Source of the DNA: Penicillus capitatus | Taxonomy: Eukaryota > Plantae > Chlorophyta | Length of the DNA stretch: 64,000 bases | NCBI GenBank assembly: GCA_965649825.1 | Contig: OZ287702.1 | Location: forward strand, 124,001-188,000 | Direction: 5' to 3' | Shown: positions 1 to 64,000 of the stretch, in pieces | Position numbering within the stretch: the first letter of the stretch is position 1 | Layout of the letters: each line of letters starts with the position of its first letter | Position numbers and translations under genes: made by a program | The notes under the pieces: generated by a model | The model's database searches: none | Told to the model about the DNA's origin: nothing | What the model saw: the letters and a program-made list of their open reading frames with translations, nothing else

Positions 1-89
1 GGCCGGCACAGATGTTGTGTCCATTGCGAATCTACTAGAATTAAACACCACGCTTAACCAACAGTCCACGCGGTATCATTGCGAATTCG

Positions 90-1937
90 ATGGCGATGTT
101 TGCTTTGCCTCTGCGTCTGGTTCTCGCTCTGGGGTGCGTCGTCTGCGCGTCGTCTGCCTCCGTGACGGAGAGAACAGCGAACTATGACGTCAGCGCCGTG
201 CTGCAGGAGATGCCACCCATTCCTCACCGCATCGCGGCAATGACAAGAAGCATCAAGAGCGTGAGCAACTTCCGCCGCCCGCTGCCGACATTCTCAGAAT
301 GCATACAGTTTCGGCAAGCGACAAAGAGAGTCGTAAACAGCAGGGGAAGCTGTCGTTGGGACACGGCGAAGGACGCTTGTGTCGTCGGTTACAGTGCCGC
401 CGCCGACGTCTTCGGCAAATCAGGCAACGCTCAAGCACAATTTGTGGCCAACTACGAGGTGAACAGCGTCACTGCCAGCATCCTGGCCGCATCTGGATTC
501 CGTAGAGATGTCTCGCAGCTGTTGATGCAGAGGAGTGCGCAGCAATCTCCAATTGTGCATGGGACACGTTGATTCGTGCCCCTCCCTTATACCTGGCTCG
601 ATCGACGTTGTTATAGGGACTCACTGACATGTCACTTTCTGGATTTCTACACGGGTCATGAGAAATCGCCATGCGTTGTGGGAGCGGAAGGTTTCGTTCG
701 GCAACAAATTGCGAAAGAAACGTGTCGCCTGCACAAGTCCCAGCTCCCATGCATAACAGATCGCTCCTGTGAATGGTGTGTCTATCGCTGTCTCGGAGAA
801 GGGTTCGAGATGTCGGCCGTTACAGGAATCAAGAAGAGCTGTCGTGTGAGGCCTCTTTGTTTACGTTTTTTATCGGCGTTCCTATCAGCAAAGTGGTCGA
901 TGCTGCTCACGCGGTCTGCCGTATCTCCTTACCGACGCCTGTTTAGATTGCTTTCTTCAGGTGATCGGTCACAAGTCTACCGAACTGTTGTTTCGTTTCT
1001 ACACTTCCTTTGACCTCTTCGGCGAGAGCTTCGAACCTGCAGACATATTGGACTGGGAAATACCGGAAACGAGCTGCCCCGACTGGTCAGATCAGCTGGT
1101 AGAATAGACGGAGAGGGCAGGCACAGTGCATCACTTGGGATTTGCAGGTCTGCGACTATGCAGATGGCGTACTGTCGACGATGGCACAGTCCTATTACTG
1201 TGGCGCTAAGCACCAGGGTTTTCAGGGATTGCTGGAATGTGCCACAGATCCGCTGTGCGAACTGGATCCGTCTTCCTTTACCTGCAGACAGACAGACGAT
1301 TCCTTTCGTTCGGGAGTCTTCAAAGGAATTAAGGTCCATTTGTTTGCGATCTCGAGATTAGGCAACGTGATAGATGGGTGTCTGTAACAGACCGTTGTCT
1401 CAAAATACGTTCAGCTGCCTGTCGACAAGAAACTCTTGCTTCGATCCTTTGAGTGTGTAGAGATCGAAGAGAAGGAGAAGTGCACAAGTGCGACCCAGAC
1501 ATCGACGGGGATGTGCATTCTTAGGCTTTGTGCAGGTCCATGTGTGTGGGTGGCGGACAAGACAGCGCCGAATGAAACTGGAATCTGCGGGATTCCGAAC
1601 ACATGGAGCTACAATGTGGTTGCCGAGGCTGGAGATGACTCGGATCCTATCTGCAGAATGGCCAGTGCATTAGCGAAAACGAATTGCGTTGACATCACAG
1701 ATCCAGAAGCGTGTGATGCAGAACCCGACTGCACCTCCTTGTTACCCGGAAGTAACGCCTGCCTCTTCCCATGCTCTCTCCAAAGGAAATGTATGTTTTG
1801 TAGATTGCTGGGTATCTGTGGACTACCAGGCAAAAGATGTGGCAGAGACGGACAGCGATTTGAAAGCTGCCTACGATGAATTGGAGGCGGTGTGTTCCTC
1901 TTGCGAAACAGAAGAGGCATGTCATGGAAAGATGTAA
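90..1937 (+). CDS. Multi-exon secreted cysteine-rich protein of unknown function (paralog A)
   Basis: Signal-peptide-like N-terminus (MAMFALPLRLVLALGCVVCASS). Successive Cys-rich exons joined by GT-AG introns (CRWDTAKDACVV; CHFLDFYTGHEKSPC; QVCDYA...CATDPLC; AGDDSDPIC; last exon ...EEACHGKM*), each matching an exon of the gene at 14569-16405. Confidence 0.75.
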
Positions 1938-3318
1938 GATCGATCAGGCGGTGCGATAGGAAATGAGAAGCTCATGAAGAAGCACCACGTTGTTGTTCTG
2001 TCGCTTTTATCCTTCAGGTTTCCAGAAATCCATACAAGCCAAGATTGATTATGATCAAAATTGGTCCCTCGGGGGCGGGAGGGCCTAAGGCAGCGTACCT
2101 GATGTGGTTCACACATACATTTACTCAATGTAAAGTCGAGATTTATGCTAGTGTGTTTGGCTCGTATTTAAGCTTTTGGAAGAATCTTCCATGATTGGGG
2201 TTTTGCGGCACGATTCTAAATCTGCTTTGGTTACTGGCAGGTGGCGGCCGTCGATATTACGCAGTGAAGCAAGTATCACCTCGTTTGCTTTCTTCCTAAT
2301 TTATAGGCCGTTCGCACGAGAAAATCCATCTTTCTGATGGCGCCGAGTGATCTCTCGTGTAGTAGATCACTGTCGAAAATCCCGAGGTATCAATGCTCTC
2401 GATCCGTTCCTCTTCATCCGACGGCCGTCGCAAAATCTTCAATTACTCGGGCTGCATAGTGTATTGCACCGGTGTTATCTGAAAACTTTCTTGCTGTACA
2501 TAAGGAACTGTGATGGAGTTCGATAGCGGACTTGAAAGAATGTACAATCCTGCCTCCTCCAAGGTCGCTTCCGAAGCGATCAACCACCCTGATCGATGCG
2601 GATTTGTTATTCGACTTCTTATTTACGCCCGGAATGTTTTAAAGAAGTCTCTTTACATCGCAAGTGGGCAGAGCAGTTTCTGATATTCTAGGTTTGTTCG
2701 TGGATCTCCAGGGAGCTCCATGACCACAATGCGTTCGTGAGTTCATGCGCATTTGCTTCCTGTCCCGGTTCAATCTCCATTTCTGCGAGGATCTGTGTTC
2801 GATGCCTCCGCCCCGTCCAGTTTCGCGCACGGCCATAACACATCGCCCAGACACTGCGCTGTTAATGCCTTCCTGCAACGACCACTGCAAATCTGAGAGA
2901 GCACAAACAGACAATGGGGTGATCTCGCAACTGCAACAGAGCAAAAGGGTAGATGCATTGTGACCGAGCAACGGTCCTGAAGAGATGGATATCTTTCCGC
3001 TCGAGTGCTCGTCTCCGGGCGTCTTCCATGCATGGCTCCGGAAGGACGCGTCCTTACCTCCGCTGTCGAGATTCGTCGAGCAGTGCGAGGGAATGCACGA
3101 TGGAAGCAACCATGCGCACAGCAAATCGAGCGAGAGTCACAGAACAGGCAAAATCGTCGCAGAACGATGCTCGTCGACGACGCGACGCGATCGCATGGAC
3201 TCGACGGTTCGACTCCGAAACTTCCGCTTGGATCCGACAGGGTTTGGGGGTGGCGCAAAACGCCTTCAAAAATTGGATACGTATCCGGAGGTAATTTTGG
3301 CGCCGCTGATGCGGGGGT

Positions 3319-3525
3319 GCGAGAGTCCTCATGCCGGCGCAGACTCGATCGCTCGTGAGAGCGAGAGGGATCGATGCGCTAGCGAAGCCTCGATCGCGGG
3401 CGAGAGTCCTCGATGCCGAAGCAGAAGCCTCGATCGCCGCAGCGAGAGTCCTCATGCCGGCGCAGACTCGATCGCTCGTGAGAGCGAGAGGGCTCGATGC
3501 GCCGGCCGAAGCCTCGATCGCTGGC
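3319..3525. repeat. GC-rich minisatellite: ~39-42 bp monomers in a 123-bp higher-order unit
   Basis: gcgagagtcctcatgccggcgcagactcgatcgctcgtgagagcgagagg occurs at 3319 and 3442. Five monomers start with gcgagag and contain ctcgatcgc. Confidence 0.85.
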
Positions 3526-3715
3526 CCCGCGTTGACGAACGAAGTCGATCGTCAAGCGGCGCAAAATCTGCTCCATGGCCGGACATTTATGTCGGCGAAG
3601 CGAACTTCCGCTTGCGTCCGACATGGTGTATGTGACTCGTCCGATGTGACAGTCACTTCAGAGTTCGCAGTCCCATCGTCGACGCGACGTTCGCACGCCT
3701 GCGCGACCCACGCAG

Positions 3716-5857
3716 ATGACGTCGAACTCGCCGCCGTTCGTTCGGAAAGATGCCGTTCCCGAGAGCGAAGACGGCGACGACGAACCACTGTTGGAATTGG
3801 ACATTGAGGAGTCCGACGCCGTAAAGACGAAACTTTCGTCCTCGGACGATCTCCTTCTTCGACCTTTTCGTGGATGGCAGGAAGAAGCCGGGTCCGACGC
3901 ATCCCAGATGGAAAGCAGCATGGATTCGGAACCCTTCCAATCCCGCGATGCGGATTCTGAGATCGATCTCGATCTCGAAGCGGATAGACCGGGAGAGATT
4001 GGCTTATGTCGTTTCCATTGGACAGTCTAGCCACTTACACGGATCATTGCTTTAGTGGCCCAGCAGGCGAAGGTTTTGAGGAGGGAACTGGAGCGGACTC
4101 GGGCATCTGAGGATGAGAGCGAAGATGTTGCCGAGGACAGTCGTCTGCGATGGGGAAATCGTCGACAGTTCTACGGAACGAACGAACACGAAACGCAGGC
4201 AGCTGTGGATTCCATCTGTGTGTTGTCGTGACCGCAGAGTTCGATTTTTAGGGCGAGGACATGATAGAGGACATAGAAGAGACGCTCAAGCTTCAGAGAG
4301 TCGAACTGGAGCAACTACGCGATGCAGATTTCGACATTCCGACGGCAGATGCAACACAAGATCTGCCAACAGGTATCGATGAGGAAAGGCCAGATGCTGT
4401 CGCCGCTGGCGCCGATGGATTGACTTCCCTCTGCAAGGGTCTTAAAGAGAGTCTCGATGAGGTGCGATTCAAAATCGGTCCATTGCTTGCCGAGGTGCGT
4501 TTCCATTTGCCATCGCTTCTGTCCGTTCGTTGACTCTGGCGTACAGGCGAAGAAAGGAGGTCTGTGCACAGAGCAAGGACTGAGCTACTTGGAGGCGAAG
4601 CACCTGTTGCTCCTGCACTATTGTCAGTGTCTTGTCTTCTACGTTCTACTGAAGCTGGAAGGCGGATCTGTGAAAGATCATCCGGCAGTGCTCAGACTCG
4701 TCGAGATTCGCGCGTACTTGGAGAAGCTTCGTCCGTTGGAGGCTCGACTGCAGCCTCAAGTCGACAAGCTACTCAGAGCAGTTTCTGTGGCAGCACGAAC
4801 AACTGAAGGTGCGTCGTCTGTCGAGATGTCGTTGCCAACATCTGACCGGTGTGTCTCTCTCCCATCCAGACGCAGACGAAGAGGAAGAGAGTCTGGCTCC
4901 ACGCCCCGGAGAGCTTGTGCCCAGGATTGGAGATGGGGACGGAGCGTACCGGCCGCCAAAGTTGCATCCGGTGTCCATGGGCGACGAGATGACAAGAAAG
5001 AGGCGAAAGAGCAAACGGCAGAAGAAGGAAGCTGCTGAAGATGCCATGGTTCTGCTTCCGTCCTTACACGAGCACGACAGCGATCTTCTCAGGTTTCGGA
5101 AGTGGTCCGCGAGTGGACAGGCGCCCCCGAAGAGATCTCTTCCAGCATAACAGCGGCAGACCGAATGAAATCGATATTGACAGAGAGGCGCGAGGCGGAC
5201 TGGGCAGAGCTCGGAGAAGAGGCCTCTCTCAGTCGGCGCAACGAGAGCAGAGAGACGAAGAAACGAACGGTTTCTCATAAGCGATCTGACAGTGGTGGCA
5301 TGACGCCGGCTGGCATGTAGGCACAGGGAAAACCGAGTGCATTTGGTGGCGTCTCTTTCGAGGACTTCGCCGCCGATATGCAGAGCACCATCGACGCCAT
5401 TCAGGACGCATCGAAAGAGAGTCGCTTTGGTGTTGATGTCGAGAAGCAGACGGTTCCTTCAGGAGATGGCGACCTTCCTTTTCGCTATCCAAAACAGCGA
5501 GACGTCGCTGTCTCGAACGCGATCGTTCTGGATGACGACGTCGAGAAGGAGCCGATGCCGGCGTCGAAGAAGCTAAAGAAGATCTCCGAAAAGCGCACGT
5601 CTCATCCACCAAAGCTCGTGAAGAAGACAACAGGTCGCCGCGCCATCTCAGACGTCATACAAAAGAATCGAGGCCTGACGCCATTTCGCACGAGAGATCG
5701 CAAAAACCCGAGACGACGCCATCGTCTGCAGTTCGAAGTGAAGGAGAAAAGACGCAAAGGACAGCAGCAGCCATCGTTTTCGAAAGCGCCTGATCACTAT
5801 GGCGGCGAAATGACGGGCATCAGCAAGCGTGTGAAGAAGAGTGTCAGATTCGCTTAA
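3716..5857 (+). CDS. UTP3: Sas10/Utp3 small-subunit processome protein (multi-exon; 5' end uncertain)
   Basis: Sas10/Utp3/C1D domain (YLEAKHLLLLHYCQCLVFYVLLKLEGGSVKDHPAVLRLVEIRAYLEKLRP) and Sas10 C-terminal domain (KNRGLTPFRTRDRKNPR...YGGEMTGISKRVKKSVRF). Acidic N-terminus. Confidence 0.88.
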
Positions 5858-8296
5858 TTTGCATTTTGCTCTTTTGCCTACCCTGCGTTTTCCCGGCCTC
5901 GTTGTCGCGACCTTGCCTGGAAGATGGATCTGTCACTCGCGCGAGTGTGGCAATTGACGTCCGTAAAAGTCACGCATGTAAGGTGAGAGCATTACAGTCG
6001 AATTGCAAAAGGGTGACCGATTCCAGCACCCGTATCACTCCCACTGGCTCTCTCCACTGTTCCGAATCTAGAGTCAAAGATGTGACAGGAGCCACGGTGA
6101 TTACTGCACCTCATAGATCACCACAGTCATCTGCTGACGCGATATCTGCTGGGAGGCTGGCCTTGGATGTCTTCTGTTTTCCCTCGATCGCATAGATTCG
6201 TCTTCTCTGTAGAACTGACTCAGAACAGAAGGGGAAGATGTCGGAATACGTGTCCGATGTGTCGGAACGAGGGTCAGAGACCCCTTCAGCGGGCAGACCG
6301 TTATCCTCTGTCATCTCACCGTCATCACTCACTTCCTCATATCCTCTCGAATCCAGATCATCTGTTTAAATACAGGCAATATCATTCTGTAACAGGGTTT
6401 AGGTCTTGTCAGTTGCCGTCATCTAAAGAATCAATGCTTTCTTCAGCCTCTTCTATATTTTGCGCAAGATCAGAATAGTTAACAATTCGTCTGACAGTTT
6501 TGTGTTCTTTTCGGCGACAGAGGCGAACATTTCATCCAAACCATCCTCCATGTCCGCATGGTCACCCAAATCTAAGCTCTGCAAAGATTCGAGATCGTCC
6601 ATACTCTCCTCCTGCTGCAGGAATGATCTCTACTGATCGAAGCTGTCTTTTTCCCCGATGCTCTCGATTTCTTGAGATTCCTTGTCCGTTTGCCGTCCCT
6701 CTCTTTAGCTATTATGATATCCTGGACATCCATGATCTCAGTTCATCAAGAAGACCTCTATCCAATGGATCGCAAAGAAGCTGCCGTCGCATCTGAGTTG
6801 GATCTCGAAGCACGATGCCTTATAACATTGCTGAGAAATTAGTTTATTATTTGATCACACAAAGAAGAGATAGGACGGACACTAGGAACTGTCACTTATT
6901 ACGGTACGAGTACAGAGATGCTCGCGTAGCAAAATTAATATCGTCCAATATCAAGCCTTTCCATAAGAAGTGCCAAATACAGACCCTATGTAAAACACTT
7001 TCCGTCATTTATCCTTCTTTATACGTCAACTTTATTTAACACGATTACGTTTGGCAAAGAGCACGAAACACTCGAAAGTTCGCGATTCTTGTGGAGAGCC
7101 TTAGTTACAGGCAATGACTGTAGTGTGAGCATGGTGGAGAGGCAGATGGTGGATCGTACACTCCGACCGTTGTTAATCAGATAGAAACTTCACTCGAAGG
7201 TGTGTGGAAGCAACTATCACGTCACATTTTTAGGTTCGAGGGGTTTTCTTCATCCGAAGCCTAATGTTCTTCATTGATCTAAACGCTGTCGCGACTTCGC
7301 TATGATCTTTTGTTCATAAGAGTAAAACAATGATTCCATCGATGTCCCTTTGATATGCAAGCTAAGTAAACGTTTGGCCGTTGATTGCTGGACAGCCACT
7401 TGGCATACTTTCCTCGACTCGGACAATGACCGAGTACATCTTATTATGCATTGAACTCTTGACAGTTTCTGACACAATTTGCCACTCTTGTCAATGAGAA
7501 TCACGGTATTGAGGCTGTATTTTGTTGTCCTTCTTGCTCAGTTCTGCATCAAACCACTTTCAAATCGGCCAACTCTTCCACTCGCTTGCTTATCAAATCT
7601 TGACTTGTTCAACATTCCGTCTCTCCGCCAATGCACTGCTCTGTCTAAACATCCCTTGCTTGATCTGTACGTCATTATCCACCCACGCTTCCATTCATGT
7701 GTCTACAAAGGAACCCGCATGGTTAATCTTACTTAAACCCAAAAGCGTATCCCTAGGTAACCCATCTGTTAGGCATATTGGTGCATGATTGCCCGTTGAA
7801 GCAACATCGAATTGGAGGATGTTCGATCAAGAAGGTGCCCCTATGGTTACAACAGGGTCGTCAATGATATTTGCGAATGTGGACAGGAAAACTCGTCGCA
7901 TAAATCATATTTTCATTTAAACGCCCACGACATCAGAAATGTTCATTACAAGAGGCAAGGCAAGGAGACCATTCTATTAATAACCCATCTGTGATTCGAA
8001 AACGTTGACACGTCTGTTATTTATTGATGAGAAAGTGAACATGTCTATACAAAGTGTTTCAAAACAACAAACAGTATGATGAAAAATACCGCAGACTTTC
8101 CATAACCTTTTCCATTGTCCTTCTTGTCTGCACGAACTTCCATATACGGCAAAAAATAAGATAGTGATTATTTCATGAAACATACGAAAAAGCAGTCCGT
8201 GAATCACATGATGTCACACACAAAGCACTGCAGATTGTCGAAATGCATTCTATTCGAAACTGACGACGACGCTCAGCTCCACCTCACACCAAGTTC

Positions 8297-9379
8297 TTAA
8301 TAAAATTGACGACAGGGCTCTGTACTAGTAATGTTTTGTAAGTGGTTGTTTGCACATGGTTTGCGCCATCCATCGTAACAGAGACCTCTTGCAAGCACGG
8401 TAATTTGTTCGACCTGACTTAACCCTCGCAACGGATCGCACCCCATTCGGTGCATTGGTTTGTCGACGTTGAGTGGACTGAGATGTATGAGGAGTGGCAT
8501 GAGAACGACGACTTCTCGATCTCGGTTGAGGAATCGTAATGACGAATTGAGACTCCGCATTGGCGCAATAAGGATAATGATAGATGTGCTCTTCGTCGTC
8601 TGTGTGTTCGAGCAAAGCAGGATCGAGATCCTCCTTCGAAGAAAACTGTACGGAGCGGACCATCGAACGTAATCTTGCCTTTCGGATACTCCTCGTCTGG
8701 AAACAACATAACGACTCATGTCCAATACTTGCAAACAGCAAAAACGCACCTCTCGTTCGCGAGACACTTTCCTTTCGAGGCGCCTGCGAAGAGCAGCGGC
8801 CTCGTTGTCCTTGAGGATTACATCATTTGTTCGTGAACTGGTGTCACCGAGTTTGGATGTTGGTATGTGTTTGTTGTCTGCATGCATGTGCATTCTCTCG
8901 TCTTTCGCCAGAGACTTCTTTGACAGAGACTTCTTCGACAGAGATTTCTGCTTATCTCCTTTGACGGACAGTTCCTTGTCTTTCGGTTGTGATTTTTTCT
9001 TGTCGCTTGGAACGGTAGAACTCTTGTTCTTTGGGTGACTCTTCTTTTTGTTTTTAGACGAGGCTGATCCGCTGCGTTTGGGAGCAGGGGACCCAATCCT
9101 GAACCAATCGGGATCAAACTTGCTCGCCTGTCCACTGCCGGATGAGTAACTCGTTGTGCTTGCTGAAGCTACTGCCGAATTGCAGCCGCCAACGCAGTAA
9201 GAGGCCGAATACTGCGGGCCTCTTACCTTTATCGGCGCCAGCGAAGGCCACCCCGTTTCAGCATTCATTCTCAAGGCATCTATCCCCCTTCTCTTAGAAA
9301 CCAACGCATCCAGCGCTGAAAAGTCGGCGCGTCGTTCAAGGTAGTTTACAGCTCTCTGGCTGCCCGCTGAGGTGGACAT
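8297..9379 (-). CDS. Hypothetical Lys/Ser-rich protein, probably spliced at the 3' end
   Basis: Long open frame from MSTSAGSQRAVNYLE with low-complexity K/S tract. No recognisable domain. Confidence 0.45.
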   Translation of the reverse strand: MSTSAGSQRAVNYLERRADFSALDALVSKRRGIDALRMNAETGWPSLAPIKVRGPQYSASYCVGGCNSAVASASTTSYSSGSGQASKFDPDWFRIGSPAPKRSGSASSKNKKKSHPKNKSSTVPSDKKKSQPKDKELSVKGDKQKSLSKKSLSKKSLAKDERMHMHADNKHIPTSKLGDTSSRTNDVILKDNEAAALRRRLERKVSREREVRFCCLQVLDMSRYVVSRRGVSERQDYVRWSAPYSFLRRRISILLCSNTQTTKSTSIIILIAPMRSLNSSLRFLNRDREVVVLMPLLIHLSPLNVDKPMHRMGCDPLRGLSQVEQITVLARGLCYDGWRKPCANNHLQNITSTEPCRQFY

Positions 9380-9765
9380 CTTCCGCAGCTTACTAGACAC
9401 TTTTTTTGACTCACGGACCAAGACAGCACGCTCAGCACAGAACCGAAAACTGCGGAAAAATGTCCTTCTATTCGCAAAGAACAGAAGAAGACTCAGCGAG
9501 TTCGACGCGCTCACCGCGTTCGGCGTGAAATATGTGGTAGCGAGTAATGACGGATAATAAATACTTCAGGATGTTCACATGCTCTTAAATCCCTTTCTCC
9601 CTTTTGTCTATTTTCGTGTAGTCCTCTGAACCGTCTCGTTTACCGTTTTACAGCAGTACGCAGGGAGAATGATGCTCCTTTGCTTCGATAGAACAGTAAA
9701 TGCCGGTTCGTAAAATAGAGAGACATATATATCGCAGGTTTTTCAGCAGAAACATCCGTCAGCAT

Positions 9766-10984
9766 TTACTGCTCTTTCTTAGAACTTTGACTGGCTGTTT
9801 TGCATTGACGGTTTACAGAAACTGCATATCGCATATCCAGCTCGAACGCTTTGATGAGATCCGCCTATGCGTCGGCAGGATGATAGACAGAATGCTATTG
9901 GAAGAATGGAGAGTACCTTTCTGTACCTTCCTTTGGCAACTGTGCCATCTCCATAGATGTGTGGAATTCTGCCAATCTCTTCGCCTTTTTCGAACATGAC
10001 GAAACTTGGGACTTGTGGACTGGCCCCGCTCAAATCGATGCGGTATTCCTTGGCAATTCCTGGCCACCTAGACAGGTCTAATTTGGCAAATCTCAGATGC
10101 TCAGTCCGGTATCTGCACAGAAAGACGCTCAACGGTGCCGATATGAATCTGGGTCATGCGACACACCGATGCGAGATTTGTGCGAATACTGGTTCGAGGT
10201 GTACCGAAGCCGGTGACCATGCAGCGTAGAACTGAACCTGCACACAGTACAAAAGTACAGCGCGACAGACATAACTTGAGGTCCAACCAGCCACACGATG
10301 CCTGTATTCTTGCTGTCCGCGATGCACTTTCTCAGCACCAATGGCGTCATCCGTTCAATGTTGTCTAGAAATACCTCTGGAGATCACAGATTGTCCAAGA
10401 CACATACCTGGTCCTTGATATGGCTGTTGAGGACATGACAAAAAAATCACTAGACAAGAAAACCAAGCTTCGGCGTCTGTGTTTGCTCAGATATCCTTTT
10501 CTTACGGATATTCAATATCACGAAGTATGCAAAGATGCGCAGATCAATCTGGAACGTCAGGATGGCCATCGCTGTCTGACAGAGACGTCAATAACGTGTC
10601 GAGTATTGGAAGTCTGCTCGTCACTTTGCCATAGAGAAACAGCGTCGACAGGAATGCTTCCATCGAAGGAGCTCGAACATACTAAGTCCAAGACGGTCAA
10701 CAGGAATGGCAATTCGTCAATGCGTGAAGTGAAAAGTACCTTTATAGCGACGGCTGCCAACAGCAGTCCGGCAATTTGTCGCTCCTAACCGTCAAAGAAG
10801 ACAAGTCTGCGTACTTCAGCTAAACGAGCTGCACCCATTTTTCGAGTTCGGCATGATGATGGACTGTTCCGTATGGCGAGACGGGTTGTCCATAAAAATA
10901 CTGTCGGATCAAGATATAGGAGCACAGAAGCAGAGTATTCGCTACGTAGTATCCCGAAGCGAAGCGCCGCAGGCTGAAAGGCAT
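9766..10984 (-). CDS. TMX2: Thioredoxin-related transmembrane protein 2-like (multi-exon)
   Basis: N-terminal YYVANTLLL...IRQ and TM segments, then IVWLV and LRFAKLDLSRWPGIAKEYRIDLSGASPQVPSFVMFEKGEEIGRIP, typical of the TMX2 thioredoxin-like domain. Confidence 0.8.
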
Positions 10985-11259
10985 ATCTCGTGCGAACAAG
11001 TTTGAATGGCGGCAGATGTCCGACGTCACGTCGCTGTCGAAAACGTTACGAGTTGGCGAGACCATGACACTTGTTGATGTATTGTGCCCCTGTCTGGCGT
11101 GGTTCAAAGAATGGGCATCTTTCTCTAGAAGTCAAGGTTTTCTTCGACTGTTCCGAAATCGCGACGCTAAGAGTCGTATGTCGTCATCTAGGTTATCCCA
11201 CCGAGACGAATCCCGAAGGACATGAACATGAGACACCATGTCTGTTACCACCCAAAACC

Positions 11260-11577
11260 ATGCCACCGTTCTGTCCCACTCCGACGGAGGCGCACAGCGA
11301 CGGCAGCGATGCTGAGTGCGAAACACCCAGTCGACGATTCTTAATCAAGTCGACCCCGGAGCTCATGGTATCTCATTCATTTCGTTCTGGATGACATCCT
11401 TCCATGTCTGACCCACAGATCGCGGGCGTGAATAACTCCGTCTCAAAGTATCACCCAAGTCGGCCGGTGTTTCTTCGCACGACGCCGTTCAAGAAACGCA
11501 TCGAAGAGGAGATGCTGATGGAGGAGATCGCATTGACGCAAATCCGTCAGAGATCTCGCAAGACTCCGGATACATGA
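11260..11577 (+). CDS. Small two-exon hypothetical protein
   Basis: MPPFCPTPTEAHS...PELM joins in frame across gtatct...ccacag to IAGVNN...KKRIEEEMLMEEIALTQIRQRSRKTPDT*. Start uncertain. Confidence 0.4.
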
Positions 11578-11697
11578 GCCTGTCCCAATCGCAGCGATGT
11601 CCAGATGTCCCCTCATGCAAACGATCATGAATGCATCGTCACATTATTGAGTCGATTTTCCGGACGGCGGCGTTTATCGACTGCCTTTTCTCTTGCA

Positions 11698-12291
11698 ATG
11701 GAGACCACGATGCCAAAGCTCTTTGGCAAATGGAGTTTTGTAGACTTGCAAGTAACGGACATCTCGCTGGATGACTACATCGCCGTTCCTAGCGAATCGA
11801 AGCTGCGCTATGCCGTTTACGTACCCCACACGGCAGGGCAGTATCAGAAAAAACGCTTTCGCAAAGCTCAGTGTCCCATCGTCGAACGTCTTTCCTGTGC
11901 GCTCATGATGCATGGACGCAATAACGGAAAGAAGCTCCTGGCCACACGTATCGTCAAGCATGCCTTCGAAGTGATCCATCTCCTCACTGGCGAGAATCCC
12001 GTTCAAGTGCTCGTCACGGCGATCGAGAACTCGGGTCCGAGAGAAGATGCCACGCGTATTGGCTCTGCTGGTGTCGTTCGGCGTCAGGCCGTGGATGTAT
12101 CCCCACTGCGACGCGTCAATCAAGCGATCTACTTGATCACCACAGGCGCACGTGAAGCGGCGTTTCGCAACATCAAGTCTGTCGCAGAGTGTTTGGCTGA
12201 CGAATTGATCAATGCCTCGAAGGGGTCCTCAAACAGCTACGCTATCAAGAAAAAGGATGAGATCGAACGCGTTGCAAAGGCCAATCGCTAA
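11698..12291 (+). CDS. RPS5: 40S ribosomal protein S5 (uS7), intronless
   Basis: KLFGKW...[13 protein letters not shown]...NNGKKLLA...[31 protein letters not shown]...[11 protein letters not shown]. Confidence 0.98.
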
Positions 12292-12741
12292 AATGGGGAT
12301 CAGATGTGGCTTTTGCATCGTACACATCCTGTAACAGCGATTTCGGTTCTACTCAGCTGCGTCGCGAAAATGAATGGCCATGTGACGTTTAAGTTTAGAA
12401 TTGTCGAGGAAACGTTTGCCGCAGTTTTCGACGGGACAGACGAATTGCTTCTCGCCATGAATGTGCATGTGTTTGCGAAGTGACCCGACAGCAGAGAAAA
12501 CTTTTCCGCATCCTATGCCGCACACAAATGGGCGAGGACGTCAAAAAGAGTGAGAATCATGCCTGGATGCGGACAGTAGTACTCCATGAACCCACCTACC
12601 AAAATTTTGGTCCCATCCTTCCCTGTCATGCAGATGTCACATCAAACGGCGATCAGTTGAGTGCTTACGCACCGCGCTCGACGGTGACGGGGCGGTTTTT
12701 GCTGGCTTTGTTGCCTTCCGTCGGGACTCGGACCCATTTCT

Positions 12742-13350
12742 TCAAACGCAGTGGTGCCACGAACGAACTAACATGAAAAGCATGAGATATGGGTCTGTAG
12801 GTCTTGGGTCAGGCAGGACACACCGTTCGATGTCGACCCAATGCTGTTCCCATCTCCACGACTGAGTATCCTGTGCCGAGCGAAAGGCCTCGAGCATCTC
12901 GGAAGCACCGTCATCTTCCCCCTCCTCTGCCGGTTCGCCGCTGCTCGGCTCAGGAACGATGTCGGACGCGCGTTCGTCGTCATTTGTCGAAGCTTTCACC
13001 TCTTCTTCTACCCCCAATTCGGCATCGGATTTCGTCGTCCGGGGGCTTTCTTGAGCCGGATTTTCGGGGGCCAAGGCCATCGAACGGAGAACGATGTGAC
13101 CATACCCTTTTGCCGGATGTGACAGACGACTCTTGGCCAGGGACACAGCATTGGATAGATGTCGCGACGTGACCGATCGATGCGGCACGCGGGAGTAGAA
13201 TGGGAAAGGGTTGCGATGATGTCCTGATGCCTCTACTGCTGCATTTTCTCGCAGCATGGTATCTTCTTGCCTCCCTTTGTGCCATTCTGGGGACATTGCT
13301 GATCCCTCCGAGCGTCCTCCTGGCCAATAGGCTCTACTGGTGTTGTCCAT
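12742..13350 (-). CDS. Hypothetical protein with acidic middle region (probably continues through introns to ~12.5 kb)
   Basis: 202-aa ORF with coding-like composition and a plausible donor site near its 3' end. No recognisable domain. Confidence 0.4.
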   Translation of the reverse strand: MDNTSRAYWPGGRSEGSAMSPEWHKGRQEDTMLRENAAVEASGHHRNPFPFYSRVPHRSVTSRHLSNAVSLAKSRLSHPAKGYGHIVLRSMALAPENPAQESPRTTKSDAELGVEEEVKASTNDDERASDIVPEPSSGEPAEEGEDDGASEMLEAFRSAQDTQSWRWEQHWVDIERCVLPDPRPTDPYLMLFMLVRSWHHCV

Positions 13351-14568
13351 TTATTCCGCACATGTTGAAGAGCTGTGGACTGTTAATAAAATTGTCGAGA
13401 ATCTCGTTTAAAGCTTCGTACTGTATTAATGTACTGAAGAGAATCTTCGCGCTGTCTCTCTGGAGAAATCTCCCAGATTTCTAGATCGTCGGATTCCCCG
13501 TAACACCTCTCACATTGTGTCTCACTCTTAATTTCAACAAGCGTGGATGTGTGATGGCAGAAGGCTGGGACGACGAGTCTGGCAGCACATTTGAAAAGAC
13601 ATCCAGCAATTGACGGAATATGCGGAACTCCTTGGCATGAGACCTATCGACAGAATCGCATTTTTTAATGGCGTTCTGGGACGAAGTCGGGCATCATCTC
13701 CACTCCTCTATCGGTCCTTTTTCCAACCATCCTTCGCCGTGGTGAATCGAAGCGATCAGATGGCACTTTCCGTGACACAAGTCTTTGGTCTACCACTTTA
13801 CTAGATGGATTCAGATTTCGTCTGCAGTTTGATGTGCGTAAATTTCAAGGAATTTGTTTCCAATACATCGGAGACAGTGACGGAGATCCTCGATTTTTTG
13901 TAGGAGCAGATCCAGAAGGACACGATATCGAGTCACTTCCACCTAACATGAAAATGAGACTGCCTCCTGCACATCGTTCTATGAGTGAACGGACGTCGCT
14001 TGTAGACAGAGTACAAGGGTCGTCGGATGCATCCTTCTGTCAAGGACCGTCGCAAGAGCTACTCTCGCAAAAGCAACGATCAAATGTATGGTTTCTTGGG
14101 GCGAGATTACCATAAAGGTGAGCAGAGAGAGCAGAACAATTGCACATTCATTTGAAAGATCGAGTGTTTTTCTCCTTTCGTCGCCGGATTGCAGGTCTTT
14201 TCTGTCTAGCGATTCTCTGTAACGCAAAGTTTACAGGAAGAGTTCTTCGACGCACGTTTGACAGATTCGCCGCTCTTCGCACTTTGCCCTTGTCAAGAAC
14301 AACGTAAAGTCGGCTTGATTAACAGAGAGATCGTTATGAGTGCAAAAAATTCGATGTGGAGGACAGCGGATGACTTCCACCATCGCGCCAAGGACGACGT
14401 CAGCACTGTGACATATCATATACCGTAATCGGTGAATAAATGACTTCTTCATAGTAACAAGTGTGGTTTTCTTGCCGCGAATACTCGCGAGAACGACTTA
14501 AAAGCGCTCGTTCTTCGTCGTGAACATTCTTTACTGCACATTATTCACAGGCGTTTACCAGTGTTGCC

Positions 14569-16405
14569 ATGCATCTGTTTCGCCCTCTGGCGTTCGTTGC
14601 CTTCGCTTTGTCCTTGGTGAGTTTCTACACGTCAGTGTTGGCGGCAAAGCCCGTCGCAAACAATGCTATCGCTGTGGATTTCCCATACATTCAAAGGAAC
14701 AGCAGGCCGGCTGTTAGAGATCTGAAAAATGTTGACAGTTCATCATTTGTACGTCGCCATTTCCAGCGACGGAACCTTTCAAATCGATTCGGGAGAAGCC
14801 TTCACGCAGAGGAGGATGCCCCGACTTGCCGTTGGAACGACGTCGCTGAAACGTGTGTTGTCAGCTACAACGCCATCGCTGAACTTTTCTCGGCGTCTAA
14901 GAACGCACATGCTCAATTTACGGCCCAATTTGTGGTCAGTTTCTCGTCGACGTTCCGTTCGGGTACTCTCAACGGGAATGTCTATAGGAATGTATGTCGG
15001 CGGCTGATGAAAACGCGTGCGCCGACATGTCAAAGTGCCGCTGGGACAGGTGTCCTCGTGTGGACTCCTCCGTTTTTACTGAGGTGAATGTGTGTAGCGC
15101 GTCGTCGAGCTGCTTCTTTCTAGATTTCTACACAGGAAACGAGAAGTCTCCCTGCGCTGTCGCCGCAGAAGGATATGTCCAGTTTGCGTTGGAGGAACCA
15201 AGATGCGAATTGCACAAAACACAGCTTCCTTGCATCGCCGATCCGTTCTGCATTTGGTAACTAACTCTTATCTTCGCGATGCCCATCCGCATTGGGTACC
15301 TCTTCAGGGAAGACGAAGATCATGCGTGTTCGGGGACCTTTCTTCCTTTCTTCATTGGCGTTTCTTTAGAGTCTCTCCAAACAGCTGCTGACGAGGTATG
15401 ATATGTGATAGGATTCTTCGATTTATCGCGGTTCTCCTTACAGGTGCGAGAAGAACAGGATCTTGAAAAAGCATTTACTTCGAGTTTTGATGTGGGCGCC
15501 GCTGAACCTGACTGGAGCGCTATTCTCGATTGGAAACCACCAAAGATGGTTTGCCCCGAATGGTCTGATCCGATGGTTCGTCTTCGTTGAATAATGATCG
15601 TGCGAAACATATCGTTTCTCTGTTGGCAGGTGTGTGATTTTGCGAGCGATTTATCAAGGACCGCTCCACAGTCTTTCTACTGCGACTTCAGATACCAAGG
15701 CGCTTCGCTGGAGAAATGCTCCTCAGATCCACTGTGTGATATCGATGAAGCATCCAAAAGATGTCATGCTTCATACGAAACAGAGATTTCCAATTGGTAC
15801 GATGCCGTTAAAGTACGTCACACTGTCTTCTGGCCGTCTTGAACACGTCTGTCCTTTAGAACATCTTCTCTTCATACGTAGAGCCTGAAGCGGACAAAAA
15901 GATTCTGATTCAGAGTTTTGAATGCATGTCTCATGAAGAAAGAACTGCGTGCAAAGGTAAAGCAGTTCAGTGTTCCATCCAATGTACATGCTTAACATCT
16001 CTGTACAGATCCGTGCATTTGGAAAGTATATGCAGAAGACGAAAATCCATATGAAGGATGCGAAGTCTCTGAAATGTGGACCGACAGAGCGATCGCGGAT
16101 GCTGGCGACGAATCCGATGTTCTCTGCAACTATGCTGCTACTTTAGCGTCTGCTGCTTGCACAGATATCACCGACTCAGATGTCTGCATTGCCAACTCGA
16201 AGTGCACAACAAACCATTTCGGAGGTGAATTGTTTTGTCCACGCACATTTGGTTCAATGGCTGTTCTGCAGAGTGTGTCATGTCTCTGGACTATCAGGTA
16301 AGAAGAGTCATCGAGGAAGACCGCAAGTTGGAAAAGGCCTACAACAGATTGGCCAAGAAATGCGATTTTCACTCGACCGAAGAAGCCTGTTTCTTGGCTT
16401 CCTAG
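14569..16405 (+). CDS. Multi-exon secreted cysteine-rich protein of unknown function (paralog B)
   Basis: Signal peptide (MHLFRPLAFVAFALSLVSFYTSVLA). Exons CRWNDVAETCVV, CFFLDFYTGNEKSPC, QVCDFA...CSSDPLC, AGDESDVLC and ...STEEACFLAS* align with gene 90-1937. Confidence 0.75.
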
Positions 16406-16933
16406 ACTTCCTTAACATACGTGTCTGCATTCCACGACGAATGTTTATCCTATTCAATTCGTACATTTCCTGAAGAAAAGACTGTCTGTTGACAAGACAG
16501 CAGTTGATTGATCAATTGGTTTCTATAAGGCGGTTAGCACCTAGGCATTTCCCATGGTTTGATCATGTACATGCGACATTGGATCAATGTAAAGGGTATA
16601 TGCTTGTTACAAAATGTGTGTCCCATCACCCTCTCCCCACTCTACAAAAACGAGCGACCTGAATTCGGTTGCATTCATTGCACAATGCTCTATAGTGCCA
16701 TCGAACTTTCCCCTTTGATCCATTCTCCAATCTCAACAGTGTGATACTTGTGTTTCCGTGTGTCTTCGATCCTCTCATCGCCATGCCTTGTAGCCTGGAG
16801 GTTGGGATTCGACACTCAACTTGACGATATCTTCACTGAATGACTGACAGGTTGGGTCACGTCCGTCAATGCTTCTCTTGATTCCAATGTAAGCGTTATC
16901 GCACGTTACGTGATTTCGACCAAAGCGCGGAAG

Positions 16934-17935
16934 ATGTTCCAGACGAGTTTGCCAACCCATCGCCCAACCATCACCGCACGCGTTGCGTCGACGCACCGAC
17001 CGAGACAACGTGTCAGGTCTCATCGTCAAAGCAGCGCTTCCCTTGCACGGCACTCTTTGTTCTAGGTCGTTAAAAAGCCGCTCCGTTAAACGCATTCAAC
17101 ACGTTAGGGCCGCCCCGGAACAGGTCACGGGCGTCGTCTTCGAGCCCTTCAGCGAAGTAAGCTCTTAGTCGGCGCTCTTTATGCCGACACTAGGGTCTTT
17201 AGGTTCAAATTGAGCTGGCCACGGTGGACAAAACAGACAACGTTTTCCATTCCTTTGCCCGTAGTGATTTCTCGTCCGAGTGCGAGGCGGCTCTCAATGA
17301 GCAGATAAAGTAAGGATCCCTCAGATGATCACAAAGATGGATGAATGACCGCATCCATTGTCAGCGTGGAATACAACATTTCCTATGTCTATCACGCACT
17401 CTATGCCTACTTTGATCGGGATAACGTGGCATTGCCTGGACTCGCTGAGTTCTTCGAGCATCAGAGTGTCGACGAACGCGAACACGCCGAGAAATTGATG
17501 GAATATCAGAACAAGCGTGGAGGCCGCGTGAAGCTCATGGGCATCTCATCTCCCCGTTCTGAATTCTATCACAAAGAAAAAGTGAGCTGAAAGTGTGACA
17601 GAGACGGATATCGTATGAGCGAGTTCACTAGGGTGACGCCCTGTACGCAATGGAGCTTTCGCTTTCTCTGGAGAAACTGAATTTTCAGAAGCTCCGGGAC
17701 TTGTGGAGCGTGGCGGATAAACACAACGATCCTGCGCTGTGCGATTTCATTGGTAGGCATATGCGTGTCTCCTCTGTTCACCCACCTCCCGTGTGATCTT
17801 TGCGTAGAAGGGGAATTGCTGACGGAACAGGTCGATGATGTCAAGAAAGTCTCAGAGTACGTCTCCCAGTTGAGACGCGTCGGAACGGGTCATGGTGTTT
17901 TCCACTTCGATCGCGTTTTCCAGAACGGAAAATGA
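16934..17935 (+). CDS. FER: Plastid-type (plant/algal) ferritin, multi-exon
   Basis: Transit-peptide-like N-terminus, extension peptide [11 protein letters not shown], then [30 protein letters not shown]...[22 protein letters not shown] and [29 protein letters not shown]. Confidence 0.95.
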
Positions 17936-18175
17936 AGAAGAAATGCATCCCGTTTCATTTCTTATTTTACTATTCGCCTGCCCCTTATTCCACGTACTAG
18001 CACATCTTACTAATCCGTAGATGACCCCCTTCTGACTTACCTCCTCAACATGCATGCCGCTAGAACGAAGAGGATAAATGATCAGATGTCACATCATTTG
18101 AGAGTTTCAGAGACGGTGAGATGACAGACAAACAATCAACATCTGTTCTCTGCATGCAAATTACTCCTTAAGGCT

Positions 18176-18670
18176 TTACGCTTCGGCCGATGCGCCTTCG
18201 GTCGATTTTTGCAGGGCTCGCATGCCCACTTTGCTCAAACGGAACTCCTCTGCGCAACAGACCCACCATCGTTGATCAACCGAATGAGATGTGGGATCAT
18301 CGTTTTGACCTTCTCTGAATCCATTGCGCGCACGAATGAACACTTTGCGCATGTGTCGCATGCGACCGGTTCCTTGTGTTCTTCTTCTTCGTGCCTTCTG
18401 ACTCCAATTATCTACACAACGTTCTTGTCATTCAGCAGTTCTTTCCTGAGCGGCATCCCTCTGACAATGGCGCATGCGGGGGGATGGGAATCCACAGGAA
18501 GCGCAACGCCGTTTCTGCTTGTGAAAGGAGCGTCGTCCACAACGCGGGCATATCATATGCGTCTTGGTCTTGCGTTTGCCTACAACGTTCGTGCGTTTGT
18601 TCGATCGGGTGTGTGTGCGATCTGTGGGTGTCTTACCAAAACTGCCAGTTCCTTTTCCTGCTTTGCCCAT
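18176..18670 (-). CDS. RPL37: 60S ribosomal protein L37 (eL37), 3 introns
   Basis: [43 protein letters not shown]...[24 protein letters not shown]...NGFRE after splicing. Confidence 0.95.
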
Positions 18671-19016
18671 GTTGTAGAAGGACGAACGCTGCGCCGCCGA
18701 AAGATCAGAATTGATGGAGCGATGATGCTCACGGATAATTTATCTGTTCGTCCCATTTTGTCGTTGTCGTTTTTTCTACACATCTCTTTGGCGTCTTCAT
18801 CGAACGAACACACGCAGCTCACCGAGACGCCGCGAACTTGAATAATGCAATCCACCGGTGACGACAACCCGTCTGTCGCACTACGAAACCTCGTCCTCAC
18901 GAGACCGCTTCACATAGGGCGTCCCTATCGACCGAAAGGAACGAAGCGACCGCACCACAAATACGCGAAACGTATTCCATCACCCATGTCTTGCAAACGG
19001 TTACCCTTCGCCGAAC

Positions 19017-21003
<1,987 letters not shown>

Positions 21004-21813
21004 GACGCGTGCTTTGCGTGAACAAAGACATCTGCTAGACATTGCTGCCCTTGAAATAGACGTTTTGGTTGGTTGGTTGGTGGTTGGGTCACACACATAC
21101 TTTGAATGTAATGTATGGATAATGACTGTCGGCTGAGATTGGTGTGTGTATGTAGTCATCTTGAATCCTGGACGTGTGTGGATGAGGATTGTGTCACACG
21201 TATGACAGCATCGACCCTCGAAGGTATCGCAGAAATGCATCAGGTTTTCCAAAAGCTGTCAATCTCAAATGATACTTCTCTCCGCACCCCAACTGCACAC
21301 GGTCCTCATTCCACCATGGAGCTCAATTCAGCTGATTTGAAGCCTTACAATGTCCACGACAGCGTTGGTAGTGTACCAGATGCATAATGACCAACCGCCG
21401 CCGCCGCCGCCACTGTCTGATGACGGATGGACGGATGGACGTCTTCGCTCTTAATAAAGGATTGGATTGATATTTTTCACTGGATCTGCGTAGCATCAGC
21501 ACCTATCATGGATGGCACGAATTGCTATGGCCAGCCATCTTCTGAGTTTAGTGAATCGTAGGGTAGAGAATGTATCTTCCTATTTTTTGTCCGTCTGCGC
21601 ACCCACCCCATCCCTCCAAATTTATTGTTTGACACATCGTCTATTGCTCGTTCAATCGACCACCGTCTTATCCATGTGCCACCTTTTCTTAATCGGTCCA
21701 TGCAAAGTTGAAAGCTGCGAGACAGTTGTGGGTTTATGCTCAATGACTAGTTTCATTATCCTTTCTTAGACGAAAACTCTGTTCTTTTGTGCAGATTTCA
21801 TTCTTAGCACCAG

Positions 21814-24126
21814 TCATTTCCGTCTCCACCCAAGCAGACCTCTGAACACCGATTTGACAAATAACGTCAAACGTGTTTTGTTGTACAGATCTCCGCATTG
21901 TCTAACGGCCTCTGCTTGTGTGGGATATGGATGAATCACATAAGCTAGAGCTCCCAGTCCTACATTTCCCTGCATGGCCACAGAGACTTCGGAAATCATG
22001 TTGCCAGCATCAGATGCCACAATGGTTGACCCTAAGATCTTATCCGATCCCTCCGCCACCAGGATTTTTACGAAACCTCTCTCTTCTCCATCGCAAATGG
22101 CACGGTCCACATCTGAGAGGTGGCGCACGAATTTCTTGTACTGGATCTTTTTTTCCTCCAGATCATGTTCGTAGAGTCCAACATGGGCGATCTCAGGTTC
22201 TGTGTAAGTGGCCCACGGTATCAGTAGGCCAGAAAACTTTCCTGACCCGAAAAACAACGCGTTTCGAATAACGAGACGCGCCATGAAATCTGCAACGTGT
22301 GTGAATTTGTATTGGGAGCAGCAGTCTCCAACTGCGTAGACGTTCTTGTTTGTTGTCTGGAGAAAATCTGAAACTTTGATGCCTCTTTTGTCATAGTCTA
22401 TACCGGCTGCTTCCAACCCCATGTTCTCTACATTCGGACTTCTTCCAGTCGCAATCAACAGCTCATCCACTTCGATGATGACTTCTGTGCTGTCTTGTTG
22501 TTTTGTGTAAATTTTAATGGTACCTTCTTCACTCTGTTCAATGCGTTGATAGATGGAATTCAGATAGAATTGCACTCCATCTGCTTCCAGCTGTTCGCGT
22601 ACGATGGCCACGGCATCGGCATCTTCTTTCTCTAGAATCTTCCCCGAGCGACCCAACACCGACACAGCAGAACCAAACCGGGCCATACACTGCGCCAATT
22701 CGATGCCTGTCATCGACACAGAAATGATCCCGCCTGTGACGAGGACCTAAGAAAGACAGACCGACGACGCCCGGTCCAATGACACCAAAGCGTTTGGGAA
22801 GCTCGGTCAGATTGAAGATGGAGGCATTGGTCAGGTAGCGCACATCTTTGAGACCCTCGATGGCCGGGAGACTCGGAGAACTGCCCGTTGCCACAACAGC
22901 GGCAGCAAATTTGAGTGTCTGGCCATTCACCTGAATCGTGTCCTTTCCGGTGAATACAGCACGACCCTGGCATCAAAGCACCGCTCATGGAGTGCCTGTA
23001 TTCATTGGCCGTGCCTGATACACATCGATGCCCAGTTCCTGAGAGAAACGTTGAGCAGAATCCATGGGACTGATCTGCGCTCGAATACGACGCATTCTTT
23101 CCATGACCTTGCCAAAGTCGACGGACACGCCTTCCACATTTACACCGAACTCTGCTGCCCGGTGGACCTGTCACATCGGATAATACTTTAGAATTCCGCC
23201 TGTCATGTCACTGAGTCTTGCCTCGTGGGCGGCTTTGGCACATCGTATGAGGGCTTTGGAGGGAACGCATCCCACAGTGAGACAATCGCCTCCCATCAAA
23301 TGCTCTTCAATGATGGCCACTCTTCCACCCACTCCTGCCGAACCGGCTGCCCTACAGGCATTTGTCACAGATCGACCCACTCCATTCCCATCCATCTTAC
23401 GTCACCAACCCTCCGGCTCCAGCACCGATGGCGACCATATTGTATCTGAACCAGCCAGATCTCATAAAAACGAACATTCATAGATGATGTGACGTGTCTA
23501 ATACTTTGTGTCCCCCGGATCTGGATCTTGCCAGTTTTGAGGTTTGCAGTTGTCCAACAGTTTGACGTTGTACTCATCGAGTGGCGCCAGAGGAGGATGC
23601 GTCACTTCACCCGAAACTTGCGTCAAATCACTGATCGGGATGGACGGTTGGAAACTCTCCGTCGCCATAACAGACGTCGCCGGACGTAACAGAGCATCTC
23701 CCCAACTAAGTGCGCCGCCGCCGGGCTTCTCGCTCTGCCTATACCGCACTCTTTGTCGCACATTTGGTCTCGTTGGGAAGCGCGAAATGCGCCACAAGGT
23801 CCTTCGCATGGCGCGTGCGTCGGCGCGATCAATGATGTGACGTACCCGCCATGAAAAGCCTCGTCCTCTGCGAATCGGTAAAAGAGCTCTTCGTTTTTGA
23901 AGGCATGTTCCTTGGTGACGTGATGGAAGACGCCAAGCTGCAGCAAACCTTCTCCCAGCGCCACCGCATCTGCAACCGTCTCTGCGTGCGATTTCTCAAG
24001 AAAATGCTTCACGGCATCGGTGCCGACGAAACACTGTGGATAAGTTCTTAAACGATAAGTGCGGTCTTTGACTTCGACATGGCGTCGCAAGTCCTCGGCG
24101 ATGAAACGCAAACACTCATCATCCAT
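21814..24126 (-). CDS. DEP-domain + mercuric-reductase-like FAD pyridine nucleotide-disulfide oxidoreductase
   Basis: N-terminal DEP motif (VKDRTYRLRTYPQCFVGTDAV...ALGEGLLQLGVFHHVTKEHAFKNEELFYRF) splices in frame to PLDEYNVKLLDN..., GAGAGGLVTA, GGDCLTVGCVPSKAL, IATGRSPNVE, YAVGDC, PWATYTEPEIAHVG, IHPYPTQAE. Confidence 0.85.
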
Positions 24127-24207
24127 GATGGAGAATCGATCGATCGTTCGCCAATGGTTTCATCAATCGATTCGCAGTTCGACGTCGCATCGTGATTGAT
24201 CGTTGAG

Positions 24208-24960
24208 ATGGCGACGTGTCGAACGATCGGTGTCCGTCCACTAGCGAAATCGTCTCGTCTGTGCGCGACGGCCATCGATCGACGACGAATCATCTGGAGC
24301 GTCGTACTGATCACGCCAACATGGAGAAACCGCAACGCTCGTGCAGTGGAGAAAACGGATGTGGCACTCGACGTCCGGGTGGCAAACGACGACTTACCAC
24401 GGTGCATGTCAAATCACGATCTCACTCCTTCCTCACTCTATTCATTAGGTTCCTCAAGACGGAAAGCGGAGTTCGGATTCAGGACCTCGAGAAAGGAAAA
24501 GGGAGAGCAGCTGTCCCAGGCGATCGCGTCCAACTTGACTACGTCCTGCGTCGATCGAACGGATACTTTGTCTATTCGTCAGTTACCCTCCTTCTCCTGT
24601 CACATCATCTTTTCCGGAACGGTTTCCATGCAGGACAGTCGAGGGAGTCAGTTTTCAGCCGAGAGATGTTCCCATCGGTCCGATTGATGTCGAGATTGGT
24701 TCGCCATCGCTTCTTCCTGGTCTCAGTGATGCTCTGGTGGGCATGAAGGTAAAGGACGACCACAATCTCTAAGAACGCGCTGTCTGAATCTTCAGCAGGT
24801 AGGTGGTCGAAGGAGAGCACTGATTCCACCTGAACGTGGCTACCAACTGGATCCATCCCTCGAACCTCAGCCGCCGAGCTTTGCCGGAAAACGTCAAATC
24901 GTCAATCACGTTCAAGAGCCATTTCTTTTCGAAATTGAGCTCATTAGGATTCGTTCTTGA
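24208..24960 (+). CDS. Thylakoid-lumen FKBP-type peptidyl-prolyl isomerase, FKBP16-1-like
   Basis: Transit peptide, then ESGVRIQDLEKGKG...GDRVQLDYVLRRSNGYFVYS, ALVPPERGY, EPFLFEIELIRI. Confidence 0.8.
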
Positions 24961-25029
24961 GAGAGACAGTGCGGAGGATTACAGATTCGACACGAGTCGG
25001 TGGGTCAGTGGAAGATCGAGTGGCACTCT

Positions 25030-25765
25030 CTACCGCTTCAGCATACTCGACAACCAGTCTAATCCTTCAAAAATGCCTTCTCCCTTGATCGCTGATGTCT
25101 TGAAAATGGCCCAATCTCGATTCTTGATCTGATGTAATCCTAATCCCTCTGCAATCGCTGCATCGTCCAGTGCTCCAGGCAGGTCCTGTCTCATGGCTGT
25201 CACATCGTAGAGACGGTAGTGGGAGTGGACCTGCTTGTTGGCGTAGACCAAGATGAAAGCGTCTTTCACCTCTTCTTCTTCGAGAATGGCATGGAACTCC
25301 TCTTTCGATGTCGCCACCCGTTCCACGTCACAGCTATCCACGACATAGATAATCGCCTAAATCGCTCACTCAATCTCACACTTATGGCTGCTGTGTGATG
25401 TGACTTGGGTGTTGGGATAGTAGCATCGCCAGTACGGTCGAATACTTGTCTGGCCGCCCAGATCCCATACCTGAAACTTGATGTTCTTGTACGTCACCGT
25501 CTCCACATTGAAGCCAATGGCTAAACACACAACACGGCGTCAGTCTGCAGCACACCATAGATCCAGGTGTGCAGACTTGGAATCGTCGAAACGACTTCTC
25601 CCAGTTGGAGCCGGTCTAAGAGACAGTCACGTCACGGAGTCGTCTTCAGAGTACAACAGGCTTACACAGAATCGTCGTTTTGCCAGCATTATCGAGTCCC
25701 AGCACAAGAATACGCGCCTCTCTGTCGCCAAAGAGCGAAGCTAGTCTCGAAATCCACACGCCCAT
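25030..25765 (-). CDS. ARL1: ADP-ribosylation factor-like GTPase 1
   Basis: MG...[99 protein letters not shown]. Confidence 0.93.
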
Positions 25766-25953
25766 CGAACGAAGCCACCGTTCAGAACGGGGTGCCGCGT
25801 TAACGCAAGTGATATCAGGTTTGGCTCGGGGAACTGCGCGAAAATCGAAAGATACCTTAGTTCACCACACACACTCAAATCCCACACTTTGATGGTACTG
25901 ATTACAAGATAGACGTTATCTGACGCTGAGTACTGGTGGCAGACAGAACACCT

Positions 25954-28135
25954 TCAAGTTTCCATCACTTGATCTTCACCTCCTGGTGTCGTACACCCGC
26001 TTCGCGTTGCTTCGATATCCTCACGGAGCTTGTCGAGCTTCGCTCGGTCGCCATTCAGTTGCTCAAGCTGTTCAGCGTCACGGACGGCGGCTTCGATATC
26101 GCCTTGTTCCAGATGGTACATCGCAATGTAGATCAGTGCGGATTCGATTTCCGTCTTGAACTTCTCCGGTTCTTTGAAAGCAAATTCCAGATACTTGCGA
26201 TAGGCTTCGACAGCCTTATCTGGCAGAGAGAGCATGTCATACACTTCTGCCTGGCCACAGACATTGGATGCAGGGAGTCGTTGTGTGTGGATGAGAAGAT
26301 CTTACCGAGTACCGGATGGCATCACCGTTAGTGTCGCCATAGACAGTGGCTTTTTCAAAGCATTTTAATGCGGTCTCCAGCCGCATGATGGTCGTATTCT
26401 TGTACAGAACTCCCAGCGCTATCCACATCCGATCATCCTCGGCGTTCAGTTCGACAGCTCTGAAGGGCACGGCACCATGCGAGAGAGGTTTCTAAGAGGG
26501 GACGAGATGACTTTCTAGCGTGTTGAATGGCCATGGCAATGTTTCCTTGTTGCTCTTGAATCTGACAGAGACCATACCAGGCTCTGAAGTCTTTAGGATT
26601 TAGCTCCAACGCTCTGCTGTATGCACCTAGACACTTCTACGCTTGCGAGTCTCGCACTTATGCACAAACACAGACGTGTGGCTTGAACAGGTTTCTGAAC
26701 CTCGACCAGTTGATGACCCAGCAGCGTCCAGGCCGTGCTGAAATTCTTGTCCATCTTTAATGCCCTCTCATAGCTCTCCACGGCCTACACCATTCATCTG
26801 GCGCTTGACTGCCTATCGGAGAATAGGAAATGAACGCGATCATGTTCCCCGATGTGTGCAAAGTAGTTGCCAACAGCGATACATGTTTCAGGACGATGGC
26901 TGTCCGTTCCCGAACAGCCATCTGCCAGAACACATAGATCCTCTCTTGCATCTTCAGATGCCGAAAGGGCACTCGAGTACAGATGCGCGGACTGGACAAC
27001 AAAGATGATGCGACAGATATTGAGACACGGGCGAGATCTTACGTCCAAACGATGGGGGTCTCGTTCCAAGACAGATTTGAAGCATTTGGCGGCTTCTGTG
27101 CTTTGTTTGAGTTTGTGAAGAACGTGTCCTTTCTGCAAAGAGGCAACCGGTAATTACACTTACATGAAGAGTGAGAAGGACAACTAGTTCGGTGATGAAA
27201 CGCGTGTTGCCAAAGTGCTGCTCGATCTGTTCGATTTCACGCATTGCATCGTGGCAGTCGTTCGCCGCATCAAATCTCACTGCGCGGCCAAACATCACCA
27301 TCCAATGCCCCTCTGGTTTTATCAGTTCGTGCGATTCCCGCTCACAAAAGAGTGACGTCTCAATCAATGCCTGCAGGTCACTCTTTCAATTCTCTCGCAC
27401 AAAACATAACGAGTAAATGCCTGCCATGCTCCCCAGTGACATGAAAAGGATCGAATCGACCTGGACAGCATGATCTGCGCTTCCTCCATTTGATGTCTAG
27501 CAGCACAGCGGTGATGTGACGTGTGGCACGAAGGAGCATTGTACTGATCGATGAGAATGAGTCCAAGAAGGTAATTCAGCAATGGACTGTCTTTCGCCTG
27601 CGACAGCGCTTCGCGAATCTCATGTTCCAACAAACCTGTCTCCGTCATATCCGCCTCTCGAAGCTTTTTCGGATCCAGGCATTTCTCCCTGGACCACCAC
27701 ATACTTCAACGCCGCCTTTCTCACACGTACGTATAATCTCACGCTGCTTGTTTGTGGAGTGACAGATACTGACAGTAAAAATGCAGAAAGGGCGCGTGCT
27801 CGCATTTGGATTTCTTCAGTGCTGCGGCAGCTCTCTCATACTCCTATCAGATGTTCCTTCACAATCAATGTGTCTCTATCGACAGGATTGACCATTTCTT
27901 CGAAAAGATCGCGACCATAACAGAAATGCACATCGGGATCGAAGGCAGTGGTCGGAACATTGCTGCTGCTGCGTTCAAGTAATGTCTTACGGTAGCCAGA
28001 CTCATCTGCTTCGGAAGCGATGTCTTCCAACAACTCTCCAGCCCATGTCGCCGATCGATAGAGTCCCAATTCGCTTAAGAGATGCTGCGCGTTGTGGAGC
28101 TCGTCACAGACGCCTTGCAACGACAACGATGGCAT
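25954..28135 (-). CDS. APC8: Anaphase-promoting complex subunit 8 (CDC23), TPR protein, multi-exon
   Basis: N-terminal ELHNAQHLLSELGLYRSATWAGELL, then TPR motifs TDSHRPETCIAVGNY, RALKMDKNFSTAWTLLGHQLVE, AVELNAEDDRMWIALG. Confidence 0.85.
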
Positions 28136-28285
28136 CCCGTTCGAGTCTGTCTGTGTCGTACGTACACAGAGTCTTCGGTTGCGATGCGACGTCGCTCATC
28201 AAGACTGGCACTGAAGAAAACGTTCGAAACGGCCCAGAGGGTCATTGCAGTTGCTTTGTGTGTCCGAGATCCTGAGGGGTGACAG

Positions 28286-29072
28286 GTGGCAGAGGTGTTC
28301 TTGAAAAATCGAAAGGATTTGGAGAGATGTGAGACATCGAAGGGAAGAATTGTCTTTGGGCACATTGGTCCCAAAGCGTCCCATCCAGCCCATCTCACAC
28401 TTTCGGATTACGAAAATGCGTTTCTGCAGCTATGCAAGTGTAACATGGAGCAGTTATATGATCCTGTCTGGGGATGGAACGATCAACAAAAGATGCAGCA
28501 ACTGCACAGGGTCACTCATTGTCTCAGAATAATGCCGAATGTTTGGAAGATGCTGCCACATGTGGACAGGCACATTCGCATTTCTTTGTGGCGTTTGCAT
28601 CCGAGCATCCCATCCACAGCATTGGATTTTGTCAAGTGGAGTAAGACACGGTGAAGAGTGGTCCTATTCTCTGACAGCGTGGTTCAGTGTGGAGCAGTAC
28701 GATGATAGATCTGTTATGTATGTCTACGAGCTGCAAATCGCAGAAGACTATCGTCGGCTCGGCATTGGACGGCATCTGATGACCCTTTCAGAAAACCTCG
28801 TGACGCATGCGCCAACATAGACTCGTGCTTCTAATCCCATCCATGTGTGCGAGCAGGCCAGAGAATTGAATCTCGAGTGTCTCGTGCTGACGTGCATGAA
28901 AGAGAATGCCGCAGGACTGCACTTCTACTCCACATTAGGCTACACGGCAGATCGCACATCTCCCGACTCTGATATATCTGCCAAGTAGACACGTCCACTG
29001 ACACGCGTAATGGATCATATTTTCTGTCCTCTTTACAGATACGAGATTCTGTCCAAGTCTTTAGACAAGTAA
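28286..29072 (+). CDS. NAA40: N-alpha-acetyltransferase 40 (NatD), GNAT family
   Basis: LCKCNMEQLYDPVWGWNDQQK; VMYVYELQIAEDYRRLGIGRHLM; FYSTLGYTADRTSP; YEILSK. Confidence 0.85.
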
Positions 29073-29159
29073 TGAGGGAAAGAGTGATGCGAACTTTCTT
29101 CTGTAAATGGCATCGGGTGGCGCGGTTCTCTTATCTTTGAATCATCTCGTGGCGGCGCT

Positions 29160-29597
29160 TCATTCAGCATTTCCAAATGATGCAGTTGCTTGAGGCATGC
29201 CTGCTGGCTGTGCTGCTGCTGGATTGGCAGGGGGCATCATGTAACCCGGTGGCATCTGTCCTGGCTGAATCATTCCTGGTGGAAAAGGAAAAGGCGGCCG
29301 CGGGAGATTCATGGGCAACTGTTGACCGGGCTGAGCTCCAGGCAGTGCAAACGACATCGGCAGCTGTCCATGCGCTTGGGCGACTGCCATGTGAGCTGCC
29401 AACAGATGCGGTGGCAGTCCTCCAGGAATCTGCTGTGCAGGAGGAGGCGTGGCCAGACTTGGATGCAAATCATCGAACTGCATATAGTAGTTGCGCACAT
29501 TGGCCTTGTGTTTGTATCCGGAATTATGCTGTTTACGCACTGCAGCGGAATCGTGCGTCAAATACGTATCGCAGTAATCGCAGTAATAGCGCGGCAT
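29160..29597 (-). CDS. U1C: U1 snRNP protein C, intronless
   Basis: [38 protein letters not shown] followed by a Pro/Met-rich tail. Confidence 0.97.
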
Positions 29598-29675
29598 CTT
29601 CCGTTTCGCAACACGACCGACGATGTACTCAAATGGACACATTAAACCTGTCACTATCATACATCTGTCCTCGTC

Positions 29676-31621
29676 TCATGTCCAGAAGACGATCTTGCCT
29701 GCCTGATCGCACGAGACCAGTCGTTCATCTGCCCAGGCTGTCGCGACAACAGGTTTTGTGTGGATAGGACTGACGAGTTTCTGTGCCAACTTGGATCGTG
29801 ATCCATCGGATCTCCAGATCATCACTTTTCCGTTGTTGCTGCCCACGGCAATGAGCTGCTCGTCTCGACTCACGTCAATGGAGCATTTTGCCCCTCCCAT
29901 GGAACTGGCGGTCCCTATGGTAAACTGAGGATCCTCGAATGTCTCCACAATGGCATCGCTACGTAGATCGAGCGTTTTGATTCGGCTGTCTTTCCCAGCC
30001 GTCAGCAAGAGATGCGAACTCATAGGAAAGGGGCAAAGAGAAACAATGGCATCGTTGTGGAGAACGGGACGCTCGAAAGACGCTTCGGAAGTACGGGCAT
30101 CCCAAATCTTGAGACTTCCTTTGGAGTGTCCAGAAATGACGATGTTTCCGCTTGAGGAGTAGCAGACAGCATTTGTCCACTCCTTGTACTTGATCTCACG
30201 ATTCTGGATCTGATAACCGCGATTCAAATCCCAGAAACGAATATACCGATCTTCGCTGCAGCTCACTGCTTTGTCTGCGTTCCCTGGATCACACGCCACG
30301 CAGTTGACGCTGCGAGAACAGCCAGTCATGACATGAGAGTTCTGCCCACTCGATGTCTGCCAAACACGTATAGTCTTGTCCGCTCCAGCTCCGAGAACGG
30401 CAGCTGCATTAGATGTAAAGCTCACATCCCGTACGCCCTCCATCATGCCTCTTGCAATGAACTGTACGGTGAGTGATATTGGATCCCATACCAGCAGGTG
30501 CTTGTCAGCGCCGCCAGTGGCAACGAGGTGTCCAGAGAACGTAGAAGTGGCACTTGTACAGCCTCCGTGATGATTCATGTGCCCTTCGTGCGAGTCTGTG
30601 GGTATCGAGATCTGTGCGTCTTTCCATGGAACACGCTCTTCCTCTTCCTCACCCTCCAGTACAACAAAGCCTCCATCCGTTGATGTTCTGGTGCGAGCCA
30701 ATGAACTGTGATTCAGTTTTTGTCCGTCCCTTATCTCGATGAGAAGAACATCGAGGGCTTGAAGTGCCTTATCCGTGTCGCCTCTGTCGATCAAACGAGC
30801 GCAAGATGCCAGGCGTTTCGAGAAGGGATGCTGTTTTCGCTTCCATGGCAGAAAGGGGCCAGAATCTTGTTGAAGCTCGCGTTCGAGATCTAACTGATTC
30901 CGAATCCTTTCAGCTTCTGCTAAGCTTCGTTGCACCATCTCCTCCATCGTCGTCACCTCCTATCACACAGCATTCAGAAACAGTCCTTGTGAAGCAGCCC
31001 ATCGAAGGACCTGCCATTTCTCCAACATGGCTGTCTTGTCTGATTTTATGCGATCCACGAGGTTGCGGTTTTCTTCCTCCACTTGTCTAAGCTTACTCCA
31101 CATCTCTTCGACCTCTTCTTTGCTGGTCTGCATCTCCGAAAAGAGTAGAGACTTGGCTGTCTCCACTTCTGCGAGGCGTTTTTCGAGGGATGCCTTTTCG
31201 CTTTGTAATTGCTCTATCTGTGCTGCGGCTTGACGACTGGTTTCTATCTCTTCGGTTAACGAAGCCGCCATTATCTCTTTCTCTTTCAACAGGGCTGTTT
31301 TCTCCTGGACGGCCTCATCGTATTCACGTCGGATGTCTTCCTGAGCATGGGCCACCTGTCACAATGAAATCGCAATATAAATCAATCACCACATAGACAG
31401 CAGAACGGCACTTTTTGATTCAAGCTGGAGATGGTGTGCTCTTTGTCCTCACACTCATCTCGGAGCTCATCGTTCTCTTTGTTGAGCTGCATGACGCGGA
31501 TTTCAAGGTCAAGGCTTTTTTCGACTGCTATTTGATAGTCTTCTATCACGGCGTGTGTCGCCTCCCATTTCTCCCGAACGGCTCGAAGCTGCTTGAGCAC
31601 ATCGGTCTGTGACGACATCAT
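29676..31621 (-). CDS. ATG16: Autophagy protein 16 (coiled coil + WD40)
   Basis: Long coiled coil with EEENRNLVDRI, followed by a seven-bladed WD40 region (HHGG...ATGGADK; SCSEDRYIRFWDL; LLTAGKD; IAVGSNNGKVMIW). Confidence 0.8.
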
Positions 31622-31772
31622 TCGATAAGTCTTTTTGTACGACACTTTCGTTTGGGAAGTCAAGACGTCGTGCGGTTTGGCCGTTGTATCGATCTCCGTA
31701 CCAAAGATGTCGACGCAACCGACAACGGAGGTGCGATTGGGCATCCGTCGGAAAAAAGAGGGACGCATCCAA

Positions 31773-34700
31773 ATGTCTGTGTCGCAGAGGAAACGAAAAC
31801 TGATGCCTCTCGAGATTCTGGATGCTCGACAAATGCACGAAAGCGATGATGTCTCTGACGCGAATGCACACACGCCTCGTTCGTGTCGTTCCGCGTCGAT
31901 CGATTCGCCAACGAGGACGCCAAAGACTCGACGATTCTTTTCCGAAAGCAAGCGCCAACGTAAGAGCCCCCGATCCACTCCATTTCTCCCCTGTGCTGTG
32001 ATCGCGGCGTCGTGTTGTGCTCAGAAAGGGAGATGTCGATCGATGAGGAAGCGCTGTCCGCATTGCATGTATTGACAGAGTCTCCCGTGTGTTCCGATCG
32101 CACATACATTTGATTCATGACGTCCTGTCACGTTCAGGTGAATCAGGACAACATCCAGAGCGATGACGTGACCAAGAGTCTGCGAAGTATCTCTTGTCCA
32201 CTGCTCGAGCACAGAAGGCCTAGAGGTGTGAAACGTAGAGTTGAAACTCGATGCCGCATTTTTCTCAGTGGAGAAAAGTGTGAAACGAGAGGTGACAAGA
32301 AAGGTCAGAGCGGTAAGCATTTCACACAAACACATCATGATAGAAATGGCGTTTGTAGGAGAGTAAGATGTATCAGAAGACAGTGCATGGGATTCGTCCG
32401 AAGAAGGAATTGATCGCAGAGCGCCTTGCCGTTCACCTGGCAGAACAGACATCGTACTTCGTCTACGACAACGCTTCGATGTTCAGCATCTTTGCAGGGC
32501 CGAGAAGAAAGAAATGATTGACAACACAAGTATTGAAGAGTGCAAGGTAGCTTGTGTTCTGAACACCTGCAGTGGATCTGAATCTGCCATCGATAGGATG
32601 ACACAGTACGAAGAGGGCTATATCGTTGTGTGGTGTCATCTATTGAGCGTGCAGCCCGTCCACATCCTGTTACTGTGACAGCAACGCTGTTAGAAACGGT
32701 CGAGTCTAGCCGGTGCTTAAAAAATGAGAAGTTCGTTGACTGTGTGACGCAGGGAGAGCCGCTCATCTGCGAGCTCCATGATGGATGGAAGGCGACACCT
32801 GTGGAAGAAGGCGATACCATACATCTCATCAGTACCTTAGTCGATCGCGACGGGACATGGCACACTTGCATTGATCTTCATGATGGCTTCTTGATCCTCT
32901 GTCCCGATATTTTGATCTCTGGTCAGCCGTCTCTGTTTTGCAAAAGTGTGACAATTCGATGAGGAACAGGATCGCAAGTGCCAGTGGGTAACAATTGCAT
33001 TCGACGGGCATATCTGTCGGAGAGAATTGCAGAGAGAAGACCGATTCATCACAGTGCTGTTATGGGAAACATCATGCACAAAGTGATGCAGGTATAGACG
33101 AGATTCGCTGCGAACAGCGTTGTCACGTGTTATGGTGTTACAAGGACTGTCTCAAGAGATATGTACCGTACAGAGGCGAGAGCCTGGACGTGCAAGATAT
33201 TGTTCGGCAGACAATCGATGCTTCGAGTCTTTCTCTATTTGAGAGCGGCAAGATAGAGACAGACGCACAGGAATTTGTAAACAGCCGACTGGTTTATCTC
33301 CATCAGTGGCTCACAGAGTTTGCTTCTTCAAAAAGTCATTTCTCACTCCTCTTCTGCACACTAAGGGATGCATTCCATTCAGGTGTTGATGATAAAACGC
33401 GGGTTATCGAGGTAGTGGATATCGAAGAGTGCATTTGGGCGCCGCAATATGGTTTGAAAGGACGCATTGATGCTAGTCTCTCGATCACAGCGCCACGATC
33501 TCGTCGCTCAGCCAAAAGGCATAGCTCAACTGTTAGTTCATCTTTGTACTCCTGCTATCCGGCCTCCTCTTCGGAATCTGACCGTCCGCAAAGCATCGGC
33601 AGAATGCTGCATCCATCAGGAGATGCATCGAAAGAAAGTGATCAGATGGTGATTCCTATGGAATTCAAGACAGGCAAACCATACTTCACACACACTGCTC
33701 AGGTAGATACCATAAAACATCCGACAATGATATCGACCCTGTGTACGTGACAGCTTCTGTTGTACTTGCTGTTGATGGAGACACGGTATCGCAAGGAAGT
33801 GGATACGGCGTGTCTTTGGTATGTGGATCGACCCAAAGAGATGGAAACCATATCGATGCGCAAGGCAGATATGGACAGTTTGATTCAAGCACGCAATTTC
33901 TATGCCGCTTATCTGAAGCACGACGGCATGAAGCTGCCAGAGATGTTGATGAACACTCGCACATGTCAACGATGTCCCTTCCAAGCAGAATGCGCCGTTC
34001 TTCACAAAGTTCCCTCTCAGCAACACTATGTGCATGACAGATCGCACAACTGTTTTCTAGACATTTGAAAACGGGACTGAATGTTCTTCCGGGATGGGTC
34101 CAGCATTTGAATCCCTAACAAGTCACGTCACAGAAGACGGTGCTGCGTTCCTCTTACGATGGCTGACAGCTCTGGATCACGAATACTCTGAGGAACATTC
34201 CAAGCTGTCTTTCATTTGGCATCCAAATGAAGAGCGTTGCCGTCATGCAGGAGTACCTGGCCTCAGAAATCTAGTACTCCAGGTCAGACATCGTCAAGAT
34301 CGAAACGCCGCTTACTCTTGTCATGTGCAGCGTGTGACTGCTGAGGGGGTCGGTTGGCTGTATCATTTCTCAGAAGTTGCTGGACAGGAGAACTTTGCCG
34401 TCGATGATTTCGTGATTGTCAGCATCGAAGACGACCAAATTGGCATCTTTAAAGGGCACATCCACACTGCCACGCCCGTAATCCAAAACCAGAGATTCTT
34501 GAGTGTGCTCGTGTTTTGCATGGACAGAATGCTGTCTCTGTCTTGGCAGACGTGCGTTTGCCTACAAAATGGGAAGACACGCAGTTCAGGTGGAGAGTCA
34601 ACAAGTACTTCTCGACCAAATCAGCCAACACACAGCGAAGCAACATTCTCGAACTCGTCACATCGACGGCGCCATCGATCCATACACTCAGAGAGCTCAT

Positions 34701-36312
34701 CATTGATTTGAAGGCGCCGATTTCGTGCACAGACACACAGGTGACACAATTCACAGAAATGGATAATCATGAAGTGAGCAGCATGGTATGCAGGCGGATC
34801 CAGAGAAGAAAGCAACGACCTTAGCAGCCTGTACATCTGGGCTAAACGATGACCAGTGTCAAGCGATTCAGCGAATTCTAGAGAGGCCACAGTACTGTCT
34901 CGTTCATGGAATGCCAGGTTCAGGAAAGACATCTACCATTGTACAGGCCATCAAGGTTTCCATCGTCCAATGCTCTTTTCGACAGTGGCATTGAGGTTTT
35001 TACAGGCGCTAGTAACTTTAGGGCATTCCGTTTTGGTTTCCTCTCACACCCACAGTGCCGTAGATAATATATTAGTTCGACTGAAATGCATCGGTGTGGA
35101 TTTCATCAGAATCGGAACAGCAGCAAGTGTTCATAGAGAGATCCAAGACCATGTACTAGGAGCAGACGGTCTTTACAGTGACACCTCGACGGCAGCTTTA
35201 GATCGAGTGAGGAAAGAGATTAAAGTGGTACTGGCAAACCAGATGCACAAAAACATGTCCACTGAGATCGCCCGTTGTTCGAGGTTGGCGTGACATGTCT
35301 GGGTGTTCAGCATCCGCTTCTCAAGAAGATGCAATTCGATGTGTGTATTGTGGATGAAGCATGTCAGACAGTATTGCCTTCGTTGCTGGGTCCTCTTCTC
35401 CTTGCTCATTCATTCATTCTGGTGGGTGATCCCATGCAGCTGCCTCCTCTCGTTTCCAGTCCAAAGGCGCTCGAATGGAAACTGGATGAGACACTCTTTG
35501 CCATTCTACAGTCTGCACATCCAGATGTCTGTGCCTCTATGCCATGCTTCTTTCTGTGAAGGTTTTCTGTGTTTCTAGGCAATCGTGCCATTGAGTTTTC
35601 AATATCGCATGTGCCAAGAAATTACAGAACTGGCAAACCATCTTGTCTACAACCATCAACTGAGATGTGCACGTCCGGATGTCGCCGAACAGAAGCTGCA
35701 CTTACTGCACGATCATCCGCAGGGGCAAACTGTATGGCCGGTATGTCCATGAGAGATATCTCTTTCTGCATGTCACACTTCCTGTGCAGTTTCTCCATTC
35801 TGATAAACGTTTAGCTTTTGTGGATACTTCCCAAGTTCATTGCTACGAATCGAAGTATCGTGGATCGTTCTACAACAAAAAGGAATGCAAGTTTGTCATC
35901 AATATTGTCCGTCTTCTGCATGCTTGTGGCGTTTCTTCGAATGACATTGGCATTATTTCGCCCTACAATCGCCAGATTCAGTGGATCAGAGACAGTCTGC
36001 CACAAGAAGCATCTGCAGTAGAGGTCTCGACAGTCGACAAATTTCAAGGCCGTGACAAACCGTGCATCATTGTCTCCTTCGTGCGTTCAAACCCAGAAGC
36101 GTACATATCTCACTCTTTCTCGCACATCTGAATCATGACATAGGAACGCGGGAACACTGCTGGAGGATTGGAGACGCATCAATGTTTCGATGACACGTGC
36201 ACGGGCAAAACTCATTTTTGTAGGCGATACATGCACCTTGAATTCTGTTCCTTTTTTGGCCAGAATCGTCAATTACATGAAAGAGAGAGATATCATTTGG
36301 CAACTCTGTTAA
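31773..36312 (+). CDS. DNA2: DNA2 nuclease/helicase, multi-exon (start uncertain, 31707 alternative)
   Basis: DIEECIWAPQYGLKGRIDAS, PMEFKTGK, CQRCPFQAEC (Fe-S), HGMPGSGKTSTI, IVDEACQ, LVGDPMQLPP, STVDKFQGRDK, RRINVSMTRARAKL; stop TAA at 36310-36312. Confidence 0.95.
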
Positions 36313-36870
36313 ATGATGATTTGGTGCATTTGTGCGAAACGTGTCGATCTCTCGCGTCGATGTCGGCCGAAGTTCCAAACGGCCACGACAATGGCTCTCC
36401 GACATTTCCACTAGGTGCCACAGACTTGGTGCGCGACACGATATTGCACAGAGTCGTCAATAGCGGACGCTTTGTAGGGGATCTTCTCCGAAGACCCTGT
36501 TTTGCGTGCTCATGAAGAGCATCTGAGGTATCGCTGGAATCGATTCTGCCATATCCGAGAGCGCATTCAGCAAGAGGAGGGCGGTTTGCGGCAATTTGCG
36601 CGAAGCTACACGAAGTTTGGACTCCGTCACCATGGACATTGCATGGTGTACAGAGAGTGGGCACCCGCTGCTGTCGATGCACAAATGGTTGGAGATTTCA
36701 ACAACTGGAATGGAACACAGATGCAGCGCGATGCCTTTGGTGTTTGGTCGTGTACATTGCCAAGTATTGTCACACATACTTTGTGTGACGCCCTGATCAC
36801 ACATCGCAGATCTCAACGGGGAACCTGCGATCCCGCACCGTTCGAAGTACAAGATTCGGTTGAAGCATCG
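36301..36870 (+). pseudogene. 5' fragment of branching-enzyme gene (left copy of a 570-bp direct duplication)
   Basis: Nearly identical to 46692-47261 (two substitutions seen). Breaks off at ...TTGAAGCATCG and fuses out of frame to ZDS sequence. Confidence 0.92.
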
Positions 36871-38037
36871 TGACGGCCGTGCGGGAATCTCCAATGCAGG
36901 ACGCCTCGCCCAAAGACGCCCCGTTGCGGTCACTGTTCCCTGATGAACCCTCCCCTCCTTCGCCCAACAGTCCCAAACTCAAAGTCGCCATCATCGGAGC
37001 GGGACTGGCCGGTCTCTCCACTGCCGTCGAACTTCTCGATCAAGGGTCTTTTTTCGCACTCTCATTGCGTCGTGTCACACCAAGTGTCTCAGACATGAGG
37101 TGGAGATCTTCGAAGGCAGGAAATGGATTGGGGGCAAGCTGGCATCCTTCGTGGACAAGGATGGCAATCACATCGAGGTATCCAGATGATGTCGGTATCT
37201 TGCCCGTGCTCTCACTGATGGAGTGCTACAGTGGGGCTTGCATGTGTTCTTCGGTTGCTACTTCAATCTGTTTCGCCTCATGGCAAAGTGCGGCGTTCTG
37301 GAAAACCTAGAACTGAAGGAACACATCCATACCTTCATCAACAAAGGGGGAGACGTCCGAGGACTCGATTTTCGCTTCGAGATCAACGGACGGAGAATCG
37401 GAGCGCCATTCCACGGTAGAGGCCGCCGCTCTACTGCAGGGGATACACTAAACAGTGCTTCTGGCTCTTTTCAGGCCTCAAGGCTTTCTTCTCGACAGAT
37501 CAATTGAGTCCTGCCGACAAAGTAGCCAATTCTGTGGCCCTGGGGACCTCACCCATTGTCCGGGCGCTGTTCGATCCGGAAGGAGGCATGCGTGATGTCC
37601 GTGCCTTGGACAACATGAGTTTCACAGAGTGGTTCACCAGCCATGGTGGATCACGAGCATCCATTGACCGTCTCTGGGACCCCATAGGTGTGATATCTCT
37701 GAATCTGCTGCATCTGTCTGCTGATGGTGTGGATGCCAGCCTATGCGTTGGGCTTCCTGGACTGTGATCACATTTCGGCTCGATGCATGTTGTCCATTTT
37801 CCTCTTCTTTGCGACAAAGACTGATGCGTCGGTGTTGCGACTGTTGAACGGATCTCCTGCCGAGCGGCTGTTGAAGCCCATTGTTAACTACATTGCTTCC
37901 AAAGGCGGAACCATTCACACTCGACGAGGATGCAGGTCCCTCACTCTTTTTGTTGTGAGAACGGAGATAAGAGGAAACAAAAACGCCTTTTTCTTTTTAA
38001 AACAAACAGGTATCTTTACAATGGAGAATGTCCTTTT

Positions 38038-39767
38038 TTAAATTAACGACGGTTCTAAGGCTTTATCTGCAGCCAGCCATTCGAGATCATCTGTTGGATC
38101 TGCTGTAACCGCTGCATCTGTTTCAACATGGGCCCATCCACCTTCATGCGCGTAATATTTCCGAAGCTGAGACGAATGCGCCAAGAATTGTCCTCCGGCC
38201 TCCGCCGGATTAGCCACGATCCATGTCGATCTTGAATGATGTGCCAATATTCTGAGAGGACCATACCATGAACGCGCCAGTTTTCCTTGATTTGCTCGTG
38301 CTGTTGGGTCGTAGACTAACACTTCATCACCCACTTGCAGTGGCCTTGACAATCGATGGTGTTTCCGGTTGTACAGGGCCTTCATGTAATCCTTTGCTTG
38401 TCTTTGGACGTCGATGGCATGTTCTCTTTCTGATCGTACTGTATTCCACGGCAGTCGTTGACGATTTCGACTAAGTCCATATGCGAGTGTGATAGGCGTT
38501 GAATCAATGCCTCGATGCCAACTCGTGTTGTAAGCGTCTACCACTTCCTGCAGCTTTTCTGGCCATTCCTCCACGGCTTCGTCGACTGTCCGACGCAGGC
38601 GATTGAGTAATGTTCCGATCACTCGTTCGGCAAGACCAATTCCTTGGGGGTAGTAACTTGGAGTGGGCCTGAGTTCTATTCTGCGCCTGAGTATCCAGCG
38701 TTGAAACTTCGCGCTCTGCCATACTTGTCCATGATCAACTGCGATTATTTTGGGCTGTCTGGGAAATTGGTGCGTCCAACGCTCAAGAAGAGGGAGAATG
38801 TGAGCCACACCAGGTCTGTTGATTACTCCAGCCTTGCACCATCGCGTTGCGGCGTCGACCAAAACCAAAAGGTAGTTCCCATCGCGGAATGGGCCAGCTA
38901 TGTCCATGTACATCTTGTCTGCGAAATTGTGTATGATCTCTTCTCCGGGAGCATCTCTGTACTGTCGGGGTGCGTGAAACTGGCACTGCTCACACTTTTC
39001 CACAAAAGAAGGGACATCCTCTGTCAATCCTGGCCACGTTCCGTAGTCGAGCTCGACATTCTTTTTTGTTTTCTCGAAACCCCAGTGTCCTTGATGCCCT
39101 CGACGGATGATCATCTCCCTGCCGTGGACATCGGGTCTCTCTTGGGGGATTGGCTGTACTAATTGTATCCTGGGCTTCCCTCTTGCTGTTTCAATCCCAC
39201 GTGACAGTAAGTCAGCTCCTTGATTACTCTCGCCGGGGACAAAGGCAAATTCGACATTTTCCTCGTTCGCGAGGAGATAGGCGATCAATCTGGCCACACG
39301 CACATCATGTGTGACTAATTCGCCCCTTTGTAACTGTTCCACGAGTGCACGGTTGTCGTTGAAGACTGCTGTGGGGCAAGTACCGCGCAAAGGCTTCGTC
39401 TTCTTCAGTGCATACACCAATCCTCTGAGTTCCCCGAGGTAGCTGCTCGATCTCTGGTCCTCGAGTTTGCTCGAACCTATGTCGAGCAGTTGTTTCTCGC
39501 CACGTCCCGATGACGGAAGTCCGAAAAGTACGTAGCCGATATGAGAACCCGACCAATCTGAGTAGAGTTCGTACCGGACGAACTCTCGATTGGCAAGTGC
39601 CACTTTCTCACACCGACTTAGTGCCTCAGAGAAAGCCTCATAAGTTGTACGTTGTGTCTCCGCCCACCAGTCTTCATCCGCGACATTGCATTTGGCCTGA
39701 GTGAGTCGATTGCGCAGTGGCATCAAGAGTTTCTCAAGGTGCGGTACATGAGTGCGCACAAAGGAAA
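38038..39767 (-). CDS. pol 3' part: RT connection, RNase H, integrase
   Basis: ELYSDWSG...[10 protein letters not shown]...NDNRAL; HQGH...CEQC; [19 protein letters not shown]; WYGP. The stop codon lies inside the 3' LTR. Confidence 0.93.
38133..38145 (-). other. Polypurine tract of the outer Ty3/gypsy element
   Basis: GAAGGTGGATGGG on the minus strand, 4 nt before the 3' LTR. Confidence 0.7.
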
Positions 39768-41425
39768 TGTCGGATATGCAGATGTCACGTCGCCCGCCAC
39801 AGCCATCAGAACGGTTGCGTCGGCGAAGAACCACCCTGGCGCACTGACCATCGGTCGCGACGGGTGTTCGCCTTTGACCTGCTGTTGCAATAACGGTAGG
39901 CTGATGGTTGTTGAACGTGGGCAGGAGTTCTCAGCTGTTGCTCTTGAGGTTAGGGAATCCCCAACCACCGCGAGTACTTAAACGCGACAGTTTCATGTAA
40001 TCCAACTCGTATTCCTGTGTTCGCGGTCTGAGCGTGCGTTCACGTCGTCGTTCGCGCTGAGAGCCGATTCGTGTGAAGCGCATCGTTACAGCGATTCCCG
40101 ACATCTGGTGGACCTCCGGGGCACTGTCGAACGTTTTCTTTCGTTTCTGACAGACCATGCGCATCGAGTCGACACCCTGCCCCGTTACGACGGACGCGGC
40201 GACCCTATGAGACGGGTCAGCAGAACGAACGCATTCGTTCTCTCGACGCGAGTGGATGGCGGCACGGGGACACGAGCGGACGAAGCGGACGGAGAAACCG
40301 CCAGGGTGGCGGATGGGCAAACCGACAGACGCCAATGCGGTGTGGCTGGCCAGGCGAGCGAAGCATGCTCGAAGCCAGAAAACAGTGCGTTCGACTCTGG
40401 CAGCAAGTCTGAAGTGGCTGCTGCGGTGGAGGAGTCGATGCACAGCCTCGGCGGTTACGTTTGCGACCGCGAAGAAAACGACAGGAAGAACTGCGTTTTG
40501 GCGCTGCGTATCCAGAGACCCGAGGAACGTCACATCAATGTCGAGCCGGAGCCAGAAGTGCTTTCGGCCGTCACATCTCATTTCATTGAAAACGTATCCT
40601 GTTTTGCGATGACCGTCCGATATACGGTCGAATACGAACCCTCTGCGGTTACGACAGCGACCGCGAAGAAGACGACAGAAAAGATTGCGTTTTCACGCTA
40701 CGCAATCAGAAACCTGACGAAGTTCATTGTTGCTCCGAGCAGATGCCAGAAGTGCGCTCGGATATCCGATTTCGTTTCCTTGAGAACACCGACTGTTATC
40801 ACGCTGACCGTTCGACGCATGGTCAGAACATCTTGGATGAAGCTTGGACTGCGCCAATGGAGGAGTCGCGACGCTGGCGATCGCGACGGCGCTACACGGA
40901 AACCGACGACGAAGTTATGACGAACCACGTCGACGAAGTTTTCGATGCTGGCTGAAAGATTCCGTTTGACAGAGGTCCGTGTCAACAGACTTGAAGACCC
41001 GTCTGTTCTGCCTCGTCCCGACTGTGTGTTTTTCGTTCTGTCTGTCACTCGAGCATGAGGACATTATGCCACGAGTGAGGAGGAGTCACTGTCGGATATG
41101 CAGATGTCACGTCGCCCGCCACAGCCATCAGAACGGTTGCGTCGGCGAAGAACCACCCTGGCGCACTGACCATCGGTCGCGACGGGTGTTCGCCTTTGAC
41201 CTGCTGTTGCAATAACGGTAGGCTGATGGTTGTTGAACGTGGGCAGGAGTTCTCAGCTGTTGCTCTTGAGGTTAGGGAATCCCCAACCACCGCGAGTACT
41301 TAAACGCGACAGTTTCATGTAATCCAACTCGTATTCCTGTGTTCGCGGTCTGAGCGTGCGTTCACGTCGTCGTTCGCGCTGAGAGCCGATTCGTGTGAAG
41401 CGCATCGTTACAGCGATTCCCGACA
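39768..41425 (+). mobile_element. Nested non-autonomous LTR element (TRIM/LARD-like), 1658 bp
   Basis: Two identical 336-bp repeats (39768-40103, 41090-41425) with TGTCGG...CCGACA ends; TSD GGAAA at 39763-39767 and 41426-41430; PBS TGGTGGACCTCCGGGG at 40106; PPT GAGTGAGGAGGAG at 41073-41085; no pol motifs inside. Confidence 0.93.
40106..40121 (+). other. Primer-binding site of the nested element, tRNA-Ala-like
   Basis: Complement ...CCCCGGAGGUCCACCA has CCA, A73 and U70, as in the G3:U70 acceptor of tRNA-Ala. The tRNA identity is inferred. Confidence 0.6.
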
Positions 41426-41430
41426 GGAAA

Positions 41431-42770
41431 GAATACCGATAGCCCTCTCTAAGGACTTCCGATTGTTGATCGGTCCAAGCTGGGTGTGCTTCTCACTCAA
41501 GTAAGGAGCCAGTGTGCGAGTCCCCTCGCAGATTTCATGCCTCAAGTACTGAATACTCTTGCGAAGAAGACGCAGCTTATCTTTATTGACCTTCAATCCA
41601 TATCGTGCCAACCGACCAAAAATCATTCGCAAATTTCGATTGTGTTCTTCGACATCATCGCCCCCAACAAGAAGGTCATCAGCGTACTGCACATGAGGTA
41701 TTCCCCGGAGAACATAAGCAATGCGCTCTGCGAAAAGTGTGGGTGACCAATTAAAACCCTGAGGCAGCCGGTTATAAAAAAAGTGCCGCGTACCGAAGGA
41801 AAAACCAAAAAACGGTCTCATATCCAAGGAAAGTGGGATGGAAAAGAAGCCATCCTTTAAGTCGATGATGCTGTAAATCCGCCACGAGGAGGGAATCGAG
41901 TTAAGAGCCCGCCGGGTATCCACTTGTCTCATACCGTCATTGGGAAAATATGCGTTGAGGGCCCTGAAGTCATTTGTGATACGTACCTCGCCATTCGGCT
42001 TGGAGACTGGATTGAGTGGACTAAGATAGATCCTTTCCGCGGGGCTGCACTCGGTGATGTATCCCTTGACAATGTACTCCTCCAACAGCGACTCAACCGC
42101 CGTGGTCTTGATCACTTGGTCCGTCCGAAGCGATGTCCGTCTGCCTCGATCCAATGACTTCGGGGCGTTGCATGGGACTTCCGCCAACGACACTTGGAGC
42201 TTTTTCATTGGAGCCGTGATGGGGTGTTGTGCAAGGTCGAAAACTGTGGGGAAATCTTGCAGAAGCATTGATGTAAGCCGCTTCTCATCGTCGCACAGAT
42301 TTCCTTCGGTGGTAGAGACTTGTACTGGAGGGAGTTTCTTTACTTCGCAACGGTCCACGTTGAAGAAACGGATGACTGCAGACCGTGACGAAATTACTGT
42401 CACGACATCTCGAGCGTTAAACACGTTTAGTGTTACGCATCCGCTCTTGCCAATTGCGTACGACGCAAGTGTTCCGGCGATGTTGACAGCGCATGCTGTG
42501 AAAATGGGACCGCGAGCTTCAATCTTCCAAGGAAGCTTGAATTGTTTCCATTCTCGTGGCTGTAGAAAGTGCGAACGTGCAAAAGGGATGCACACGGTGC
42601 GATTGGAAGACTTCTGCACGGCGCCACTGGCCGGGACATCCCAGAGTTGAGTGAGAATGAGTGTTGATTTGTCGCATGTCGCCTCAGGGCCGACGGGCTG
42701 CGACTGTCCCGCCGACCCCGTCAGTTTGACGACACGAGCGGGAGGATGTTCCCGTCTTGTTTTGCTTCAA
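41431..42770 (-). CDS. pol 5' part: spacer/dUTPase-like region + reverse transcriptase
   Basis: SPLNPVSKPNGEVRITNDFRALN, IDLKDGFFSIPL, YNRLPQGFNWSP, YADDLLVGG. Joins in frame to the RH-IN ORF once the nested element is removed. Confidence 0.92.
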
Positions 42771-42842
42771 ACTTCGGGAAGTCGATGGAGATCTTCAGAG
42801 TGCGGAGTCCTGGGAATCCGAGTAGTGGCAGCTGCGTGTTCT

Positions 42843-44357
42843 TCACCACCACAATGTCATGAAGGTCCTGCAACTACCAAGCCGGATTTTTGTATAGAAA
42901 GCGCCTTCCGATTGTTGAGTTGAGCCATCAAACCCAGTGAGCGTCATTCTACGTGAACGATCAATTCGAATTCTCTCTTCGATGGGAATCAATGCTTCTG
43001 GTAGTATATTAACGCTCCCGCCCGAGTCCAACAGCATCTCCACGTCCTTTTGCTTCAATTGTGGCATATATGCCTTGACTCTCATCTGCGCAGTTGATGC
43101 CGCCGCAGTCGCAAGTACTGCATTTGCGACCTCTCCTGATGGCATTCCCTCCTCCAGATGGCGATACTCGCCTCCGTCGTTGTCGTCTACGACGGCCTCG
43201 TTGACGCCGAATGGACGTTTTGAAGGATTTCCGCGATTGAGGGGACAATCAACCTTCCAATGCCCCATTTTCTTGCATCGAGGGCATGGCGTCGTTGGAA
43301 GTGTCGTGCCTCCCTTTGCGTTGTTGTTGCGTTGTGGCCGTGTGAAGCTCGGTTTCTGTGCTTCCGACGTGTTGCCCTTGTCAAGGAACATCCAGTATTG
43401 AAATTCTTGCTTAAGCGTCTTGGTAACCACCTCGAAAGTCAAGTCTTCTAGAGCGTACTGTCGAAACAGTGCTTGCTGCTGTCTTTCCAATGATTGAAGA
43501 AGAATTTGAATTGCCCTTCGATCATCCAACAGCCCAGGTCTTGAACGAACCAATGACTTGAAGTTGCTCACATGAGATAGAATATCTTCGGCTGTCCTTG
43601 TCTTGGGTTTCATCCCGCGCAAGTGGTTGGTGAGAACTGTCCTGTCATCATCGACTTTAACAATCATTTCTTCCAAGAACTCTCCAATCTTGCACCACAA
43701 ACCATCCAGCACCAACCGACTTCCATCGCTCATCTGCTCTGACGCCGGAAGGGTGTCCAACCCTGTTTCTTCCTTGACAAGTTGTTGTATTCTCGTGTGA
43801 ACACCTCGTCCAAACGGATCTGACCGATCAAAATGTGACAGGAGCACTCGAATTCTTGCGCTGACGGACTGTTCTGTGAACTCGAGACCTTTGAAGATGT
43901 CTTCATGCAGGCTTTGTGACCACTGTCGCAGTGCTGGCGGTTTGTCTGACACGGTGGCTGCGGTTGAGTGGTGAGGGAGGGGCTGTGCCGTGCGTGGTGT
44001 TTCTTGTGATTGGCCCGAGCTCGTGCGAATCCTCCCACGAGCAAGCAACTCCCAATCACGCCATACGGCAATCGCACAGCGCCACACAACCACCGCGGTG
44101 AGCACCCAGATAACCGCCGCATTCTCGTGGAGCGTGTTCAGGGCACGCTGCAACTCATACAAAGCGCCGTCGAGATAATAATACTCATACGTCAGAACAC
44201 GCCAGGTATGGAGAACCGACCTTGTATGGAACGTATAAGTCCATACCGTCGGAACCTCTGCGCCACGTAGGATCCATCTCGTCGTGAAGTAGAGAAAGGC
44301 GATGCCGATAAACAGTTTAAAGGAGGACCAAAACACTTGGCCTCGCTGCGAAACCAT
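42843..44357 (-). CDS. gag-protease ORF of the Ty3/gypsy element
   Basis: 504-aa ORF with hydrophobic N-terminus, CX2CX4HX4C knuckle and aspartic protease DSG motif. The protease C-terminal half continues in the -1 frame (PLLGFPGLRTLKISID). Confidence 0.9.
   Translation of the reverse strand: MVSQRGQVFWSSFKLFIGIAFLYFTTRWILRGAEVPTVWTYTFHTRSVLHTWRVLTYEYYYLDGALYELQRALNTLHENAAVIWVLTAVVVWRCAIAVWRDWELLARGRIRTSSGQSQETPRTAQPLPHHSTAATVSDKPPALRQWSQSLHEDIFKGLEFTEQSVSARIRVLLSHFDRSDPFGRGVHTRIQQLVKEETGLDTLPASEQMSDGSRLVLDGLWCKIGEFLEEMIVKVDDDRTVLTNHLRGMKPKTRTAEDILSHVSNFKSLVRSRPGLLDDRRAIQILLQSLERQQQALFRQYALEDLTFEVVTKTLKQEFQYWMFLDKGNTSEAQKPSFTRPQRNNNAKGGTTLPTTPCPRCKKMGHWKVDCPLNRGNPSKRPFGVNEAVVDDNDGGEYRHLEEGMPSGEVANAVLATAAASTAQMRVKAYMPQLKQKDVEMLLDSGGSVNILPEALIPIEERIRIDRSRRMTLTGFDGSTQQSEGAFYTKIRLGSCRTFMTLWW
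44341..44356 (-). other. PBS of the outer element, degenerate tRNA-iMet-like, overlapping the gag start
   Basis: TGGTTTCGCAGCGAGG directly after the 5' LTR; 12/16 identity to the plant iMet PBS TGGTATCAGAGCCAGG. Confidence 0.6.
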
Positions 44358-44829
44358 GTTGTGAGAACGGAGATAAGAGGAAACAAAAACGCCTTTTTCT
44401 TTTTAAAACAAACAGGTATCTTTACAATGGAGAATGTCCTTTTTTAAATTAACGACGGTTCTAAGGCTTTATCTGCAGCCAGCCATTCGAGATCATCTGT
44501 TGGATCTGCTGTAACCGCTGCATCTGCTTCAACACTTTTCGTCCCTCTTTTCGGTGCCCAATCCATTTTCATGACAGAAAGATCTTGTATGATTACCAAG
44601 AGAATGGATATCCGATTGTGACGGGTTTACAGATGGCGGACGGTTCCGTGGTCAAGGCTGATGTATATTGCTATGTGATAGTCTTCTATCACATAGCATG
44701 TGTTGCCTCCCATTTCGCCCGAACGGCTCGAAGCTGGTTAAGCACATCGGGTATTTGATGGCATCATTCGCCATCTCATGAAAAATCTTAACGCGTGTGA
44801 AGTTCTGTAGGAAGATTCTTGTATATCCT

Positions 44830-45075
44830 CGCGACGCGACGACACCCCAGGACGACGTGCCAAGCCGCTATTTTTCGGAGACGCGACGCGACGACACCCC
44901 AGGACGACGTGCCAAGCCGCTATTTTTCGGAGACGCGACGCGACGACACCCCATGACGACTCAGCAAGCGGAGAGACCGACCAAGACGACTCAGCAAGCC
45001 GACGCGTCGTTCATACGGAAAGACGCGACGAAGACGACTACCCAAGCCGACGCAGGAGTTCATACGGAGAGACGC
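44830..45075 (+). repeat. 52-bp tandem repeat (starts 44830, 44882, 44934) decaying into degenerate gacgac...caagc monomers
   Basis: cgcgacgcgacgacaccccaggacgacgtgccaagccgctatttttcggaga repeated exactly twice plus a partial copy; ~1.3 copies in unit 2 near 45740-45808. Confidence 0.9.
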
Positions 45076-45082
45076 TAGCCAA

Positions 45083-45445
45083 ATGGAAGGTCTGAGTCTT
45101 ACCCAAAAGACGAGATTGCAGTACATTCTAGACGACTTTTTGTCGTTCATTGACCTTTGGTTTTCTTCACTGACACACTCGCGAAGTTTACCCGATTTCT
45201 TTACCGGCATGCCTGTTGATCGAACCTTGAAATTCTTTATGTTCTGTCGATCGTTTACAGCTACTGCGAGAAAGGCAGAGACGTGGACGATGATCGAGTG
45301 CAGTTTCAAGTCATCAATGATCAGTAACGGTTTAATAACTGCCCCGGAGGTCCACCAGTCTGACAGGGATGCGAGAGACTCTGGCGCGCCGCGAACGCGC
45401 CGACGCGTGTGCGAAAACGGAGGGACAGTGTTGAGTCAAAGCTGA
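45083..45445 (+). CDS. Unknown 120-aa protein of unit 1
   Basis: Open ATG ORF whose first ~85 aa align at protein level with the disrupted paralog at 45811 (FLSFIDLWFSSLTHSRSLPDF vs VLAFIDIWFSAVSHSRSLPSF). Confidence 0.65.
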   Translation: MEGLSLTQKTRLQYILDDFLSFIDLWFSSLTHSRSLPDFFTGMPVDRTLKFFMFCRSFTATARKAETWTMIECSFKSSMISNGLITAPEVHQSDRDARDSGAPRTRRRVCENGGTVLSQS

Positions 45446-45810
45446 GACTACTTGCAAGATGCGTCCAGTCAATTAATACCCTCGGCGCCCGCGGACCGCT
45501 GTCATGTCAGGAGGCGGACAGTCTGTCCGGTCTGCGGGGCCGCAACCGTTGTCGTACACCCGTCAGTGGTCAAGGCTGATGTATATTGCTATGTGATAGT
45601 CTTCTATCACATAGCATGTGTTGCCTCCCATTTCGCCCGAACGGCTCGAAGCTGGTTAAGCACATCGGGTATTTGATGGCATCATTCGCCATCCCATAAA
45701 AAAAATTTAACGCGTGTGAAGTTCTGTAGGAAGATTTTTCGGAGACGCGAAGCGACGACGCCCCAGGACGACGTGCCAAGCCGCTATTTTTCAGAGACGC
45801 GAAGCGACAA

Positions 45811-46121
45811 ATGGAAGGCACTGTTTTGAATCCCACCGAGAAAAAAAATTAGATTACGTATTAGAAGACGTACTAGCGTTCATTGATATTTGGTTTTCAG
45901 CAGTCTCACACAGCCGCAGTTTACCGAGTTTTCTAGACGCGTTGCCAATCGAATAGATGCTTAAGTTCTTCATATTTTATCGTTCATTTGTAGCCGCGTC
46001 GCGACAAGCAACAACATGGACTGCTATCGAGTGCTCTCTTAAAGAACTGATGATTAGCAACGGATTTATAAACGATGAACCAACTGACGAGTATCGTAGA
46101 CGACTCGCGCGCCGCGGTTAG
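45811..46121 (+). pseudogene. Disrupted paralog of the 45083 ORF
   Basis: MEGTVLNPTEKK, frameshift in an A8 run at 45841, in-frame TAG at 45954, otherwise colinear (LKFF.F.RSF, TWT.IECS, MISNG). Confidence 0.7.
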
Positions 46122-46750
46122 CGCGAACGCGCAGCGTCGAACAGAGGAGACAACCTGAGCAAATGCAAAAGCTACAGGCAGGGCGTTACGTCAGCTTAAG
46201 TACCCTCGGCACCCGCGGACCCCTGTCACGTCAGGAAGCGGACACCCTGTCCGGTCCGCGGGGCCGTAAACGTTATCGCGTACCCGTCACCAACACATGA
46301 CTGCAATTTTCGGCGAATAACTATGTTATTAAAAGAATACTGTTCGAACAACGCGCCAAAATCTATGGCTCGACTGATTTCATTCAACACTATTACTGAA
46401 TCTGTGTCTATTGTTACATCACAACAAGCAGCCTCCTCCTCCTCTGTTGGCTCTGTTATAGAATAATCGACTAAGTTTAATAAATGAGGTATTGGCCATG
46501 TCGCGTCGTTGGTGAACAAACACACGCATTAGCGGAAGACTTTAAAACAGAATGACGTAAACAACGCAATTGTCCCCCTTTTATAGTGCTAGGGTTTTGA
46601 TGTGACATGTAGTAGGTTCTGATGTGACTTCCCTTATGCCGTCGGGATGCCTTCATTGTGCTCATTTAGTCTGACAGAAACAGAAAGATATCAACTCTGT
46701 TAAATGATGATTTGGTGCATTTGTGCTAAACGTGTCGATCTATCGCGTCG

Positions 46751-49149
46751 ATGTCGGCCGAAGTTCCAAACGGCCACGACAATGGCTCTCCGACATTTCC
46801 ACTAGGTGCCACAGACTTGGTGCGCGACACGATATTGCACAGAGTCGTCAATAGCGGACGCTTTGTAGGGGATCTTCTCCGAAGACCCTGTTTTGCGTGC
46901 TCATGAAGAGCATCTGAGGTATCGCTGGAATCGATTCTGCCATATCCGAGAGCGCATTCAGCAAGAGGAGGGCGGTTTGCGGCAATTTGCGCGAAGCTAC
47001 ACGAAGTTTGGACTCCGTCACCATGGACATTGCATGGTGTACAGAGAGTGGGCACCCGCTGCTGTCGATGCACAAATGGTTGGAGATTTCAACAACTGGA
47101 ATGGAACACAGATGCAGCGCGATGCCTTTGGTGTTTGGTCGTGTACATTGCCAAGTATTGTCACACATACTTTGTGTGACGCCCTGATCACACATCGCAG
47201 ATCTCAACGGGGAACCTGCGATCCCGCACCGTTCGAAGTACAAGATTCGGTTGAAGCATCGAGATGGCCGCTGGATCGATGTTCTCTCTGCCTGGGCAAC
47301 GTATGCCATCCAAGACACGACGAGAATGGATGGACCCTTCGATGCGGTGTATTGGGATCCGCCTCTCCCTTATGAATGGTCTCGAAGATGATGTGGGATG
47401 GGATGTGCTTTGAAAATGGTTGCGGTGTCTTAGGAAACATCCTCATCCTGAACAGCCACGTTCACTTACTATCTACGAAGCCCATGTGGGCATGAGTTCG
47501 GAGAAGCCAGAAGTGGCGGGCTATCGATACTTTGCAGGTGGGCTGTCGCTTCGCTGGTGCATTCCACGGACTGGTGTGTATGCACTTAGAGAATGTCATT
47601 CCCCATATTGTGCATCAAGGATACAACACACTGCAGCTGATGGCAGTTCAAGAACACCCGTTCTACGGATCGTGTGGCTATCACGTCACGAATCTCTTCG
47701 CTGTGAGCAGCCGTTCCGGAACGCCTGAGGATCTGAAGTATCTGATCGACACAGCACACAGCTGCGGTCTTTGTGTGATCCTGGACGCCGTCCACAGCCA
47801 TATCTCCAAGAACACTGCCGATGGTCTGGCTGGATTCGACATGGATCCGCACGAAGACGGTAACTACTTCAAAACAGGCAAGAGAGGATACCACGAAGTG
47901 TGGGACAGTCGACTGCTAAATTATCAAAATTGGGAAGTCCTGCGATTGCTGCTGTCCAATTTACAGTGGTGGATGGAGGAGTATCATTTCGATGGATTTC
48001 GCTTTGATGGGGTGACCTCCATGCTCTACCATCACCACGGAATCAATATGCATTTCTCTGGAGCGTATGAGGAGTACTTCAGCATGTCCACAGATGTGGA
48101 TGCTGTTGTCTACCTGATGCTGGCCAACGCACTTGTGCACGCCATCTCTCCACATGCCATGACGCTTGCAGAGGACATATCCGGAATGCCGACCCTCTGC
48201 AGACCCGTTGAGCGGGGAGGCGTGGGATTTGACTACAGGTACGAAACGGGAGAGGGAGGCGATTTGCGTGAGACGTCTGATCTGCAGAATGGCGATGGGC
48301 ATTCCAGAGATGTGGATTCGTACGCTGCAGGAAAGCGAGGATCATAAGTGGTCCCTTGATGCCATCGTCAAAGCACTGCAGAATCGCAGAAGAGCTGAAA
48401 AAACGATTGCCTATGTGGAATGCCACGATCAGTGCATGGTGGGAGGCATCACGCTGGCTTTTCGCTTGATGGGCACAGAAATGTGGACCAACATGAGCGC
48501 CTTGTTCCCTATGTCTGCCAACATCAAGCGCGGCATCGCCCTCCACAAGACAATCCGCCTACTGACCTTCGTTCTGGGGGGAAACGCATGGCTGAATTTC
48601 ATGGGAAACGAATTCGGACATCCAGATTGGGTGGATTTCCCACGGCAAATTTTTCCCAAACAGCCATAGGCACATTGACGTGGTTGACTGCTTAGGGAAG
48701 GCAATGGTTGGAGTCACGATCGTTGTCGACGGTTATGGCATCTGAATCGGACATCCCATCTCCGTTACAAGAGCTTGGCCCGATGGGACAAAGCCATGAT
48801 GCAGCTGGAGAAGGATTTTCATATTCTGGATCCCATGCATGCCATCTTCTGTTCCATCCAAGAATCCACTCGGACTATCGTCGTTGAACGCGGTCCGCTG
48901 CTCTGTCTCTTCAATTTCTCCTCCACTTGTGACCACACCCATCTGTCTGTGGGCGTACATTTTCCGCACACGTATCGCTTTCTACTGAGCTCAGATGCCG
49001 CGGAGTTTGATGGAGATGCTCGGTTCTCGCTAAAAGAGGTGTTGTTCCGTGCTGTGGTGGATGGACAGCATGGATGGAACCGAGATCGACCCTACGCATT
49101 ACGCATTTCGCTGGCAGCGCGTTCTTGTACAGTTCTATCCATGTTATAG
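46751..49149 (+). CDS. SBE1: 1,4-alpha-glucan branching enzyme, BE1 type (GH13), multi-exon, intact copy
   Basis: YREWAPAA...[79 protein letters not shown]. Confidence 0.95.
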
Positions 49150-49349
49150 AGACAGGCAGTCAATCAGTCCGTCAGGGAGGTAGGAAGGAAAGAAGGGATA
49201 TCTTTGTGTCTGCATGCGTGCATGCACAGCCAAATAATCCGCCCTACAAACAGTCATGTCCGCTTCATCCTCACTAACCCACCCACTCCTTTAATTGCAT
49301 TCTTTGAGTTCTGATCCCAATGAGATGTGTTGTGATCTCGCGACATGGC

Positions 49350-51944
49350 TTATTCTCCATCCAGGAACTCTTCGGGGAATAGATGCTCGGGGCTCATAGG
49401 TTCGACGGGATGGAATCCAACAACGTCGTCCTCTAAGAATGCTTGCAATGGAGGCTCCATGGTCGATCCATCTTGTGGCAGTCGTGCACTCTCATGCATC
49501 AACGGGTCGGTGCGGAATCCCGTTTCATGGGTGTTGTCATCGTCGAACGAGATTCCTTGATTGAGAGACAGAGGATCATGTGCATCCTTCATTGTCAAAG
49601 GCCTATCCAACACGTTCTGTCGTCCAGAGAAGCCTCCACTCGATGCGCATCCACTGGTGTTCGACATCCCCTGCGTTCGGTTGGGGGCAGAGATCTGAGA
49701 AGAACCGGCACTGAATCCATGCAGCTGAGAAGGAATGGGCATCTGCCAGACAGATGGCGCATGATCGCGTTGGGATGGACCGTATGTGAACAGGGATGGC
49801 TGTGTGCTGCCTCCAGGCCCATGGGATGGTGGTGGCATCACAGCTCTACCTGTCTGAAATGACAGATGACCTTCACTACAGACAGGCGTCACACTCAGCA
49901 GACATCTCAACATAGAAACAGATGATCCGCTTACGTGCTGACGACGGCATTGCTGTTTGTTCGTTCCGATGAAGTGCTGTTCGTCGGTTGAAGATGACAG
50001 GTTTCTAATGCATATGATAGACTTGAATCTAGATCAAAGGAAATTTCGCGACCATCGTCTGGAGGTCCATTTTCATTGATATGTGCCATCGGACGATTAT
50101 GCCGACTTCCATTAAACAACGGGCCTTGTGAGAAAGGAGCAGTCACTTCATTTGCATTGTTGGTGTTGGCGTTATTATTGGACTGTGGTGTTTGAGCAAC
50201 ATGGAAACCATGAATTCTGCGATATCCGGGCGAGACAGCTGACTGCGATGCTGCTTGGTGTGTGGAAGGACAGGAAGGATTGGAGAATGCCTCTCGTGCT
50301 GCACGCACAGCCGCTGCCATGATGGGATTCGTCTCTGGGCTGGCTGTCAACATACTGTTGACACCAGGCACAGAGCCCATGACTGGAGCAAACGAGCCCG
50401 GTCCAGCTGCCATGTGTGAGGAGTTCGATGCCACACTGTTCGTCAGTTGACTCACAGCAAACATGGCAGCTTCGTGTGCAATGGAATGCGCATTGTTGGA
50501 GAAGGCATGTGGTGCTTGTGGATGCCACGAGGCGCTAAAATGTCGCGCTTCCGGCAGCACTCCAATACCGACAGGTCTCGAGGCTGTTCTCGGAGCGGAG
50601 GGTGGCGGATGAAAAGGTTCAAAAAAGGGAGCTCCTGTGATGAAGGGATGTGCGGTCGCTTGCTCCGCATTCCATCTCTTCTGTGGATCCATCTTCAACA
50701 GTCCTAACAAAAAATCCAGGAAACAGCGTGTATCTTCTGGAGGTCTCGATCCAGAACGCAGCTTGAATTGCTGAATGATGTCACGTAGGCTTGAGTACTC
50801 GAAGTATTTCTTGGCTGTCGGTGCTGTTTCCTGATTCTGCTCTTGAAACTCCGCCTCCGTCAGGAGATGATAGGCATCCTCGTAGATCACATCTCCATTG
50901 GCAGCGATCCTTCTGTGAGGAGCACGTCTGAAGTAGCGACGCAGACGTCTCGAGGCTTCGAGCATCGGCGCAGGAAAAGGTCCCAAAGTCTCGATCATCC
51001 TGGACAGTAAGTCTCTCTCTGAATCGGCTGGAAAGAGTGGCAGTCCCAAGTACAACTCTGCAGCGATGCAACCAAGACTCCACATATCGATGGCCGAGTC
51101 GTAGGGATAGTACAACACCACTTCGGGAGAACGATAGAATCGGCTCTGCACGTAAGAATAGACGGTCTCATGTTCCATACAGGATGATCCAAAATCGATG
51201 ACCTTCACCAGGCCTCTCTTCTCATCTTCCATCAATACGTTCTCTGGCTTCAAGTCTCCATGTATGATATGTTCTTGCCTCAAAACCATTAAAGTCTGTA
51301 GTATCTATACCGCACAGTCGCATTCTGTTTTCCCTTTTCTCACAGATGGTCCACATTGTTGTACTTGTTTGATGAAGTGTCTCACAAGACTGAGCGAAAA
51401 TCCTTGATATCCACTGACTTTAATGAGCTCGAATAGATTTCGTTGTAGGAGCTCGAAGACGAGGCATAAGTGATTTCTGAAACGAAAAGAGTCCAGTAAT
51501 CGAACAAAGTTGTGACGCTCTGGGTTGTAATCTCGACTCAAAGACTGAAGAATCTGTACTTCGACCATCCCCTGCTGATGATAGGCAGCTTGATTCTTAA
51601 TGATCTTGACGGCTACGAAACTGCGATGCATTTGAGACCAACAGCGTAGCACTTGACCAAACGTTCCCTGTCCCAATTTATCAACCGCCAGATAGCTATT
51701 GCATTTATATCAGTAGATGGATCCCAACCATGACCACGACGCACCTTGCGTTCGTCATTTCGTTGAAAAGCACGTCGTGCGTATAGACAATGAGGTCGTT
51801 GTGTTCGTTGTCCCAGCCTTGGTTACCCCTCGGTTCCACAGGTGTCGTGAGCGGCTGTCCCGCGGCGTCCATTGAGTGAGCGACGTGATGTGCCGAGGAG
51901 CCCAAAGGGAACTTTGTTGAGGACGACGATTCGGCCGTCGACAT
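49350..51944 (-). CDS. YAK1: YAK1/DYRK-family protein kinase, multi-exon (start approximate)
   Basis: GWDNEHNDLIVYTHDVL, LGQGTFGQV, KIIKNQAAYHQQGMVEVQIL, IIHGDLKPENVL, KVIDFGSSCMEHETVYSYVQSRFYRSPEV. Last exon joined through gtaagc...tgtag. Confidence 0.92.
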
Positions 51945-53442
51945 GAAAATCGACAAAGAACGAACAAATGCGACAAAAATCGGCAAAACAATTTCCGTGG
52001 ATCCGCGAAACAGCTGTCGGATGACGTTGAACGACCAATGAATACTCTCATTATCGCCACATCGGACAGAGAAGGCAACTCCCTCACGACCGTGACGCAG
52101 TGAGCGAATGCGAATCCAAACCGCAGCTGCAATGAAAGACGATGGCGGACAAGCAGCGGGACGCATGTCGCGTGTGTTATCGCCGTCGGTTGGACACTTC
52201 AGTACAACAGTGTAACGTACTGTCTCAATGCTTGCATGAAAAGTGTGGATCCGTGCACGATGCCCTCGAGCATCGACGTTTAGAGAAGGCTCCAAGACAG
52301 GGACATAGTCTAAGATGTCTGAAGTCACTCTTCTGTACGAGTGGATGACTTCTTGGGGCCACGTTCGTCCGCCGAGAAGTGCACGCAGTCGACGACGCTG
52401 CGTTGAAGAAGACGGCGAGAGAAGGGACACGTGTTGGCGTCGCAGAGCCAAGACTGAACGCATTCGCGTTCTGGAAAGTCGTACGCGACGAGTCTCACTG
52501 TCACCGTCGTCGCCGTGGGTTTTGCTTACTCACTCACAATGATCCTGTTCACCGTCGCGACCGACATCCGATCGGACGCCGCGCCGCGTTGGCCCGTGGA
52601 GAGACCACATCGAGGAGAAAGCAAGGTCGCCGGCAAAGACACAACCGATGCATTGCATCGGTTCCGACGTCGCCATGCGGTTGGATGAACGGACATGACG
52701 CGTGCGTACGTGCGTTCTGTAATCGATCGATCTCTGTCTTCGTCTCCACGCCGCCGTCTTCAGCGTCCGAGAACGAGACATGGTTGTCCATGCCCGTCGA
52801 GGGGGTCCTTTGCTGTCTCTGGTCAAATCCACGTGCCATTGCCCCTCATCTTGTCGCATCGTACGACGACATGATTTCTGTCATATCAAGATGGTACCCG
52901 CGGAGTGGCAACGTAAAGCCAGCAGACGTATACCCTTCACATTGACGCGATCGAGCGCATCGAGTGGCGTCGTTCCGTCGTCTTCTCAGTCAACGGATCT
53001 CGCTGAGCGATACTTCGGTCAGTCCTCTACCGTCTCAAACGTCGAAGTACGGTCCATTTCACTTTGACATACGCGCGATCTATCGCTGACCGTAAATCTC
53101 TCGTCGCCGATGTCGCACCGCGTCGCTTTCTGCTCCACGCGTCGGCTTTCCCGTCCCCGGACGGTCTCTCGTCGCATCGCTGTCTCGTCGCTGGGCCCTC
53201 GTTGAGCGATGTGGTCTTGTCCACGTATGTGCGTGCGGAGTGTATTGCGATTTTTGACGTGCAATTGATATTCTCAATGGCTGCCGCTACGACTGAGAAC
53301 GGCGACATTCCATCGTCGACGCGCAAAACGACAAACGATTCTTCGCATCCGAGTCCGTTCACGAAGATACTCCATCGTTGTCTTTGCCCTCGACATGTTG
53401 CGTTTTTCTTCTGTTTTCCGCGCAACACAAGAAAGACACCTT

Positions 53443-55031
53443 ATGTCACATCTGTATGGACACGGTCCTCTTCCCCGCCTTCTGAAACGGACTGCGACGC
53501 AGGAGGTGGACAAAATGAAACGATCTGCCAGTGCGAGCTTTGACAAAGACGTCTCCAAGAGTACAGAGACGGAGCATTCGAAGAAAATAACGAAATCTCT
53601 TGAGCCAAAGAAAGCGACAGCCAAACCGCATGACGACGAATTCCCCAACCCGGTCCGAAAGACATATGCCACGGAAGAATGGGAGACATGTGTGTTCTGC
53701 CGCGATTGCAGATTCGAGTGAAAAAAGATGATCACTGCATGGTGAAGCCACTCGTACCGGTGGCAGTCAACGACACACCAACGGAGAAGGAATTGGCGGC
53801 GGCCAAAGCTGCACGCATCCGACTTGGATATGAGAAGTCCGATGACCCTCATGCCGTCATTCAAGTAAGCAACCCTATACGCCATGTCCATCCGCATCGG
53901 ACAGGGGATGCCATTGACGAGGAGGAGGCCAACATGGAGTTGAAATGCCCCACTGGCCAAGAACCGACGACGGCCGTGGAAGTTGAGTACATACCGACAG
54001 AGGACCTCAAGCCACTGGAGCATGTAGACCTGACTGTTGCCGTGAGACATACCGTTCGCTCGTTGGCCTTTGTGCATCGTTGCTGTGCTGCAGCACATTG
54101 TGTCTCAGTTAGAGACCAAGGAATGGATCGAGATGTGTCAAGCCTTGAATACGGTACGTCAGTTGGCGATCCACCATCCGGCCGAATGCCTCCCTCTCCT
54201 GTACGTTTATCTTGGCTTTATGGAGAGACTGTTGAGTGATGTCGTGTAGGCCAGACCTAACTCCTGCCGTTCTAAAGCTCTTTAAGAATCCTAGAAGCTC
54301 CGTATGCAAGACGGCTGTGATGTGCTTCGGAGATTTGTTGCATTCTTTGAAAAATGAAATGCTTCCACATTTGGATGTGGGTGGTCTAGCTAGACCCGCA
54401 AACAATGTTCTTTGTCAGTTTCTCCTGAAAGCGAATACAGACAAGCAGTTTGTGGCAGAAGAAATTCATAGAGTGTTGGCTGTGCTGGGTCAAGAGTTGG
54501 ACGTAATAAGACTGTCCACTATGCTGGTACCCTACGCCGCAAAACACAAGAATCCGAAGGTCAGAGGCAAAGCAGGCATCTTACTTGCCTCTGTTTCGGA
54601 GCGCATGATCTCGACAGAATGGAAAGAAGTGGGGTTGGAAGCTATCCTGAAGGTTGCCGCCGTTTTGGTCACAGACAAGACTCCCGATGCACGGGAAGGA
54701 GCTCGACGCATCATCATGTGTATCCATGCCATCTTCCACCAAGACCAAACAGCCAGCACTGTGCGTTTGCCTCTCTCGATGCCTCTTCCACAATGGAGTG
54801 TGTGTGCAGGAGCAGGGTAGAGTAGATGGTGCCGTGAATGTGAATATCTCCATTGTGGACAAGAGTGCGTGCCTGGATGGAAAGCCTCATGAAGATGAGC
54901 CTTACTTGAGTGACTCCTCAGACGAGGAGGAAGCGAAAAAATCGCCTCCTTCGAGTCCATGGAAGCTGTTCTGTGAAGAGCATTTGACCATAACTCAAGC
55001 CATTGCTGTGCTCAAGGTCCAGGCAACATAG
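53443..55031 (+). CDS. TOG/CLASP-N (ARM/HEAT) domain protein, multi-exon
   Basis: VEVEYIPTEDLKP, FKNPRSSVCKTAVMCFGDL, LLKANTDKQFVAEE, KHKNPKVRGKA, VTDKTPDAREGARRII; matches the plant/algal TOG-like ARM-repeat pattern. Confidence 0.8.
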
Positions 55032-55373
55032 CGAGTCGATGGATGCATCGATCCTTTCTTTTTTTGGCCAAATCAAAATTAGACCAGTCCAGATCAGATC
55101 AGACCAGTCGAGACAGATCATAATAAAGATTCAGATCATTCCTGACCGTCATGAGTAGATGAATGGTGACAAGTGTTGCACTTCTTCATCAAATCCTTAA
55201 ATTCGAGGATACCAGACAGAAGAGAGATTTCTTGGGACAGGCCACATGCAAGACGCTCGGCCTCGTTGCATCATGCTTGTGAAGGATGCATGTGTAGACA
55301 TTGTAGAAGGTGATTTAATGGCCGCCATCGAAGCGTAAGATACACATTGTGCAAGGACAGATATTTGTCAAAT

Positions 55374-57341
55374 CTAAGGCCGATGTACACTTGTTGTTCT
55401 GGCCCTCTTTGAGCCATGCGCTTCCACACGAACATTCTCCCAGCGCCGGAGCAGTTGTTGGCAAAGAAGGGTATTGCCCGATGGCATCTCATCTGCCAAC
55501 CTCTTCAATCCCGCCCTCCATTCCTGCGAATCGTCTGTCATAGATGCACGATTCAGATCTCGTTGCAGATCAGGTTCAAGAACGACGCCGTCTGGCAGAG
55601 GAGGATGTGCATCTGGAGAAGGGGATCGCTCAAGGAATGGTCGTTTGACATCCGATTCTTGGATGTTGGCACAGAGCGGATGGGTCGATCCATAGAAATT
55701 GAGCAGCGCTTTGGGACGACGATGCGCTGGCAGTCTCTGCAATTTCTTCTCAAATTTCTCCAGCACTCTCGGTCGTCTCCGTTCGATCGCTGACTCCAAT
55801 GCCTCGGCTTTCAGTTGCTTTTCTCTGGCAACGGCTTGTTTGTCTATGACACCCAACGACAGAGCTTTTCTCTGCGACTCTGCCTTGGCTTCCAATTCTT
55901 TGATCTTTGTTTCGAGCCTGAGAAGAAAGACTCGACTGCTTTGAAGGCCAATCGAAGAGTGATCTCACTCTTTGACTTTCTCTGTATTCTTTTGGTCTCG
56001 GTGATAATCCCTTAATCTCATGAAATGCGCACGTCGCATACCATAGCCGACTTTAAGCGATCCCTGTCTACGCTTCGCCTCCAAGATCTTCTTCACTTCG
56101 ACGTGGGTAAACACAAATTTCCTTGCTTGTTCGATCTGTTCTTTTCGGTCTTCCATATCCTCTTTCGAAGGCAATGGACGCTTATGTCTCTTACACACCT
56201 GCCATTCACACAGTGGCCTGCCTCCCTGTGCGTTGTCAAGAGAGCCACGTTACCTGAACCCAATCCTGGAATTCTTTCTCTGTGATCTCCGAGTTCGAAA
56301 TCACATTCAACCCACTCCAAAACTCAGTCGATGCTCGTTTGAGTCTCAGCTGAAACTTCGTCATCTTATTGAGCAGGCCAAATCTGCCACAACAACCCAT
56401 CAGCGGAAACTGTGGATTCCTGTAGGATGGAGGCACTTGTATGCCTGAATGTCGTCTCTTATTTGACATTCCGTCACTTCGACCATCATGTATTCGTTAC
56501 GACTGTTCTCGGCTTTGGCTGATTCGCTTCCATGCAATCGCACAAAACACCCTAACACCGATTCCTCAAAGTGCGGTTCCACAATCCATCTCTCCAAATC
56601 CGATCGAAAAATCTGAGCGGCCAAGTAGTCTTCATAGTCTGCCTCGTTCTCCACAGCCTTAAATCCAGTGCACCACCATCCTCCTCATGAACCCATATGT
56701 TTTCTGTTCTACTTCTTTGTCTCTCGCATCCGAGTCATCTGTCTCTTTCTCCGTACCCGATTCCTCAGCGCCGCCATCTACCATGGCGAACGATTTTTGT
56801 TCCGAACTCCCTCTCTGTCGTCGAGACAGATGCCTTCGTGATCGTGTTTCGGAGGTGGTGTCCCTGTCTGTGAAGCAAAGGTGAGCTCCTCTTCGCTGGA
56901 TGTCTCGTCCCGCATTCTGCCATCTGCTGCCGATGGAGCCTTCTTGCCAAGTGATGGATCTCCCTCTTCTGTCTAGAGATCAACATGTGTTCCCTCTGTG
57001 ACTGTCCAATGCGCTCGCGCGTTGTGGTTTGCCTTTGTTGTTTCGAGGAGTGACTGTCTTTCGGTGTCACGACGTCTTCTCTCTGCACGTTCGGCCAATT
57101 CGACCTCGCGCTCCACCTCTGTCATCTGCAGCAACCTGCGAACACAGAAATGAAGCATGGCGACGGTATCGACGCGTTTCATGCATTTCTCGGTCGGCGT
57201 CGTCATCGACGAGTTCCTCCGGTAATTCCACATCCTCGACGTCAACCTGCACCTGATCTCTCGGACGCCGAGAGCCATCGAATACGCGATACCGACCGAG
57301 TCCGATGTGCGCAGCTTCGATCCTGAACCATCTTCGGCCAT
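55374..57341 (-). CDS. RTF1: Paf1 complex subunit RTF1/VIP5 (Plus3 domain), multi-exon, start approximate
   Basis: DADREMLLQMTEVEREVELAER; Plus3 motif IFRSDLERWIVEPHFEESVLGCFVRL; ISNSEITEKEFQDW. Confidence 0.85.
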
Positions 57342-57610
57342 CCTTATCAACGACAAATCGACGATTTCGTAAATACGAATGAAGGCTACGGCTGATCGAC
57401 GATTTTAATGAGTAAAGAGAGATCTTGTGTATAGGCGGCTGCACGGTATTCGTCATTTTCGTCGTCGTCATGGAATTGCATTCTTCACAGTTAAGTGTAT
57501 TTTTCATCAGCGGACTATGCACAAGTTATTCGTCCTTTACCACCACCATCAAAACACATGATGGCTGACAGGACTGAGTTCTTCAACGAAGCGTATCCAT
57601 TATCAGAGCT

Positions 57611-61946
<4,336 letters not shown>

Positions 61947-62114
61947 GACGATCTGACGATCCGTTTTCAAATGACGCTCAGAGGCAGAACGCCTCGGAAT
62001 CGTCACTGTCACATCAACAAACCGTTAACCATACTTAAATATCATCACTACAGACGACAGGAGACATGTAAAGTGTCCGTTCTATGGAGAAACGGGGAGA
62101 TTCAGGTTTGAGAA

Positions 62115-64000
62115 TTAAAAATCGAACCGGATGATGAATTCTGGATGGATGGCTTTGTCGTAGATGGCTTGCTTTGCCGAGCAGCGGTCCACGAACCATC
62201 TCTGATGCATAACGAGTATTTTCAGCTGTGGCATCTGGACGACATCAAAGAGACAGGGCACCGAGATTCTGACGCATTCGCTGATGTTCAACTCCTCCAG
62301 TGATGCGCTTCGTCGCACGGCAGAAAGTCCATCAGGCGTCCTAAAAACGAATCCAGCAATGCTCAGTTTCTTCAGCATTCTTGTGGTCGCTATTTCAGAC
62401 AGTCCTGCACCAAACAACCACATCTGATCGATCTCCAGATGCGCGAGAGGATCGACCTCTCTGTGTGATCCCGGGGCAGAAGCTAATATCGATATCCTCC
62501 AGTACAGGATGCTGACATAGCGCACGCATCGCCGCGTCACGAACCGAAGTGCAGCCCTTGATGTGCAGCAGCTTCAACAGCGGCATGGAGTGGGTCAGTT
62601 GCGACAGAAATGCATTGGTCATACCACAGCAACTGTAAGATCACACATCCTTTGATTGGAGTGATGTGACAGGCTGGCTCACGCACCCTCGGATTTCCAG
62701 TTCCGTCAGGCGAGAGCACTGCAGGAGAATGGGGAATTCTTTTTCGACGGCTGTGTTTCGAACAGATTGCAATCGTAGGACCTGAAGATCTGTGACGGCG
62801 TCCCAGTATCGTGTCCACCAAATGCAATTTGAGTGGACCGATCCGCCCTTCATCGTCAAGCTCGTCATGGGCGACAACTGCATCAACCCTTCCATTACTT
62901 TTTTGAAATCGACAGAGGGCGGAGTGTGGATCAACATATGATCCAACCCAATGTCTCTTCGTGCCTGGCCAAAATTGCAGAGTCCTGGACATCAGCAATG
63001 CCAACACAAGTCTTTTCTGCCAGCGACAGACCAGATTTCTCGCTGCCATCGTAAGTAAGAATGAGGGTAGATAACGAAGGAAGTGCTCCGAGGTAACGGA
63101 ATCCATAGTCTGTAGGAGAGCAGTGACAGATGTTGAGCACCTTCAGCGATGCAAAACGCGAGATCTCTTCCGATCTGTCAAATGTTATTGCTGGATTTCC
63201 ACTGACATCCAACTCCGTCAAACACGGAAGAGCCATTGCCTACTCTCGCACATCCATGAAGCCAAGACGTGCGACAAGAGATCTACCAGCGACTCCAAGC
63301 AGACATCATCGATATGCTGGCAAGCTTTGAGTGAGAGATACGTGAGTTTCTTCATCTTGCATGCGCATTCCAACAAAGCTACGCAGCACAACGTACACGT
63401 CGTGTGCATTGAGGACAGAGCTGGTGCTTCAGTGCATGTACTCTGCTTTGTCACAGGGACGGCATTTAGATTGAGTCTCTCGATGTGGATCATATCTTTG
63501 AGAACGTGAAGTTTCCAGTTCTCAATGTCTGTGTGCGCCAACGACAGCTCAGTCAGATGATCCTTCATTCCCGTCACCATCATCGAAAAAGCACACGAGT
63601 GCAAGAGAGTGCTGCCTTGCAAGTTTAAGGATTTTAATTTCTTGATCGGGAAGTGAAACTCCGTAGAGCTATACAACATCCTCTAGGAAAGAGAGAAGGC
63701 ATGAGATCAGAATGGGTAGTGTTTTGGTGAACATACATACCTCAGACATCGTCAGCTCTTCCAGCCGTTCAAACTTTACACCAAGAGGCCGAGAAATGGA
63801 CTTTAGAGGATGGGTAATGTGCACGCTGCGGATCTCGGCATCGATGTATTGCTGCCACGTTCGACAAACGCATCTCAACTGTTTGATCTGCCACCAACAG
63901 ATACATTCACACCATGTCCATTTCAAGCAGGAGTGTGACATTCGAACGGTGGATGCGTTCGACCACAGAGATCAGGAAGTTGCGCGGAAGTTGACTCCAG
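62115..64000 (-). CDS. F-box/leucine-rich repeat protein (5' end beyond window)
   Basis: QIKQLRCVCRTWQQY (F-box tail), followed by AMN1-type LRRs (LTELSLAHT, LTYLSLKACQHIDD, LKVLNICHCSPTD, LEELNISECVRIS). Confidence 0.85.

Follow-up and report, generated by a model that had tools for sequence, protein, structure and literature searches.

A multi-step insertion between the Dna2 and SBE genes of Penicillus capitatus, probably built by microhomology-type repair and retrotransposition

In the window (the whole 64,000-nt stretch of Penicillus capitatus DNA analysed here), the genes for Dna2 and SBE (starch-branching enzyme), whose native spacer is only 47 nt, are separated by a patchwork that includes fragments related to neighbouring genes and is bracketed by a direct duplication. 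Was this patchwork stitched together at once, as an initial annotation proposed, or did it accumulate? The anatomical facts stated in that annotation all held, but a retrotransposon, a second ATG16-like copy and two nested duplication-plus-filler structures had gone unseen. With these included, we consider it probable that the span of 36.3-47.3 kb is a lineage-specific structural variant that arose in at least four steps, through microhomology-type repair and retrotransposition (Table 1).

Table 1. Components of the insertion and their related segments in the window.
Feature	Coordinates	Strand	Description
ATG16-like gene exon segment	31507..31624	-	homologue of the old fragment captured in the units
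Copy A	36279..36870	+	Dna2 last codons, 47-nt spacer, SBE 5' region (CBM48 exon)
J1, SBE to inverted ZDS	36869..36879		11-nt microhomeology block, parents 9/11 identical
ZDS copy part 1	36869..~37950/37953	+	reverse complement of ~60719/60722-61803, about 98.8/98.9%
Ty3/gypsy-type LTR retrotransposon	37951..44534	-	6,584 bp; LTRs, target duplication, pol/gag domains
Nested event in retrotransposon	39768..41425		perfect 336-bp direct duplication, 39768-40103 and 41090-41425, around filler
ZDS copy part 2	~44532/44535..44668	+	reverse complement of 60593-~60726/60729, 95.6%; ends at J2, 44668/44669
Tandem unit 1	44645..45562	+	24-nt ZDS tail, ATG16-derived piece to ~44770, repeats, ORF, palindromic end
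Tandem unit 2	45563..46285	+	5' 250 nt like unit 1, body diverged
Right-hand filler (Xr)	46286..46676	+	no source in the window
Copy A'	46677..47261	+	runs on into intact SBE gene
Source segment in ZDS gene	60593..61803	-	intact gene, ~59782-62012

The core of the duplication (36301-36870 and 46692-47261) was accurate to the base, with two mismatches in the alignment; self-BLAST matched 36279-36879 to 46677-47270, and to the left of the core lie 15 further nt of imperfect homology with a 7-nt indel. The spacing between A and A' is 9,821 bp. Copy A contains the Dna2 stop codon (36310-36312) and a putative SBE start codon at 36360, and is truncated by a TGA at 36871-36873, while the SBE gene at A' begins with an ATG at 46751 and has catalytic exons to ~49149. 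Two related genomes (L023 and L024) have a single copy of A (9074-9686), which aligns to both window copies and is immediately flanked by colinear Dna2 on its upstream side and by SBE on its downstream side. This single-copy empty site shows that the region is a genuine insertion, as originally annotated, and that the bracketing sequence, the Dna2 tail and SBE 5' region, was duplicated. An independent 24× contig from the same sample as the window (L022; ~1.5% divergent) carries the right-hand junction between filler and A' with shared derived characters. In A', the Dna2-tail remnant has lost 7 nt and carries a G>C substitution, two derived changes that also occur in L022, and L022 suggests that the duplication originally started at ~36256-36262. 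An attempt to read the wider structure of L022 as a tandem duplication failed.

Divergence between A and A' is 0.35%, as against a distance of 1.5% between the window and L022, and the two copies have a common derived base that is missing in L022; these observations point to gene conversion as having kept A and A' almost identical. The differences between them sit in the non-functional copy of the Dna2 tail and the interior is clean, as gene conversion would leave it.

The inverted ZDS fragment of the initial annotation was recovered by self-BLAST in two parts, with its source 14-24 kb away. Exon ORFs of the source gene all match TIGR02732 (zeta-carotene desaturase), and the copy comprises the 5' half of the gene. 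The source genes have stayed intact, and the copy follows its multi-exon source colinearly; the piece is thus an inverted copy made at the DNA level, with a gain in copy number. At ~1.2% divergence, it is roughly equidistant from the source in the window and from L022. At J1, the parents read GCATCG-AGATGGCCG (SBE) and CG-CGACGGCCG (ZDS) and the product reads GCATCG-TGACGGCCG, in which base 36871 (T) belongs to neither parent; the 8/10 microhomology described earlier holds here and corresponds to the 9/11 block. At J2, the 10-mer GGTCAAGGCT (44650-44659) is also found at 31507 in the ATG16-like gene, in exact register as claimed, and is native to both the ZDS and the ATG16-like genes as well as present in the ATG16-like gene of relatives. 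The crossover lies 9 nt past this 10-mer, an offset that simple primer-template models do not predict. An older right junction, kept on L022, shows TTGGCC (6 nt), and junctions of L022 itself show GCTGG (5 nt) and ATC (3 nt); microhomology as described for FoSTeS/MMBIR was thus found at J1, J2, the older right junction and the L022 junctions. The proposal of template switching fared well in that the microhomology and microhomeology are as for template switching or alternative end joining, but poorly as a single stitching event.

NAHR was also considered and rejected, the parental sequences having only 3-11 nt in common per junction and no long repeats. In a test for excess mutation near the junctions, point mutations proved significantly clustered. 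In ZDS, changes private to the source and changes private to L022 fall in the same sub-regions as these clusters, and the clustering therefore appears to be a regional rate effect. Once regional and conversion effects are allowed for, the non-parental T at 36871 may be the only junction-associated mutation signal.

Two-thirds of the insert (6.6 of 9.8 kb) consists of the retrotransposon, which splits the ZDS copy. Its LTRs (178 bp; 37951-38128 and 44357-44534) have TG…CA ends and a single mismatch (1/178), and the 5-bp target duplication CTTTT is present at 37946-37950 and 44535-44539, while the uninterrupted source gene has one CTTTT, i.e., the unoccupied site, at ~60722. The element is a separate, later integration with its own target duplication. 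ORFs for a gag zinc knuckle (42843-44357), RT (41408-42619) and RNase H plus integrase (38038-39834) were found, with pol split across several frames. The Pfam order on the minus strand is zf-CCHC, RVT_1, RVT_3 (RNase H-like), Integrase_H2C2 and rve, i.e., gag-RT-RNase H-integrase; Pfam revealed neither a protease nor a chromodomain. Both this domain order and the combination of LTRs, target duplication and empty site are those of Ty3/gypsy. A PBS-like sequence, TGGTTTCGCAGCGAGG, which starts with TGG, follows the 5' LTR, and a purine-rich PPT-like sequence is also there; the window contains no tRNA genes with which to compare the PBS. No sister copy with identical ORFs occurs in the assembly, and the closest relative (67% identical in the integrase) comes from another sample.

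Within the retrotransposon, the two copies of the 336-bp duplication (0/336 mismatches) enclose 986 bp of filler (40104-41089), for which no template was found in the window or the fetched loci. The start of this filler (40105-40123), 1 nt from the junction, reproduces 45340-45358 perfectly over 19 nt in inverted orientation, and is longer than any match in shuffles. Being 100% identical and known as assembled sequence, the 336-bp duplication could be an assembly error.

The ATG16 fragment, for which a homologous gene ~5 kb upstream had been noted, is indeed homologous to that gene, but only at ~83% and in two copies, and the gene name is plausible though unproven: the gene encodes a coiled-coil plus WD40 and scored 18.6 bits for Pfam ATG16 versus a cut-off of 33.7. 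Positions 31507-31624 match 44650-44770 and 45568-45688 at 83.5% with two indels. Per 100 nt, the captured piece shows ~11 changes of its own, and at one position it retains the ancestral G that has been replaced by C in the neighbouring gene. Given ~16% divergence, indels and the ancestral base, as against 1.2% for the ZDS copy, the ATG16-like piece is far older than the ZDS copy and did not come from the neighbouring gene at the time of the ZDS copying. As a separate observation, a 6-bp quasi-palindrome in the ATG16-like copy has become, through clusters of changes, a perfect hairpin of 13 bp (44669-44698; stability from -5.3 to -12.9 kcal/mol), and these clusters also create a second 6-bp palindrome.

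This piece belongs to two tandem units. Unit 1 has 52-bp and 48-bp tandem repeats (44830-45075), a 120-aa ORF (45083-45445) and a 90-nt 3' end rich in palindromes. The beginning of unit 2 (45563-45808) is 93-98% identical to 44645-44892, including a 21-nt ZDS tail, while the unit bodies are ~62-66% identical; as an alternative to a ~250-bp duplication, the units could form a tandem pair of ancient origin whose 5' parts underwent gene conversion. The ORF of unit 2 has an in-frame stop, and an intact version (P0004) is present on L022. The unit ORF had no transposase-like or other Pfam match, and no dispersed family was found, P0004 being itself the same unit on L022. To the right, 46289-46498 is 99% common to L022, and 46499-46676 (178 nt) is window-specific and stands in place of 17 nt of Dna2 tail kept by L022. 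No template was identified for this 178-nt patch, nor, in the window or the fetched loci, for the ~1.9 kb of filler as a whole (44771-46676), and a templated origin is conjectural for most of the insert apart from the retrotransposon. The layout of a duplication around filler is seen twice more in the locus, in the tandem units and in the retrotransposon interior.

Since the divergences of the components range from 0% (the 336-bp duplication) through 1/178 (LTRs), ~1.2% (ZDS) and ~16% (ATG16-like piece) to ~38% (unit bodies), several events are needed. From the observed anatomy, empty site, microhomologies and relative ages, we infer a repair pathway and a number and order of events. The first step would have followed the split from the related species and preceded that from the 24× genome, when the 5' part of SBE suffered a break or a stalled fork whose repair proceeded through microhomology-primed copying or joining, by MMBIR/FoSTeS-type template switching or polymerase-theta-type end joining. 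Its product would have been a ~0.6 kb duplication of native sequence (Dna2 tail, spacer and SBE 5' region) and ~3.2 kb of filler, in which a 1.2-kb inverted DNA copy of the ZDS 5' half, from its source 14 kb downstream, was joined via the 10-nt microhomology to pre-existing unit DNA with the old ATG16-derived fragment; the filler would then have been rejoined to the Dna2 tail via TTGGCC. Second, the Ty3/gypsy element would have entered the ZDS copy, generating its 5-bp target duplication. A third step, of uncertain order, may have made or remodelled the two tandem units through a ~250-bp duplication around ~670 bp, and put 178 nt in place of 17 nt at the right junction. The most recent step, to judge by its 0 mismatches, would be the 336-bp duplication around 986 bp inside the retrotransposon, with a 19-nt patch templated 5 kb away. 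The most likely origin is repeated repair by microhomology-mediated template switching or end joining, together with a single retrotransposition, and each individual step may itself be of FoSTeS/MMBIR type; sequence alone lacks the power to separate MMBIR, TMEJ, staggered-break fill-in and Campbell-type circle integration.

In Campbell-type integration, an extrachromosomal circle carrying a copy of A and the patchwork would have recombined homologously with the chromosomal A to give A-X-A'. This is the exact outcome of a single crossover with a circle, the locus holds three such cases, and the same process would serve for the 336-bp and 250-bp duplications. We nevertheless think it unlikely, because the circle would still need prior microhomology-mediated assembly, so that J1, J2 and TTGGCC are required in any case; at its left end, A' departs from A through changes typical of a junction, where a homologous exchange should have been clean; and exact-ORF look-ups returned no circle or second copy. 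Quite improbable is the model of the initial annotation, one FoSTeS/MMBIR event running from SBE to inverted ZDS, to the neighbouring ATG16 gene and back to SBE. The three recognisable pieces do have homologues <25 kb away in cis, and microhomology is present at J1 and J2, but the unequal divergences largely refute the model: the ATG16-like piece, with its ancestral base, is far more divergent than the ZDS copy, the unit bodies are older than the event and the 336-bp duplication is younger. Moreover, the 6.6-kb retrotransposon integrated separately and 1.9 kb has no local template.

Mis-joining of haplotypes or strains in the metagenome assembly, which could have created the duplication, is very improbable. 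The same assembly does hold the 1.5%-divergent relative at 24×, and the internal 336-bp duplication is 100% identical. However, A and A' carry paralogue-specific substitutions and indels, the joins occur at microhomology and not at long shared repeats, and the retrotransposon lies with a clean target duplication inside a ZDS copy whose source gene is uninterrupted. Local repeats (≤1.2 kb) are far below the 10-kb structure, the window contig has a coverage of 344x, and the recurrence of the right-hand junction on L022 also argues against an artefact. Equally remote is capture of the ZDS and ATG16 fragments by a transposon of the Pack-MULE, Helitron or CACTA-like kind, or their import by the unit acting as a mobile element, which the series of gene fragments beside repeated units with palindromic 3' ends might recall, but for which terminal inverted repeats at candidate boundaries never exceeded shuffle level, 5'-TC…CTRR-3' termini were absent there, no element terminus separates the ZDS copy from the SBE sequence that it directly adjoins, the unit ORF and its distribution are as described above, and the 0.6-kb flanking duplication is unlike a transposase-type target duplication; Pack-MULE/Helitron-type capture thus failed its defining terminus tests.

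The insertion cut SBE off from everything upstream of -74: native upstream DNA is short, as noted earlier (~60 bp), but the figure is 74 nt, made up of the 47-nt spacer and the Dna2-tail remnant. Behind Dna2, a dead SBE-5'/ZDS-5' relic was left. It had been described as an SBE-ZDS chimera, and truncated SBE is indeed joined to ZDS, but there is no in-frame fusion; the junctional T gives rise to a TGA that is in frame with SBE, and the ZDS frame is a different one. The locus is a known and mechanistically ordinary kind of event, with no new mechanism or function. Its value is as a well-resolved natural case, documented by an empty site in an outgroup and an intermediate in a sister genome, of microhomology-mediated repair and retrotransposition remodelling a compact gene pair, and its lesson is that seeming one-step patchworks need to be dated piece by piece.

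Three nested duplication-plus-filler cases occur in 10 kb, with a related patch in the sister genome. That this lineage has a recurrent, characteristic process producing unusually long direct duplications (0.25-0.6 kb) around 0.7-3 kb of filler nonetheless seems quite improbable to us; possible causes would be widely staggered breaks capturing extrachromosomal DNA, or an unrecognised mobile agent, possibly one with very long target duplications and the units as cargo.

Compared with known systems, the retrotransposon agrees with Ty3/gypsy (Metaviridae-type) elements in its TG…CA LTRs, 5-bp target duplication, TGG-initiated PBS-like site, polypurine-like tract and gag(CCHC)-RT-RNase H-integrase order. 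It differs in its very short LTRs (178 bp), in having no Pfam protease or chromodomain, and in a pol that is frame-split and broken by the 1.3-kb duplication plus filler. Short template-switch or quasi-palindrome correction (Löytynoja & Goldman 2017, PMC5453318; PMC8604942) resembles the hairpin-perfecting clusters of the ATG16-like copy, although here both arms are changed, implying more than one switch or another ancestral state. The signatures of MMBIR (Hastings et al. 2009, PMC2621351) are matched by the retention of sources (copy-number gain), the insertion, for some of the pieces, of nearby segments in direct and inverted orientation, the 3-10 nt of microhomology or microhomeology and the non-parental junction base; the 9/11 of J1 is within the range published for microhomeology in a study of PLP1 (7-14 bp at 70-90% identity; PMC6902434). 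Copying from nearby fits ZDS (inverted, source intact) and the 19-nt patch, whereas ~1.9 kb and 0.99 kb of filler have no template. In contrast to FoSTeS/MMBIR cases, this is a fixed or near-fixed germline variant of a wild alga, known from sequence only; most of its filler has no identified template, its pieces differ so widely in age that it is not one event, and the J2 crossover is 9 nt off the microhomology. Tandem duplications with microhomology or templated insertions have been attributed to Pol theta in Arabidopsis tsk mutants (PMC13031928), and those of polymerase-theta type occur in BRCA1-deficient cells (PMC7368036). Relative to these, the fillers here are long (0.67-3.2 kb, where a few to tens of nucleotides would be usual) and the duplications themselves short (0.25-0.6 kb), but the direct duplication and the junctions with microhomology or short near-break inserts are the same, and the 19-nt inverted patch at 40105-40123, from 5 kb away, has the classic form.

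The locus holds a genuine duplication-insertion, built in several microhomology-mediated steps and later struck by a Ty3/gypsy element. In reverse complement, the window corresponds to positions 1,736,482-1,800,481 (derived coordinates) of ena:ERZ25074695:ctg340592_344x_l, a 6.93-Mb linear contig at 344× from a metagenome assembly, and its gene layout is compact, with short introns. The exon ORFs of the ZDS gene all matched TIGR02732, moving along the model from one ORF to the next and changing frame, which identifies a genuine plant-type ζ-carotene desaturase and hence the organism as a eukaryote that bears plastids. The true Dna2 C-terminus (…KERDIIWQLC-stop) ends at 36310-36312, within copy A of the duplicated segment, and the putative ATG of SBE, the starch-branching enzyme gene, lies 47 nt past the Dna2 stop. 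Rfam and tRNA scans over 29-63 kb gave no matches, and a metagenome scan for nearer relatives of the SBE 5′ region returned distant matches only (30-53% identity). Distant from the insertion, a tandem repeat of ~123-bp period lies at 3319-3525 (two to three copies, 94-98% identical).

Features of the locus, with divergence between copies where applicable
Feature	Position	Strand	Divergence	Basis or remark
Coiled-coil/WD40 gene (ATG16-like)	29.7-32 kb			Pfam; ATG16 domain match below threshold
Dna2	32995-36312			Pfam
A and A′, copies of the native Dna2-tail/SBE-5′ segment	36279-36870 and 46677-47261		2/570	core 36301-36870 = 46692-47261
J1, SBE/inverted-ZDS junction	36869-36879			
Inverted ZDS copy	36869-37950 + 44535-44668		~1.2% from source	source 60593-61803
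LTR retrotransposon	37951-44534	minus		6,584 bp; interrupts inverted ZDS copy
LTRs of retrotransposon			1/178	
336-bp duplication inside retrotransposon			0/336	
J2, ZDS/ATG16-like junction	44668/44669			
ATG16-like piece versus gene			~16% + two indels	
Units 1 and 2	44645-45562 and 45563-46285		~35% (bodies)	
Xr, right-hand filler	46286-46676			
SBE, CBM48/α-amylase branching enzyme	from 46751			Pfam

Self-comparison and alignment bore out the direct duplication described in the initial annotation: the core carries two mismatches, imperfect homology continues leftward from it to 36279/46677, and 9,821 bp separate the copies. Using SBE orthologues at ≥90% identity, we reached two related loci, L023 and L024, in another sample (ERZ26696514), which share 87-91% identity with the window and run colinear with it through zf-U1, the WD40 gene, Dna2, a single A, SBE and a kinase, on to a DEAD-box helicase; L023 9074-9686 aligns with A and A′ alike. 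Since these lineages have one copy of A, the window region is an insertion accompanied by a ~0.6-kb duplication, younger than the split from them. The empty site also fixes polarity, and thus the tandem units and the ZDS copy are not native here; a reading in which the units were native Dna2-SBE intergenic DNA, with only A and ZDS inserted, was thereby ruled out. L023 and L024 (180× and 175×) are 99.3% identical across 20.7 kb at almost equal coverage; they probably represent both haplotypes of a diploid, or a pair of co-occurring strains.

Less the retrotransposon and its target duplication, the insert amounts to 3,232 bp. It holds a single inverted, DNA-level copy of ZDS, then two tandem units, each consisting, in order, of a 21-24-nt ZDS tail, 118 nt derived from ATG16, 52-bp repeats, a small ORF and a palindrome-rich 3′ end, and then Xr, which had no match within the window. 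The 5′ ends of the units are 93-98% identical and their bodies 62-66% only. A word-indexed search with the unit ORF gave no matches, and an exhaustive HMMER search returned, apart from two low-complexity bacterial proteins that were discarded, only P0004, the unit's counterpart on L022 (a 61-kb, 24× contig of a sister genome in the window's own assembly); the ORF was therefore rejected as a gene family. Upstream of the unit 1 ORF (44830-45075) are two tandem arrays, one with 2.5 copies of a 52-mer (98% matches) and one with 2.2 copies of a 48-mer (83% matches), and about 1.3 copies only of the 52-mer occur in unit 2. The ATG16-derived copies at 44669-44698 and 45587-45616 differ from 31526-31553 by clustered changes (T>G, +AT, two G>A), through which the 6-bp quasi-palindrome of the native sequence has become a perfect 13-bp hairpin (DNA fold going from -5.3 to -12.9 kcal/mol, z = -6.7), and a second cluster forms GATGGC…GCCATC. 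These clusters look like short template-switch (quasi-palindrome correction) mutations.

The junctions have the microhomology first proposed for them. At J1 the microhomeology is 9/11. A T that neither parent has at this point yields TGA in the SBE frame, and ZDS runs past it in a frame other than that of SBE; as a result, no fusion protein is encoded. J2 makes use of GGTCAAGGCT, a native part of both ZDS and the ATG16-like gene, the relatives' copy included, and the crossover falls 9 nt beyond it. Around J1 and J2, and at the left end of A, the clustering of mismatches is significant. It was dropped as an argument for error-prone synthesis at the breakpoints, since a three-way comparison with L022 showed the same sub-regions to be fast-evolving in all lineages; at the A/A′ edge, an outgroup comparison placed the changes in the non-functional Dna2-tail copy.

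The retrotransposon has 178-bp LTRs with TG…CA termini, a TGG-initiated PBS-like site and a purine-rich PPT-like tract, and is flanked by a 5-bp duplication of its target, CTTTT; in the ZDS source gene this site is unoccupied. Its minus-strand domain order, gag(CCHC)-RT-RNase H-integrase, is the Ty3/gypsy arrangement. No protease domain was detected in it, and pol is split (38038-42619, minus): the RT ORF ends at 41408, where it has entered the 336-bp duplication by 16 nt, and the integrase-frame ORF lies in a different frame with a stop at 39931. The element, despite near-identical LTRs, is probably defective. No sister copies with identical ORFs occur elsewhere in the collection, and the 67% relative on locus L003 consists of no more than an RNase H/IN fragment. 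An unrelated second Ty3/gypsy-type element, apparently intact, lies on the window's chromosome at record ~1.702-1.708 Mb (locus L025, 11045-16308), with a single 926-aa ORF for protease, RT, RNase H and integrase, and adjoins a TRM5/TYW2-like methyltransferase gene; since the homologous L022 stretch lacks it, this insertion is polymorphic.

A duplication bracketing filler is nested three times, in A-X-A′, in the unit pair if so read, and within the retrotransposon, where a perfect 336-bp duplication encloses 986 bp of putatively foreign DNA. The latter opens with 19 nt that repeat 45340-45358 in inverted orientation, and none of 30 shuffles gave so long a match. This filler also holds a diverged (71%) 194-bp tandem repeat (40446-40620 vs 40640-40815) and an ORF of 270 aa that matched nothing in Pfam. 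One may likewise read the unit pair as a ~250-bp duplication, beginning 24 nt inside the ZDS copy, around ~670 bp of diverged paralogue.

Considering the unequal divergences of the components (see table), the pieces arrived at different times. The initial annotation had envisaged a patchwork of neighbouring genes, formed by FoSTeS/MMBIR or from a circular intermediate; its insertion with duplication and junction microhomology stand, and a joint arrival of the pieces does not. The ZDS copy, its source gene and the L022 ZDS are roughly equidistant (6-7, 10 and 10 private changes, respectively), and the ATG16-like piece retains an ancestral G where the window's ATG16-like gene has C. A and A′ have in common a derived base absent from L022 and diverge less than the two strains do, a sequence pattern that indicates gene conversion between them.

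Over the ZDS-DEAD-box stretch, identity between L022 and the window is 98.5%. The L022 DEAD-box gene is broken in motif VI and fused through GCTGG to the middle of an ATG16-like piece, followed by unit 2 (ORF intact), Xr (99% identical) and …GGTATTGGCC/AGAATC…, i.e., the Dna2 tail and left end of A; beyond this it joins through ATC to a locus ~37 kb past ZDS on the window's chromosome. A derived 7-nt deletion and G>C are common to A-left of L022 and A′, and A and the relatives are ancestral; therefore, the Xr/A′ junction predates the 1.5% split of the two genomes. L022 keeps an older form of the right junction, with 6-nt microhomology (TTGGCC) to 36256-36261; at the right junction of the window, 178 nt now stands in for 17 nt. 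The idea that L022 marks the join of a clean tandem duplication of ~42 kb was rejected, since the right half of L022 fits the expected locus, L025, for 1.8 kb only (96% and 91% identity) and then diverges. The helicase is truncated by unit DNA directly after motif VI (9880-9925), and either L022 is itself a partial duplicate or its genome has a second helicase copy. At the 3′ end of unit 2, ~210 nt rich in palindromes (46085-46294; flanked by ACCAAC direct repeats at 46079 and 46289) are precisely missing from L022 (10285-10296), where the unit ORF continues into 46297-46460 and encodes the 155-aa P0004; either L022 lost them by a microhomology deletion or the window gained them as a small insertion.

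Among other origins, Campbell-type integration of a circle is possible. An assembly artefact joining haplotypes is unlikely, since the Xr/A′ junction, with its shared derived changes, recurs on the independent L022 contig. Non-allelic homologous recombination (NAHR) fails because the junctions lack long homology, and transposon capture of gene fragments because TIR and Helitron terminus tests were negative. The junction features of the multi-step duplication-insertion match published definitions of microhomology/microhomeology-mediated template switching (PMC2621351; PMC6902434), and they also fit tandem duplications of Pol θ type that carry inserts at the junction (PMC13031928); the locus thus adds a fresh instance of already known processes.
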